Below, piece by piece: positions 1 through 38,198 of a stretch of DNA of 38,198 nucleotides. Each line of letters opens with the position of its first letter. The first letter of the stretch is position 1. The DNA comes from Nitrospirales bacterium (GTDB taxonomy: Bacteria > Nitrospirota > Nitrospiria > Nitrospirales > UBA2166). The position numbers were made by a program, and so were the translations under genes. The stretch lies in contig DTRN01000059.1 of NCBI GenBank assembly GCA_012965905.1, positions 1 through 38,198 of the forward strand, read 5' to 3'. The notes beneath the pieces are model-generated. The model saw only the letters and a list, made by a program, of their open reading frames with translations, ran no database searches and had not been told where the DNA came from.

Positions 1-117
1 ACGAAAGTGACGTTCGATCGTATTCGCAAACAGCTTGTGATCTCTACGCCACGCGAGTAGGCGTCATCGCAACTCCGTTTCTGCGCATTTTGACAACAAT
101 TCTTGCCGACTTCTACA

Positions 118-1422
118 ATGGAGTCACACGAGCGACCTATGTCACTTCACAACGAAGATCAGCCGATTCAACGGCGGAGGCGGCCATCGTCTCTCTGGAT
201 TGTTGGGGTTTTCTGTCTCCTCCTGGTTGGAATAGGGTATGGCTATTTGATAACCGTGCAAGATCCCCAGCTCCGATTTAAAACGGCTATGGTGGAACAG
301 GGGACCATTGCGCGGGTAGTGACCGCGACAGGAACGGTCGAACCGGTTCTTAGCGTCGAGGTCGGGAGCGAGGTTTCCGGGACCATCCAGAGCCTGCAGG
401 CAGATTTTAATTCGATCGTCAACGCGGGAGACGTGATCGCCAGCATTGATCCAGAACCATTTCAGGCAAGACTTGAGCAGGAGCAAGCGAGATTGCTGAG
501 TGCGAAAGCACGCTTAGCCCAAGCCGACGCCGAGTTATCACTCAAAAACAGAGATTTAATGCGTGCGAAAGCGCTTCTTGAGCAGGGCTTCATTTCACAG
601 GCCGACTTGGATGTGGCACAGACTGAATATCAGAGTGCTGTCGCACAAGTCGATCTGAATCGGGCGTTGGTAAACCAGGCCACCGCGGCTGTCGATGTCG
701 CACAATTTGACCTCAATCATACGGTCATCTATTCACCCGTCGATGGGACGGTGATTGATCGCAAGATCAACGCCGGTCAGACTGTGGCCGCAAGCTTTCA
801 GACTCCTGCATTATTCGTCATTGCAGCGGATCTCACGCGTATGCGCGTGATCGCACATGTGGGTGAGGCGGATATCGCAGACGTTGGACAAGAACAGCCG
901 GCTACCTTTCAGGTTGATGCGTATCCCGATCGGGAATTCAGCGGTCGCGTGACGCAAGTTAGGATTGCATCGAAGGCGGAAGACACGGTGGTGACCTATG
1001 ACGTTGCCATTGATGTTGAGAACCCCGAGCTTCTCCTCAAGCCCGGCATGACCGCTGATGTGGCTATAGTGGTGGAGTCGGTCAGCAAGACGTTGATTAT
1101 TCCGAATGTTGCCCTGCGATTTTCACCTCCTGCCGCATCGTCAACGGAAACGCAGACTCACGATGAAGCCATTGCCGAAACGGGAGGTGAGGAGACGCAC
1201 TCCGATGCAAGCGGATCCAAATCACCGGCTCACCGATCGAGTGTCTGGATACTTAGCGCGGATGGAACACCGAGAAAGATAATGATGAGTGTCGGCCTGA
1301 CAGATGATCGATTTTCAGAAATCAAGGATGGTTCGCTTAAACTGGGGGATCTGGTTCTCGTTGGCGTTGACCGTTCGGGTGAAGAAGAAAGTAGCAAGAA
1401 GCTGCCCCCATGGTTTCGGTAG
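118..1422 (+). CDS. HlyD-family periplasmic adaptor (membrane-fusion protein) of a MacAB-like ABC efflux system
   Basis: ORF 103..1422 (TTG at 103, first ATG at 118). Basic RRRRPSS stretch followed by one TM helix (LWIVGVFCLLLVGIGYGYL). Long coiled-coil hairpin (ARLEQEQARLLSAKARLAQADAEL ... LNRALVNQATAAVDVAQFDL). Beta-barrel/lipoyl-type segment IYSPVDGTVIDRKINAGQTV. Followed directly by ABC ATPase and FtsX-type permease genes. Confidence 0.85.
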   Translation: MESHERPMSLHNEDQPIQRRRRPSSLWIVGVFCLLLVGIGYGYLITVQDPQLRFKTAMVEQGTIARVVTATGTVEPVLSVEVGSEVSGTIQSLQADFNSIVNAGDVIASIDPEPFQARLEQEQARLLSAKARLAQADAELSLKNRDLMRAKALLEQGFISQADLDVAQTEYQSAVAQVDLNRALVNQATAAVDVAQFDLNHTVIYSPVDGTVIDRKINAGQTVAASFQTPALFVIAADLTRMRVIAHVGEADIADVGQEQPATFQVDAYPDREFSGRVTQVRIASKAEDTVVTYDVAIDVENPELLLKPGMTADVAIVVESVSKTLIIPNVALRFSPPAASSTETQTHDEAIAETGGEETHSDASGSKSPAHRSSVWILSADGTPRKIMMSVGLTDDRFSEIKDGSLKLGDLVLVGVDRSGEEESSKKLPPWFR

Positions 1423-1573
1423 ATTGAAGGTAACTACTCAGGTCACTCCCCTTTTGCCGCATGCCGGCCTTGCTGTGGTGCTCGAATCCTCACGTATGTC
1501 CATATATGCTCCGGTTCTGCGCTCCTCGCGCTTTGCCCCCTGGGCCAAAATAGAAGCAACCTGAGTAGTTAGG

Positions 1574-2272
1574 ATGGAAGCTCAAATCGTCTGTCAGGGC
1601 CTGTGGAAAACATATCAACTTGATCACGGTGAAGTTCACGCGCTCTCCGATGTGTCGTTACAGGTCGAATCTGGTGAGTTTGTCGTAATTCAAGGGGCAT
1701 CAGGGTCAGGAAAATCATCCCTCCTCAATATCGTAAGCTGTCTTGATACGCCGACCAAGGGCACCTATTCCCTTGAGGGAGTGGAGGTCCGTGGGCATTC
1801 TGCTGACGAACTCGCTGAAATTCGAAACCGCCGAATCGGCTTTATTTTTCAGAACTTTAACCTGCTTCCACGAACCAGCAGTCTCGAAAACATCCAGCTC
1901 CCGCTTCTCTACGCCGGGCTTCCATCTCAGGAGCAGGAATGTCGCGCAATCGACGCGCTCGAGCGAGTCGGCTTGAGCGGGCGAGACAAGCACTCCCCGT
2001 CCCAGCTTTCGGGTGGACAACAACAACGCGTGGCGATCGCGCGTGCCCTGGTCATGAATCCTTCCATTATTCTGGCAGACGAGCCAACGGGGAACCTTGA
2101 TAGCAAATCGGGGATCGAGATCGTGGAACTCTTGCAACGTCTCAATGAAGAAGGGATCACTATCATTCTTGTGACGCACGAACGGGACATCGCCGCATGT
2201 GCGAAACGGCAAATTTCGATGAAGGATGGGAAAATCCAAGCCGATACGACAATAGTGGGTGTTTCTGCATAA
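1574..2272 (+). CDS. ABC transporter ATP-binding protein (MacB/LolD-type ATPase subunit)
   Basis: Walker A GASGSGKSS, Q-loop FIFQNFNLL, ABC signature LSGGQQQRVAIARAL, Walker B IILADEPTGNLD, H-loop VTHE. 232 aa, typical of a stand-alone MacB-class NBD. Confidence 0.95.
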   Translation: MEAQIVCQGLWKTYQLDHGEVHALSDVSLQVESGEFVVIQGASGSGKSSLLNIVSCLDTPTKGTYSLEGVEVRGHSADELAEIRNRRIGFIFQNFNLLPRTSSLENIQLPLLYAGLPSQEQECRAIDALERVGLSGRDKHSPSQLSGGQQQRVAIARALVMNPSIILADEPTGNLDSKSGIEIVELLQRLNEEGITIILVTHERDIAACAKRQISMKDGKIQADTTIVGVSA

Positions 2273-2274
2273 AC

Positions 2275-3469
2275 ATGTTTCGAATGATGTTCATCATGGC
2301 CTTGCGGGTTTTAGTCCGCCACCGCCTTCGGGCGGGGTTGACGATGCTTGGCGTCATTATTGGGGTTGGCTCGGTGATAGCGATGGTGAGCATCGGACAG
2401 GGAGCCGCCGCGCTCATGCAAGACCGAATATCCAGTCTAGGGTCAAATGTCATCATGATCTTCCGTGGGCACGCGAAGGTACGAGGGGTTCGAAAGGTGC
2501 GACCAACGATTACAGTGAGTGATGCGGAAGCGATACTTCGTGATGTTCCCAGCCTTAGTGCTGTCGCCTACACCAAGCGGGGGGAAAAACTGGTCGACCC
2601 GTGTCGCTGGCGTGACTCCGTCGTACCTCGAAGTACGTGACTGGCCGCTGGTGAGGGGGTCGCCTCTGACCACAAAAGATTTGGAGTCGGCGGCAAAGGT
2701 GGCGGTGTTGGGTCACACGGTGGTGAAAAATCTTTTTGATCCAGGGGTCGATCCGGTGGGTGCAATCCTGCGGCTCAACAAGGTCCCGTTCACTGTGATT
2801 GGTGTGCTTGCTCCGAAGGGCAGTTCCGCATGGGGAAACGATCAGGATGATCGGATCTTGATCCCGTTCACCACCGCGGAGCGAAAAGTCTTGGGAACCA
2901 AGCAGATGGGGACCGTTGGAGCCATATTCGTATCGGCCAAGCAGTATGATCAGTTGCCACAGGCGGTGAAGTCGGTCACCGCTGTTCTAAGAAAAGAGCA
3001 TCATCTCGAAGACGGTGAAGACGATGATTTCTATATTCGGACGCAGATGGATATTGCCGAAACGCGTCAGGAATCCGCTGATGCGATGATGTTCTTATTG
3101 TTTGCCGTCGCGTCAATTTCTCTGTTGGTCGGGGGTATCGGGATAATGAACACGCTGTTGGTTTCAGTCACCGAACGGACGAGAGAGATCGGCATTCGTA
3201 TGGCCGTCGGAGCCAAGCGATGTCAGATTATGTCCCAGTTTCTCGTTGAATCAGTCGTCCTAAGCCTAGTGGGTGGCGTGATCGGAATCGGAGTAGGCGT
3301 TGCCGCCGCCAAACTTACCACCGCATTGGCTGGATGGCCGACCATTATTTCTCCTGTGTTTTTAGTTCTTGCCTTCGTCTTTTCCGCATCCGTCGGGGTG
3401 GTGTTCGGACTCTATCCAGCGCACAAAGCCTCGCGGTTAAACCCTATCGACGCCCTGCGATATGAGTAG
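2275..3469 (+). pseudogene. MacB/FtsX-family ABC permease, interrupted by a +1 frameshift near 2579-2589
   Basis: ATG at 2275, 3 nt after the ATPase stop. The N-terminal part (MFRMMFIMALRVLVRHRLRAGLTMLGVIIGVGSVIAMV...SAVAYTKRGEK) is in frame 1 and stops at 2640. The continuation (KNWSTRVAGVTPSYLEVRDWPLVRG ... FtsX domain ERTREIGIRMAVGAKR ... YPAHKASRLNPIDALRYE) is in frame 2, ending at 3469. The switch maps to the run GGGGGGAAAAA. Removing one G or one A gives a continuous ...AVAYTKRGKNWSTRVAGVTP... protein. Confidence 0.75.
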
Positions 3470-3553
3470 ACCCTACAGTTGCCCATCTGCGGCGAGCCGG
3501 TGAACTTCATTAATCCGTTTGGACTCGACACGATCACGCCCTAAGAGGCCTCC

Positions 3554-3847
3554 TCATGGAATGCCGAGTGTGTCGTCGAGAAACGCGATCACATCGCTCC
3601 AGTATGGATCTCTGACTTCGAAGAACAACCGGTGCCCATCACCAATAATGGCATCCTCTGTGATGTCATTGACTCTCACAAGATGGTGACTGCCACTTGT
3701 TGTCGTAATCTCGACAGTATCGCCCACGTTCAGGGTACTCTCGATGCTCAAGGGGTGCGGATCGATGGGTATCTTCGTCGCGCAGCCCACGGAAAACACA
3801 AGGATCACCATCCCGATACCGAATTGCCTCCATAGCTCTGCCCTCAT
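3554..3847 (-). CDS. small putative lipoprotein, unknown function
   Basis: Internal ATG at 3847 of ORF 3554..4021 gives MRAELWRQFGIGMVILVFSVGC-ATK (signal-like helix plus lipobox-like VFSVGC). The 58 codons upstream look non-coding (Arg/Ser/Gly-rich). No family recognised. Confidence 0.45.
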   Translation of the reverse strand: MRAELWRQFGIGMVILVFSVGCATKIPIDPHPLSIESTLNVGDTVEITTTSGSHHLVRVNDITEDAIIGDGHRLFFEVRDPYWSDVIAFLDDTLGIP

Positions 3848-4140
3848 CACATGCCTACTCTTGGTGATGATCCGCATCGGGTAGGCTGACGGGATCGCGC
3901 ATTTCACCGTTCCAGCGTTACTTCGACGATTTCCTGCGCGGCAACTTCCGCGTAATTCCCTGCCGTTCCAATCTTTCAGGTGGTCTTCAAGGACCTTCTG
4001 GATGTAGTCATTCATGGGCATGCGCTACGGGCATCACGATATCGATAGCCTCGATCAGGGTGGTGCTGTCACACTTCTGTCACATTTGGAAGCCGCAGAC
4101 CGCTTAGAGCAGTACGAGGGAGCGTAAGTTGTTGAATTCA

Positions 4141-4188
4141 TTGGTGGCGGTGGATGGTTTCGAACCCCCGGCCAGCGGTTTATGAGTA
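4141..4188 (-). repeat. Partial copy of the 3' half of tRNA-Met(CAT), from the CCA end to the anticodon; distal att-type direct repeat of the island
   Basis: ttggtggcggtggaTggtttcgaacccccggccAgcggTttatgagt at 4141-4188 matches 16221-16268 (ttggtggcggtggaGggtttcgaacccccggccCgcggCttatgagt) at 45/48 positions in the same orientation. Weaker similarity (GCGTAA...GTTGAA) continues about 20 nt to the left of both copies. There is no 5' half, so this is not a functional tRNA. Confidence 0.8.
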
Positions 4189-4399
4189 GATTTGAATGGA
4201 ATTTTATAACCCATTGATTTGAGGATGGTATCTCGCTTTATCTTCCCGCTCAGTGGATTATACGCATTGTATAGATCACATCTATTGCTATATTTCATAT
4301 CCTTTCAGACATTTTCTGTTACAGGTTTGTCGCAGTCAACTACGTAAGAGCGACGCAAGCCTGCTTGTCGCTGGCTGGAGAAATGTCCCCCTGATGCAA

Positions 4400-6544
4400 C
4401 TAGATTCCATCCTTGGAATCTCTGAGCACTTTCGCGTCCTTTTTCTCGAGGGCTTTAGGAAAGGCAAGCAGAGCATTCGGATGGCGTTCAGCAATATTCC
4501 CAACGTGGTAGTTATGGCATGATATACACATGTCTCCAGCTTTTTCGGCCACATGACAAGTCACACAAAGGGACTTCTCTATATGGTTAAAGCTGCTTGC
4601 GAAGGTTTGAGGGTCGTTGTCTTCGTACCCTGCCATCACATCTGCTTCTGAATTCAGAACATGACAAGCGTAACAGCCCCTGTCCCTAACAAGGCTCAAG
4701 TGTGGCGAATGGACGAAGGTCGTGAACTTCTGCACATTTGGCACCGGCTGTGCTGTGTGCCACTTCACTTGGGCTTTTTCCGCTCGACTATCCACACTGT
4801 GGCATTTCATACAGACCCCTGGCGCTTTAGCGCCTGAGAGCGTCGAAAATATCTCGTTCACGACATCCGAAGTAGCTGGCTGCTCTGCCAAAGGCGAGAG
4901 ATCGATCCAGCCACGAATGAACTCATCGGCATGACCGGTCGGACGGAACAGGATGGAAAAGTCCGCATCCTGTCGATACCACCCACCCATCTTGACCCAC
5001 CGTTCGCGATCTTGATCTTTACCCATATTTAGATCTAGCTCTTGCATATCAGACATAGGTACCATTGCATGGGCTCTGTGACTTAGCACTTCGGTCGATA
5101 ATTTTGGCAACCATTCTTGCTGCGCTGCTTGGATAACCTCAATGGGAATATGTCCTGTCAAATTCCCGAGTTTGCTATTGCTGTATGGCTCATTCGCTAT
5201 CTTGCTGAGCCGCGAAACGTAAGCTTCTTGTCCTTTAGAGACCATATCGTAGAACAGCCCCTTTATCGCCCATATAATCTGAGCGATAGCGGCAAGTTCT
5301 TCCTCGGTGGCATCTGATAAATCGGTGAATTCGTCAAAGTCACCGACCGTTTCCAGGTAGTCAACGATAGTCCCATCGGTGTACAATAGAAGCTTCATGA
5401 AGGGGGTCAGGCCTTGTTCGACATTGTAGTCAGCGGGCCATTCTCCGACCGAGATCCCTTGCTCTGTTAGTACGTCAACATCCAATCCTGGAAGTCTGAA
5501 AAAAGGGATGCCTCGTGCCCCTGCCAGACCCTCTCCCTCAATCTGGTGTACATGGCATGCAGCACATGTCGCATCAAATGATCCCACCCGCATGGTTTCG
5601 CCAAGCTGATCCATCATATGGCAGGCCGTGCAAGTGGTCGGGGCCTCATCCTTGAAATCGCCAAGAAAGTGCTTCGCGAGATGGGAATTATGATCAAAGG
5701 CTATTTGCGTACGGCGCTCAGTGGGATAGCTGGAAAACTGTGGATGCCCCTTCGTCAAACTCGAAAACTTTATGATGTGGCAAGTTTGGCAACGCTGGTT
5801 ATCCATAGTCATCAGTTTGAAGTCTCTACCATGATGTTCTGAGTGACACCTTGCGCAAGGCACCTCGCTACCTTCCGTGTACAAGGTCCCTGGAAGCCAG
5901 TCTGATGATGCTAATAAAACCGGGGTCTTCTCAGAGAACGGAGCCTCTTTCAAGCGTTCTGTGATCGAGGTCAAGGCTTCAGTGGACCGACCATGAGCCT
6001 GCAATGGCTGCTCTCCAACTTGATGGCAGCTCAGGCAAAGTTTGCTTCCTTTAGCCTTCGACTCTGAAGCATAGATCGATGCCACCCAACTGATTGGTCC
6101 TTCGTGGGCCGCAGCATGACAAGAGGCACAGTCCTTACCTATAGCACCGTGATTTATGGATAGCTCACCTGGGGAAAAAAACTCTTGCGCATCTGAACCG
6201 AAGAGGACAAGGAGTGATGCCCCAATTGTGAAAGCAACCGTCCAGACCGTGGCAATTCCTCGCTTGGCTCGAAGACTCCTGCTGGGCTGACACTTGGGTA
6301 TGTGTACGGAGCAGGTACCATTCGGAAGGGGGCCCTGGGTACATTTCCCCTTGCGGTCGGAAGAGCGGGTACAAGACCACCGATCGCCATCCTTTAGTGG
6401 GAGGCATTCTGTGGTCGCCAGACATTGCCCGTTCTTGTCAGGGCCAATGTGACAAGCCCAACCCTCGGCAGCCCATCCACAAACCCAGTTCTGGGTTGGT
6501 CGTTCATATTGACTGTTCTTGAATCCATAATCCTGTAACTTCAT
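4400..6544 (-). CDS. membrane-anchored decahaem c-type cytochrome with a Cys-rich N-terminal module
   Basis: Ten CXXCH motifs: CASCH, CLSCH, CARCH, CQTCH, CTACH, CAACH, CMKCH, CYACH, CVTCH, CISCH. There is a haem-free insert of about 200 aa between haems 6 and 7. The N-terminal 85 aa carry 8 Cys, followed by RSLRAKRG and one TM helix (IATVWTVAFTIGASLLVLFG). The ATG lies 2 nt after the stop of the upstream gene. Confidence 0.9.
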   Translation of the reverse strand: MKLQDYGFKNSQYERPTQNWVCGWAAEGWACHIGPDKNGQCLATTECLPLKDGDRWSCTRSSDRKGKCTQGPLPNGTCSVHIPKCQPSRSLRAKRGIATVWTVAFTIGASLLVLFGSDAQEFFSPGELSINHGAIGKDCASCHAAAHEGPISWVASIYASESKAKGSKLCLSCHQVGEQPLQAHGRSTEALTSITERLKEAPFSEKTPVLLASSDWLPGTLYTEGSEVPCARCHSEHHGRDFKLMTMDNQRCQTCHIIKFSSLTKGHPQFSSYPTERRTQIAFDHNSHLAKHFLGDFKDEAPTTCTACHMMDQLGETMRVGSFDATCAACHVHQIEGEGLAGARGIPFFRLPGLDVDVLTEQGISVGEWPADYNVEQGLTPFMKLLLYTDGTIVDYLETVGDFDEFTDLSDATEEELAAIAQIIWAIKGLFYDMVSKGQEAYVSRLSKIANEPYSNSKLGNLTGHIPIEVIQAAQQEWLPKLSTEVLSHRAHAMVPMSDMQELDLNMGKDQDRERWVKMGGWYRQDADFSILFRPTGHADEFIRGWIDLSPLAEQPATSDVVNEIFSTLSGAKAPGVCMKCHSVDSRAEKAQVKWHTAQPVPNVQKFTTFVHSPHLSLVRDRGCYACHVLNSEADVMAGYEDNDPQTFASSFNHIEKSLCVTCHVAEKAGDMCISCHNYHVGNIAERHPNALLAFPKALEKKDAKVLRDSKDGI

Positions 6545-6546
6545 GG

Positions 6547-7386
6547 TTAGGAACTACTCTCCCTGTACGCCGACGCGAGAGCTCCGTGAATCAGTGAGAG
6601 GATTAAAAGGCTGTAGCTCAGGGGAATGTGGATAAAGAGCCAATATTTGAGCACCAGCTGGTGCGCATTGTGATAATCCAGGTCATCTTTGGCCAAAATA
6701 AGAGTTCCAATTTCTTGAGCAATTTTCCGTTCGCTCTCATTGAAATAGCGATCTTGCGATTGCAGTTTGGTCAACAATTCATCACGAGGGCGATGAGACC
6801 CTATCAGATGCCAGAAAAAATTCTTGGGTCCTTCCAAAAAAGGTATCACCTGATTTGTCAAGACACGTCGGCTGGAGAAATCGGCAATCGTTGTGGAACC
6901 CATCTCCGCAGCTGAGCGCACGAGAAGGTCTTCGACGTCCTCACGAAGATGCTTTCGCATCGCTGGAATTCTCTCAAAAATGACCTCTCTACCCCTCATT
7001 GCAAGTCGCCGTGAATACCATCTCGTCAATCCAATTCCTGTAATTCCGCTCCCAGCAACCACCACGTAAAGCAGCGCGAGCGTTCCCTCAATCCAACCAT
7101 TGGGGACATGCAGCCCAATATGAATAGCGAACAGGACAAGAGTGAGATATCCTATGTAAATATGAAATTGCAACCAGCTGGATGAAGTTCCTAAGGGCAG
7201 GAAAGGCAACTTTTTTCGGACATTGTAGCTAGCCAAAGCCAACAGGACAAAGAATAGAAGCCAGCCAGAGAAGAACACCGTGCGATACAGGGTTACAGAG
7301 TAGGCGAAGTGGATTCCGACGATCAGAATAGAAAGAGCACCGCAGATGACAAGATTGCGCCATCGGCGAGATGCAAAGGAGGTCAC
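6547..7386 (-). CDS. 5-TM integral membrane protein with two H-x13-H helices (putative dihaem cytochrome b-like electron-transfer subunit)
   Basis: ORF 6547..7494. The likely start is the GTG at 7386, which overlaps the upstream stop (TAGTG). An ATG at 7455 is an alternative start. Hydrophobic helices: LVICGALSILIVGIHFAY, FFSGWLLFFVLLALASY, WLQFHIYIGYLTLVLFAIHIGLH, GTLALLYVVVAGSGITGIGL and, after a soluble loop of about 130 aa, YWLFIHIPLSYSLLILSLIHGAL. TM3 and TM5 each have two His separated by exactly 13 residues. Confidence 0.8.
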   Translation of the reverse strand: MTSFASRRWRNLVICGALSILIVGIHFAYSVTLYRTVFFSGWLLFFVLLALASYNVRKKLPFLPLGTSSSWLQFHIYIGYLTLVLFAIHIGLHVPNGWIEGTLALLYVVVAGSGITGIGLTRWYSRRLAMRGREVIFERIPAMRKHLREDVEDLLVRSAAEMGSTTIADFSSRRVLTNQVIPFLEGPKNFFWHLIGSHRPRDELLTKLQSQDRYFNESERKIAQEIGTLILAKDDLDYHNAHQLVLKYWLFIHIPLSYSLLILSLIHGALASAYRESSS

Positions 7387-9098
7387 TAATTGGGTCCGTT
7401 CGATAGCGAAAATAAATCTGACATATCTATCCGCTGTAAGGCGTCGTGGGGACATGCGCGTTGGCAAGCCGGCCCACCCAGCTGGTCCACACAAAGATCA
7501 CACTTCGTAGCTTTCAAAATGGGAGCGTGGGTGCGCTCGTCGAGAATTAGGTGTCCGTTCTCATCGCGAATGTCAACCATCTGAATGTTGTCATACGGAC
7601 AGCTATTCGCACAGGTGCTACAACCTACACAAGTGGTGTCGTCGATGACAACGTGCCCGTGAAACCCCTCACGGTGGATTGCCCCTGTAGGACATCCAAT
7701 GAGACAAACAGGATCGACGCAATGCATACACGCATTGGCTATCAAATACTTGCCATCCCGCTTGCCATGCCGGGTGAAACGGGGATTATTTTCGTGAGCG
7801 GTAGCACAGGCACGCACGCAATCATCACAGCCAGTACAGCGATCGAGATTGATCATCATGGTGGACGTGCCGTTGATAAACCGCTCATCCACAAGGAATT
7901 CCAGGAAGTCTGGATCAATTCTCCTTTCGTGTTCCCGATCCCTTTGCACGGGAACATGCCTGGTATTCGAGGGGACAAGCGGTCGGAGTTGCGCAGATGG
8001 TAAAGAGGGAAGCACCAAAGATTCAATCACGTGAGTTGGTACCAAGAGAATGTCCACGTATCCAATAGCACGCAGCGTGTGCTTAAGGGATATCCGGGCT
8101 TCGCTTTGCCAATTATGCTCGATTTCTTCAAGGCCGTAGATCTTGCCTCGACCAAGGTAAGTGAGCGTGCGGTGTCCGTGCCCGAACTGCTGACTCAACC
8201 GTACGAATCCAGAGCGAATCAGAATTAATCCATTGGGATAGTGCCCTTCTTCCGCAATAATCGGCTCGTGATCCAGGCGTTCCGCCGCACTGCGACTCAT
8301 GATTGCCTTATACGGACCATACCAGTCGAAATCCCCATAGCTCTGGAATTCAACTTGATTAGCCACCTCTTCCAACTGCTCCAACGTCAGGTGCTGGAAG
8401 AGCGGCGTTTGTAGAAGGTGGACTTTCAGGTTCCTTTCACGATAGCGAGCGTCAATATCTTCCTTCAACCGCTGATCAAAGAGGCGTAAGCGCCTTAGTC
8501 CTTGCCAGCGAATTTCCAAAAGCTCTGTCTCTTGGTCAGCAACAATAGTGGCGGTCCGGGCAACGCGACCAAGTGCAGAGATTTCTCCAAACAGGTCTCC
8601 CACTTCTATTCGGTTGGTTTCATACTCCCCCAGAATTACGGGGAGGTCTTGCAAAAACACATGAGCATTCCCCGCTTTGTCATATCTGGTTTTGACCCGG
8701 GAAACCCCTGTATCTGGCGAAAGAGTGCGTTCTTCCGGCTGCGTGGGATTGCGCCATAACTGGGCGATGGCATTGAACAAACCTTTTCTCCGAGGCTCTT
8801 TTCGGCCCAAGATCGACTTTGGTAGATTGAGGAAAACCTGGACTGATCCGGACATGATAAAGTATGCAGAGTTTCCATAATCGCCTTCTCGCACCACAAT
8901 GTCCCCCGCTCGGTACCGAAGAATGCGAGTGTCATTCAGCAGGATCTCTCGTAACGGAGCGTGGGAAGGAAATTTCGCCGGGTCCATATGGCTGAAAGGA
9001 GGGAATGTTAAAACTCTATCGACATCCTCTTCACTCGTTTCATGACTAAACGGCATATCCAAACGAGCAGGACGTTGGATGCGTACATTCAGTGTCAT
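7386..9098 (-). CDS. cytoplasmic fusion protein: two cyclic-nucleotide-binding (cNMP/CAP-effector-like) domains plus a DmsB/NrfC-type four-cluster [4Fe-4S] ferredoxin domain
   Basis: ATG at 9098 with an AGGGGG RBS. First cNMP domain: ILRYRAGDIVVREGDYGNSAYFIMSGSVQVF ... FGEISALGRVARTATIVADQETELLEI. Second, more divergent cNMP-like barrel: GLILIRSGFVRLSQQFGHGHRTLTYLGRGKIYGLEEI. The C-terminus has 16 Cys in four motifs: CTGCDDCVRAC, CMHCVDPVCLIGCP, CVGCSTCANSCP, CDLCVDQLGGPACQRACP. There is no twin-arginine signal at the N-terminus. Confidence 0.88.
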   Translation of the reverse strand: MTLNVRIQRPARLDMPFSHETSEEDVDRVLTFPPFSHMDPAKFPSHAPLREILLNDTRILRYRAGDIVVREGDYGNSAYFIMSGSVQVFLNLPKSILGRKEPRRKGLFNAIAQLWRNPTQPEERTLSPDTGVSRVKTRYDKAGNAHVFLQDLPVILGEYETNRIEVGDLFGEISALGRVARTATIVADQETELLEIRWQGLRRLRLFDQRLKEDIDARYRERNLKVHLLQTPLFQHLTLEQLEEVANQVEFQSYGDFDWYGPYKAIMSRSAAERLDHEPIIAEEGHYPNGLILIRSGFVRLSQQFGHGHRTLTYLGRGKIYGLEEIEHNWQSEARISLKHTLRAIGYVDILLVPTHVIESLVLPSLPSAQLRPLVPSNTRHVPVQRDREHERRIDPDFLEFLVDERFINGTSTMMINLDRCTGCDDCVRACATAHENNPRFTRHGKRDGKYLIANACMHCVDPVCLIGCPTGAIHREGFHGHVVIDDTTCVGCSTCANSCPYDNIQMVDIRDENGHLILDERTHAPILKATKCDLCVDQLGGPACQRACPHDALQRIDMSDLFSLSNGPN

Positions 9099-9130
9099 AG
9101 CATCGTACCCCCTATCTAAATTTATCGATC

Positions 9131-10189
9131 CTATTTTCCAGGCGGAGCTTTCCCGGGTTTTCCTTTGTACTTATCGGCTGTGGGAAGTACCTTGTCTATT
9201 GCTGCCCACTCGCTTCCGTCGTAGTTATTCGCTACCTTTTGAGCGACAGCCCGAATTTTGTCGGCTGCTGGCGTAATCTGGGCTTCTTGGTTGGCGCCCA
9301 ACTTGACCTTTGCAGCAATGGCCAACATTTCCTTAAGTTCAGAAATTGTGACGAGCCCATGAATTTTTTTTAATTTACCCATTGCTTTCCCAACGCGCTT
9401 CACCATCGCCTCCAAGAATGTACCTTTCTCGGTGGCCTTGGACAGGGCACGGAGGCTGTACTCCAAGTCAAGTGACGCTCCAACCACGTATAACATCCGT
9501 TTACGCTCAGACGAAGCTTCCGTGTTCTTTTTTCCTCCCGAGCTGAAAAAATTATGGCGGACTTCGCCTTGCGACCACGCTACGAGATCAAATTCGCTCC
9601 CTGCTTTATGTCCTCCTACGTTGACCAGATGCTCGTTTGGTATCGTGTGACATTGGAAGCAGTTCGCCGCTAATCGGTAGAGTTCAGGAGGTCGGATCAT
9701 GCCGGAGGCCTTTATCGCTGCCAAGCGTTTAGCCTTGTGTTCAGGGGTTTCCATCTCACGTGTGACTGTCTTACCCCCATAATCACTGTGCACTTTAAGC
9801 CAATCCTTCGCGGGACCATGACAGGACTCACAACTAATTCCAACAATCGCCTTGCTCTTCCCTTTCTTGATGCCCGAGGTGAAGTGGCAATTCAAACACG
9901 CGCTGTCCTTTTTCATGCGTTTGACGCCCAGCTTTTCTGCGACCTCCTTGGCCTCTTTCTTACGCGGCAATTCTTTAAAGCTCCTGGAATGTTTGGTTTC
10001 TCTCCAGGTGTGCACCTCAGCCTTATGGCATTCGCCACATTCCTTCGGTCCCACGATTTTCTTGGGATCTTTTTCAGGCATGGCATTGGATTCAACACCC
10101 GATCCCGCCGCCAATAAAAGGACGATGGCTCCAATGGCAAGTCCTACCCATCCTAGCCATGATTGACCCCGTTCCTTGACTTGGTTCAT
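9131..10189 (-). CDS. secreted tetrahaem c-type cytochrome (c554-like multihaem family) with a helical, Lys-rich C-terminal half
   Basis: ATG with a GGAGGAG RBS. Signal or anchor segment WLGWVGLAIGAIVLLLAAGSG. Four CXXCH motifs (CGECH, CLNCH, CESCH, CFQCH). About 150 aa of haem-free C-terminus ending KYKGKPGKAPPGK. Confidence 0.9.
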   Translation of the reverse strand: MNQVKERGQSWLGWVGLAIGAIVLLLAAGSGVESNAMPEKDPKKIVGPKECGECHKAEVHTWRETKHSRSFKELPRKKEAKEVAEKLGVKRMKKDSACLNCHFTSGIKKGKSKAIVGISCESCHGPAKDWLKVHSDYGGKTVTREMETPEHKAKRLAAIKASGMIRPPELYRLAANCFQCHTIPNEHLVNVGGHKAGSEFDLVAWSQGEVRHNFFSSGGKKNTEASSERKRMLYVVGASLDLEYSLRALSKATEKGTFLEAMVKRVGKAMGKLKKIHGLVTISELKEMLAIAAKVKLGANQEAQITPAADKIRAVAQKVANNYDGSEWAAIDKVLPTADKYKGKPGKAPPGK

Positions 10190-10261
10190 GTTTTACTCCT
10201 CCATTTAGACCATTGCGGCAATTCGCTTCCTACTCGTTCAGGGATTTCCTGCGCGAATCCG

Positions 10262-11569
10262 TCATGCATCTAGCGTCACATGCCCTTTTGGTATGGCTAT
10301 GCAAGGGAAGCAAGAGCCGGCCTCGGGTGCAACACCAGGCTCAGTCATGTAGGTGACGTCCCCTGCTTTAATTGCAGTGAGACATGTCCCGCAACTGCCA
10401 GCACGGCAGCCGAAGTCAATTTGGACAGCGTTCCCTTCAGCAAGCTCTAACAGCGAACCGTGCTTTTGATCCCATTGGCATCGTTTCCCTGTTTTCGAGA
10501 AAAAGACTTCAACTTGCGTTGCATCAGCTAGTCGTGGTGGTGGCGCGGCAGTCTTTTTTACCGTAGCCGAGCCAAAGGCTTCAAAAAAGATCTTGTCCTC
10601 TGGAATCCCCCACACCTTAAGTTGCTTGGTCAACGAGTCCATCATCGCCGGTGGCCCACAGAGGAAGAACTCATAATTGTTAGACGGTAATAGGCCTCGT
10701 AGCAAGTCCACGCTGACCCGTCCCGAATGATCGTAATCCTCCCCAATCACATCCGCGTCAGAAGGTTGGCTATAGCATACATGCACGTGCACATTGTGAT
10801 ATTGGCGATTCAGTTGGGCCAGATGATCCTTCATAATATGCTCGGTACCATTGGATACCCCATAGAATAACCATACCTCACGGGTTGTAGCAGCACCCTC
10901 AGTAATACTGTTGAGCATGCTGAGAAGGGGTGTGATGCCTACACCACCCGCAACAAACGCAACTGGAGCGGCGCTTGTCAGATCGAGAAAAAACTTTCCG
11001 CTCGGCGCTTTGACGTCGAGGATATCACCTTCCTGGAGATGATTGTGAAAGTACGAGGAGACCAATCCTGCCGGCACATCTGGGTTATCGCTTGGTGAGA
11101 GTTCCCGTTTAATGGTGATGCGGTAATAGTCTGATTGAGTGGGGCTGTCGGAGAGGGAATAACATCGCACTACCGGTTTTGTGGTGTCGGGAATATGAAG
11201 CTTAAAGACTAAGTGTTGGCCAGGTTGGAAGCGAGGTAGCGGCTTTCGATCATGAGGTGCAAGGTAGAATGAATAGACATCGTGACATTCACGTACTTTT
11301 TGCCGAACCACGAATTTTCGGAACCCTCCCCAAAATCGTTTTTCGTCTTCCTGCCCAACTTTAAGTGTTCTGGCAGCTTCTACCCGACAGCGCAACAACT
11401 CTAGCGCTAGAGTGCGTCGTTGTCGTTCATAGGTCACACGATGCCATGTAGAAACCAAGAATAGGACTACTTGCGCCAAGAGGGCGCCAATAATTATTAC
11501 GCCAATGGTCTGTACTATCACTGCCACGAGCTTAAGCCCTGAGATAGGAGGGGCATCTTTGCGCTCCAA
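10262..11569 (-). CDS. membrane-anchored ferredoxin-NAD(P)+ reductase-type flavoprotein with a C-terminal plant-type [2Fe-2S] domain
   Basis: N-terminal TM helix (LKLVAVIVQTIGVIIIGALLAQVVLFLV). FAD motif RCYSLSD. NAD(P)H motif GGVGITPLLS. FLCGPPAMM. C-terminal CRAGSCGTCLTAIKAGDV...C (CX4CX2C...C). The start codon is non-ATG (TTG at 11569, or GTG at 11527), so the 5' end is uncertain. Confidence 0.85.
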   Translation of the reverse strand: MERKDAPPISGLKLVAVIVQTIGVIIIGALLAQVVLFLVSTWHRVTYERQRRTLALELLRCRVEAARTLKVGQEDEKRFWGGFRKFVVRQKVRECHDVYSFYLAPHDRKPLPRFQPGQHLVFKLHIPDTTKPVVRCYSLSDSPTQSDYYRITIKRELSPSDNPDVPAGLVSSYFHNHLQEGDILDVKAPSGKFFLDLTSAAPVAFVAGGVGITPLLSMLNSITEGAATTREVWLFYGVSNGTEHIMKDHLAQLNRQYHNVHVHVCYSQPSDADVIGEDYDHSGRVSVDLLRGLLPSNNYEFFLCGPPAMMDSLTKQLKVWGIPEDKIFFEAFGSATVKKTAAPPPRLADATQVEVFFSKTGKRCQWDQKHGSLLELAEGNAVQIDFGCRAGSCGTCLTAIKAGDVTYMTEPGVAPEAGSCFPCIAIPKGHVTLDA

Positions 11570-11609
11570 TCAAAAAGTTTGCAAAAGAGAATCAGGCGGC
11601 GACGTTTCG

Positions 11610-11625
11610 AGCAACCAGCAGCCCA
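11610..11625 (-). promoter_or_regulatory. candidate sigma-54 (-24/-12) promoter upstream of the reductase/tetrahaem/FeS/b-type/decahaem genes
   Basis: The minus strand reads TGGGCTGCTGGTTGCT, matching TGG-N8-TTGC-W of the consensus TGGCACG-N4-TTGCW with correct spacing. It lies about 40 nt upstream of the TTG start at 11569, inside the only long (227-nt) intergenic gap of the cluster. The match to the CAC part of the -24 element is poor. Confidence 0.3.
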
Positions 11626-11796
11626 TCAAAATGTATATGGTGCCCCGAGCGATACGTCGGCCGTCAACTCAAACTGTTTCACGTGAAGGTGGCTGGTTGG
11701 CAATTAAATAGGACCCTCGAGTATGCTGGCGGCTTAAAAGTGCTTTTGGCTGCTACTCCCGGCACGGTCCTTAGCAATCAATAGCACCTTCTATTT

Positions 11797-13302
11797 TCAA
11801 AACTTCATGAGTAATTCGAGGCGGGCACCATAGCTTAGATTGCGATCTTCCTGCTTTTCACCAAAGAAATCAACTCGTGGGATAAAATGGTGGCCGATTG
11901 CATGTTGATAACGTGCCGCCGCAGCAATGGCGCCTCGGTTAGACAATGGAGTTCCAGTGACCGTATTCTTGCGGCCTCCTACTTCCATCACAAGCTGCCG
12001 ACGGCCGCCATGGAAAAACATTTGATGTCCCAAGCTTCCGCCTGCCGAGTCATCAGCCTGGTTGCTTAGTACAGGTCTAAAACGCCCAAGCCCTACGGCT
12101 TCAAACAAGATACCAGTCCGGCCTAATGGTCCCCCTTGATCAGGGCCACGAATCGCTGAGGAGAACTGATCAATCCCCCAGTATCCATTGAGATAAACGA
12201 GATTGTGGGTGCGTGGTGGTGTAAAGGAAACCTGGCCAGATAACAGTGTTCCTCGGCTCGTTTGTTGCGTCTCTAGATCCGAGGGTATTGATGTATTAAC
12301 CGCCAAAGTCGTATTGAAAAACCCAAATCGCTGAACTCCTTGAATTCCTGCGAAGTACGCGTCACCTGTCACATCACCCGACTCGATGTACACTAGATCT
12401 ACGGAAATTGTGCTGAAAGGAAAATCTGTTTCAGTAAACAAACCGAATAGCTGTGCTTCGCGATCGAGGCGATTATCGTCTCGGTATATGTTGTCCCAGC
12501 CGTAGAGGGCAGTGAGGCGGGCATTCGATGTTCCTGGAAGCTGGAGGTTGTTGCGGACCAAGCCGACGGCGTCAGTATTTCCAAGCCCGCCGGTGCTTAT
12601 TAAGAGACCTTCCTGGAAAAGTAGTGGTTGACGACCGACGGAAAACCCGATATCCAGTGCCCTAGTGTCGCCTTCGTCTAGGCCAGGGAATATCTCGCCA
12701 AAATCTCCTTCAAAGAACAATGTTCTTACCACAGCGTTGAGCTCATCCTCAAAATCTTTCTCTGGCTCAAAGAGATTCCCACTGAATCGATTATCACGAT
12801 CCAGGGGACGAAATGCGACGAGGATGCGTTCCGTACCCGATAACTTCAGATTGCCGAAAATGTCGAGGCGATTAGCCCATTCGGATGTACGAGTGTCATC
12901 GGGCATTTCACCACCCGCCATAAAACCACGCTCAAATGTTTGTACCGCCGTTCGGTATTCCCCGAATACCCATAGGGACGGCCGCCAGACGGCACCAGTC
13001 GGGAGTGTGAATTCTGGACCGAGTGCGCCGGAGTCTAAAAACCTATCCCCAAATTCCAAGAACAACCGGGGCCTTTGGGGAACTTCTTCAATCTGAAGAG
13101 GTAGGGATTCGTCGGACAACCGACTTGCTGATTCGTCCTTTGATTCTTCCTGATGCTTGTTGTCGTCTTCGCTTGTTGCACCGCTCGCTTGCGACTCTGC
13201 ATGAAAGGCGCTGACCTCTCCCACCCCCAAAACCGGAACAGCCGCGAATAACAAGCAGGCGTACACGGCAACAAGGAAATGTACTGATGCCCGGTTATTC
13301 AT
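11797..13302 (-). CDS. putative outer-membrane beta-barrel (porin-like) protein
   Basis: Signal peptide MNNRASVHFLVAVYACLLFAAVPVLG. An acidic linker, then about 400 aa rich in alternating aromatic/Gly/polar beta-strand patterns. C-terminal ...YGARLELLMKF ends in Phe, as in the OMP beta-signal. No CXXCH. Family not recognised. Confidence 0.65.
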   Translation of the reverse strand: MNNRASVHFLVAVYACLLFAAVPVLGVGEVSAFHAESQASGATSEDDNKHQEESKDESASRLSDESLPLQIEEVPQRPRLFLEFGDRFLDSGALGPEFTLPTGAVWRPSLWVFGEYRTAVQTFERGFMAGGEMPDDTRTSEWANRLDIFGNLKLSGTERILVAFRPLDRDNRFSGNLFEPEKDFEDELNAVVRTLFFEGDFGEIFPGLDEGDTRALDIGFSVGRQPLLFQEGLLISTGGLGNTDAVGLVRNNLQLPGTSNARLTALYGWDNIYRDDNRLDREAQLFGLFTETDFPFSTISVDLVYIESGDVTGDAYFAGIQGVQRFGFFNTTLAVNTSIPSDLETQQTSRGTLLSGQVSFTPPRTHNLVYLNGYWGIDQFSSAIRGPDQGGPLGRTGILFEAVGLGRFRPVLSNQADDSAGGSLGHQMFFHGGRRQLVMEVGGRKNTVTGTPLSNRGAIAAAARYQHAIGHHFIPRVDFFGEKQEDRNLSYGARLELLMKF

Positions 13303-13349
13303 GGGTCTTGGTTGTTAATTAGAGAGACGGTATGGACGCAAAGCCCTGG

Positions 13350-15164
13350 TTAATATTGGTTCTTGTGAACATCATGAACATCAAAGGCTATATCACGCTC
13401 CCATAGCACCACATGTCCAGCTAACACCCCATCCGCAACTTTCCTAGGGCTCATGCCGTAGTCAAAGCCAACATCTTTGATCTCGTTGATCAAATTGACC
13501 GGCACCATACCGACAATCAACTCAATATGAGCTTTGTAAGGTCCCCTCAGGGTCAACGCTAACCCTTCCACCTCATATGTCGCCCACCGACTGCCGTTGG
13601 GTTCGATCATCATCCGATGTTTTCGCACATTGACTGGGCGTCCGATTAACACATTGGACTGTGTTAAAGGACGCAAAAATGGTAGCGGATCAAATGATGT
13701 GTTGACGGATAATACCTGCTCGCTCTCACTTCCACGGAGATTTCGTGTAATAAATTTAGACTGAAGATTGAACAGATATCGATCAAGAGGCAGTTCACCG
13801 TTGTGCACGTAAACAGAGTGAATATCCCGCAGATCTCCGTTTGGGTCGGCATCTCCAGATTTGAAAACAGAGGTGCCATCCCGATCCGAAACCGTGACGC
13901 GCAGATAGACAAGACGCTCGGCGTCAAAGCCCGTAGGCACGCCGTGTCCATCCGTCCCACTTTTCACCTGCACTCGGAAACGGAGACCATCTCCATCCGC
14001 CTGATCAGTCACGATCTTGCCAAGTCGGAACCCTTCCTGCAACACCTTTTTCCTTTGCAAACCATACTCATCTAATAATGCAAACTGATCGTCAAGAATT
14101 TCACGAGCATCATAGCGGTCGTCTGTAGAAGACCATCGATCTGGAAACGCGTCATCGTCAGGATCCTGGTCTTCAAACTCGTCTGTTCCCCAACCAGCCT
14201 GATGATCGAAGGCTAGCCATTCCCGAATAGTCGCGAATTCCGCAGCGTCTATATTGTGCGGGAAAATCCCGGGATGTATGACAGAATGGTCGGGCCCAGG
14301 GAACATGTGATTGGTGCGTTTCCGAGATCTGGTTTCTACCCCACCCACTCGGGCGGCAGATGCATGAACATAGCCCGATGACTTTCCCGGCTTCCGGCCC
14401 ATATGGCAGTCCTGACAGGTGATTCCCTGCCTGGCAGCTGGCGAGGTCTTATATTCGCTGAAGGCTTCTTCCAGCCGGAACCCGTTAAGCAAGTTTACGT
14501 CATGGCATGAACCGCAGAATCCCGGTTCGCTCAGCGACGGAAAAAGTTTCACCTCACCGTGGATGGCTCGTCCGACTTCGCCGCGTTCTGGATTGACCTG
14601 ATACTCGTCACTTCCTAACACACGCTTGAGCTCCTCGTTGCCTTTGGGGCCATACACTGGGTCAAATAGGTCGCCTTCTACAATCTTGAGGCGTCCACTC
14701 TCTTTCCCGTAGGCTTGATCAACTCGATGGCAGACGACGCACGTGATGCCTTCACGAGAAGTAGGATGTCGGTCGATGTTGCTCATAAATAGGGGTTCCC
14801 CCAAATTCATTCCTACTTGAGTATGACAGCGAATGCAGAAGTCCCCATTGGTACCGTTGGTGAGCTTAAGAATGGTGCCGTGCATCGCGTTGAACACCGG
14901 GCTCATCTGCGCATATGCATGAGGAGAAACCGACCACTCTCGGTAATGATCCGCATGACATGTTTGACACGTTGAGGCTGATGGGTAACGGTTTTCCAAG
15001 AATAATTTTTCATGGGCAGCTTCGGCTGATTCTTCTAGAGTTTCTGAAGATTCCTCCTGAGATAACGCCATATCGATATATGCGAAGCACAGCACCCCTA
15101 TCAGAAGCAAAACCAAGGGAATCCCAATGCGCCTGGAAAGCACTATCAAACTTGTAAATGCCAT
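13350..15164 (-). CDS. secreted pentahaem c-type cytochrome with a large haem-free C-terminal domain
   Basis: ORF 13350..15170. The ATG at 15164 is preceded by GGGAGG. Signal-like segment IGIPLVLLLIGVLCFAYIDMALS. Five CXXCH motifs in the first 260 aa or so (CQTCH, CIRCH, CVVCH, CGSCH, CQDCH), then about 340 aa without haem motifs. Confidence 0.9.
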   Translation of the reverse strand: MAFTSLIVLSRRIGIPLVLLLIGVLCFAYIDMALSQEESSETLEESAEAAHEKLFLENRYPSASTCQTCHADHYREWSVSPHAYAQMSPVFNAMHGTILKLTNGTNGDFCIRCHTQVGMNLGEPLFMSNIDRHPTSREGITCVVCHRVDQAYGKESGRLKIVEGDLFDPVYGPKGNEELKRVLGSDEYQVNPERGEVGRAIHGEVKLFPSLSEPGFCGSCHDVNLLNGFRLEEAFSEYKTSPAARQGITCQDCHMGRKPGKSSGYVHASAARVGGVETRSRKRTNHMFPGPDHSVIHPGIFPHNIDAAEFATIREWLAFDHQAGWGTDEFEDQDPDDDAFPDRWSSTDDRYDAREILDDQFALLDEYGLQRKKVLQEGFRLGKIVTDQADGDGLRFRVQVKSGTDGHGVPTGFDAERLVYLRVTVSDRDGTSVFKSGDADPNGDLRDIHSVYVHNGELPLDRYLFNLQSKFITRNLRGSESEQVLSVNTSFDPLPFLRPLTQSNVLIGRPVNVRKHRMMIEPNGSRWATYEVEGLALTLRGPYKAHIELIVGMVPVNLINEIKDVGFDYGMSPRKVADGVLAGHVVLWERDIAFDVHDVHKNQY

Positions 15165-15507
15165 TGGCAACCTCCCTGAAAATCAGGACTGAAAGACAGT
15201 TTTAGTTATTTTTGGCAATAAATTATGAGCGTCTTCTTTTTTAAAATCAAGTTATGGCGTTGTTGCATAATTCTAAAACCCACTACACTTTCGACCGTTT
15301 GTGTATGCTCAGAGAATCCTCTCTGACACCGCCTCCGTCTATTCGATAGGTCAGAAATCCAGGGAACCAGCGGGCCGTGGTGCCCGCCTCGCGATCAATG
15401 ACGCGCCAACTATACCCGATAACAGTAGGCATTCTCCGAGCTTTAGCCTGTGCACGAAAAAAAATACGCTTGATCAGGGCCGAGTGGAGTCCATAGCATC
15501 AATATGA

Positions 15508-16207
15508 AGAAGGAAGCTCAACTCCATTAAGACAGCAGACCTGGAAGAAGCGAGGAAAGGTTTGTTTGCCAACAAGCTTACCCTTCAAAGGGTCAACCGA
15601 TATATGGCTAGGTTGCCGTGTAAGCTGAACCTGGCGGTTCGTGCTGGTAAATTGCACGGCAACCTAGTGACGAAGCTGAAAATGTATAAGGAGCCTCAAG
15701 GGAAAACGAGATTTCTCTCACCCGAGGAGGAGTCCAAGGTAATGGCCGCACTAGGTCCCATATATGGCCATTGGGTGGGGTTGGCCATTCACACGGGTAT
15801 GAGACAGGCGGAGCAGTTTTCATTCTGATGGGAGAATGTTGATCTGGAGCGCAGGATCAATACGCTACCAGTACTTCTATGCACGTAGCTGGATGCCTGC
15901 AGTGCAGGAGGGAGGGATTGAGTGGATAACGTGGCATGATCTACGCCATACGTTCGCGTCTCGCCTGGCTATGAGTAGTGCGACTGAGGAGACGATAGCC
16001 GCCCTCATGCGCCATAGTAGTAGTGCATTGGTAAAGCGATATGCACATTTTTCGCCGTCGTATCTCCAGGAAGCCGTTGAATGGGTATCGAGCTTTGGTC
16101 GGGCCACGAACTCAGCAGAACGTGCGCCGCAAGAAGACCCGATTTCAATCCTAACCGTGACTGAGACCAGAATAGCAGGGGATCAGGAGAAGGTGGACGT
16201 TGCGTAA
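15508..16207 (+). pseudogene. tyrosine recombinase (phage-type integrase) remnant: N-terminally truncated, with an in-frame stop, an internal deletion and a frameshift
   Basis: Frame 1: ...LQRVNRYMARL..NLAVRAG...FLSPEEESKVMAAL...LAIHTGMRQAEQFSF-TGA-WENVDLERRINTLP. The frame then switches to frame 2: ...AVQEGGIEWITWHDLRHTFASRLAMSSATEETIAALMRHSS..LVKRYAHFSP. Catalytic Arg (TGMR), HxxR (HDLRH) and Tyr (RYAH) are recognisable. Only about 45 aa separate Arg-I from HxxR, where about 100 or more are expected. The open frame starts only at 15508. Confidence 0.8.
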
Positions 16208-16221
16208 ACCGTTGAAAAGAT

Positions 16222-16297
16222 TGGTGGCGGTGGAGGGTTTCGAACCCCCGGCCCGCGGCTTATGAGTCCGCTGCTCTACCAACTGAGCTACACCGCC
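16222..16297 (-). tRNA. tRNA with CAT anticodon: elongator tRNA-Met, or possibly tRNA-Ile2 (lysidine); not an initiator
   Basis: The reverse complement GGCGGTGTAGCTCAGTTGGTAGAGCAGCGGACTCATAAGCCGCGGGCCGGGGGTTCGAAACCCTCCACCGCCACCA folds as a cloverleaf: 7-bp acceptor stem, GCTC/GAGC D stem, anticodon loop CTCATAA, GGGGG/CCCTC T stem, encoded CCA. G1-C72 is paired and there is no GGG/CCC anticodon stem, so it is not tRNA-fMet. Confidence 0.9.
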
Positions 16298-16341
16298 AAC
16301 CGGTGTGTGGGTCGTATGTCAGGCTGTACCAAGCGGGTCTG

Positions 16342-16370
16342 AGTGTATGACATTTCAGGTAGGCAGGCAA
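16342..16370 (-). promoter_or_regulatory. candidate sigma-70 promoter for tRNA-Met
   Basis: The minus strand reads TTGCCT-N17-TACACT, with the -10 element about 45 nt upstream of the mature tRNA 5' end. Each hexamer matches consensus at 4/6. Confidence 0.3.
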
Positions 16371-16419
16371 GCCTCATAACAACACGCGTGTGTTGGGTTT
16401 TTCCTTGATATTGCGTGCG

Positions 16420-16447
16420 TTGACAAAGATATTTTGAGTCCGATACA
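16420..16447 (+). promoter_or_regulatory. candidate sigma-70 promoter for tRNA-Glu
   Basis: TTGACA (16420-16425), N16, GATACA (16442-16447), about 26 nt upstream of the tRNA-Glu 5' end. The -35 element is perfect and the -10 element is weak. Confidence 0.35.
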
Positions 16448-16473
16448 CTCGCGCCCTGTTGCTGAATCCTTTG

Positions 16474-16551
16474 GGTCCCATCGTCTAGCTTGGCCTAGGA
16501 CGGTGCCCTCTCAAGGCACAAACACGGGTTCGAATCCCGTTGGGACCACCA
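16474..16551 (+). tRNA. tRNA-Glu (anticodon CTC)
   Basis: GGTCCCATCGTCTAGCTTGGCCTAGGACGGTGCCCTCTCAAGGCACAAACACGGGTTCGAATCCCGTTGGGACCACCA. Features: 7-bp acceptor stem, GTGCC/GGCAC anticodon stem with loop CTCTCAA, ACGGG/CCCGT T stem, encoded CCA, and the GTCTAG...CCTAGGAC D-arm typical of tRNA-Glu. Confidence 0.92.
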
Positions 16552-16683
16552 AGCTTTTCAATGGGTTTCAGCAAACGACCCGCAGTCCCCTCCACCCATT
16601 CGAATCCCGTTTTTCAAGTATACGTTGGGAGTGACAGGGTAGAACGATCATCTGGTGTCAGGAGCACAACACAGGTGGGTGGC

Positions 16684-17358
16684 TCAGGTGAGTGTGTGAT
16701 TGGTGAAGGTCAGTGTCTTGGTCACGACCTGTCCATTTTCATACGAAATGACACGTCGTGTTGCGGGTAAATCGGCGGACCCAAGTCGAATGTGGGTATC
16801 GGTGGTGCTTTCCACGTTTCGGAGACTGCCATCCTTGGGCGATGAATAATAGACGGTGTACTTCATCGTCAGGTTCTTGCCTTCCGGTGTGACGGCGCTC
16901 TCTTCTACGTTAATGGTAAACGCGATGTGTTGCATGGTGCGGTTGATTTGCGTGATGCGATTGCCGTTCAATCGATATGAGGAACTGGAATTATCTCCAT
17001 GAATACGAAGCTGTTGTCCAAAGGGGTGGTCGGTGCTGCCTTCGAGTGTGAGCGCAAACTTCCCATCGGACTCGTCAAAGGTTCGGTATGCACGATGGAC
17101 GACGATCATGCCAATGGTTCCCTCAACGGATTTTTGAAGGTCGGCATCGGGGAGAGAGACTGAGACTTCTTTCGCACTGTTGACCGTCACGGTTCCTTGC
17201 ACCTTCTTCCCATTCGTATTGACTTCCAGATCGGCGGTAAATCCACCAAAGTCTGCTGGCCATCGGGCGGTGTTTTCAAACGCCTTTTGCAGTAGTGCTC
17301 GTGCGGCAGGGTCATTCTGGATGGCGGCTTTTGATGCCTCCTGAGTGGTTTGTGGCAT
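16684..17358 (-). CDS. hypothetical protein, possibly DUF3386-like
   Basis: 224-aa ORF with ATG and an AAGGAGGAA RBS. No TM helix or signal peptide. My recollection of DUF3386 (about 220 aa; N-terminal ...ARALLQKAFENTARWPADFGGFTADLEV) is weak. Confidence 0.7.
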   Translation of the reverse strand: MPQTTQEASKAAIQNDPAARALLQKAFENTARWPADFGGFTADLEVNTNGKKVQGTVTVNSAKEVSVSLPDADLQKSVEGTIGMIVVHRAYRTFDESDGKFALTLEGSTDHPFGQQLRIHGDNSSSSYRLNGNRITQINRTMQHIAFTINVEESAVTPEGKNLTMKYTVYYSSPKDGSLRNVESTTDTHIRLGSADLPATRRVISYENGQVVTKTLTFTNHTLT

Positions 17359-17419
17359 ATGTTCCTCCTTGTGATTGTGAACGCGCTATTTCGATTTTAA
17401 TGATACCATACGGTTTTGT

Positions 17420-18499
17420 ATGATCAACGTCCTCTACTTCGTCAAACGATTCGTTACCCAGCTCCGCAGAAATCGGCTGGACAAGCTGGTCGCGGTCATT
17501 CTTATCACCCTTCTGATTGGGGTCGTAGGGATGAGCTATTTCGAACCCTCGTTGTCAGTGGCTGACGCGCTGTGGTGGTCGGTGGTCACCATCACAACAG
17601 TCGGGTATGGAGATATTTCCCCCGCATCGCCCGGTGGGCGAATGGTGGGTGTTCTCCTCATGGTATTTGGAATTGGTTTTCTCGGAATGTTCACGGCCAC
17701 GATGGCCACGATTTTTATTGAAAATAGATTTTTGGAGGGCAAGGGAGTGAAACCCGTCAAAGTGGAACAGCACATGCTCATCTGTGGATGGAATTATAAG
17801 GCTGAGCGAATCGTGGCTGAGCTTCGCGCCGACCGGAAGGCAGCACACAGCCCCATCGTAGTGATTGCGGAGTTCCAGGAAAAGCCGGTGGTTGATGACG
17901 ATGACCTCTATTTCGTCAATGGGGTCGTGAACAAAGACACCCTCTCGCGGGCCAACAGTCAGCATGCATTTGCCGCGATTCTTCTTGCGGATGAGCGGAT
18001 TGAGCACCATGTCAGGGACGCCAAGACGATTCTGGACACGCTTACCATCAAAACCATCAATCCGGATCTCTATGCCTGTGTCGAACTCGTTGACCGGAGC
18101 AATATGGAACATTGTAAACGTGCCAAAGCCGACGAAATTATCGTCACCGGAGAACTCAGTACCAATCTTCTTGTACAGGCGGCGCTTGATCATGGTGTGA
18201 CGCAAGTCATCACGGAATTGGTCACGAATCGTATCGGGAATGATATCTTTAAGATTACACCGCCGCGCGATCTGATCGGGAGGACGTTCCTTGACGTCAT
18301 GACCACGCTGAAGCGCGATCGCAATCTTATTACCCTCGCGATTGAACGAACTCCTGAAGGTCGATTTCTTGCGAACCCATCGAATAACTGTATAATTACC
18401 GACAGCGATAACCTGGTGGTCATTGGTACCGAACGGCTCGAAGACGATGACGCCCAACAATCTACGAGGAAAAAATGGTGGAATATTTTGAAAACGTAA
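17420..18499 (+). CDS. two-TM potassium channel with a cytoplasmic RCK/TrkA-N domain (MthK-like)
   Basis: K+ selectivity filter TTVGYGD between two TM helices (LVAVILITLLIGVVGMSYF and VGVLLMVFGIGFLGMFTATMATIF). This is followed by a Rossmann-like RCK domain (HMLICGWNYKAERIVAEL...IVVIAE...) and a TrkA-C-like tail. Confidence 0.9.
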   Translation: MINVLYFVKRFVTQLRRNRLDKLVAVILITLLIGVVGMSYFEPSLSVADALWWSVVTITTVGYGDISPASPGGRMVGVLLMVFGIGFLGMFTATMATIFIENRFLEGKGVKPVKVEQHMLICGWNYKAERIVAELRADRKAAHSPIVVIAEFQEKPVVDDDDLYFVNGVVNKDTLSRANSQHAFAAILLADERIEHHVRDAKTILDTLTIKTINPDLYACVELVDRSNMEHCKRAKADEIIVTGELSTNLLVQAALDHGVTQVITELVTNRIGNDIFKITPPRDLIGRTFLDVMTTLKRDRNLITLAIERTPEGRFLANPSNNCIITDSDNLVVIGTERLEDDDAQQSTRKKWWNILKT

Positions 18500-18870
18500 A
18501 AGGGTTTGTGTTGGACATGGGGTATGCCATTGCCGAGGAAAGTCCCCAAGAACAACTGGTGGTCATCAATGATGAAGAGAAGGGCATTAAGAATCTTATT
18601 ATTGATTGTGAAGATCCCATTGTCGTGCTTGAACAACTCATCATGAAAGCACCCAAGAATCCTGGCGATCTGTACAAGCGTCTCTTGCAGATGAATCGCA
18701 CGCTTGTCCATGGGGCTTTTGTGTTGGATGAGACGGGAGAAACGATTTTGTTTCGCGATACCCTACGCCTTGAGAACCTCGACCGTAACGAGCTGGAAGG
18801 TTCCATTGAGGCGCTGAGTCTTGCCCTCGCCGAAAACGCCGAGGAACTCTTGGCCGGCGCGAAAGCGTAA
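18475..18870 (+). CDS. small acidic YbjN/YjfI-like (T3SS-chaperone-fold) protein associated with PspA
   Basis: 131-aa ORF with ATG and a GAGGA RBS, overlapping the channel gene by 25 nt. Acidic and soluble. Its position immediately upstream of a PspA/IM30 gene mirrors yjfI-yjfJ-type arrangements. The family call is from memory only. Confidence 0.6.
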   Translation: MVEYFENVKGFVLDMGYAIAEESPQEQLVVINDEEKGIKNLIIDCEDPIVVLEQLIMKAPKNPGDLYKRLLQMNRTLVHGAFVLDETGETILFRDTLRLENLDRNELEGSIEALSLALAENAEELLAGAKA

Positions 18871-18903
18871 CACGCCGACAATTAGACTAGAACGGAGGAC
18901 GGA

Positions 18904-19605
18904 ATGGGTGTATTTCAACGGATGTTTAAAATTGGGCAATCGCAGGCCCATGCGGCGCTCGATAATCTTGAAGATCCCATTCGTATGACGGAACAGGGCA
19001 TCCGTGACCTCAAAAAGGATCTTCAGGACAGCATGAAGAGTTTGGCCGAGGTCAAATCAATTGCCATCCGCATGAAGAAAGAGGCCGAGGAAAATAAGGG
19101 GCGTGCGGTGGAGTATGAGCGGAAGGCCATGCTGTTGTTGCAGAAGATGCAAAAAGGGGAATTATCGCAGGAAGAGGCTGATCGGCTGGCGTTGGAGGTT
19201 CTCAAGCGAAAAGAGGAAGCGAGCGCAAATGCCGTGCGACAAATGAAGGAATGGGAAGCGCAGGACAAGTTGGCCGCGCAACTGCAATCGAAAATTGGGA
19301 AACTCAAATCAACCGTGACGGGATATGAAAACGATCTGGTGACGTTGCGGGCACGAGCGCGTACGGCAGCGTCGACGAAAAAGATCAATGCACAGCTTGC
19401 CAAGGTGGACTCATCCGGCACATTGGTGATGCTCGAAAAGATGAAAAACAAGGTGGAAGAGGATGAGTCATTAGCACAGGCCTATGGCGACATGGCCGAG
19501 GCGGACAAGAGCGTTGATGATGAGATCAATGCCGCGTTGGTAGGGTCGACGCATCCGTCGTCGGATTCTCTTGCCTCGATGAAAGCCAAGCTGGGCATCA
19601 CCTGA
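18904..19605 (+). CDS. pspA: PspA/IM30 family membrane-stress protein
   Basis: N-terminus MGVFQRMFKIGQSQAHAALDNLEDPIRMTEQGIRDLKKDL is the canonical PspA/IM30 start. The rest is a long coiled coil, 233 aa in total. GGAGGA RBS. Confidence 0.9.
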   Translation: MGVFQRMFKIGQSQAHAALDNLEDPIRMTEQGIRDLKKDLQDSMKSLAEVKSIAIRMKKEAEENKGRAVEYERKAMLLLQKMQKGELSQEEADRLALEVLKRKEEASANAVRQMKEWEAQDKLAAQLQSKIGKLKSTVTGYENDLVTLRARARTAASTKKINAQLAKVDSSGTLVMLEKMKNKVEEDESLAQAYGDMAEADKSVDDEINAALVGSTHPSSDSLASMKAKLGIT

Positions 19606-19622
19606 TTCCGGGTGCATATCCG

Positions 19623-20174
19623 GTGGGGCTCTTCGATCGGTGGCGTAAAGACAAGGATTCAGAGGACTCGACCGATCCTCTCCACGACCTCACCCTTTCC
19701 AAGCTCACAGTTGGATATCTTGTTGATTTTGACCTCAAAACATGGGAGGTCAAAAGCTATAGCACCTACGACTTCGACGGTGATCGAGCCGAAGAGTGGG
19801 AACTTGATTGTGGTGACGATCAATGTTTTCTGGAACGTGTTGAGGATGATGAGGTCGAGTGGGCGATCACCAGAAAGATCGCTCTTTCCGATATCACGGA
19901 AGGTGTGAGAAAACACATCAGAGAGCATGACGACCCGCCACAGGAACTTACCCTCTCCGGGCAGTGTTTTTCGGCGGAGGGAGGCGGCGCTGGGTACTAT
20001 TACAAGGATGGGAAGGGGAGTGGAGATCAAATGATTTATTGGGATTACGTCGACTCCTCCGGTGAGCAAATGTTGACCATTGAGCAGTGGGGAGAGGATG
20101 AGTTTGAGGCTTCTACAGGAAAATATGTTCAAGAGTATGAATTCACCAACATTCTTCCACGACTGATGAATTAG
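19623..20174 (+). CDS. DUF4178 domain protein (PspA-associated)
   Basis: GTG start 17 nt after pspA. Motifs LTVGYLVDFDLKTWEVKSYSTYDFDGDRAEEWELDCGDDQCFLE and a second half YWDYVDSSGEQMLTIEQWGEDEFE match the duplicated beta-rich DUF4178 pattern as I remember it. Confidence 0.65.
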   Translation: MGLFDRWRKDKDSEDSTDPLHDLTLSKLTVGYLVDFDLKTWEVKSYSTYDFDGDRAEEWELDCGDDQCFLERVEDDEVEWAITRKIALSDITEGVRKHIREHDDPPQELTLSGQCFSAEGGGAGYYYKDGKGSGDQMIYWDYVDSSGEQMLTIEQWGEDEFEASTGKYVQEYEFTNILPRLMN

Positions 20175-20185
20175 CCGAGGTTCTC

Positions 20186-20623
20186 ATGTCGACACCCGCA
20201 AAAAAATCTGTGTTCTTTCTGTGTACTGGAAATTCCTGCAGAAGCCAGATGGCAGAAGGGTTTTTACGCCACCTGGCAAGAGACCGCTATGAGGTTTCAA
20301 GTGCCGGGACGCATCCGATGGGTTTGCACAGTCGTGCGGTAGAAACAATGCAGGACATCAACATTGATATCTCCGATCAACGCTCTCAATCCATCGATGA
20401 GTTTGAGGGCGTCTCGTTTGACTATGTGGTGACGGTTTGCGATCGCGCCAAGGAGTCGTGCCCAACCACTCCGGTAGGCGGAACTAGAACACATTGGAGT
20501 ATTGATGATCCGACCAGCGTGATTGGGTCGGGTGATCAGCGACAGGCTGAATTCGAGCGGGTTCGCGACATCATCGGCGAGCGGGTCAAGCAGTTCATTC
20601 AAAAGGACAGTAACAAAACGTAG
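20186..20623 (+). CDS. arsC: LMW-PTP-fold arsenate reductase (thioredoxin-coupled ArsC type)
   Basis: P-loop CTGNSCRS (CX5R-S). Downstream Cys pair in VVTVCDRAKESCP, equivalent to Cys82/Cys89 of the Bacillus/Staphylococcus ArsC type. 145 aa. Confidence 0.8.
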   Translation: MSTPAKKSVFFLCTGNSCRSQMAEGFLRHLARDRYEVSSAGTHPMGLHSRAVETMQDINIDISDQRSQSIDEFEGVSFDYVVTVCDRAKESCPTTPVGGTRTHWSIDDPTSVIGSGDQRQAEFERVRDIIGERVKQFIQKDSNKT

Positions 20624-20632
20624 GCATGCGCA

Positions 20633-20944
20633 CTATGTAATTTCGACCTTAATCTCTCCGTCTTCCACCTTTACCTTGTAGCATTTCACTCCCTTTCCAG
20701 GCTGTGTGAGACACGCGCCGGTTTTGGCGTCAAAGTGCCAGGCGTGCCAGGGACACTCGATGATACCGTCCTTCAATGTGCCCAGACCTAAAGGGCCACC
20801 TTGATGTATGCAATCGTTGTCGATCACGTGATACGTGCCGTCGATGTTGGAGATCGCGTACTCGTGGTCGCCGTCACTTGCGGTAATGACCGATCCCGGT
20901 TCACTCACCTCTTCGACCGACGCGATACGTATAAAACGAGCCAT
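20633..20944 (-). CDS. small Rieske [2Fe-2S] ferredoxin (NirD/oxygenase-ferredoxin-like)
   Basis: The internal ATG at 20944 is preceded by GGAGGGA. 103 aa: MARFIRIASVEEV... with Rieske ligand motifs CIHQGG (C-x-H) and CPWHAWHF (C-x-x-H). The longer 200-aa ORF extension has no coding character. Confidence 0.85.
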   Translation of the reverse strand: MARFIRIASVEEVSEPGSVITASDGDHEYAISNIDGTYHVIDNDCIHQGGPLGLGTLKDGIIECPWHAWHFDAKTGACLTQPGKGVKCYKVKVEDGEIKVEIT

Positions 20945-20999
20945 TATCCCTCCTGTAGAAAAAAGTAATATGATTGACTGATGAACCGGCGGATCACGG

Positions 21000-21230
21000 T
21001 TATGGAATGATAACCGGAGCGCTGTTCTGTTCGTTGTCCGTTTTGGATCCGGTCGAAGTTCCACACTGCGCGCAAAAATACTCGTACAGATTGCCAGTAG
21101 GAAGGACAAGAAGCAACCGCTCGCGTGCAGGCGTGGCCTGACGACACTTCGGGCAGAACAGCAATGATGCCCGGAGTGCACCAAATTGTGACTCAGGCTC
21201 TGGTCGCTGCCGTGGCGCGCGTTTACCCAT
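21000..21230 (-). CDS. hypothetical small zinc-ribbon protein
   Basis: ATG at 21230. Two CxxC pairs (FCPKCRQ ... FCAQCG) spaced about 24 aa apart. It lies between yjbQ-like and Rieske genes on the same strand. Short, with no family recognised. Confidence 0.35.
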   Translation of the reverse strand: MGKRAPRQRPEPESQFGALRASLLFCPKCRQATPARERLLLVLPTGNLYEYFCAQCGTSTGSKTDNEQNSAPVIIP

Positions 21231-21319
21231 CGCACGAGCCCACGATTTTTTAGGAGGATCAGAATTCACGCGCGAGATAGTAACGAACTGGTTCGGGAGG
21301 GGTCAAGGGTCGTTAGCAT

Positions 21320-21742
21320 TCACTCCCCAAGCAGCTGAATCACGATTTCTCGCGTTCGTGGGCGGGTGTCGAAGTCTATGATGACGATTTGTTGCCAGGT
21401 TCCTAGGGTCATGGCGCCGTCATTAAATGGGATGGTTACCGATGGCCCTTGCAGTTGTCCTCGTAGGTGACTGTGGGCGTTGTCTTCGCCTGGGTTTTGG
21501 GTGTTGTGTTGCAGGGTGGGATCTGCCGGGATTAACCTTTCCATAAAAGCTTTGGTGTCGGCGCGAATTCCTGGCTCGTCCTCGATGATCATGACGGCGG
21601 CCGTCGTGTGTTTGACGAACACGGTGAGAATGCCGGCTTTGAGTCCGGATTGACTCAGGATCGTCTGAATTTGTGACGTGACGTTTTCAACCTGGGTGTC
21701 CCCGGTCATGTTGAGACTGATGCTGGAAGTCGTAACGGCCAT
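21320..21742 (-). CDS. YjbQ/UPF0047 family protein (secondary thiamine-phosphate synthase-like)
   Basis: 140 aa. TVFVKHTTAAVMIIEDEPGI ... DNAHSHLRGQLQGPSVTIPFNDGAMTLGTWQQIVIIDFD...R matches the conserved YjbQ core. The ATG overlaps the upstream stop (TGATG). Confidence 0.85.
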   Translation of the reverse strand: MAVTTSSISLNMTGDTQVENVTSQIQTILSQSGLKAGILTVFVKHTTAAVMIIEDEPGIRADTKAFMERLIPADPTLQHNTQNPGEDNAHSHLRGQLQGPSVTIPFNDGAMTLGTWQQIVIIDFDTRPRTREIVIQLLGE

Positions 21743-22653
21743 CAGTGGCTTCGCATGGCAGCGAGCTTCTGTAAAGCCGTCCGTTCGTGGGTCGTGATCG
21801 GAACGCCTCGCGCTTGAACGATCACCTGATCGAATGCGCCCTCTGCTGCGAGGGAGACTAACGCGTTCATGACTGCGGCACTGATGATGCGGTCGCCATG
21901 CAATGTCTCGAGGTAGTCGATGGCCTCATGAACGGTCTCCTTATCACGGCAATAATAATCGCGTCCACGCTGACGATTGTTGTGGGCTTCAAACTGTTCG
22001 CATGCGACCAACGTTTCACCGAGTTGCCTGATCCATGGCGCATCGTTAGCGAGTTTCTCAGGATAATAATAGTACAGGGTCACGCGTGTCATCCATGGTA
22101 CCCACTGAACTCCGAGTGATTCCAGTTCGGGTTTGACCTCACGAAGACGGCGATTCATTCTTCGCGCAAATCCCAGTCGCATCTCTACTTGCTCTCGTGC
22201 CCACGCATCCATGGGAATTCCGGCTGATTCAAGATCATTTCCATAGTACTTGAGAAATGATTCGGTTTCTCGACCATATGTTGTCTCCGGATATGCAGCT
22301 CGCCATTCACGTGGGCGGGTTGGAACATCATGTTCACGCGCCCACGACCAAATACGTCCGAAAAGCTTGCGATCCAAGCCGGCTCGTCCGAGATCATGCA
22401 GGAGACAGGCGATTTGGAATCGCCTCGCCTTGTCTGGTGCATGACCGAGGCGGAGTGCAATTGCGGCTGACATACGTGCGGTGCGGAGAGCGTGTTGGCG
22501 GTCATACCCTCGAATAGTGTGTCCTGGCCGCATGGGATGCGGATAGTCGTAGAACCGAAGTAGCGATGCTGCAAGGCTTCGCGAGACGAGCAGGGGAGCT
22601 TTGTCAGCCGTCACGGTTGATTTAGACCTTGGTTTTTGAACCCGTTGAGACAT
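21742..22653 (-). CDS. HD-domain phosphohydrolase-like protein
   Basis: His...HD motif (QHALRTARMSAAIALRLG ... FQIACLLHDLGRAGLD). ORF 21742..22773; I prefer the ATG at 22653 (MSQRVQ...) because the first 40 codons overlap the helicase remnant. Confidence 0.7.
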   Translation of the reverse strand: MSQRVQKPRSKSTVTADKAPLLVSRSLAASLLRFYDYPHPMRPGHTIRGYDRQHALRTARMSAAIALRLGHAPDKARRFQIACLLHDLGRAGLDRKLFGRIWSWAREHDVPTRPREWRAAYPETTYGRETESFLKYYGNDLESAGIPMDAWAREQVEMRLGFARRMNRRLREVKPELESLGVQWVPWMTRVTLYYYYPEKLANDAPWIRQLGETLVACEQFEAHNNRQRGRDYYCRDKETVHEAIDYLETLHGDRIISAAVMNALVSLAAEGAFDQVIVQARGVPITTHERTALQKLAAMRSH

Positions 22654-22654
22654 G

Positions 22655-23170
22655 TTACCCGCTGCTGACAAAGGGGAGGGAGGCGTTGGTTGCTGGTTGA
22701 GGAACACCGTTCTCAAAAAGGACGGAGTGCAAGGCATGTGCGGGGACTTTTTGCCCTGGGGTAATGATGCCAACCAAATTCAACGGATCTGTCGCAGAAA
22801 TGTTGAAACGTTCCGGAACGCCATTGCCGGAACGCCGAACGGCGCGCAGCGACTCCACTGCTTCCGCAAGGGCGAACTGCTCGCCCGTAAACCCCCTGAT
22901 AAAACATCCGCCTCGGATTTCGCCTTCCGATTCTAGACGGCGATATTGAACCAACAGATTCCACCATGGAATTGCGAGTGATTCGCGCGGTAGCAAGTCA
23001 CGAAAGACCACGCCGTAGCGGCGAAGCAATTGGCGCGCGATATGCTCGGTGTGGTTCTCAGTTTCATCTTGTGAATGAGATCTGAGCAGTGACCATCGAC
23101 CGACGCTTTGTCTTGGCCGGCCAACTCTGAGCCTGAACGTCGGTCGGAGATCCGAAGCGATCTCGAAACC
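22655..23170 (-). pseudogene. C-terminal remnant (about 170 codons) of an Lhr-type large ATP-dependent helicase
   Basis: Open frame from a TAA near 23171 to the stop at 22655, with no plausible start. It reads ...VGRWSLLRSHSQDETENHTEHIARQLLRRYGVVFRDLLPRESLAIPWWNLLVQYRRLESEGEIRGGCFIRGFTGEQFALAEAVESLRAVRR...ISATDPLNLVGIITPG. This is the conserved extreme C-terminus of Lhr-family helicases, which are normally about 1400-1500 aa. No helicase core is present upstream. Confidence 0.7.
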
Positions 23171-23281
23171 AATCAGCGATTATGGGATGAAAGCGTGAGA
23201 GCGGCATCGGCGTTCAGTGGGCTCTGCTACTGTACTTAGGCGTCACCGCGGCGCAGATTTTACGTGGTCAGATCGTCGACA

Positions 23282-23527
23282 TCAGGCCGATTGGGGATCG
23301 CGTTTGCGTCTCTTGAAGAACCCCCAGCAGGAGCGACCGATTTGGGCAATAACGTAGACGGAGAGTCCAATGAGAAAGGTGTGGATGGCGGTGTGATTCC
23401 AATCCCAGGTGTCCGGGGAATGCAAAATCATACCCAGCGCGATGTGGGCTCCCGCGCCCATCGACACCGCAAAGATGATCCACTCGCGGAAGACTGTTTT
23501 CTTCTTTCCAGATTCGTCGATTGCCAT
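23282..23527 (-). CDS. small membrane protein (2-3 TM), unknown function, translationally coupled to gnd
   Basis: 81 aa. Hydrophobic segments WIIFAVSMGAGAHIALGMIL and AIHTFLIGLSVYVIAQI, with a basic tail. The ATG overlaps the gnd stop (TAATG). Confidence 0.6.
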   Translation of the reverse strand: MAIDESGKKKTVFREWIIFAVSMGAGAHIALGMILHSPDTWDWNHTAIHTFLIGLSVYVIAQIGRSCWGFFKRRKRDPQSA

Positions 23528-24510
23528 TAGCCGCCCGAAGCCCGTTCGACGTGGCCGCCGAATTTCTGTCGCATCGCAGAGAGAATTTTTTCTGAGAAGG
23601 TGTGTTCTTTGCGTGATCGGAAGCGGGCAAACAGCGACGCGGCGAGAACATCTGCCGGAACGGCTTCTTCAATCGCCGCGTTGATGGTCCATCTTCCTTC
23701 GCCGGAATCCTGCACGAAGCCGGTGTAGTTCGACAAATCCGGATTCTCGATCAGCGCCATCGCGGTCAGGTCTAACAGCCAGGAACTGACGACGCTGCCT
23801 CGCCGCCACACCTCCGCGATGTCGGCAAGATTCAGATCGAAGCGGCAGGCTTCGTCGACTTCTGTTGAGTTGGCATTGCGCATGATGTCAAAGCCCTCAC
23901 CATAGGCTTGCATGATGCCGTATTCAATGCCGTTGTGAACCATTTTCACGAAGTGGCCTGCGCCGGGAGGGCCACAATGGAGATACCCGTCTTCAGCGGT
24001 GCCGCCAACCTTTTCTCGTCCGGGCGTGCGTTCAATCTCTCCTCGCCCGGGGGCGAGGGTTTTGAAAATGGGGTCGAGGATGGTGAACGCGTCCTTGGAG
24101 GCGCCGATCATCATGCAATAGCCGCGATCGAGCCCCCACACACCGCCGCTGGTGCCGACATCAACGTAGTGGATGCCCTTTGCTTTCAGCGCATTGGCAC
24201 GCCGTACGTCGTCTTTGAACATGGAATTCCCACCATCGATAATGATATCGCCTTTTCCGAGCAACGAGCCCAGTTGTGTCACCACACCTTCGGTGATCTC
24301 GCCGGCGGGGAGCATGACCCATACGGCTTTGGGGCTTGAGAGTTTGCTGACCAGGTCTTCAACTGACGACGCACCGACGGCGCCCATGCCGGCATATTTT
24401 TTGACCGCATCTTCGTCCGTTGCGTAGACGACCATCTTGTGTCCATCGCGCATACAGCGTTCGGTCATGTTTCCACCCATGCGGCCAAGCCCAATCATGC
24501 CCAGTTGCAT
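23527..24510 (-). CDS. gnd: 6-phosphogluconate dehydrogenase (decarboxylating), short GntZ/YqeC-type
   Basis: The ATG at 24510 is preceded by [21 protein letters not shown] Rossmann motif, IIDGGNS, and [19 protein letters not shown]-type and HNGIEYG motifs. About 327 aa. Confidence 0.9.
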
Positions 24511-24538
24511 TGTTGTTCTCCTTCCCTCCATAGGTCGA

Positions 24539-26251
24539 TTAGTTTAATGCTTCTTCGAAGGTGCGTTTTAGGGTCGCTAAACCTGCTGGCACGTCTTTGC
24601 CGAGGTGAACCCTCAGTGCGCGTCGGCCGCGTTCTGACAGGACTTGAAAATCTCCCCGCGCTTGCGCGGCTTTGACGGTGCCGAAGGTATAGGTCTGGTC
24701 GGGGACCTTGAGGTCATTGGCGTCATCACAGGTGACCTGCACAAACACCCCTGAGTTTGGACCTCCTTTATATAGTTGCCCGGTGGAATGAAGGAAGCGG
24801 GGTCCGTACTCCAGACAGGTGGCGACTTTTTTCGTGTCACGGATCAGGTGGCGAATAGTGTCGAGTGGTTTATGGTGTGTTTCGTTCATCTGGATATATG
24901 CCAGAAGACCGAAGTAGTCGCCTGCCTTGGTCGTACTCAGGTGCGCCTTGAGATATCCCAACAGGGTTTTGTCATTTCCCGCAATTTCTCCTAGGGCTTT
25001 GGCGTTGCGCGCGTCGGTAAAAACCTTGATCCCCGCATCTTCAAACACGGGCGTCTCTGGCGGCAACGATCCGGTCTTTTCGTATTCCGTCGTGAGAGCG
25101 CGGGTGGCGAGTTTGCTTGCTTCTACATCCGGCTGGTTAAACGCGTTGATGCCGAGAACGGCGCCAGCCACTGCCGTGGCCATTTCCCACCGGAACATTT
25201 CCGACCCGAGCTGATAGCGGTCATCGAGAGCAATGCGTACGATCGGATGTTCGGCGGCTTGCAATTGGTTGATGGCTGTGTCCAGTTGCGTATCTTTGTC
25301 GCCGGCGAGTGTGATGTACACGAAGAGTCGGTCGTTTCCATAGACGTTTGGAGGTCCGCACTGCTCCCGGTCGATAGGAATGGTTCCCTTGCCCTCTTTG
25401 CCTGTGGACTCGGCCAGCAACTGCTCTAACCATCCTCCAAAGGCACTGAGTGCAGGAGACGTCACAATCGTCAACTTGTCCCGTCCCGCGTTTGCACACA
25501 CGCCGATGATGGTGCCTAACATGACGGCTGGGTTGTACTTGGGGGCGATCGTGGGGCCGCACCGTTCCATCATGTTCTTCGCGTATGTGAGCAGCTTGCG
25601 AATGTCCATGCCCATGCCGGCAGCGGGAATCATGCCGAAATTGGACAATGCGGAATAGCGGCCGCCGATACTGGGGACGCCGTGAAAGATCACATCAAAC
25701 TGGTCTCGTTCTGCCACGGCTTGCATGTTCGATCCCGGATCTGTCACCGCGATGAAGTGCGTGCCAACGTTGTTGGGTTTGACCACGTGTTTGATACGAT
25801 CGAAGAAATACTGCTTCAGAATGTTCGGCTCTAACGTGGACCCGGATTTGCTCGCGACGATAACTTTCGTGTGTGCGAGATCGAGGGACGCTTCCACGGC
25901 TGCAATCTGACCCGGATCGGTGGAATCGAGTATGTGCAACTTTGGAGCCCCAGCCTTGGTGGAAAAGGTGCGTGTAAACACTTCCGGGCATAGGCTTGAT
26001 CCACCCATGCCGAGCAACAGGATGTGGGTGAATCCCGCCTGAGCAATGGCATGGCCGGCCTGTTCGAGGGTGTCGATATGTTCGAGCTGGTCGGTGACAA
26101 TATCGAGCCAGCCAAGCCAACTGCCTTCGTCCGTTCCCGTCCAGAGTGAGGGGTCTTTGGCCCATAGCTTTTCCACCTTCCTGTCTGTGATCCACGAGGC
26201 AAGCGATGTTTGTACGGCGGTCTCGAGTGTGTCTGGAAGGTGTACGTTCAT
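24539..26251 (-). CDS. pgi: glucose-6-phosphate isomerase (long PGI type, related to the PGI half of transaldolase-PGI fusions)
   Basis: 570 aa. N-terminus ...[26 protein letters not shown]-domain motifs [14 protein letters not shown] and [13 protein letters not shown]. ...[11 protein letters not shown]. Confidence 0.85.
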
Positions 26252-26255
26252 GGTC

Positions 26256-26714
26256 TTACCCCTTTGTGTGCTTCGCTTCGATTGCCATGACTTTGCCTAA
26301 GCGGCGCGCGTGGCGTTCTTCTGCGGTGTACCGTGCGGAAACAAAGGCTTGGGCGATTTCTCTGGCAGGCTCCTGGCCCAAAATGCGGGCTCCCATACAC
26401 AAGACGTTCATATCATCGTGCTCGACACCCTGATGTGCGGAATAGTGATCGTGACACAGTCCGGCACGAATGCCGGGAAACTTATTTGCCGCGACGGTGA
26501 CACCGACACCGCTGCCGCACAGGATAATGCCACGGTCCGCATTTCCGGATCGCACTGCCTCACACGCAGGTGTGGCGATGTCGGGATAATCAACTGGAGG
26601 ATCTGCGCTGTACGTACCGAGGTCGGTCACCTCGTGGCCAGCAGTCGTCAGATCTTCGACCAAAATGGCCTTGAGTGGAAAACCGGCATGGTCGGCGGCG
26701 ATCGCAATTTTCAA
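26256..26714 (-). CDS. rpiB: ribose-5-phosphate isomerase B
   Basis: (TTG)KIAIAADHAGFPLK ... GIILCGSGVGVTVAANKFPGIRAGLCHD ... NVLCMGARI matches the RpiB/LacAB family. 152 aa. The stop lies 4 nt before the pgi start. Confidence 0.9.
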   Translation of the reverse strand: MKIAIAADHAGFPLKAILVEDLTTAGHEVTDLGTYSADPPVDYPDIATPACEAVRSGNADRGIILCGSGVGVTVAANKFPGIRAGLCHDHYSAHQGVEHDDMNVLCMGARILGQEPAREIAQAFVSARYTAEERHARRLGKVMAIEAKHTKG

Positions 26715-26743
26715 CCCTGCACGTGCTCCTTCACAATAAGAGA

Positions 26744-27364
26744 TTAGGATTTTGGATTATAGACGGTTGTGTCTGGGAATGCAGCGACCCAGGCAAAACA
26801 GAAGGTGCGGCGTGCGGGAAGAGGGGTGAGGCGTGTGCCCTTCAGGGGGCCATCCGTTGCTTCTCCTGCCAGGTTCCATGTCGATCGCGTCTGGTGATCT
26901 TTAAACGCCTCTTGCTCAAGAAAAAAGGACAAGGTGGTGGACTCGGCAGTCGCATCAAATGCCGCGCCGGATGGACCCGCATTGTCTGAGAAGATCACGA
27001 CGAGCGTGCCGCCGACGGTGTCATTGACGATTTCGTGAAAATTAAAAATGCGAGTGGGGTAGGCGCGGGCATCACCGTTTTCCACAAAGCCCAAGACGAG
27101 ATCATCGTTCTTGAGCCATGACGCGTCTTGCGCCGTACCATACTGCGGGTTGGTCAGTGGGGGAATCCGATCCTTGAGTGATGCAATGAGTTCTGATGAT
27201 GCCTGAGTGAGCGGGATGACACCTCCAGGGAAGTCATCGCGGACGATATGGTCAAGCGGAACACTGTGAATGCCCATGTCCGTCGCAAAGGTTGGCGGAA
27301 CCTGGATGGTACAGATCACGACCAAAGTACAGGCGTACCGGCACATTGTGGGATAGATCATCAT
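26744..27364 (-). CDS. DUF3179 domain protein (secreted)
   Basis: Signal-like N-terminus. Core ...LVLGFVENGDARAYPTRIFNFHEIVNDTVGG ... TRSTWNLAGEATDGPLKGTRLTPLP fits the DUF3179 pattern (x-G-x-ARAYP...HE-vND). Confidence 0.75.
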   Translation of the reverse strand: MMIYPTMCRYACTLVVICTIQVPPTFATDMGIHSVPLDHIVRDDFPGGVIPLTQASSELIASLKDRIPPLTNPQYGTAQDASWLKNDDLVLGFVENGDARAYPTRIFNFHEIVNDTVGGTLVVIFSDNAGPSGAAFDATAESTTLSFFLEQEAFKDHQTRSTWNLAGEATDGPLKGTRLTPLPARRTFCFAWVAAFPDTTVYNPKS

Positions 27365-27477
27365 TCGCGTGGGTGTTCTCGTATGATACGATGCGAAATA
27401 TTACGCAAGCGTAACAGGAAGGCTTCGTTTCTATCAATATAATTGTGCTTCCCTCTGAACGTGTGAATTGAGACGCT

Positions 27478-28206
27478 ATGGGTCAGTATGTTCGGTCGCT
27501 GTTATTCGTGTTGGGTCAGGCACTCTCGACGCTCGTTTTTGCTCCATTCTGTCTCGTCGTATTCCCGCTACCATTCTTGTGGCGCTATCGGTTCTTTACC
27601 CAATGGAATCGCTTCAACCTGTGGTGGCTTGAGATGACGTGCGGAATCCATTATGAGGTGATTGGGAGAGAGAATATTCCAGCAACCAATGCGATTGTCT
27701 TGTGCAAGCATCAGTCAGCCTGGGAAACATTGGCCTTGCCGCTGTGTTTGCCACCTCTGGCGCTTGTGATCAAGCGAGAACTGTTGTGGATTCCTCTCTT
27801 CGGCTGGGGATTGGCTCTTCTCGAACCAATTGCCATCGATCGCCTAGCTTCCCGCAAGGCCATCTATCAGTTACTGGCCCAAGGACGTAAGCGGTTGGAG
27901 GCTGGTCGATGGGTTGTTGTGTTTCCGGAAGGCACACGCGTTGCGGTAGGCTCCAAGGGCACCTATGCGCTTGGAGGGGCATTGCTTGCCGAGCGAACGG
28001 GGTGTCCGGTGGTTCCGGTCGCTCATAACGCGGGGGAGTGTTGGCCTCGTCGTCAGTTCTTGAAACGCCCTGGGACGATCCAATTGACGTTCGGCCCGGT
28101 GATTGAATCAACGGGAAAGTCTGCCGCAGAAATTAACGCGTTGGCGGAATCGTGGATTGAAAAGACGGTTGGTGAAATGAGCCATCAAGGAGCCCTATGC
28201 TCGTAG
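27478..28206 (+). CDS. plsC: 1-acyl-sn-glycerol-3-phosphate acyltransferase
   Basis: N-terminal TM helix. Acyltransferase block I KHQSAWET (HX4D/E), block III VFPEGTR, and ...PVVPVAHNAG. 242 aa. Confidence 0.85.
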   Translation: MGQYVRSLLFVLGQALSTLVFAPFCLVVFPLPFLWRYRFFTQWNRFNLWWLEMTCGIHYEVIGRENIPATNAIVLCKHQSAWETLALPLCLPPLALVIKRELLWIPLFGWGLALLEPIAIDRLASRKAIYQLLAQGRKRLEAGRWVVVFPEGTRVAVGSKGTYALGGALLAERTGCPVVPVAHNAGECWPRRQFLKRPGTIQLTFGPVIESTGKSAAEINALAESWIEKTVGEMSHQGALCS

Positions 28207-28973
28207 ATACCCACACCCATATACATGACCCGCGTTTTGACGCCGATCGTGAGGCAGTCATTAAGCGTGCGCGCACGACCGGTGTTGACGTGATGATCAC
28301 GGTCGGCACGGATCTGGCCACCAGCCGCGCGGCCATCGCGCTTGCCAAACAACACTCATTCATTTACGCCACGGTGGGCGTCCATCCACATGAAGTGAAA
28401 GATCTGACCTCGGAGATATTGGCGGAGTTGCGCGTGTTGGCAGAACACCCTCGTGTTGTGGCCTATGGAGAAATTGGATTGGACTACTACTACGATCACT
28501 CACCGCGCGACATCCAGCGTGAGCGATTTAAAGATCAGCTCAGCATTGCGCGCACCTTGGATCTCCCGGTGGTCATTCATACCCGTGATGCTCAAGAAGA
28601 CACGCTCGCTATTCTCAAAGAGGACTGGAAGGACCGCCCTGGGGTCTTCCATTGCTTCACGGGAAATCCGGTCTATGCAACTCAGGCGTTGCAGCTCGGA
28701 TTCATGGTTTCATTTTCAGGCATTGTCACGTTTCCCAAGGCAACCGAGCTGCGGGAAGCGGTGAGAGTTGTTCCGCTTGATCGACTGCTCATCGAAACCG
28801 ATTGTCCATATTTGGCCCCGATTCCACATCGTGGAAAACGCAATGAGCCATCATATCTACCTGCTGTTGCGAAGACCATTGCGGCTGAAAAATCTCCCAC
28901 ATCGCTGGATGAGATAGCTCGAGTATCGTCAGACAATGCGAAACGACTGTTTGGCATTGCTGTGCAGGGGTGA
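28197..28973 (+). CDS. tatD: TatD-family metal-dependent hydrolase/DNase
   Basis: MLVDTHTHI... (HxH motif), GEIGLDYYY, VVIHTRDA, FHCFTG, LLIETDCPYLAP. Overlaps plsC by 10 nt. Confidence 0.9.
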   Translation: MLVDTHTHIHDPRFDADREAVIKRARTTGVDVMITVGTDLATSRAAIALAKQHSFIYATVGVHPHEVKDLTSEILAELRVLAEHPRVVAYGEIGLDYYYDHSPRDIQRERFKDQLSIARTLDLPVVIHTRDAQEDTLAILKEDWKDRPGVFHCFTGNPVYATQALQLGFMVSFSGIVTFPKATELREAVRVVPLDRLLIETDCPYLAPIPHRGKRNEPSYLPAVAKTIAAEKSPTSLDEIARVSSDNAKRLFGIAVQG

Positions 28974-29695
28974 CCATGCGCCGTAAATACTTGGCTTTTG
29001 ATATCGAAACGGCGAAGATCCTGCCAGAGGTCGCGGGCGATCTGTTGGCACATCGCCCTCTAGGCATCTGTTGTGCCGCAACGCTCGCAGCGGATGAAGA
29101 CGAACCTCAGCGGTTTTATTCCGTGGAATCTGATGGAACTCCCTCGCCACAGATGAATCGCGCGGATCTATCAACGTTTGTTGATTTTCTGATCGAAAAA
29201 ACGCAGGCCGGCTACACGATTGTCACACACAACGGATTAGGCTTTGACTTCGATGTTCTCGCGGAAGAGTCGAATCGGCTGGAGGATTGCAAGCAGCTTG
29301 CTCTGAGTCATGTTGACATGATGTTTCATCTCTTCTGCGCAAAGGGATTCGGGGTTGGCCTGAATGCCGCTGCAAAAGCCTTAGGCCTCAGCAAACCAGC
29401 TGATGTCGACGGATCAGTGGCGCCCCAACTCTGGAAGGACGGCGATTACCAAACTGTTCTCAATTACGTTGGCCAAGACTGTCGCCTCACAATGGAGGTT
29501 GCTGTGACGAGTGAAGATCAGTGTGCATTCCGGTGGATCACGCGAAAGGGATCAATTGCTAGATTCGACATTCCCTCTGGATGGCTCACCGTTCAAGAAG
29601 CGATAGGGCTACCGGATCCGGATACATCGTGGATGGATAATCCGTGGCCGCGATCGAAGTTTACGCGTTGGCTTGATCACGTGCAGCCTCTATAA
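28970..29695 (+). CDS. RNase H-fold DEDD-type 3'-5' exonuclease-like protein
   Basis: The GTG at 28970 overlaps the tatD stop (GTGA); the ATG at 28976 is an alternative start. Exo I LAFDIETA, Exo II IVTHNGLGFDFDVL, Exo III YVGQDCRLT. 241 aa. Confidence 0.7.
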   Translation: MTMRRKYLAFDIETAKILPEVAGDLLAHRPLGICCAATLAADEDEPQRFYSVESDGTPSPQMNRADLSTFVDFLIEKTQAGYTIVTHNGLGFDFDVLAEESNRLEDCKQLALSHVDMMFHLFCAKGFGVGLNAAAKALGLSKPADVDGSVAPQLWKDGDYQTVLNYVGQDCRLTMEVAVTSEDQCAFRWITRKGSIARFDIPSGWLTVQEAIGLPDPDTSWMDNPWPRSKFTRWLDHVQPL

Positions 29696-29701
29696 TTAGG
29701 G

Positions 29702-30238
29702 CTAGAATTGCTGCAAGCGGCGGTTCCGTAATCGTTCTTTCTTCGTAAGTTTTCTCGGGTTGCCTTTTTTCTTTCCGGTTGGTTTCCCGCCCCGGTGTGG
29801 CTCGGCAGGGGCGTTTAATGCGGCTTCATCTTTGATTTGGTGTCGTGTTGGGTTGCTTGATGTCTGGCGAAGGCGTTGTTCAAATTCTTGAGCACTAATG
29901 GTGAAGTTTCCCTGGTTGCGCGCGTAGTCGCTGATTTCGCGATCTGATGACACCACAACAGCAGTCGTCCCGTACTCGACGCAGAGTCGCTGGATGACTT
30001 GGTCGGCACGTTCGCCGAGTTTGGAAAAGATAACCGTAATGCCGGCTATGCTCTGCTGTCCCTCGCAGGGATCGCCAGACTTCCACCCGTCGAACACCAC
30101 TATGAGTTGATGGCGTCTTCGTGTCGCGTATCGTCCGAGTTCGTGAATGAGCTGTGTGCGCTCCTGCTCCATGTCAGCTCGGATCGGTCCGCGCACTCCG
30201 AGAAGATTATAACCGTCTATGATGAGTTTCTGTGACAC
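29702..30238 (-). CDS. YacP-like NYN/PIN-fold predicted RNase with a basic C-terminal tail
   Basis: (GTG)SQKLIIDGYNLLG ... LIVVFDG ... VVVSSDREI matches the YacP/NYN pattern. The tail is lysine/arginine-rich (GKPTGKKKGNPRKLTKKERLRNRR). Confidence 0.7.
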   Translation of the reverse strand: MSQKLIIDGYNLLGVRGPIRADMEQERTQLIHELGRYATRRRHQLIVVFDGWKSGDPCEGQQSIAGITVIFSKLGERADQVIQRLCVEYGTTAVVVSSDREISDYARNQGNFTISAQEFEQRLRQTSSNPTRHQIKDEAALNAPAEPHRGGKPTGKKKGNPRKLTKKERLRNRRLQQF

Positions 30239-30466
30239 GCCTTTGTAGGGTAGAGAGGCTAGATTTTTGTTGTCAAGGGCATGGTTTTTTCGTCAGAATC
30301 ATGACGACACCTCACTCTTCAGCTCGCCGCCATGAACGCAATCGCAGCGTCTGTGCGCTGGTTTTCTTCTTTGCTGACTTGACTTTTCTTGTTTGCTAGG
30401 CATAGATTATCTGGATTTTTGGCATTTTTCTGAACATCAAACGTAAAAGTCCATGATTACAATGGG

Positions 30467-31711
30467 TTGTATACTATCGTGAGTGCCAGAAGAGTGTTTT
30501 TGTTCGGGGGAGTCCTGGGGACAATGGTTGCGTTGTTTCTTTCCCTTCCTGGCCTTGGGTTCACCGATCTCGCCGGTACGACATCGCTCGTCACGAATAT
30601 CCGTGTCGGGCAATCACCAGACTATATTCGGGTGGTGTTCGACCTGGATCGCCAAGCTGTCTATGAACATCAGCGGGTCACGAACCCGAATCGCGCAACA
30701 ATCATGATTCGAGATGTCGTGCTTGGGCAGGATGCGCAACAGGCCATTGTCAATGGCGGCATTCCCTACCCGATGAGGATTTACTCGTGGAAGGGCGACT
30801 GGGTTCGTATCGATCTTGATCTTGACGTGATGGGAACATTTCGAATTCTTAATCTCGATAATCCCTATCGGCTTGTGGTCGATCTCTATGACGTGACTGA
30901 ACGGCGAGCATTGGGCGCCTCGAAATCACAGGCCTCACCCAAAGCGGATGCTTCCGCGCTTGATCCTGACCCTACACCTGTCCGGCTACTGACAGAAGAG
31001 GAACGTCGTGCTGATCGGGTCATTCGGACCATTGTGATCGATCCGGGTCATGGTGGAAAAGACGCCGGGGCCTCAGTTCGTAAAGCGAAGATCGAGGAAA
31101 AGGATCTGGTGCTTGATATTGCGCTCAGGCTCCGCCGTATTATGGTCAATCGGCACGATGCCACAGTTTATATGACACGGGAGACGGATGTCTTTGTTGA
31201 GTTAGAGGATCGAGTGGCATTCGCAAATGCCAAGAAGGCTGACTTGTTTGTCTCCATCCACGTCAACGCCCATTCCAGTTCGAAAATCGAAGGTTTGGAA
31301 GTATACATGTTTGGGGAGGCAGAAGATCAGCGCGCGTTGGAAGTGGCGGCCAGAGAGAATGGGACTTCGCTCGACGCGGCAGAGGACATTGATATTGTGT
31401 CGCTGATACTTGCCGAAAAGCGCTTGGAAAAGCAGATCAAGGATTCTCAAAACCTTGCATGGGCGACACGAACAGCGATGTCGAGACGTCTCGGGGCGAA
31501 GTATAATCTTGCTGATCTGGGGGTGAAGACCGCGCCCTTTTATGTGCTGCGATACACCGCGATGCCTGGTATCTTGGCTGAAGTAGCTTATTTGACGAAT
31601 TCAAAGGACCGAAAACGCCTTACGTCGTCGAAGTTCCGCCAGCAAGTAGCGGAGTCGATCTTTACCGGAATCTCGGAATATATCGAACTGCTGCACGTTG
31701 CCTCCGGTTAG
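30467..31711 (+). CDS. N-acetylmuramoyl-L-alanine amidase with an N-terminal AMIN domain (AmiC-like)
   Basis: AMIN-type segment (IRVGQSPDYIRVVFDLD ... YRLVVDLYD), a linker, then Amidase_3 motifs IVIDPGHGGKDAGA, ADLFVSIHVNA and GILAEVAYLTN. Non-ATG start (TTG at 30467 or GTG at 30479). Confidence 0.88.
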   Translation: MYTIVSARRVFLFGGVLGTMVALFLSLPGLGFTDLAGTTSLVTNIRVGQSPDYIRVVFDLDRQAVYEHQRVTNPNRATIMIRDVVLGQDAQQAIVNGGIPYPMRIYSWKGDWVRIDLDLDVMGTFRILNLDNPYRLVVDLYDVTERRALGASKSQASPKADASALDPDPTPVRLLTEEERRADRVIRTIVIDPGHGGKDAGASVRKAKIEEKDLVLDIALRLRRIMVNRHDATVYMTRETDVFVELEDRVAFANAKKADLFVSIHVNAHSSSKIEGLEVYMFGEAEDQRALEVAARENGTSLDAAEDIDIVSLILAEKRLEKQIKDSQNLAWATRTAMSRRLGAKYNLADLGVKTAPFYVLRYTAMPGILAEVAYLTNSKDRKRLTSSKFRQQVAESIFTGISEYIELLHVASG

Positions 31712-31826
31712 TGAAGGGGGCGGTTGAAAAAGTCTGGAAGAGGCGTTCTCGGCCCGTTGTCGTGCTCACGTACTCTGTGTACGCTCCGCGCGCCAACGAC
31801 CCTGCGGCCTTGCTGGACGAGCCTTT

Positions 31827-32609
31827 TTGAACAGCCACCGTTCATTCCATGAACAGCAGCAGATCCGGCTTGTCGTCGAGTACGATGGGACTCGGTATCA
31901 TGGCTGGCAAGCACAACCTCGTGTTCCCACCATTCAAGGAGTCATTGAAGACTCCCTTCAGCAAATCATTCAACAGCGCACGCTGGTGACAGCAGCAGGC
32001 CGCACGGATGCTGGCGTGCATGCCGTAGCTCAGGTCGCAAGTTTTCGCGTTGGTGCTGCACGCTCGCACCGCGATTGGCGGTATGTGTTAAATCGTCTGC
32101 TGCCATCTGATATTTCGGTCCGCTCTGCGGAACGTGTTGGTAACGATTTCCATCCTCGATTCTCTGCCAAGACCAAACGCTATGAGTATCGGATCCTTCA
32201 TCGACACGAACGCTCTGGTCTCGCGTGGAATCGAGCGTGGCATATTTGGCGGAATCTCTCTGTACAGGACATGCAAGAGGCGGCGAGGAAATTTTGTGGA
32301 ACGCACGACTTTACCTCGTTTCGTTGCATGCCCACTCAGACCCAAGACACGCTATGTACGGTGGTATGCTGTGAGGTCACTCACGACAATGCCGACATTG
32401 TGTTCACCGTTGAAGCGAATCGCTTCCTTAAGCAAATGGTTCGTGTGATGGCGGGTACCTGTGTCGATGTGGGAGCAGGAAAAATTCCGGCCTCATCGAT
32501 CTCCGATATCCTTGAGGCTAGGGATAGATGTCAGGCCGGCAGAACTGCTCCACCGCATGGGTTATACTTGATGAACGTGACATATGATGGATGGTGTTCG
32601 GGTGGGTAG
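31827..32609 (+). CDS. truA: tRNA pseudouridine(38-40) synthase
   Basis: IRLVVEYDGTRYHGWQAQ, GRTDAGVHA (catalytic Asp), TKRYEY, FLKQMVR. TTG start at 31827, with no in-frame ATG nearby. Confidence 0.88.
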   Translation: MNSHRSFHEQQQIRLVVEYDGTRYHGWQAQPRVPTIQGVIEDSLQQIIQQRTLVTAAGRTDAGVHAVAQVASFRVGAARSHRDWRYVLNRLLPSDISVRSAERVGNDFHPRFSAKTKRYEYRILHRHERSGLAWNRAWHIWRNLSVQDMQEAARKFCGTHDFTSFRCMPTQTQDTLCTVVCCEVTHDNADIVFTVEANRFLKQMVRVMAGTCVDVGAGKIPASSISDILEARDRCQAGRTAPPHGLYLMNVTYDGWCSGG

Positions 32610-32616
32610 GTTGGTA

Positions 32617-34440
32617 ATGATGTCGGTCCCCGTGAGTGTTGTCCTGCTTTTTTGGGGGCTTGTGGGTGCGGCGTTTGGTCAAACCAAGCCTCTGGTGATT
32701 GATCCCGAGTTGGTGTATTCGACCTATCTTGGTGGTAACGGCTTTGATCGGGGAGCCGGCATTGGCGTGGATGCTACCGGCAATATTTTTGTGGCAGGAA
32801 CGACCGATGGCAATTTCCCGACTGAGGGTTCGCTACAGCCAACAGGTGCCGGTGTTCAAGATATATTTGTTGCCAAGCTCACGCCGCAGGGTGATGCGGT
32901 GATCTACTCAATAGTCATTGGGGGTCATGACATCGATGTTGCGAATGACCTCGCGGTAGATGCTGAGGGGAATGTGTATGTCGTGGGAAGCACGTTTTCA
33001 GAGGATTTTCCTGTGACTGAGGGGACATTTCAGACGAAGATAGGTGGAAGCATTGACGTCTTTGTGTTCAAGTTGAATCCCGAGGGAAGCGCGTTGGTCT
33101 ATTCCACCTTCCTGGGAAAAAGTGGCAGCGATGTTGGGCTTGGGATTGCGGTGAATTCCTTGGGTGAGGTGGTTGTGACGGGTCGGACAGGCTCAGAAGA
33201 TTTCCCGACCAGCAGGGGAGCGGTGCAACTCCAATCAGGTGGTGGGGTCGATGCGTTTGTCACCCGGCTGAACGCGAGTGGAACCGAGCTGCTCTATTCA
33301 ACGTACCTGGGGGGGAGAGGTGATGAGCAGGGGGAAGCGATCGTCGTTGGTGCTTCGGGGCAGATCGTTGTTGCTGGTGTGACGGGTTCGGAGGATTTTC
33401 CGACGACCGCTACCTCAGTGCAAACCGAATTGGGTGGCGGTCAGGACGCATTCATCGCCAAGCTCAATGCTGATGGAACGCAGCTCGTGTATTCCAGCTA
33501 CCTTGGTGGTGAGGGTAATGATGAAGGTCTGGGGGTGGCCCTTGACGAGGCGGGGAACGCGTATATCGTTGGTGGCACCCGCTCAAGTGATTTTCCTACG
33601 ACGGATGGTGTTGTTCAGATGGATTTTGGATCACTTGGCGGAGGCGTCGTGAACGGTGATGCATTTGTATCGAAACTCAATTCCACCGGTCAGTCCCTCG
33701 TCTTCTCCACCTATCTCGGTGGACAACGGGACGACATCGGCAACAGCGTTGCCATCGACGGCACTGGACATGCCTATGTCACCGGTCGAACGACCTCGAA
33801 TGATTTCCCTGTCGTGAATCCTGTGCAAGCAGAAAAAAGCGGCGGGACTTTCGATGGAGAGCTGTTTGCGACGAAGCTCAATCCGGATGGTGACCTGCTC
33901 TCGTATTCCACTTATATCGGTGGTGGGCGTGATGATCTCGGTACTTCGATCATCGTTGACTTGGGTGAAAACGCCTACATCACAGGAAACACGACGTCTA
34001 TCGATTTTCCGACATCGGACGCGCTTCAGGACATGTTCGGACGGGGTAGCGATGTCGTGATTCTGAAGATTGCTGACGTTGAACAAACCGGTTTGCCTGA
34101 TCTTGCCGCGGACATTACCAAATTCAAGCACAAGGTGAAGGCTTCAGGAGATCAGCTCGTCGTGAAACTGAATATTGGAAATGTTGGGACAAGCGGTGAC
34201 ATCGCGCCATTCTTCGTGTCACTGTTTGTGTCAGACAATAACGTGTTTGATGAAGGTGATCGCCCTGCACGGCAATCATTACGCGTGGATGCCGCCAAAT
34301 TAGGAACACATAAGTTCAAGGTCAGAGGCCTTGAGCCGGTCATCGGCAAGTTCGCGATTATCTTTATCGATGACGGTAACGCGGTCGTGGAAGGGAATGA
34401 GAGCAACAATCTTCTTATCCGAGAAATTGGTGGCGGCTGA
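32617..34440 (+). CDS. secreted SBBP (beta-propeller) repeat protein with a C-terminal CARDB-like domain
   Basis: The ATG at 32617 follows the truA stop and gives the signal peptide MMSVPVSVVLLFWGLVGAAFG. Seven repeats of about 58 aa each follow the form YSTYLGGxGxDxGxGIAVDxxGNxYVxGxTxSxDFPT. The tail is CARDB-like: LPDLAADI...LVVKLNIGNVGTSGD...FVSDNNVFDEGD.... Confidence 0.88.
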   Translation: MMSVPVSVVLLFWGLVGAAFGQTKPLVIDPELVYSTYLGGNGFDRGAGIGVDATGNIFVAGTTDGNFPTEGSLQPTGAGVQDIFVAKLTPQGDAVIYSIVIGGHDIDVANDLAVDAEGNVYVVGSTFSEDFPVTEGTFQTKIGGSIDVFVFKLNPEGSALVYSTFLGKSGSDVGLGIAVNSLGEVVVTGRTGSEDFPTSRGAVQLQSGGGVDAFVTRLNASGTELLYSTYLGGRGDEQGEAIVVGASGQIVVAGVTGSEDFPTTATSVQTELGGGQDAFIAKLNADGTQLVYSSYLGGEGNDEGLGVALDEAGNAYIVGGTRSSDFPTTDGVVQMDFGSLGGGVVNGDAFVSKLNSTGQSLVFSTYLGGQRDDIGNSVAIDGTGHAYVTGRTTSNDFPVVNPVQAEKSGGTFDGELFATKLNPDGDLLSYSTYIGGGRDDLGTSIIVDLGENAYITGNTTSIDFPTSDALQDMFGRGSDVVILKIADVEQTGLPDLAADITKFKHKVKASGDQLVVKLNIGNVGTSGDIAPFFVSLFVSDNNVFDEGDRPARQSLRVDAAKLGTHKFKVRGLEPVIGKFAIIFIDDGNAVVEGNESNNLLIREIGGG

Positions 34441-34506
34441 TTCTCATTTGTATAACCGTTCGCTCGACAGCGTTTATTTGGAACCTGTATCCTAAAAGGT
34501 ATTGTC

Positions 34507-36825
34507 ATGACGGACAATCGAGCCAACGAATCGTTACGAGAGGTCATTGAAGCCACGGCGTCCGTCGTCGGGAATGACTTCTTTAGAACGCTCGTACAAA
34601 GCCTTGTTTCGACGTTAGGAGTCACCCATTGTTTTGTCGGAGAGCTAGTCGGGGAGAAGAAAGATCGTGTGCGCACCCACGCGCTTTCCGTCAATGGGTC
34701 ACTTGTTGACAATGTTGAATATGCCCTTGTCGGCACGCCGTGTGAGAATGTCGTGAGTACGCGATCAATGTGGCATATCCCAACGGGAATGCGCGAAAAG
34801 GCGCCGGATTTGAACGTTGAAAGTTACCTTGGCCTCCGCATCACCGATGCGTCCGGAAATGTAATTGGGCTTGTGAGCGTGATGCATGGTGAGCCGATGC
34901 TAGACTCGCATATTGGCGCGTGGGTATTGACAAACCTCGCGGCGAGGGCCGGCGCCGAGATGGAACGTATGCAGGTCAGTAGCCAACTCCACGAGATGGC
35001 GTCGTTTGCCGAGATGAACCCGTCTCCTGTGCTAAGGATTGACATGGAAGGAACAATTCTTCTGGTCAATCGTGCGGCCCGTGCCCTCTTTCCCGAGCAA
35101 TCCCTTGTCGGGCAATCGTGGTTGTCTTTGTGCCCGGGAATGGACCGCTCGACATTCGATGTCTGGTTGAACAGCGGCGAGGATACCATCCAGCAAGAGG
35201 CGCAAATCGGGGATGCCTGCTACCTCTTCACCAATCGCTATGATGAATTGGGCAGATGTATCCACATCTACGGGATGGAAATCACCGAACGACGGCGTGG
35301 GGAGAAGGTCGTCGAGAACATCGCGAAGGGGGTGTCCGCTGCGACCGGCGAGGCGTTCTTCAAATCACTCGTTAGATATCTGTGTGAAATTCTCGGTGTC
35401 GAATACGCCTTTGTCGGAGAGTTGATGCCCAGTGTTGACGAAACCATCGGGACCATTGCGGTGCATGCCCATGGCAAGATTGTTGAAAATTTCACCTACG
35501 TTTTGGCCAACACTCCCTGTGAAAACGTCGTAGGAAAACAATTACGCTGTTATCCGCGTCATGTGCGACAAGAGTTTCCATTAGATCACCTTCTCGATCA
35601 GATGGGCATCGAGAGTTATGTTGGCGCACCGCTGTTCGATTCTCACGGTCAAGCTTTGGGACTCCTCGTGGTGATGGGCTGCCAACCGCTCCAAAACGAG
35701 CGGTTTACCGTGTCCATGCTGCGAATTTTTGCTGACCGTGCGGCTGCGGAACTCGAACGAAAACGACAAGAAGCAGAGATTCTCCACCTCAAGGACCAAC
35801 TTGTTGCTGAGAATGTCTACCTTCAAGAAGAAATTGCGGCATCGTATCCCACGGACCAGATGATTGGGAAAAGTCCTGTTATTCAAGGCATTAAACGTCA
35901 AATTGCCCTCGTGGCACCAACGGATTCCACGGTACTCATTCAAGGAGAAACAGGAACGGGGAAGGAGCTGATCGCGCGAGCCATTCACGCACAGAGTCGT
36001 CGCAAGGATCGTCCTCTGATCACGGTGAATTGCGCCACGATTCCAAGAGAGCTTATAGAATCCGAGTTATTTGGGCATGCACGAGGAGCGTTTACAGGCG
36101 CCACCGCAAGTCGAATAGGGCGATTTGAACTCGCGAATGGGGGCACAATCCTTCTTGATGAGGTCACGGAGCTTCCGATTGAAATGCAGTCGAAGCTGTT
36201 AAGAGTTCTTCAAGAGCGTGAATTCGAGCGCGTCGGTGAATCGAATCCAATAAGAATTGATACACGGTTCATCGCTGCGAGCAATATCCCGTTTGAAGAG
36301 CAAATGGTGTCTGGCCGGTTCCGGGCCGATCTTTTCTACCGATTGAACGTGTTTCCAATTCATGTGCCTCCGTTGAGAGAGCGTGACGAAGATGTGCCTG
36401 AGTTAGTCACGCACTTTGTCCAGCGGTTTAATGTGCAAATGAACAAACGAGTTCGTAACATTGATCCTAGCACCATGAACCGTCTTAGGTCGTACTCATG
36501 GCCGGGGAATATTCGAGAACTCGAGAACGTCATCGAACGGGCCATGATATTGGCGCAAACGCCGACGTTGACGGTCGAGGATGGGATGGTTGGTCAACCC
36601 ACAGCGGTAACAGTTGAGGCCGTTCCTACGCGCACGTGGAAAGCACATGAAACCTCGTATTTGCGGGGAGTGATAAAGCAGACGGCTGGGGTCATTCATG
36701 GCCCGAAAGGTGCAGCGGCTGTCCTGGGTATTAACCCCTCCACCCTTCGAAGTCGTCTGAAGCGCCTTGGTATATACCCGAAGAAAAACGGCGACTCGGG
36801 TGGCTCTCTGAAAACCGTGTCCTAG
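34507..36825 (+). CDS. sigma-54-dependent transcriptional activator (bEBP) with a GAF-PAS-GAF sensory region
   Basis: AAA+ sigma-54 interaction domain: Walker A GETGTGKE, GAFTGA loop, ESELFGH, Walker B LLDEV, and the WPGNIRELEN signature. C-terminal Fis-type HTH (AAAVLGINPSTLRSRLKRLGI). The N-terminal 430 aa or so contain two similar GAF-like modules (both with FVGEL...ALVGTPCENVV / FVGEL...VLANTPCENVV) flanking a PAS-like segment. Confidence 0.92.
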   Translation: MTDNRANESLREVIEATASVVGNDFFRTLVQSLVSTLGVTHCFVGELVGEKKDRVRTHALSVNGSLVDNVEYALVGTPCENVVSTRSMWHIPTGMREKAPDLNVESYLGLRITDASGNVIGLVSVMHGEPMLDSHIGAWVLTNLAARAGAEMERMQVSSQLHEMASFAEMNPSPVLRIDMEGTILLVNRAARALFPEQSLVGQSWLSLCPGMDRSTFDVWLNSGEDTIQQEAQIGDACYLFTNRYDELGRCIHIYGMEITERRRGEKVVENIAKGVSAATGEAFFKSLVRYLCEILGVEYAFVGELMPSVDETIGTIAVHAHGKIVENFTYVLANTPCENVVGKQLRCYPRHVRQEFPLDHLLDQMGIESYVGAPLFDSHGQALGLLVVMGCQPLQNERFTVSMLRIFADRAAAELERKRQEAEILHLKDQLVAENVYLQEEIAASYPTDQMIGKSPVIQGIKRQIALVAPTDSTVLIQGETGTGKELIARAIHAQSRRKDRPLITVNCATIPRELIESELFGHARGAFTGATASRIGRFELANGGTILLDEVTELPIEMQSKLLRVLQEREFERVGESNPIRIDTRFIAASNIPFEEQMVSGRFRADLFYRLNVFPIHVPPLRERDEDVPELVTHFVQRFNVQMNKRVRNIDPSTMNRLRSYSWPGNIRELENVIERAMILAQTPTLTVEDGMVGQPTAVTVEAVPTRTWKAHETSYLRGVIKQTAGVIHGPKGAAAVLGINPSTLRSRLKRLGIYPKKNGDSGGSLKTVS

Positions 36826-36902
36826 CGTTCCGCCTGCAATCTCTTCTGCAAAACCACCCAGCAAGAGCGAGCATCGTGATAAATGTGTGAGATGTCACAA
36901 TC

Positions 36903-36932
36903 TATTGCGATATTTCTACTGTATTGCGAAAT
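36903..36932 (+). promoter_or_regulatory. possible bEBP upstream activating sequence: two TATTGCGAWAT direct repeats containing an ATATTTC/GAAATAT inverted repeat
   Basis: TATTGCGATAT (36903-36913) and TATTGCGAAAT (36922-36932), 19 nt apart centre to centre. They lie 105-135 nt upstream of the candidate -24/-12 promoter, in an AT-rich intergenic region. Confidence 0.2.
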
Positions 36933-37036
36933 ATAGCTACTTGTCATCATTTTCATGCAATCATGATTCCGCTGTAGTGCTGCTTAAAGTTTGTTAAATC
37001 ATTGAGTTACGTGTGTTCGCGTTGACTGAACAAGGC

Positions 37037-37052
37037 TGGTATGTATATTGCT
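37037..37052 (+). promoter_or_regulatory. candidate sigma-54 (-24/-12) promoter
   Basis: TGGTATGTATATTGCT matches TGGCACG-N4-TTGCW at TGG, A5, G7, TTGC and W, with exact spacing. It lies 50 nt upstream of the first ORF of the decayed SBBP paralog and directly downstream of a bEBP gene. Confidence 0.4.
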
Positions 37053-37101
37053 GTAATAACCAGCAGATTCTATATATTCGGCGAAATTTGAGTGTGTCGT
37101 T

Positions 37102-38087
37102 ATGGGAATTAACGGTGACCGATATACAGTGTATTCGACCTATCTGGGGGGGAGTGAGTTGGATGAGGGGCCTGGGGACGGCAGCGGCGCCGGCATTGCG
37201 GTAGATGAGAGTGGCGTGGCCTTTGTGACGGGCGAAACCCGATCGACCGACTTTCCCTTACATGACCCGTTGCAGCCGGAATTCGGTGGCGGAACCGCCG
37301 ATGCCTTTATCAGCCCATTTGATCCGTTTGGATGTCCGCCCCTCTATTGAACGTACCTTGGTGGGGGAGTGAGTTGGATGAGGGGCGTGGCATCGTCATT
37401 GATTCTAGGCGCGATGCCTATTGATAGGGAAAACCGCCTCACCTGATTTTTTCGAGGTTACGCCGCTTCAGGAAGGATTCAAGGGAGGACAAGACGTCTT
37501 TCTGACCAAACTCGGTCCACGTGGTTCGCCGCTCGGATATTCCACCTGCCTTGGCGGGGCACGAGATGATATTGGGAATGGGATAGCGCTTGATGGTGTG
37601 GGCAATGTCTATGTCACTGGAGCGATGCGGTTGGTAGACTTTCAGACGGTAGGGACGTTCCGGAACCTCTTAGGCCGAGCGAGTTCCGGTGCAGCATTTA
37701 TAGCAAAAATTGATCGTGGTAATGTGCCTACGCTTGATCTGCCGGACCTCGTCGTACGCCTAAATCGAATCAAATTTGGCACGCGATCGGGTGGTGATAG
37801 AGTTGTGGTTAGGTTCACGATACAGAATATTGGTACGGCGGACGTTCGGGATCCGTTTCTCGTCACGTTGCTCCTAATCCGATAATAATAATCGGGCGGA
37901 TGAGAGAGATCTTGTGATCCAGTCTGTTGAGGTCGACGGGTTAAAGGCTGGGCACAAGATGAGACAGAAGTTGAAGGTCACGGGCCTGGATGCAATTGAC
38001 GGCAAATTTGTCGTCATACAGGCCGATGGTGATAAAGGTGATGAGTTGAACAATACCGTGGTACGAGCATTCGTGGGTGGTGAGTAG
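37102..38087 (+). pseudogene. decayed paralog of the SBBP/CARDB protein (truncated, with multiple frameshifts and stops)
   Basis: Pieces in different frames: YSTYLGGSELDEGPGDGSGAGIAVDESGVAFVTGETRSTDFP...ADAFIS...stop (37350); SELDEGRGIVIDSRRDAY (shifted); GKTASPDF...GGQDVFLTKLGPRGSPLGYSTCLGGARDDIGNGIALDGVGNVYVTGA...LPDLVVRLN...VVVRFTIQNIGTADV...stop (37885); SDNNNRADERDLVIQSVEVDGLKAGHKMRQKLKVTGLDAIDGKFVVIQADGDKGDELNNTVV...stop (38087). The last piece aligns with the C-terminus of 32617..34440. Only about 3 repeats remain and there is no signal peptide. Confidence 0.8.
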
Positions 38088-38198
38088 GCCAATAATGCTG
38101 TAAAAACGTCGTAAAAGCGTACGTACATTGGTCGATTGTGCAATAAGACAATGTAGCCAAAGTGCTGTACTGGGGGAGGGGCAGTTGCAGGTGAACAT

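Follow-up and report, generated by a model that had tools for sequence, protein, structure and literature searches.

A ptd operon on a tRNA-Met island of a Nitrospirales population and its predicted route for electrons across the cell envelope

The seven-gene, 19-haem locus described here, found in a window of 38,198 nucleotides from a Nitrospirales bacterium, is the ptdABCDEFG (penta/tetra/deca-haem) operon, already named in a 2023-24 preprint (bioRxiv 10.1101/2023.11.21.568154). The module is therefore not new, and its function is predicted from sequence: with a probability of roughly 0.6, we propose that ptd encodes a quinone-independent chain, regulated by cyclic nucleotides, that would pass electrons from cytoplasmic NAD(P)H across the inner membrane to a periplasmic and outer-membrane module. 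To the earlier description we add, for PtdE, four iron-sulfur clusters instead of two and a canonical phosphate-binding cassette for cNMP, a conserved cytoplasmic eight-cysteine domain in PtdG, a PtdE-PtdF fusion, cyclase genes adjoining ptd in Planctomycetota, a reduced variant that lacks PtdE, an extension of the family to soil Verrucomicrobiota, a barrel model for PtdB that resembles AlgE, OccK and MOMP but not MtrB, and the recognition that the operon is the entire cargo of an island.

Identity, genomic island and distribution

All seven open reading frames lie on the minus strand between 4400 and 15164 (Table 1), and their products match PtdA to PtdG of the preprint in identical order. 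The window shares 99.76% identity across 20.7 kb with contig DTVA01000013.1 (Nitrospirales UWMA-0121), which represents the same population and is an entry in Table S7 of that work, so the population had already been covered there. A sequence-only reading of the window had correctly placed the seven genes and counted their haems, but had not recognised the module as one already described; both the name and the same porin-cytochrome hypothesis had been given (bioRxiv 10.1101/2023.11.21.568154). The tight coupling it described is present at both junctions: ptdE and ptdF overlap by 1 nt in TAGTG, with the GTG start at 7386, and ptdF and ptdG are separated by 2 nt in TAA-CC-ATG. The GTG start of ptdF is backed by the homologue consensus MxxFAxRRW, and for ptdA the ATG at 15164 is the better start, with a Shine-Dalgarno sequence (GGGAGG) 6 nt upstream.

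Table 1. Features of the ptd island in the window
Feature	Coordinates	Strand	Description
ptdA	13350..15164	-	secreted pentahaem cytochrome c, 604 aa
ptdB	11797..13302	-	predicted outer-membrane beta-barrel, ~18 strands, 501 aa
ptdC	10262..11569	-	TM helix, FAD/NAD(P)H reductase and [2Fe-2S], 435 aa
ptdD	9131..10189	-	tetrahaem cytochrome c, c554 fold family, signal peptide or anchor, 352 aa
ptdE	7386..9098	-	cytoplasmic, two cNMP-binding domains and four [4Fe-4S], 570 aa
ptdF	6547..7386	-	5-TM inner-membrane protein, two H-x13-H helices, 279 aa, GTG start
ptdG	4400..6544	-	TM-anchored decahaem cytochrome c, 714 aa
Tyrosine integrase, broken	15562..16207	+	two ORF fragments, in-frame stops; Pfam Phage_integrase C-terminal fragment 2.4e-9
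tRNA-Met(CAT)	16222..16297	-	integration site, attL side; ARAGORN; Rfam tRNA 67.6 bits
tRNA-Met 3' half	4142..4187		partial direct copy, attR-like end; direct repeat 4107-4187 / 16187-16267

The island named in the sequence-only reading is real: it spans 12 kb, lies in tRNA-Met and brought the ptd operon into this Nitrospirales population as its only cargo. The seven ptd genes, and no others, are enclosed by a tRNA-Met gene, a disrupted integrase and a repeat covering about 46 nt of the tRNA; the integrase remnant keeps the HDLRHTFAS and KRYAHF boxes in its translation, and the tRNA portions of the two repeat copies differ at few positions when aligned by eye. Island cargo can be a mosaic, and on that ground, with nothing further in its favour, the genes could be imagined as unrelated redox genes brought together by chance. 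Comparison with 80 related loci refutes this and leaves it a negligible probability, and the sequence-only reading survives the first of its own tests, co-conservation in other genomes: the seven genes are conserved together across 10 phyla or more, ptdE-F-G are collinear in every one of 67 loci, and haem number is kept at five in 41 of 42 PtdA homologues, four in 59 of 67 for PtdD, and ten in 60 of 64 for PtdG. Across these 80 loci, the ptd families are the only ones common to at least 39, the next most widespread occurring in no more than 12. The order ABCDEFG is identical in 13 loci, and another 13 have the arrangement cba|DEFG.

The family is large, with 553 representative clusters of PtdE at E<=1e-30, and the 80 listed carriers include 43 Verrucomicrobiota and 12 Planctomycetota, along with chemolithoautotroph lineages and a hydrothermal-plume population. 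In roughly half of the loci the stretch retrieved contains no ptdAB, and this pair of the outer membrane may therefore be accessory.

The cytoplasmic and inner-membrane core

The cofactor assignments of the sequence-only reading for the proteins other than the cytochromes are upheld by Pfam, AlphaFold2 (AF2) models and motifs. PtdC consists of an N-terminal TM helix, an Hmp-type FAD/NAD(P)H reductase module and a C-terminal plant-type [2Fe-2S] domain, as indicated by matches to FAD_binding_6 (2.9e-11), NAD_binding_1 (7e-20) and Fer2 (5.5e-8), by a 251-bit match of residues 73-336 to the flavohaemoprotein reductase region NF009805, and by the RxYS, GGxGxxP, CGPPxM and CX4CX2C...C motifs in its translation. 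PtdE matches cNMP_binding (1e-21), Fer4 families and 4Fe-4S dicluster domains in Pfam, and HydN/DmsB/AegA-type domains in profile searches. All 16 cysteines of its four ferredoxin-type motifs are invariant in 79 of 79 homologues, and the phosphate-binding cassette of the first cNMP domain, FGE[IL]AAL..R.PRTAT, is preserved almost as strictly (G171 and E172 in 79/79, R181 in 78/79). Regulation is further suggested by a class III adenylate/guanylate cyclase gene that adjoins ptdC divergently in eight Planctomycetota loci and by one PtdE homologue (P0241) that is fused to an FHA domain.

PtdF is predicted to be a di-haem-b transmembrane relay. Its AF2 model (pLDDT 90.3) shows five TM helices and, on the cytoplasmic side, a helical domain of some 120 aa, and the histidine pairs of TM3 (H75/H89) and TM5 (H253/H267) are conserved in 75 and 72 of 76 homologues, respectively. 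Both pairs are intact in an in-frame PtdE-PtdF fusion (P0247), which sets the N-terminus of PtdF on the cytoplasmic side. The superfamily assignment is weak: the match to DUF4405 is marginal (27.7 bits against a cut-off of 26.7), relatives match DUF4405, Ferric_reduct and Ni_hydr_CYTB in 10, 2 and 4 of 61 cases, and Foldseek and profile searches found no solved relative. DUF4405 proteins have been shown by experiment to bind haem b (PMC11334425). In searches with Pfam and curated profiles, no NapC/CymA, NrfD or cytochrome bc family rose above threshold anywhere in the cluster, which argues that a quinone module is absent and agrees with the earlier statement that the inner-membrane part is not CymA/NapC-, NrfD- or bc1-like.

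Physical coupling of the core is supported by the collinearity of ptdE-F-G, the two tight junctions and the fusion, and also by a reduced, Nitrospira-like variant (L083). This variant lacks PtdE together with the PtdC flavin module and the eight-cysteine domain of PtdG, while the PtdC TM helix and Fer2 domain, PtdF and PtdG are kept.

Multihaem cytochromes and the outer-membrane pair

The 19 CxxCH motifs are divided among PtdA (5), PtdD (4) and PtdG (10), and a motif scan of the three found no CxxCK or CxnCH variants. PtdD belongs to the Cytochrome_C554 family (2e-15) and has four invariant distal histidines (67, 134, 194 and 212). PtdG reached no family cut-off in Pfam or other profile searches; it comprises the cytoplasmic eight-cysteine domain (~13-90), a single TM helix (~97-117) and periplasmic clusters of six and four haems, between which lie about 240 aa free of haem motifs; it has 10 conserved distal histidines, and eight N-terminal cysteines conserved in 64 of 65 homologues. 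PtdA has its five motifs within residues 66-254 and, behind them, a C-terminal domain of some 350 aa. It has six conserved histidines outside the motifs, an invariant M255 and near-invariant K154, Y84 and Y152, and its mature form has no cysteine outside the haem motifs. Conserved distal histidines are numerous enough to give every one of the 19 haems bis-His ligation, and this makes the cytochromes look more like wires than like catalysts. None of them reached the cut-off of a curated enzyme or Mtr family, an outcome that spares the sequence-only reading, for which clean membership of known enzyme families would have counted as a refutation.

Nonetheless, PtdA could be a terminal enzyme for soluble sulfur, nitrogen or metal species, with PtdB admitting the substrate and PtdC-G supplying or removing electrons, a reading we regard as rather doubtful. 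The relatives of PtdA are all distant (for example the pentahaem c552 of T. tepidum, 5ze8, E 1.6e-8), and the sole characterised one is the periplasmic pentahaem polysulfide reductase MccSep/ExtKL (NF040886, E 4.8e-10; PDB 9wt8, E 0.03), whose substrate has an unknown route across the outer membrane (bioRxiv 10.1101/2025.11.18.688581). An enzyme would also accord with the one conserved histidine beyond five distal ligands, with M255, K154, Y84 and Y152, with the resemblance of PtdB to substrate-specific channels, and with the assignment of PtdA to COG3303 (the NrfA family) in bioRxiv 10.1101/2023.11.21.568154. However, PtdA lacks the Cys239/Sec325 site of MccSep, since neither Cys nor Sec occurs in it beyond the five CxxCH motifs; there is no CxxCK; at least five conserved candidate distal histidines allow full bis-His ligation; and the scores are far below every cut-off (given in parentheses, in bits): ExtKL 38.6 (250), DmsE/MtrA 31.9 (192), TorC 16.6 (478) and NrfH 23.3 (134).

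PtdB carries a signal peptide, is acidic and disordered at its N-terminus and ends in Phe, and AF2 models it as an all-beta barrel (pLDDT 85.9, pTM 0.79). It has no sequence match in Pfam, NCBIfam or the PDB, and its best structural neighbours in Foldseek are 18-strand substrate channels, namely MOMP of C. jejuni (5ldv, E 1.4e-12), AlgE (3rbh) and OccK/OprD. MtrB is absent among the 50 matches listed, and the difference between about 18 modelled strands and the 26 of MtrB weakens the outer-membrane analogy with Mtr systems.

These features bear on whether ptd could be an Mtr-like porin-cytochrome conduit, with PtdA inside PtdB and electrons delivered to Fe(III)/Mn(IV) minerals, humics or electrodes in dissimilatory extracellular electron transfer, which we consider possible but tentative. 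A cytochrome gene followed by a barrel gene is the signature of mtrAB, pioAB and omaB-ombB, and ptdA and ptdB are adjacent and co-oriented in 37 of 39 loci, overlapping by 4 nt in L083. In addition to the apparent bis-His ligation of all haems, the invariant residues of PtdB include many polar and charged ones, a greater number than would be expected of a general diffusion porin and in keeping with a specific protein interface, and ptdAB transcripts reach ~500-900 FPKM in an anoxic zone with Fe reduction. On the other hand, an unobstructed 18-strand lumen is estimated geometrically at ~2-2.5 nm, less with in-folded loops, too tight to surround an MtrA-like haem chain with its polypeptide wrapping, and no membership of MtrB_PioB, DmsE/MtrA or OmcA/MtrC was found. 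Likewise, Verrucomicrobiota, Planctomycetota, Acidobacteriota and Alphaproteobacteria, which make up most of the 80 listed hosts, are largely aerobic. PtdA has no lipobox, and since the cluster encodes no extracellular or lipoprotein cytochrome and no secretion genes, the argument for electron passage across the outer membrane is one of gene adjacency. The porin-cytochrome logic of the sequence-only reading thus stands as far as the pairing of ptdA with ptdB is concerned and loses ground with the barrel itself, which in part resembles the case that this reading had named as a refutation, a solute porin too narrow for a cytochrome; judged from the model, PtdB more probably serves PtdA as a dock or a substrate channel than encloses a haem wire in the manner of MtrB.

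Order and direction of electron transfer

The cofactor sites can be read from the sequences, and from them we infer an order of transfer for the favoured, NAD(P)H-driven chain. In membrane-tethered PtdC, electrons from NAD(P)H would reach the FAD first and the [2Fe-2S] cluster second; from there they would move to the four [4Fe-4S] clusters of cytoplasmic PtdE, whose N-terminal cyclic-nucleotide domains may act as a gate or modulate the flow. Within PtdF, a stack of two bis-His b-haems between TM3 and TM5 would carry the electrons across the membrane to the ten bis-His c-haems of PtdG on the periplasmic side, with onward carriage by PtdD and PtdA, the latter partnering PtdB. The final oxidant may lie in the periplasm or at the cell surface and could be Fe(III) or some other oxidised species.

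The direction of flow had been thought unreadable from sequence, which is only partly so: net outward flow is most likely, as an inference and not a proof, given the way the reductase is built, the membrane potential and hosts that are mainly aerobic. PaaE/Hmp-type FNR-Fer2 reductases normally oxidise NAD(P)H, and electron export is favoured by the membrane potential. However, the Tmc/Hmc complexes of sulfate reducers (Desulfovibrio), which have a similar layout of multihaem c, haem b and cytoplasmic FeS subunits, run inward, and outward flow is therefore not guaranteed. With this precedent, and given the chemolithoautotroph and hydrothermal-plume carriers, one can imagine uptake of electrons from Fe(II), Mn(II), reduced sulfur or minerals to FeS proteins and NAD(P)+, serving lithoautotrophy in hydrothermal-plume Nitrospirales, Nitrospinota and SAR324. 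We consider this unlikely: with Fe(II), Mn(II) or nitrite as donor, reduction of NAD(P)+ (about -320 mV) is strongly uphill, inward movement would oppose the membrane potential in a cluster that has no energy-coupling subunit, the usual direction of the reductase is the reverse, and the Verrucomicrobiota and Planctomycetota prominent among the carriers are mainly heterotrophic.

A different order of the first steps can also be drawn, in which PtdC would reduce PtdF directly, as in NOX, and PtdE would be a separate point of entry.

The ptd operon and its chromosomal setting

The seven minus-strand genes considered here form a cluster that already has a name. Specifically, Elbon et al., in 'Novel Alphaproteobacteria transcribe genes for nitric oxide transformation...' [quoted passage not shown] In the same preprint the products are proposed to make up a porin-cytochrome complex serving extracellular electron transfer, or else to act in the nitrogen cycle, and the function is said to be one that 'remains completely unknown'. 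Its Table S7 includes, on contig DTVA01000013, the hydrothermal-plume member Nitrospirales UWMA-0121; the cultured carriers Roseibium aggregatum, Tistlia consotensis, Sulfidibacter corallicola and Abyssibacter profundi are named there as well. Compared with the published operon, the window has identical gene content and order and the same 5/4/10 CxxCH motifs, and it is 99.76% identical to DTVA01000013.1 over 20,676 nt; this contig and five sibling contigs were found through the flanking DUF3386 protein, and the window is 99.76–99.86% identical to them over 14.7–20.7 kb. The sequence-only reading had presented the module as unrecognised, a view that has to be given up: the cluster is a rediscovery of a named, uncharacterised operon, this population included. 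A literature search for other papers using the ptd name returned none beyond the preprint. Overall, the observation is confirmed and its interpretation partly supported, and what is added here is a sharper, more testable model, comprising a four-cluster PtdE, an 8-Cys domain in PtdG, a PtdE-PtdF fusion, linkage to cyclase genes, an 18-strand PtdB, the island context and a reduced variant.

ORF, motif and Pfam/NCBIfam analyses agree on the inventory of seven minus-strand genes with 19 haem motifs that had been read from the sequence. The tight spacing of the last three genes is likewise read directly from the junctions, where ptdE and ptdF overlap by 1 nt (TAGTG) and ptdF and ptdG are separated by 2 nt (TAA-CC-ATG). 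We take GTG 7386 as the true ptdF start because the homologue consensus opens MxxFAxRRW, and a GGGAGG Shine-Dalgarno sequence precedes the ptdA start ATG at 15164. A scan for promoters and terminators gave no more candidates than shuffled sequence, sigma-54 promoter matches were at chance level with none upstream of ptdA, and an Rfam scan of the window returned two tRNAs only and no riboswitch.

The proposal that these genes lie on a genomic island holds up well, in that a tRNA-Met gene, an adjoining integrase remnant and a far-end direct repeat of the 3′ part of the tRNA are all present. The approximately 12 kb between tRNA-Met and its partial copy hold the seven ptd genes only. With its integrase broken, the island has probably become fixed; an empty tRNA-Met site was sought among six sibling contigs, and all six carry the island. 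The direct repeat (4107-4187/16187-16267) runs on for some 35 nt after the tRNA-derived portion and takes in the integrase 3′ end ('...GCGTAA'). The segment 4107-4141 thus resembles the last part of an older, second integrase gene, which suggests tandem or successive islands at a site that an older island had used before. A 155-aa ORF without a Pfam match (3554-4021, minus strand), located between a MacB-like permease gene and the left repeat, may be a remnant of that older island. Both flanks are ordinary chromosome. To the left lies a MacAB-type efflux system; the right side, at 16684-38198, has genes for DUF3386, an RCK K+ channel, PspA, DUF4178, an LMW phosphatase, a Rieske protein, 6PGD, PGI, an amidase, a beta-propeller protein and, at 34507-36825, a GAF/sigma-54 activator, pentose-phosphate genes being among them.

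Features of the ptd operon, its island and the neighbouring cyclase genes (window coordinates unless a related locus is named)
Feature	Coordinates	Strand	Remarks
ptdA ORF	13350-15164 (alternative start 15170)	-	5 CxxCH
ptdB ORF, 501 aa	11797-13302	-	no Pfam/NCBIfam match
ptdC ORF, 435 aa	10262-11569	-	FAD_binding_6, NAD_binding_1, Fer2 (Pfam)
ptdD ORF, 352 aa	9131-10189	-	4 CxxCH; Cytochrome_C554
ptdE ORF, 570 aa	7386-9098	-	cNMP_binding and 4Fe-4S dicluster domains, HydN/DmsB type (Pfam, NCBIfam)
ptdF ORF, TM protein	6547-7386 (alternative start 7494)	-	marginal DUF4405 match
ptdG ORF	4400-6544	-	10 CxxCH
PtdG cytoplasmic 8-Cys domain, residues 1-95	6260-6544	-	precedes single TM helix
tRNA-Met(CAT)	16222-16297
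Broken tyrosine integrase remnant	15562-16207		directly beside tRNA-Met 3′ end
tRNA-Met 3′-half copy, ~46 nt, few differences	4142-4187		direct repeat
tRNA-Glu(CTC)	16474-16551	+	adjoins tRNA-Met
Class III adenylate/guanylate cyclase genes	L043 5312-7201; L067 5171-6925; L080 5596-7386	-	PF00211

Conservation and host range

A genome scan with PtdE as query found relatives in 284 species-level genomes, from which 80 loci were taken for comparison, and an exhaustive sequence search places 553 representative clusters in the PtdE family at E<=1e-30. The 80 loci come mainly from Verrucomicrobiota (43), Planctomycetota (12), Alphaproteobacteria (8), Acidobacteriota (4), Myxococcota (4) and Nitrospinota (3), with one or two each from SAR324, Bdellovibrionota, Omnitrophota and other Proteobacteria. 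When the seven proteins were compared with these loci by tblastn, PtdE was found in 80, PtdF in 78, PtdD in 68, PtdG in 67, PtdC in 63, PtdA in 44 and PtdB in 41. The order of the window, ABCDEFG, recurs in 13 of the 80 loci and a cba|DEFG arrangement in another 13; E-F-G are collinear in 67/67 loci, and ptdA and ptdB are adjacent and co-oriented in 37/39. Haem counts are also kept among homologues, with five in PtdA (41/42), four in PtdD (59/67) and ten in PtdG (60/64). A chance juxtaposition of seven genes, which the sequence-only reading had named as the alternative to a functional module, is excluded by this conservation of gene order and haem count. All-against-all ORF clustering revealed no eighth conserved family (for example iron transporters or secretion components), the next widest family occurring in at most 12 of the 80 loci, and some families in that range are antisense ORF artefacts of GC-rich genomes.

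Several of the 80 loci belong to isolates with the labels SMAG, MFD or palsa; we read these as surveys of soil, peat and freshwater. Considering also the shares of Verrucomicrobiota (43/80) and Acidobacteriota (4/80), the ecological range of ptd is much wider than the 'marine or high salinity' of the preprint. The carriers span soil Verrucomicrobiota and Acidobacteriota to marine Nitrospirales, Nitrospinota, SAR324 and the Alphaproteobacteria of oxygen-deficient zones, in which ptdAB are well transcribed (bioRxiv 10.1101/2023.11.21.568154); this places ptd among the more widespread multihaem clusters without an assigned function.

Some observations concern single lineages. A ptdEFG locus (L032) is assigned to Bifidobacteriaceae, a Gram-positive family; these bacteria have no outer membrane and are not known for c-type cytochromes, and the assignment is probably a binning error. 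The lineage-specific neighbours of ptd include a ResB-like cytochrome c biogenesis gene (locus L007, 1003-2157, minus strand, and about 10 Chthoniobacterales loci), an msrA gene whose product, a secreted peptide-methionine-sulfoxide reductase, has a signal peptide (locus L014, 16090-16680, minus strand, and five others) and a lipoprotein-like gene without a family match.

Components of the cluster and the systems they resemble

On the cytoplasmic side, PtdE contains four ferredoxin motifs (CxxCxxCxxxC, CxxCx4CxxxCP, CxxCxxCxxxCP and CxxCx8CxxxCP) whose 16 cysteines are invariant in 79/79 homologues, and it should therefore carry four [4Fe-4S] clusters, whereas the preprint states two. Its resemblance to the four-cluster ferredoxins DmsB, NrfC and HydN is a domain-level match only (HydN 65.8 bits, cut-off 260). 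The first of two cNMP-binding domains has the phosphate-binding cassette FGEISALGRVARTAT (canonical FGE...R[ST]A), with G171 and E172 present in 79/79 homologues and R181 in 78/79, and is predicted to form a canonical CAP/PKA-type cyclic-nucleotide-binding site; the second is degenerate. Immediately upstream of ptdC, and in divergent orientation, eight Planctomycetota loci encode a class III adenylate/guanylate cyclase (PF00211, E 1e-17 to 1e-19), an arrangement that fits cyclic-nucleotide control of PtdE. Furthermore, some PtdE proteins, such as P0241 (854 aa), bear two N-terminal FHA domains. Together with the absence of a signal peptide from PtdE, the cyclase neighbours and FHA-bearing proteins point to regulation. 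Another relative, P0338, is far longer than PtdE (1234 aa), and its extra sequence appears to be regulatory.

A PtdE relative of 843 aa (P0247) is an in-frame PtdE-PtdF fusion with both His pairs of PtdF intact; it speaks for contact between the two proteins and for a cytoplasmic PtdF N-terminus. A second apparent fusion, P0283, was rejected because it looks like a frameshift artefact. The PtdF model (pLDDT 90.3) shows five TM helices together with a helical domain of ~120 aa on the cytoplasmic side. Its histidines H75/H89 in TM3 (75/76 homologues) and H253/H267 in TM5 (72/76) are paired about 13 residues apart, and both helices run from inside to outside according to the model and the positive-inside rule, an orientation from which we infer that the pairs could hold one haem near each membrane face. 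Profile matches are to DUF4405, at 27.7 bits against a cut-off of 26.7 for the window protein, and to Ferric_reduct at E 3.5; among 61 PtdF relatives, 10 match DUF4405, 4 Ni_hydr_CYTB and 2 Ferric_reduct. DUF4405 proteins have been shown experimentally to bind haem b (PMC11334425). A Foldseek search of the PDB, in which NOX, STEAP, FdnI and others were sought, gave no significant match for PtdF (best E 0.59), and a PtdF profile found nothing among PDB sequences; nor did PDB sequence and profile searches give anything significant for PtdG or PtdB. The membership of PtdF in the di-haem b-type TM cytochrome families is weak, and we did not place it among the ferric-reductase-domain proteins because a confident model has no significant structural match.

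It is informative to compare this inner-membrane part with systems of known function. NOX, FRE, FRO and MsrQ-Fre, as well as DUF4405 carriers, share with ptd two His pairs 13 residues apart on two TM helices, and these carriers also use an FNR-type FAD/NAD(P)H partner and export cytoplasmic electrons independently of quinones. PtdC, whose reductase module is nearest to the flavohaemoprotein reductase region (251 bits, NCBIfam), differs in being a separate TM-tethered reductase with an extra [2Fe-2S] cluster, PtdF differs in its five TM helices and 120-aa cytoplasmic helical insert, and ptd as a whole adds a four-cluster FeS protein and 19 c-haems. The Tmc and Hmc complexes of sulfate reducers likewise combine periplasmic multihaem c-type, membrane b-type and cytoplasmic FeS subunits and need no quinone, but ptd lacks sequence membership in them and has no CCG-domain protein; matches to HmcB and DsrO are generic to the four-cluster domain (38–48 bits against cut-offs of 200–420). 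No quinone-reactive subunit is present in the ptd cluster by Pfam or NCBIfam. Specifically, no stretch passes the NapC/NirT/CymA profile PF03264, for which a whole-protein score of 24.9 bits nominally exceeds the cut-off of 24.1 with its best region at PtdA 213-261, and the quinol dehydrogenase families NrfH (23.3 bits, cut-off 134) and TorC (16.6, cut-off 478) are far from being reached. On this point, that the inner-membrane part is not of the CymA/NapC kind, our results and the sequence-only reading coincide.

The cytochromes have conserved distal histidines enough for every haem: ten in PtdG, matching its ten haems, and four invariant ones in PtdD, while PtdA has six conserved non-motif histidines. 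CxxCK, the active-site haem motif of NrfA, is absent from the window's seven proteins and none of the Ptd cytochromes matches a NrfA or HAO-type family, so that they fall outside these known enzymes. PtdG is not simply periplasmic, as in the preprint, but TM-anchored with a cytoplasmic 8-Cys domain that is missing from the published description. Few parts of PtdG are as well conserved as this domain. Its eight cysteines are kept in 64/65 homologues within two repeats, G..C..GP...G.C.....C.P, and it is placed in the cytoplasm because basic residues come after it; it might bind Zn or FeS. Pfam at E<=10 gave nothing for this domain, the PtdG insert, PtdB or the C-terminal domains of PtdA and PtdD. 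The only structure-solved relatives of PtdA are T. tepidum c552 (PDB 5ze8, E 1.6e-8, 123 residues) and, barely, MccSep (PDB 9wt8, E 0.03). Like PtdA, c552 and MccSep/ExtKL have an N-terminal pentahaem part followed by a beta-rich C-terminal domain, and PtdA shares an H-x-x-P-T-G motif with c552 in the 5ze8 alignment. One could imagine a polysulfide reductase of the MccSep/ExtKL type; however, PtdA scores 38.6 bits against a cut-off of 250, is very distant from MccSep and lacks its haem-ligating Cys and Sec active site, the mature protein having no Cys outside CxxCH motifs and no in-frame TGA.

At the outer membrane, the likeness to the porin-cytochrome complexes MtrCAB, PioAB, MtoAB and OmaB-OmbB-OmcB lies in a periplasmic multihaem gene beside a barrel gene and in all-bis-His haem chains suited to long-range transfer. 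The differences are several. The PtdB model (AF2, pLDDT 85.9, pTM 0.79) is a barrel of about 18–19 strands, as opposed to the 26–28 of Mtr-type porins, and in a Foldseek search its best matches are channels of 18 strands (C. jejuni MOMP, AlgE, OccK/OprD and chitoporin). The 50 Foldseek matches listed do not include MtrB, and the MtrB_PioB Pfam family gives no match even at E<=10. Unlike the Mtr systems, ptd has no MtrA/DmsE member (TIGR03508: PtdA 31.9 bits, cut-off 192.2; PtdG no match), no OmcA/MtrC member (TIGR03507: 15.9 bits, cut-off 209.3) and no surface lipoprotein cytochrome, as judged by the absence of a lipobox and of any further conserved gene in the neighbourhood. In addition, Mtr-type systems take their electrons from a quinol dehydrogenase (CymA, ImcH, CbcL); in ptd, a flavin/FeS module in the cytoplasm and a relay of b-haems would supply them. 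By our own estimate, an 18-strand barrel would be geometrically tight for MtrA-like insertion; PtdB, in which many polar residues are invariant, may instead be a dock or substrate channel for periplasmic PtdA. The porin-cytochrome reading agrees with the published hypothesis in its general form, but the outer-membrane step, with a barrel unlike MtrB, is the weakest link of the model.

It is also worth considering two published sets of multihaem genes. The clusters of He et al. 2017 (PMC5615132) resemble ptd as a candidate novel porin-cytochrome system in Verrucomicrobia; they are not the same system, having an octahaem periplasmic cytochrome, a porin of at least 20 strands and no flavin, FeS or b-type genes. 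The Nitrospirae multihaem genes of Meier et al. 2019 (PMC6850669) encode Geobacter/Shewanella-type and Cyc2 cytochromes and are unrelated.

Candidate electron path and a reduced variant

From the cofactor-binding motifs, topology signals, gene coupling and PtdE-PtdF fusion present in these sequences, we infer a path in which electrons from NAD(P)H would enter the FAD of PtdC and pass to its [2Fe-2S] cluster, then to the four [4Fe-4S] clusters of PtdE in a step gated by cNMP, from there through two b-haems in PtdF to the ten c-haems of PtdG, and finally to PtdD (four haems) and PtdA (five haems) with PtdB. The direction of flow had been considered unreadable from the sequence, and we would soften that judgement. 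NAD(P)H is what reductases of the PaaE/Hmp type oxidise, the membrane potential favours electron export, and we take most ptd host groups to be aerobic heterotrophs; for these reasons we lean slightly towards net outward flow. The preference is held close to even because Tmc and Hmc complexes, which carry electrons inward to sulfite reduction, are a real precedent for the opposite direction.

To the boldest reading we give a probability of roughly 0.3: Ptd would be a cNMP-gated, quinone-independent exporter of electrons from NAD(P)H to the envelope, a modular bacterial counterpart of the NOX/ferric reductases with five FeS clusters, two b-haems and 19 c-haems, spread horizontally as a cassette of ~11–12 kb, and bacteria of largely aerobic groups, belonging to at least 10 phyla, would use it to acquire iron reductively or for other redox chemistry outside the cell. 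If this is true, Ptd would represent a class of trans-envelope electron transfer that is new in mechanism and has no relation to Mtr, Pcc or Cyc2. Export of NAD(P)H electrons under cyclic-nucleotide control and without quinones would be a new entry route into extracellular or periplasmic redox chemistry, and could help to account for iron reduction that is so far unassigned in oxygen-deficient waters and soils.

A reduced form of the cluster bears on how such a system might be divided. In a 2.48-Mb Nitrospira-like contig (L083, 8130-15929; also L084), PtdA (73% identical to that of the window), PtdB (63%), a 155-aa protein, PtdD, PtdF and PtdG are present and PtdE is absent. The 155-aa protein corresponds to the TM helix and Fer2 domain of PtdC without the FAD/NAD module, and PtdG (639 aa) is without its 8-Cys domain. 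The joint loss of PtdE, the PtdC flavin module and the 8-Cys domain suggests that these three form a single input module, with the PtdC TM helix/Fer2, PtdF and PtdG as the minimal transmembrane core, although both proposals, coming from a single lineage, are only suggestive. The L083 cluster has no tRNA at its borders; its neighbours are genes for a glutathione peroxidase and a heavy-metal P-type ATPase.

Follow-up and report, generated by a model that had tools for sequence, protein, structure and literature searches.

PtdE of a Nitrospirales ptd operon joins tandem cyclic-nucleotide-binding domains to a sixteen-cysteine ferredoxin domain and may be a gated electron wire

We have found that the open reading frame at positions 7386-9098, on the minus strand of a 38,198-nucleotide stretch of Nitrospirales DNA (the window), is by gene order and domain content PtdE of the ptdABCDEFG operon. 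Its role as a wire, which would carry electrons from the flavoprotein PtdC to the membrane protein PtdF and outward to periplasmic and outer-membrane cytochromes, is well supported. That its tandem of cyclic-nucleotide-binding (CNB) domains gates this flow is what we infer from the sequence, and we regard the complete reading, i.e., an outward wire with a regulatory gate, as evenly poised.

The operon had already been named in a preprint on marine oxygen-deficient-zone Alphaproteobacteria, which also reported it in Nitrospirales, Planctomycetes and Gammaproteobacteria, raised a possible link to the nitrogen cycle and called its function "completely unknown" (bioRxiv 10.1101/2023.11.21.568154). 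The gene order given there is pentahaem cytochrome, porin, FAD/NAD(P) oxidoreductase, tetrahaem cytochrome, CNB plus Fe-S protein, ferric-reductase-like transmembrane protein and decahaem cytochrome. Positions 4400-15170 of the window (minus strand) fit this order gene for gene, with CXXCH counts of 5, 0, 0, 4, 0, 0 and 10 and with agreeing Pfam content. The first-pass annotation, made from the letters of the window, had pointed to the conserved neighbours as a check; they prove to be those of a named seven-gene operon, an identity that it had missed. The genes are as follows.

4400-6544, minus strand: ptdG, membrane-anchored decahaem cytochrome c whose N-terminal domain, conserved and cytoplasmic, has 8 Cys (motifs, TM helix)
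6547-7386, minus strand: ptdF, 5-TM membrane protein, putative di-haem cytochrome b (His conservation, weak Pfam matches)
7386-9098, minus strand: ptdE, 570-aa cytoplasmic protein with tandem CNB domains and a predicted four-[4Fe-4S] ferredoxin domain (ORF, Pfam)
9131-10189, minus strand: ptdD, exported tetrahaem cytochrome, c554-like (4 CXXCH, hydrophobic N-terminal segment, Cytochrome_C554 E=2e-15)
10262-11569, minus strand: ptdC, NAD(P)H/FAD oxidoreductase with an N-terminal membrane anchor and a C-terminal [2Fe-2S] domain (Pfam, Hmp reductase-domain model)
11797-13302, minus strand: ptdB, outer-membrane porin candidate (signal-like N-terminus, C-terminal …LLMKF, counterpart in the preprint); its product has no Pfam match
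13350-15170, minus strand: ptdA, exported pentahaem cytochrome (5 CXXCH, Pfam)

The ptdE gene is real. An ATG-started ORF of 570 aa occupies exactly the coordinates first proposed for it, a Shine-Dalgarno sequence, AGGGGG, precedes the ATG by 9-14 nt, and the plus-strand frame across the same positions is riddled with stops; the strand, left unstated in the first-pass annotation, is minus. A Nitrospirales MAG encodes a protein with 100% identity to the product, and full-length homologues occur in many phyla at 53-63% identity. Conservation was counted in 109 close homologues (from Nitrospirota, Planctomycetota, Verrucomicrobiota, Poribacteria, Zixibacteria and Proteobacteria) and in a separate set of 30 members of divergent subfamilies. 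The AF2 model (pLDDT 79.7, pTM 0.79), the Pfam matches and the conservation divide the protein as follows.

9048-9077, minus strand: conserved N-terminal motif, residues 8-17, consensus I-x-RPQRWD-x-PF (109 sequences)
8424-8966, minus strand: CNB-A, residues ~45-225, canonical barrel with hinge helices (PF00027, Foldseek, conservation)
8667-8831, minus strand: insertion of ~55 aa in the beta4-beta5 loop of CNB-A, residues 90-144, with conserved LAQLWxNPxxPEVR (Pfam split, conservation)
8538-8591, minus strand: phosphate-binding cassette (PBC) of CNB-A, residues 170-187, FGEISALGRVARTATIVA (conservation in 109 homologues)
8004-8423, minus strand: CNB-B, residues ~226-365, CNB fold whose cassette, YG[FL]xE…SLRA, is degenerate and lengthened (PF00027, conservation)
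7872-8003, minus strand: variable linker and conserved pre-ferredoxin helix (…LEFLVxxRFINGT), residues 366-409 (AF2, conservation)
7413-7871, minus strand: ferredoxin domain, residues 410-562, with Cys groups I at 7806-7838, II at 7689-7730, III at 7596-7631 and IV at 7449-7502

PtdE has exactly 16 Cys, and all of them fall within four motifs: C421-X2-C-X2-C-X3-C431 (group I), C457-X2-C-X4-C-X3-C469-P (II), C490-X2-C-X2-C-X3-C500-P (III) and C533-X2-C-X8-C-X3-C549-P (IV). All 16 are invariant in the 109 close homologues, and each is kept in at least 29 of the 30 divergent sequences. They would suffice for four [4Fe-4S] clusters, whereas the preprint (bioRxiv 10.1101/2023.11.21.568154) speaks of "two 4Fe-4S clusters". 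Pfam families Fer4_7/9/10/11 match over residues 410-560 (Fer4_11 with 36.1 bits against a cut-off of 26.2), and the best PDB matches are HycB3 (7qv7, E=7e-20, residues 418-562), HycB4 and FHL HycB. The first-pass annotation had quoted the same four motifs as the 16-Cys pattern of CISM beta subunits, and all of them can be read in the sequence; its more specific assignment to the DmsB/NrfC type holds for the superfamily pattern but not for the kinship. Actually, PtdE scores far below the NCBIfam equivalog cut-offs of DmsB (66.7 vs 214.1), NrfC (35.9 vs 377.6), HybA (50 vs 263), FDH-beta (41.3 vs 334.7) and also HydN (65.8 vs 260), and NCBIfam and PDB place it nearest to the HycB/HydN/AegA-N type. 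The context of a DmsB/NrfC-type protein, i.e., an adjacent Mo/W-bisPGD subunit and Tat export, is likewise absent, and the exported neighbours are c-type cytochromes. No ORF for a molybdopterin alpha subunit exists in the window, just as had been said; what had been overlooked is that the flavoprotein PtdC would functionally replace it.

The four-group 16-Cys pattern and the Fer4_11 fold are thus common to PtdE, the HycB/HydN/HycB3-HycB4 polyferredoxins and the CISM beta subunits (DmsB, NrfC, FdnH, NarH, PsrB), and in NarH-NarI and FdnH-FdnI the wire adjoins a di-haem membrane subunit, as PtdE adjoins PtdF. Unlike HycB and the CISM beta subunits, PtdE is without a molybdo- or hydrogenase partner, its input would come from a flavoprotein, a sensor region of 400 residues precedes its wire, and it is not a Tat substrate.

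Neither a Tat consensus (no RR in residues 1-60) nor a hydrophobic, Sec-like N-terminal segment is found in PtdE, which agrees with the earlier claim that it lacks a Tat signal, and no hidden signal peptide was found. Without an export signal, and with every Cys in the ferredoxin domain, the protein is predicted to be cytoplasmic. The missing signal had been taken as a peculiarity, but it is not unusual in itself, because the Fe-S domain is nearest to the HycB/HydN/AegA-N type, whose members are likewise cytoplasmic. The N-terminal motif is strongly conserved instead (P10, R12, W13, D14 and F17 each in at least 90% of the 109 sequences).

In the whole protein, PF00027 matches in three stretches with 77.1 bits against a cut-off of 27.5 (E=1e-21). 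Scanned alone, CNB-A reaches 56.7 bits; its match is interrupted by the insertion of ~55 aa, and when this is deleted in silico a single stretch over profile positions 3-85 of 89 results. CNB-B alone is borderline at 27.4 bits (E=3.3e-6), and its sole PDB sequence match is Crp (4ev0, E=0.14). These scores bear out the original description of one canonical cNMP barrel and a second, degenerate one. The segment then quoted as PBC-like corresponds to residues 170-187 and reads FGE-x8-RTAT, equal in length and key residues to the cAMP/cGMP-binding consensus. E172, R178 and R181 are present in 109/109 sequences and G171 in 108/109, while residue 182 is T in 93 and S in 6, and T184 is kept in 104. 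That is, the canonical phosphate and ribose contacts of CNB-A occur in all close homologues, and the domain is not degenerate. The GDxG motif in its beta2-beta3 loop (G72, D73, G75) is at least 90% conserved, and E195, R197, W198, Q199 and G200 of the hinge are invariant. The insertion has low AF2 confidence (pLDDT 54-67) and conserved residues Q113, W115, E122 and R124, and is a candidate docking surface. In CNB-B, G322 (108/109), E325 (101/109) and R343 (107/109) are conserved, but a canonical cassette is lacking across the 109 sequences: F or L follows G322, the helix is lengthened, the canonical Arg position is variable, and R343 stands at another position. Between the tandem and the ferredoxin domain, residues 378-388 of the linker have a pLDDT below 50, and E400, F401, L402 and N409 of the following helix are conserved.

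Foldseek with the tandem returned PKG I-beta and PKA-R structures (4z07, 6rsx, 1cx4, 1rgs and others, E from 7e-16 to 1e-11), aligned over ~350 columns in the same A/B arrangement. The regulatory subunits of PKA and the corresponding region of PKG also have two consecutive CNB domains, and their CNB-A cassette equals that of PtdE in length and key residues. PtdE differs from them in having no kinase partner, no inhibitor or pseudosubstrate and no dimerisation-docking segment, in the degenerate CNB-B and in the 55-aa beta4-beta5 insertion; in PtdE the domain under control would be one for electron transfer. No kinase domain is found in the PtdE or the ptd cluster of the window, and the N-terminus bears the family-specific RPxRWDxPF instead. 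Outside fusions with this ferredoxin the tandem is essentially absent (226 clusters at E<=1e-30, most of them of 540-610 aa). The preprint proposed no role for the CNB domains (bioRxiv 10.1101/2023.11.21.568154), whereas we propose a regulatory one.

The same domains could instead be a fixed adaptor for docking, dimerisation or assembly that does not respond to a ligand, with PtdE as a constitutive wire. CNB-B is degenerate in every homologue, the conserved insertion with its own motif resembles a protein-protein surface, and neither a nucleotide cyclase nor a phosphodiesterase linked to the cluster was found in the window or in four Pfam-annotated neighbourhoods. Also, the PBC Glu is lost in 6 of the 30 divergent members (kept in 24) and the Arg in 5 (kept in 25), while the domain is retained, and because of this retention the tandem has a ligand-independent structural role as well. 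Against a scaffold alone, Glu172 and Arg181 are universal in the close set and G171 and T/S182 nearly so, despite the overall identity of only 53-63% across phyla, and such retention of the PBC is hard to explain without selection for the phosphate and ribose contacts. Moreover, FHA domains have been gained independently in some PtdE lineages, in some cases N-terminally and in others between the two CNB domains, and at one Planctomycetota locus FHA is present in PtdC as well as in PtdE, with a Ser/Thr kinase adjacent. The repeated gain points to a signalling role of the sensor half, and together with the neighbouring kinase it argues, at the level of sequence, that PtdE is a control point. We therefore consider the purely structural explanation rather unlikely.

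The partners of the wire are consistent over 82 loci from many phyla, at which PtdE occurs in 82, PtdF in 78, PtdG in 76, PtdD in 74, PtdC in 72, and PtdA and PtdB in 31 each; most absent genes are contig-end cases. While the preprint describes marine or saline habitats, the core PtdC-(D)-E-F-G is here also common in Verrucomicrobiota from soil, groundwater and freshwater, often without PtdA/PtdB. PtdC usually lies just upstream of ptdE; it has FAD_binding_6, NAD_binding_1 and Fer2 domains, a TM helix at residues 21-39 and an E-value of 1.5e-74 with an Hmp reductase-domain model, and it would be the electron donor to PtdE. On the other side ptdF adjoins ptdE in 78/82 loci, and in the window the stop codon of ptdE and the GTG start of ptdF overlap (TAGTG). 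PtdF has two HX13H pairs, in TM3 and TM5 (His codons 7162-7164, 7120-7122, 6628-6630 and 6586-6588), and the four His are invariant in 77/77 and 64/64 sequences, which suggests a di-haem cytochrome b. Its Pfam matches, to di-haem b families, are weak (DUF4405 in 37/64, Ni_hydr_CYTB in 12/64 and Ferric_reduct in 5/64 members), and its AF2 model (pLDDT 90.9) has no match in the PDB by fold (best E=0.44), nor does its sequence. Two natural proteins, P0254 (843 aa) and P0304 (856 aa), are in-frame PtdE-PtdF fusions. These fusions and the haem-ligand-type His support the first-pass proposal that the wire feeds a membrane relay. PtdG, in which CXXCH occurs ten times, has a TM helix at residues 97-115, and its N-terminal domain carries all 8 Cys in 76/82 loci.

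Based on the above analyses, the following mechanism can be proposed, in which we infer cofactor occupancy, ligand identity, gating and, by thermodynamic reasoning alone, the direction of flow. Membrane-anchored PtdC would oxidise NAD(P)H and pass electrons from FAD to its [2Fe-2S] cluster, then to the four [4Fe-4S] clusters of PtdE and to PtdF, whose two bis-His b haems would be stacked across the membrane. From there electrons would reach PtdD and PtdG, the multihaem cytochromes of the periplasm, and also PtdA/PtdB at the outer membrane in those clusters that have this pair. Such an outward route would not require the quinone pool, at the cost of NAD(P)H and membrane potential. A 3',5'-cyclic nucleotide bound at the fully canonical cassette of CNB-A may act via the hinge and CNB-B to alter the exposure of the ferredoxin domain or its docking to PtdC or PtdF, and thereby electron flow might be switched on or off post-translationally.

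Quinones, rather than cytochromes or in addition to them, might be the partners with which PtdF exchanges electrons. PtdC/E/F would then be a non-pumping NAD(P)H:quinone oxidoreductase with quinol-fed cytochromes, or the flow could run inward, from an extracellular or periplasmic donor to NAD(P)+ in lithotrophs (Nitrospirales, Nitrospinota, Zetaproteobacteria). Di-haem b subunits beside four-cluster ferredoxins (NarI, FdnI) are quinone-reactive, the cluster is present in nitrite and iron oxidisers, and the nitrogen-cycle link raised in the preprint would fit. On the other hand, heterotrophic Verrucomicrobiota and Planctomycetota commonly have this core too; inward flow would run against the membrane potential and uphill to NAD(P)+ with no coupling subunit in the cluster; and the TM-anchored multihaem PtdG always follows PtdF, suggesting that haem b passes electrons directly to haem c. 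Overall, we think quinone-linked or inward flow improbable.

The outward route has known parallels. In sulfate reducers, TmcABCD, HmcABCDEF and DsrMKJOP join a periplasmic multihaem c, a membrane b and a cytoplasmic Fe-S protein into one trans-membrane path. Ptd has the same three-part layout, but their membrane subunits are not homologous to PtdF (which has no PDB sequence or fold match), and their cytoplasmic Fe-S proteins are HdrD-like rather than four-cluster ferredoxins and lack an NAD(P)H flavoprotein or sensor domains. In NADPH oxidases and Fre-MsrQ-MsrP, electrons pass from NAD(P)H via flavin and two b haems (four His on two helices) to an acceptor on the outer side, and in NOX5 a Ca2+-binding regulatory domain switches the flow. 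Ptd differs in having an Fe-S wire in between, in being divided over separate proteins and in its proposed ligand, a cyclic nucleotide in place of Ca2+; the match of PtdF to Ferric_reduct is weak and limited to few members, and PtdF has no structural match.

More tentatively, PtdC-E-F(-D/G) could be a second-messenger-gated electron-export valve, a quinone-bypassing counterpart of the regulated NADPH oxidases that adds FHA phospho-threonine signalling in some lineages and travels as a self-contained mobile cassette; we hold this for possible but doubtful. If true, NAD(P)H electrons would go straight to periplasmic or extracellular acceptors, PtdF would be a new type of di-haem membrane protein, and PtdE would provide the first example of a cyclic nucleotide that controls an Fe-S electron wire directly and allosterically. 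Gating of CNB-A or CNB-B by something other than cAMP or cGMP, e.g., a nucleoside, another nucleotide or a redox metabolite, seems very improbable to us, for although CNB folds differ in what they bind, Foldseek also matched nucleoside-binding PKA-R structures of trypanosomes and the remodelled CNB-B cassette has its own conserved E325 and R343, the CNB-A cassette equals the cAMP/cGMP consensus residue for residue in length and key positions, and known non-cNMP binders have lost the Arg and/or the Glu.

The ptd cluster of the window lies on a 12-kb tRNA-Met island, the boundary features of which are as follows.

4107-4187, no strand assigned: left direct-repeat copy, a duplicated 3' half of tRNA-Met, island boundary (repeat family D1)
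16187-16267, no strand assigned: right direct-repeat copy (repeat family D1), overlapping tRNA-Met (16222-16297, minus strand)
15836-16207, plus strand: integrase remnant just inside the right repeat

The two D1 repeats are 81 nt long with 80% identity, and their tRNA-derived 48 nt differ at 3 positions.

The ptdE gene is an open reading frame of 570 codons at 7386-9098 on the minus strand, with an ATG start and an AGGGGG ribosome-binding site upstream of it; the plus-strand frame of the same interval is riddled with stops. The first-pass annotation had reported here, without giving the strand, a cyclic-nucleotide sensor joined to a four-cluster ferredoxin, and this observation has been confirmed, on the minus strand. 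In Pfam searches, the cNMP_binding profile matches three stretches of the protein (E=1e-21), and 4Fe-4S dicluster families match across residues 410-560. Taken as separate fragments, the first cyclic-nucleotide-binding domain (CNB-A) scores 56.7 bits against a cNMP_binding cut-off of 27.5, and the second (CNB-B) scores 27.4 bits (E=3.3e-6), right at the cut-off. The CNB-A match is split by an insertion of ~55 residues, and when the insertion is removed in silico, a single match runs unbroken from profile position 3 to 85 (of 89). PtdE has 16 cysteines in total, every one inside the four cluster motifs listed in that annotation; a twin-arginine motif and an N-terminal hydrophobic segment are both absent, and a search of the protein for a hidden Tat or Sec signal or a transmembrane helix found none; and no ORF of the window is a molybdopterin enzyme. 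An ORF at 24539-26251 (minus strand), also of 570 residues, has been rejected as a PtdE paralogue: it shows no similarity and is PGI-like, lying in a pentose-phosphate gene group (6PGD-like, RpiB), and the shared length is coincidental.

We have modelled PtdE with AlphaFold2 from 109 homologues (pLDDT 79.7, pTM 0.79), which come from Nitrospirales, Planctomycetes, Phycisphaerae, Verrucomicrobiota, Poribacteria, Zixibacteria and Proteobacteria and have an overall identity of only 53-63%. The model matches the tandem CNB-A/B of PKG I-beta and of many PKA regulatory subunits over ~350 aligned columns (Foldseek E~1e-15). The phosphate-binding cassette of CNB-A is the following:

PtdE residues 170-187, FGEISALGRVARTATIVA: CNB-A phosphate-binding cassette

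The phosphate-binding residues expected of a canonical barrel are in place. In the alignment of the homologues, Glu172, Arg178 and Arg181 occur in 109 of 109 sequences and Gly171 in 108; at position 182, 93 sequences have Thr and 6 have Ser. The beta2-beta3 GDxG signature is likewise conserved. We consider it probable, judging from these sequences, that CNB-A binds a cyclic nucleotide. Because the RTAT cassette is common to cAMP and cGMP binders, the preference for one or the other would not be readable from it. The window protein itself has Ala180, where 99 of the 109 have Pro; its residues 557-570 (7386-7430, minus strand) end in …DLFSLSNGPN, unlike the family consensus …LAxWLNR, and Trp568, present in at least 90% of homologues, is missing.

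The second domain has the fold and lacks the canonical cassette. Its helix is lengthened, Phe or Leu follows Gly322, the canonical Arg position is variable, and the two conserved residues Glu325 and Arg343 lie away from the canonical sites; by sequence alone, its sole match among known CNBs is Crp 4ev0 (E=0.14). In addition, in a divergent set made of 29 members at 30-45% identity plus the window protein, the cassette Glu is found in 24/30 sequences and the Arg in 25/30, so some lineages have dropped cassette residues yet retain the domain. The strongest rival to ligand sensing is that the CNB tandem serves as a ligand-independent scaffold. Both the degenerate CNB-B and the loss of the cassette in some lineages speak for it, and against them has to be set the near-invariant CNB-A cassette of the 109 homologues. 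Another rival, that the ligand is something other than a cyclic nucleotide, has to be weighed against that same cassette. When the sensor half alone (residues 1-405) is searched, it retrieves 226 clusters at 50% identity (E<=1e-30), most of which are 540-610 residues long; that is, the tandem CNB is essentially only found fused to the ferredoxin.

In this ferredoxin, the 16 cysteines are invariant in the 109-sequence alignment, and at least 29/30 sequences of the divergent set keep them. It matches best the polyferredoxins HycB3 and HycB4 (hydrogen-dependent CO2 reductase) and HycB (formate hydrogenlyase), with ArrB, NarH, FdnH and NrfC/PsrB next, and the NCBIfam matches, including the AegA N-terminus, DmsB and HydN, are all well under the equivalog cut-offs. 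The domain belongs to the four-cluster superfamily and lies outside every named subfamily. The earlier label of a DmsB/NrfC-type protein is therefore right for the superfamily and too specific within it, as the nearest relatives are of the cytoplasmic HycB type. Since these relatives are cytoplasmic, the missing Tat signal, which had been presented as an oddity, is expected.

PtdE is the fifth product of a seven-gene run, whose features and surroundings are the following:

15170 down to 4400, minus strand: ptdA-G gene run, seven genes
ptd gene 1: pentahaem cytochrome
ptd gene 2: porin-like protein, without Pfam match
ptd gene 3: membrane-anchored FAD/NAD(P)H oxidoreductase with a C-terminal [2Fe-2S] domain
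ptd gene 4: tetrahaem cytochrome, c554-like
ptd gene 5: CNB and Fe-S protein (PtdE)
ptd gene 6: five-helix membrane protein; ptdF, 6547-7386, minus strand, 279 residues, GTG start at 7386 overlapping the ptdE stop (TAGTG)
ptd gene 7: decahaem cytochrome
15836-16207, plus strand: integrase remnant just inside the right repeat, possibly together with 15562-15828
16222-16297, minus strand: tRNA-Met at the right repeat

Gene for gene, this run is the ptdABCDEFG operon (bioRxiv 10.1101/2023.11.21.568154), which that preprint reports from Alpha- and Gammaproteobacteria, Nitrospirales and Planctomycetes with a function it calls "completely unknown". High transcription of the system has been reported from oxygen-deficient zones of the ocean. 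The preprint is the only description of it that our full-text literature search found. A Verrucomicrobia porin-multihaem cluster (PMC5615132, PMC6344600) is distinct from Ptd, its cytochromes being octahaem, and a paper on subsea-tunnel nitrifiers mentions just unassigned multihaem clusters. The window PtdE is identical to a protein from a Nitrospirales MAG. As the architecture already stands in the JGI annotation and the protein has been named, the locus itself is not new. Beyond the preprint, we count four clusters where it has two, and we add the strict CNB-A cassette conservation, a defined PtdCDEFG core with wide non-marine spread, the di-haem signature of PtdF, PtdE-PtdF fusions, a link to FHA domains and a kinase, and the island context.

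The operon lies between two copies of an 81-nt direct repeat (4107-4187 and 16187-16267) that duplicates the 3' half of the tRNA-Met, the tRNA-derived 48 nt differing between the copies at three positions. The 12-kb interval holds ptdA-G and the integrase remnant, nothing else, and its GC is ~0.50 as against 0.52-0.56 outside. It is an integrative island with the ptd operon as its only cargo. This context fits the patchy, cross-phylum spread of the cluster and shows seven genes that apparently travel as a self-contained unit. Just beyond the left repeat, an ORF of 155 aa at 3554-4021 (minus strand) has a lipoprotein-like VGC motif and no Pfam match; a tblastn search of the 82 related loci found nothing that corresponds to it, which places it outside the Ptd system.

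Full-length PtdE homologues are present in at least 80 species-level genomes in a scan of species representatives, and among the pattern matches listed, 517/600 have been confirmed as relatives. The carriers are Nitrospirota, Nitrospinota, Planctomycetota, Verrucomicrobiota, SAR324, Alpha- and Zetaproteobacteria from marine and also soil or freshwater habitats. Since many of them are Verrucomicrobiota from soil, groundwater or lakes, the system is not confined to saline habitats. For synteny, we have searched 82 loci (80 from the species representatives and two from the assembly collection) with tblastn, which found PtdE in 82, PtdF in 78, PtdG in 76, PtdD in 74, PtdC in 72, and PtdA and PtdB in 31 each; contig ends account for most of the missing genes. 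PtdE, PtdF and PtdG are neighbours in the same direction, and PtdC is immediately upstream. According to these counts, the conserved unit is PtdC-(D)-E-F-G, and PtdA/PtdB form an optional outer-membrane module.

The membrane partner PtdF has four histidines that never vary among its homologues (77/77 from the loci, 64/64 from databases). They make up two HX13H pairs, one on the third transmembrane helix and the other on the fifth. In known di-haem cytochromes, this arrangement ligates two b haems stacked across the membrane. Pfam-type models match the 64 members weakly (DUF4405 in 37, prokaryotic cytochrome b561 in 12, ferric-reductase in 5). The AlphaFold2 model is confident (pLDDT 90.9), with five transmembrane helices and a helical domain of 120 residues; among PDB structures nothing matches it significantly (best E=0.44), and the PtdF profile found nothing among PDB sequences. 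PtdF may be a new class of trans-membrane cytochrome b. The positive-inside rule puts its N-terminus and helical domain on the cytoplasmic side, which the natural in-frame PtdE-PtdF fusions fit: in P0254 (843 aa) and P0304 (856 aa), PtdF follows directly after the ferredoxin domain. P0320 is a further, truncated fusion, and P0286 and P0253 are apparently frameshifted or garbled forms of the junction. These fusions argue for a physical contact between the two proteins.

Cofactor-binding motifs, cellular sides, synteny and fusions are direct observations, and PtdE is very likely the electron wire from PtdC to PtdF. Electrons would pass from NAD(P)H to the FAD and then the [2Fe-2S] cluster of PtdC, through the four [4Fe-4S] clusters of PtdE to the two b haems of PtdF, and on to the haems of PtdD/PtdG and optionally PtdA/PtdB. 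Outward flow is favoured, being downhill in potential and along the membrane potential. A complex that runs inward, or is linked to quinone, is an unlikely rival. Electrons moving inward would have to climb against both potentials, and none of the genes in the cluster encodes a coupling subunit. A switch on the outward path from NAD(P)H would make sense, since this path uses up both reducing power and membrane potential. On the model of PKA regulatory subunits, a cyclic nucleotide bound to CNB-A would move the invariant hinge (E195, R197, W198, Q199, G200) and CNB-B, and this movement would change how readily the PtdC [2Fe-2S] domain, or PtdF, reaches a terminal cluster. Such gating by a cyclic nucleotide is a tentative proposal, about which we are somewhat doubtful; for the mechanism as a whole, we see belief and doubt in balance.

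We have also looked for signalling inputs. Some PtdE homologues have one or two N-terminal FHA domains, in others (P0282, P0329, P0381) the FHA domain is an insertion that separates CNB-A from CNB-B, and further variants have unclassified extensions or insertions of 150-550 residues. In one Planctomycetota locus (MAG JAJDCR010000063, 4778-8742), PtdC, like PtdE, has its own N-terminal FHA domain, and a divergently oriented gene upstream encodes a Ser/Thr protein kinase of 600 aa, which suggests phospho-dependent control of the electron-input module PtdC/PtdE. Together with the FHA variants, this locus indicates that signal-input domains have repeatedly gathered on the cytoplasmic electron-input subunits. 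Searches of the window and four other neighbourhoods found no nucleotide cyclase or cNMP phosphodiesterase domain; a 'Cyclase' match (PF04199) in the homologous locus L002 is one that we take not to be a nucleotide cyclase. The window has one HD-domain protein of unclassified function (21742-22773), ~12 kb from the cluster. By Rfam, no riboswitch or other RNA element lies near the ptd cluster, only two tRNAs.

Electron-transfer chains are usually controlled via gene expression or substrate supply, not by ligand switches on the wire. Unlike characterised systems, PtdE is a HycB/DmsB-superfamily wire bearing a PKA-R-like sensor, a flavoprotein stands where those systems have a catalytic alpha subunit, and PtdF fits no solved family. 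Ptd resembles Tmc/Hmc-type trans-membrane redox complexes in function, and regulated NADPH oxidases and Fre-MsrQ in logic, and is a member of none of them. Proteins in which a four-cluster Fe-S wire carries a canonical cyclic-nucleotide sensor form a large and widespread family. If the wire is gated, this would explain how cells can block, for as long as they have no use for it, a potentially wasteful exit of electrons from NAD(P)H, and it would offer a direct biochemical handle on the Ptd system, so far unexplained.

The decahaem cytochrome PtdG has, ahead of its single transmembrane helix, a cytoplasmic N-terminal domain (residues 1-95; 6260-6544, minus strand) with eight cysteines in the pattern YERPNQxWxCG…C…C…C…C…C…C…C. 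Conserved in 76/82 loci, it is the best-conserved portion of PtdG, and it may form a site for a metal or an Fe-S cluster that faces the cytoplasm. The RPxxxW motif with which it opens is similar to the conserved N-terminus of PtdE.

Follow-up and report, generated by a model that had tools for sequence, protein, structure and literature searches.

The stretch of DNA analysed here (the window: all 38,198 nt of contig DTRN01000059.1, assembly GCA_012965905.1, from a Nitrospirales bacterium) carries a seven-gene ptd cluster that encodes a cytoplasmic iron-sulfur protein as well as several multihaem cytochromes c, and it raises the question of how electrons would pass the inner membrane between them. 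[quoted passage not shown] The first-pass annotation of this DNA had read PtdF as a dihaem-b relay between the cytoplasmic FeS protein and a decahaem cytochrome. The genes of the cluster are:

4400-6544, reverse strand: ptdG, a 714-aa decahaem cytochrome c (ten CxxCH motifs) with one TM helix
6547-7386, reverse strand: ptdF (the "IMP" of PCC4), a 279-aa five-TM protein, predicted dihaem cytochrome b (ORF, homologues, AlphaFold2, motifs)
7386-9098, reverse strand: ptdE, 570 aa, cytoplasmic, with cNMP-binding domains and a DmsB/NrfC-type four-cluster ferredoxin (Pfam, NCBIfam, Cys motifs)
9131-10189, reverse strand: ptdD, 352 aa, a c554-like cytochrome c with four haems and either a signal peptide or an anchor (Cytochrome_C554, E = 2e-15; four CxxCH)
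10262-11569, reverse strand: ptdC, a 435-aa reductase tethered to the membrane, with FAD and NAD(P)H domains and a 2Fe-2S domain at its C-terminus (FNR/PaaE/Hmp type)
11797-13302, reverse strand: ptdB, a 501-aa putative outer-membrane beta-barrel (signal peptide, C-terminal ...LLMKF, co-conserved with ptdA)
13350-15170, reverse strand: ptdA, a 606-aa pentahaem cytochrome c (five CxxCH; Pfam Cytochrome_C554 and NNT)

PtdE has 16 cysteines in four cluster motifs, matches Fer4_11 (PF13247, E = 7.7e-9), and contains no signal or Tat motif. PtdC matches FAD_binding_6, NAD_binding_1, NAD_binding_6 and Fer2 in Pfam, and the Hmp reductase module (E = 1.5e-74) and PaaE (E = 1e-36) in NCBIfam; its domain order and best matches (Hmp reductase module, PaaE and BenC) are those of NAD(P)H-oxidising reductases. 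The N-terminus of PtdG is a cytoplasmic Cys-rich segment. PtdB matched no Pfam family, and its position in the cluster is labelled as a porin in the literature (PMC5566968; bioRxiv 10.1101/2023.11.21.568154). None of the seven genes encodes ApbE or an FMN-binding or flavodoxin-type domain.

The dihaem reading of PtdF is already known: the motifs and the prediction have been in print since 2017, and the operon was named in 2024. He et al. (2017, Front Microbiol 8:1584, PMC5566968) described the inner-membrane protein (IMP) of the PCC4 porin-cytochrome cluster as a protein of about 300 aa with five TM helices, of which TM4 carries SGxxG and TM3 and TM5 each carry Wx3Hx13H; they predicted a dihaem cytochrome b. 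As the cluster is present in Zetaproteobacteria that oxidise Fe(II) and in Hyphomicrobium from Fe/Mn-rich sites, they proposed a flow of electrons into the quinone pool from a donor outside the cell. Elbon et al. (2024, bioRxiv 10.1101/2023.11.21.568154) named the operon ptdABCDEFG and called PtdF "ferric reductase-like". The role assigned differs between the two papers, being Fe(II) oxidation to quinone in the former, and unknown or Fe(III) reduction in the latter. By description and motifs, we identify ptdF as the IMP gene of PCC4: the protein is 279 aa long, and its five TM helices, its SGxxG and both Wx3Hx13H motifs all match; the pfam13247 Fe-S gene immediately precedes ptdF, as in subgroup II; and the cluster has the porin, the 5-, 4- and 10-haem cytochromes, the FAD/NAD redox gene and the marine or hydrothermal habitat. 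We see no essential difference, the identity being drawn from the published description and motifs rather than from the published sequences. Relatives of PtdF also include proteins from Rhodospirillaceae, Planctomycetota and Nitrospirales, kinds of organisms named in the PCC4 and Ptd papers. Carriers in culture that the literature names are Oceanospirillum beijerinckii DSM 7166, Hyphomicrobium spp. and Mariprofundus spp. He et al. based their prediction on these motifs too (PMC5566968), and we count it as independent support. The earlier description of PtdF as belonging to no recognised family thus holds for the curated databases (no match in NCBIfam or the PDB, and a borderline one to DUF4405) but not for the literature, as PMC5566968 already describes the protein.

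The gene junctions are as first read. The GTG start of ptdF (7386-7384) overlaps the stop codon, TAG, of the FeS gene that precedes it (TAGTG), and its TAA stop (6549-6547) is followed by 2 nt and then the ATG of the decahaem gene (6544). The frame is open further upstream, up to a TTG at 7494; the GTG start is supported by the N-termini of homologues, which align to it. We found at least 725 homologues of PtdF, and the family comprises 3069 clusters (50% identity) at E<=1e-3.

Both hydropathy and the helices of the AlphaFold2 model (a confident one, with pLDDT 91.2 and pTM 0.83) give the five TM segments that had been claimed, together with a helical insert. Their approximate limits are:

7216-7353, reverse strand: TM1 (residues 12-32) and TM2 (residues 37-57) (AlphaFold2, conservation, charge counts)
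7111-7185, reverse strand: TM3 (residues 68-92), with W71-x3-H75-x13-H89 (conservation; topology by charge counts)
7027-7095, reverse strand: TM4 (residues 98-120), with S113-G114-I-T-G117, an SGxxG motif near the cytoplasmic end
6652-7026, reverse strand: 125-aa cytoplasmic helical-bundle insert between TM4 and TM5 (helices in the whole-protein and insert-only models)
6571-6651, reverse strand: TM5 (residues 246-272), with W249-x3-H253-x13-H267 (conservation among 137 relatives)

Under the positive-inside rule, charge counts assign the insert, the TM2-3 loop and the N-terminus to the cytoplasm, and the C-terminus is predicted to be periplasmic; the periplasmic loops are just 4-7 residues long. 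By the same topology the two histidines of TM3 lie towards opposite sides of the membrane, H75 towards the cytoplasm and H89 towards the periplasm. An invariant glycine (G41) is found near the periplasmic end of TM2, and the conserved basic pair R57-K58 marks the start of the cytoplasmic TM2-3 loop. The first-pass annotation had described the TM4-TM5 loop as soluble, basic, cytoplasmic and about 130 aa long: its cytoplasmic side agrees with the charge counts and its length is 125 aa, but it is only mildly basic (20 K+R versus 18 D+E, pI 9.15), and basicity does not hold across the family (median pI 8.4, range 5-11.5). Conserved residues of the insert (ERIP141 and K233-D-x-L-D237) adjoin the membrane. 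Modelled by itself (pLDDT 80, pTM 0.73), the insert resembled only generic four-helix bundles among PDB structures (best E = 0.75), and no known domain or cofactor site could be assigned to it.

The two histidines 13 residues apart on each of TM3 and TM5 are present as had been claimed (H75 and H89; H253 and H267). A further H-x13-H pair (H239/H253) is not conserved. In shuffled PtdF sequences, at least two such pairs fell within TM segments in 0.5% of cases, and at least two occurred anywhere in 4.8%; the pattern in a single sequence is therefore just mildly unusual, and its significance comes from conservation. Conservation among homologues had been set beforehand as a test that could refute the dihaem reading, and the four histidines proved essentially invariant: all four are unchanged across 43 homologues, and among 137 diverse representatives (31-47% identity to the query) H75, H89 and H267 are each found in 137/137 and H253 in 136/137. 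The associated residues are conserved to a similar degree, with W249, G114 and G117 in 137/137 and W71 in 136/137.

Database and structure searches were less informative about the family to which PtdF belongs. The NCBIfam scan gave no match, and the only Pfam family above its cut-off was DUF4405 (PF14358; 27.7 bits against a cut-off of 26.7), whose match covers residues 37-93, that is, TM2 and TM3 only. Canonical cytochrome b genes score equally well with this model (27-28 bits), so the match points to the clan and not to the family. The Ferric_reduct model (PF01794) did not match the PtdF of the window. Among the 137 relatives, weak matches (E<0.01) were found to DUF4405 (21 relatives), Ferric_reduct (8, best E = 2.6e-4) and Ni_hydr_CYTB (6), the remaining families mostly matching one relative each, with the exception of Cytochrom_C_asm (4/137); this signal is weak but non-random, and falls on dihaem-cytochrome families. 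A consensus of the PtdF family did not sharpen the classification; with the insert deleted, the consensus gave weak matches to DUF4405 (in two stretches) and Ni_hydr_CYTB, both at E = 1.4e-3, which are suggestive only. A profile search of PDB sequences found no relative of PtdF, and neither Pfam nor the PDB linked it to NarI-type proteins. Foldseek comparison of the whole model with the PDB returned generic helical bundles and chemoreceptor 4HB sensor domains (best E = 0.68), with no dihaem protein among them. The first-pass annotation had likened the histidine spacing to those of cytochrome b and the ferric-reductase domain; hhalign comparison of the PtdF family profile detected no similarity to either, the probability being 0.3% (E = 0.2) against 21 Nitrospirales cytochrome b sequences (bc1/b6f, N-terminal domain) and 0.1% against one ferric-reductase domain sequence (a ferric-reductase/Rieske fusion from a related genome).

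Gene order around ptdF is conserved. A ptdG homologue, encoding a multihaem cytochrome c, is the next gene downstream of ptdF in 77/77 loci, and a stop/start overlap (ATGA) of the two genes is present in 48 loci. In 55/71 loci ptdE lies upstream, and overlaps between ptdE and ptdF are present too. A PtdC containing the 2Fe-2S domain is encoded in 33/35 wide loci. In addition, we observed one natural PtdE-PtdF fusion (P0204). The gene order of the window recurs in loci L013, L014, L016, L041, L047, L056 and others, and a distant sister subfamily (26-29% identity) retains the trio of FeS protein, His protein and multihaem cytochrome. In one entire Nitrospirales clade, PtdE is absent and PtdC is reduced to its 2Fe-2S part.

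Read from its sequence, PtdF is most likely a carrier of two b-type haems in a stack that spans the membrane. The inner haem would sit between H75 (TM3) and H253 (TM5), and the outer haem between H89 (TM3) and H267 (TM5); since both ligand helices run from inside to outside, the paired histidines lie at matching depth. Room for the porphyrins could be provided by G114/G117 of TM4 at the level of the inner haem and by G41 of TM2 at the level of the outer one, as in the four-helix core of cytochrome b. At the cytoplasmic face PtdE may dock on PtdF through the 125-aa helical domain and the basic TM2-3 loop, and would be fed by PtdC; at the periplasmic face electrons would pass from PtdF to the membrane-anchored decahaem PtdG, then to the tetrahaem PtdD, and on to the PtdA/PtdB pair of pentahaem cytochrome and barrel. 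We prefer an outward, quinone-independent direction, with NAD(P)H as the donor and an acceptor in the periplasm or outside the cell, following the logic of a "split NOX/ferric reductase"; this direction is favoured by the resemblance of PtdC to NAD(P)H-oxidising reductases, and by PtdE having no export signal and 16 cysteines. NAD(P)H cannot be the donor in every case, as the Nitrospirales clade described above lacks PtdE and has only the 2Fe-2S part of PtdC. Our evidence for PtdF comes from its motifs and its conservation, from a topology based on charge counts, and from the order and coupling of the genes; from these we infer its haem binding, its partners and, above all, the direction of flow. 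As a whole, the proposal of a dihaem-b PtdF that links cytoplasmic PtdE to periplasmic PtdG, with outward flow preferred, seems to us probably correct. The relay of the first-pass annotation is thus well supported by the conserved histidines and agrees with the gene order and the start/stop overlaps, while its haem binding stays a prediction.

The most substantial alternative concerns the direction and the partner of electron transfer. PtdF might be a quinone-reactive cytochrome b, through which electrons from extracellular Fe(II) or Mn(II) pass by way of the barrel and the multihaem cytochromes to quinone, or, in reverse, a quinol dehydrogenase that feeds the cytochromes, like CymA, NarI or HyaC. 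Most dihaem b anchors of prokaryotes (NarI, FdnI, HyaC) do exchange electrons with quinones; the PtdE-less Nitrospirales variant shows PtdE to be dispensable; the sequence of the window turns up in hydrothermal-vent and seawater metagenomes; and PCC4 was reported in Fe(II)-oxidising Zetaproteobacteria and in Hyphomicrobium from Fe/Mn-rich sites (PMC5566968). But a quinone-reactive PtdF leaves the near-universal cytoplasmic partners (the 2Fe-2S protein and PtdE, at the frequencies given above) unexplained, as well as the coupling and fusion with PtdE and the conserved 125-aa cytoplasmic domain, and we identified no quinone-site motif in PtdF, there being no specific motif to test against; we regard this alternative as rather unlikely.

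Two further readings would deprive PtdF of an electron-transfer role, and both seem to us very improbable. The strict adjacency of ptdF to a multihaem cytochrome gene might suggest a haem-delivery or maturation factor (CcsA/CcmF type), or a metal transporter, serving the adjacent decahaem cytochrome, with the histidines handling cargo (haem or a metal ion) and not a fixed redox cofactor; Cytochrom_C_asm indeed matches the PtdF of the window (E = 4e-4) and its four relatives noted above (best E = 2e-5), but below the gathering score (20.5 versus 29.9 bits). PtdF also lacks a Trp-rich WWD loop and has tiny periplasmic loops, on which grounds, with the sub-threshold matches, we rejected a CcsA-like role; moreover, cytoplasmic FeS and flavoprotein partners would make no sense for a maturation factor, and an i,i+14 His pair on each of two parallel helices, the pairs being matched in depth and accompanied by conserved glycines, is the bis-His dihaem pattern. 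Similarly, the failure of the PDB, Foldseek and hhalign searches to give any significant structural or profile match to solved dihaem proteins would suit a structural or scaffold subunit without redox cofactor, in which the histidines would be conserved because they aid packing or bind zinc or iron. Four invariant intramembrane histidines, with W-x3-H-x13-H on two helices, are hard to account for in this way, and no other component of the cluster could move electrons across the membrane.

The preferred outward relay can be compared with several known systems. The ferric-reductase domain (FRD, PF01794; NOX, FRE, STEAP and MsrQ) has two bis-His haem sites on TM3 and TM5 of six TM helices, and to our knowledge all characterised FRD proteins move electrons outward. 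PtdF shares with it the His pairs on TM3 and TM5, the 13-residue spacing, the inside-to-outside course of both helices and the basic cytoplasmic TM2-3 loop, and PtdC, as the likely donor, resembles its FNR-type FAD/NAD(P)H module (including the NAD_binding_6 match). PtdF differs in having five rather than six TM helices, and in its helical insert of 125 aa, which takes the place of a short loop in FRD. In the ptd system, moreover, the dehydrogenase is a protein of its own that carries an additional 2Fe-2S domain, a four-cluster ferredoxin comes in between, and the acceptor is a multihaem cytochrome c. The NarH-NarI pair likewise has a cytoplasmic FeS subunit on a dihaem-b anchor, with NarI also having five TM helices, and with NarH and the C-terminus of PtdE being four-cluster ferredoxins of one superfamily. 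The haem ligands of NarI lie on TM2 and TM5 with other His spacings, so their positions and spacing are unlike those of PtdF. Among the Tmc and Hmc/DsrMK modules of sulfate reducers, Tmc and Hmc use a cytochrome b to connect a multihaem cytochrome c in the periplasm with an FeS protein in the cytoplasm. All of these systems (NarH-NarI, Tmc, Hmc/DsrMK) differ from the ptd system in running inward or to and from quinone, and PtdE differs in its cNMP-binding domains. The DUF4405 proteins associated with flavinylation, and FezC, have four central TM histidines as PtdF does, and haem b binding has been demonstrated for FezC and for one DUF4405 protein (Huang et al., 2024, bioRxiv 10.1101/2024.03.13.584918); the DUF4405 proteins are described as having six TM helices and as linked to ApbE and FMN-binding genes, whereas PtdF has five and such genes are absent from the ptd cluster.

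A more specific form of the outward relay is a quinone-independent "split NOX" that spans two membranes, with electrons passing from NAD(P)H through PtdC, PtdE and PtdF to 19 haems c and the outer-membrane barrel, for assimilatory Fe(III)/Mn(IV) reduction or superoxide and not for respiration. The four 4Fe-4S clusters of PtdE might be gated by a cyclic nucleotide, and the single TM helix of PtdG could supply the missing sixth helix of a ferric-reductase-like bundle; the uses would be assimilatory reduction of particulate Fe(III)/Mn(IV) or extracellular superoxide production, by bacteria of sea and soil that are mostly aerobic (Planctomycetota, Verrucomicrobiota, Nitrospirales, SAR324 and Poribacteria). 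This fuller version is tentative, and we would put its chances below even. If PtdF passes electrons directly, with no quinone involved, between the FeS/flavin carriers of the cytoplasm and the cytochromes of the periplasm, it would represent a third general route for electron export across the inner membrane, beside quinol dehydrogenases of the CymA/NapC type and NrfD/cytochrome b anchors, as well as a bacterial counterpart of the eukaryotic NOX/FRE enzymes, made of separate subunits. The ptd system is relevant to the iron and manganese cycles of oxygen-deficient zones and hydrothermal plumes.

The ptd cluster was found in at least 493 species-level genomes, with at least 11 phylum-level groups among the best 80. 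The transcription signal consists of a single 237-nt metatranscriptome contig (97.5% identity), which is too thin to infer operon expression. In the window, the cluster is located on a tRNA-Met island, in a small-genome Nitrospirales host. In the PtdF tree, the window copy is sister to other Nitrospirota copies (support 97/94); a recent cross-phylum transfer of the island-borne ptdF was rejected on this ground, and any transfer of ptdF was probably within the phylum.

The ptdF gene, whose product PtdF is the inner-membrane protein (IMP) of a PCC4 porin-cytochrome cluster, is the sixth of seven in the ptd operon, and both junctions described in the first-pass annotation (the TAGTG overlap upstream and the 2-nt gap to the decahaem ATG) are present in the sequence. 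In transcription order, the genes and the signals bounding ptdF are:

Gene 1: pentahaem cytochrome, 606 aa
Gene 2: signal-peptide protein ending ...LLMKF, likely a barrel, 501 aa
Gene 3: PtdC, TM-anchored FAD/NAD(P)H/2Fe-2S reductase, 435 aa
Gene 4: c554-like tetrahaem cytochrome, 352 aa
Gene 5, 7386-9098: PtdE, cNMP-binding protein with a C-terminal four-cluster ferredoxin, 570 aa
7386-7384, reverse strand: GTG start of ptdF, overlapping the TAG stop of the upstream FeS gene (TAGTG)
Gene 6, 7386-6547, reverse strand: PtdF, 279 aa
6549-6547, reverse strand: TAA stop of ptdF, 2 bases before the ATG of the next gene
6544, reverse strand: ATG start of ptdG
Gene 7: decahaem cytochrome (PtdG) with ten CxxCH motifs, 714 aa

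The ptdF frame stays open upstream as far as a TTG at 7494, and a public gene call of a 302-aa version exists; the product is likely 279 aa, since 42 homologues have their N-termini in register with the GTG.

Five TM helices, the number first annotated, are given by both hydropathy and the AlphaFold2 secondary structure, at approximately residues 12-32, 37-57, 68-92, 98-120, and 246-272, with an all-helical TM4-TM5 insert of 125 residues. This insert, previously put at about 130 aa and cytoplasmic, is indeed cytoplasmic by Lys/Arg counts, together with the N-terminus (+3) and the TM2-3 loop, a topology that also holds across the family; thus TM3 and TM5 both run from inside to outside. The H-x13-H motifs noted on these two helices are H75/H89 and H253/H267, each preceded by a tryptophan (W71-x3-H75-x13-H89 on TM3; W249-x3-H253-x13-H267 on TM5): H75 and H253 lie 4-5 residues off the cytoplasmic interface, H89 and H267 lie 3-7 residues off the periplasmic one, and TM4 bears S113-G114-x-x-G117. 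The full-length AlphaFold2 model (pLDDT 91.2, pTM 0.83) had no significant likeness to solved structures in Foldseek (best E 0.68), and a profile search of PDB sequences returned no relative. A separate model of the insert (pLDDT 80, pTM 0.73) forms a four-helix bundle whose matches among solved structures are all generic.

PtdF contains 11 histidines forming three i,i+14 pairs, and 0.5% of its shuffles place at least two such pairs within TM segments; in this sequence alone, the pattern is not strongly beyond chance. Conservation, as read from aligned sequences, settles that it exceeds chance. A word-indexed search found 725 relatives, nearly all about 274 aa and all without names, and 3069 clusters reached E<=1e-3 in an exhaustive profile search (502 of them at E<=1e-30). 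All 137 representatives (31-47% identity to the query) have H75, H89, and H267, and 136 have H253, so the four histidines withstood the conservation test set by the first-pass annotation. G41, G114, G117, and W249 are also invariant, and W71, R57, K58, P95, K233, and D237 nearly so; H26 (TM1) and H93 show no conservation, whereas 79% retain H193.

The family was first called unrecognised, which holds for the databases: NCBIfam gave no match for PtdF, and in Pfam only DUF4405 passed its cut-off (27.7 vs. 26.7 bits, over TM2-TM3 only), with Cytochrom_C_asm and Ni_hydr_CYTB below threshold. Across the 137 relatives, the families matched more than once were DUF4405 (21), Ferric_reduct (8), Ni_hydr_CYTB (6), and Cytochrom_C_asm (4), all others matching one member each. 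DUF4405, Ferric_reduct, and Ni_hydr_CYTB are dihaem-cytochrome families, and these sequence matches signal the superfamily, not one family. The DUF4405 model (66 positions) gives 22-28 bits, the higher scores being 27-28, to canonical cytochrome b genes that follow Rieske genes in the relatives' genomes (L088-L116). These scores straddle the model's gathering cut-off, and a borderline DUF4405 annotation is thus not specific to the family. Profile-profile comparison of PtdF with those cytochromes b and with a ferric-reductase/Rieske fusion revealed no similarity. A same-genus genome (L121, G003:C384) encodes a Ferric_reduct domain joined to a Rieske-type domain, with the frame open for at least 440 aa. 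No other PF01794 match occurs among 61 related genomes, and the G003 assembly is just 73% complete. Haem b binding has been demonstrated for one DUF4405 protein and FezC (Huang et al., 2024; bioRxiv 10.1101/2024.03.13.584918).

For the literature, the family is not new. He et al. (2017; PMC5566968) described PCC4 clusters with a porin, 4-, 5-, and 10-haem periplasmic cytochromes, a conserved inner-membrane protein, and a redox gene, subgroup II having a pfam13247 Fe-S gene upstream of the inner-membrane protein. According to these authors, the IMPs of PCC3 and PCC4 span the membrane with five helices and bear SGxxG on TM4 and a Wx3Hx13H motif on each of TM3 and TM5; from comparison with the ferric reductase domain and cytochrome b, they concluded that two b haems are bound. 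Elbon et al. (2024; bioRxiv 10.1101/2023.11.21.568154) named the operon ptdABCDEFG, reported it in Alpha- and Gammaproteobacteria, Nitrospirales, and Planctomycetes, and described its function as completely unknown; we found no later experimental work on PCC4/ptd in the literature. The window protein and its cluster show each of the features listed in these papers, and the first-pass annotation thus independently rediscovered a prediction already in print.

Among the best 80 of at least 493 species-level genomes, a decahaem homologue lies directly downstream of ptdF in all 77 loci with room for it, with an ATGA stop/start overlap in 48. The FeS protein is upstream in 55 of 71 loci (a distance filter missed two more), commonly overlapping ptdF by 4-16 nt; in 11 loci, each from Nitrospirales, a tetrahaem gene stands upstream. 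Of 35 wide loci, 33 encode a reductase that bears 2Fe-2S, and the pentahaem/barrel pair lies no more than 10 kb away in about half. The 16 Cys of PtdE form four cluster motifs, as in CISM beta subunits (the operon as published has two 4Fe-4S clusters), and the protein has no Tat or Sec export signal. One library protein of 843 aa (P0204) is a single-chain PtdE-PtdF, with cNMP-binding and 4Fe-4S domains followed by the five-TM domain at 574-841; it could be a genuine fusion or a frameshifted gene call, and a similar merged annotation exists in Oceanospirillum (He et al., 2017; PMC5566968). The PtdG N-terminus (6260-6544) places about 95 cytoplasmic residues with 8-10 Cys (YERPxQxWxCGW...GPLPxGxCC...CQP) ahead of a single TM helix. 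Most homologues keep this module (L008-L086; 9 Cys in 36, 10 in 10, 8 in 7), and some of the PtdE-less Nitrospirales clade have lost it. It may bind a metal or an FeS cluster on the membrane face where the PtdF insert also lies.

Conservation and context make the dihaem-relay reading, with its predicted haem sites, well supported. PtdF would carry two haems held by the i,i+14 His pairs of two parallel helices, with glycines on the two flanking helices at matching depths, as in the core of cytochrome b and in NOX-type domains. PtdF is the only polytopic protein of the cluster (one anchor each in PtdC, PtdD, and PtdG), and thus electrons, if they cross the inner membrane, would cross through it. 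We infer that outward flow is favoured, because PtdC resembles NAD(P)H-oxidising reductases in domain order and in its best matches, because the cytoplasmic chain has no obvious low-potential sink except NAD(P)+, to which inward transfer would have to work against the membrane potential as well as the redox potential of plausible donors, and because, to our knowledge, every characterised ferric-reductase-domain protein exports electrons. The opposite direction, from an extracellular donor to the quinone pool, was proposed by He et al. (2017; PMC5566968). NAD(P)H is not a universal partner, since one Nitrospirales clade (L001-L003, L007, L009-L011, L018, L020, L021, L024, L050, L072, and L081) has a reduced operon without PtdE, in which PtdC has shrunk to a 2Fe-2S protein of about 155 aa without the flavin module and the tetrahaem gene lies immediately upstream of ptdF, overlapping it.

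The window copy has the full seven-gene form and branches sister to this reduced clade. A distant sister subfamily in other Nitrospirales families (L117-L120, in G022, G013, G045, and G025; 26-29% identity) keeps the four His and the insert next to a larger cNMP/FeS protein (about 790 aa) and a multihaem cytochrome, which makes the set of FeS protein, His-protein, and multihaem cytochrome an old module.

A tRNA-Met-associated island (4141-16297), with a GC content of about 0.50 vs. 0.52-0.56 in the flanks, carries the entire ptd cluster as cargo:

16222-16297: tRNA-Met gene
4141-4187 and 16221-16267: direct repeat of the tRNA-Met 3′ half, 12,080 bp apart
15836-16207: integrase remnant (Phage_integrase fragment)

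ptdF is missing from all four same-genus genomes. In the PtdF tree, the window copy is sister to other Nitrospirota sequences (support 97/94), and the tree overall tracks phyla closely, the island setting notwithstanding. The window sequence is found in hydrothermal-vent and seawater metagenomes, and one 237-nt metatranscriptome contig matches it at 97.5%.
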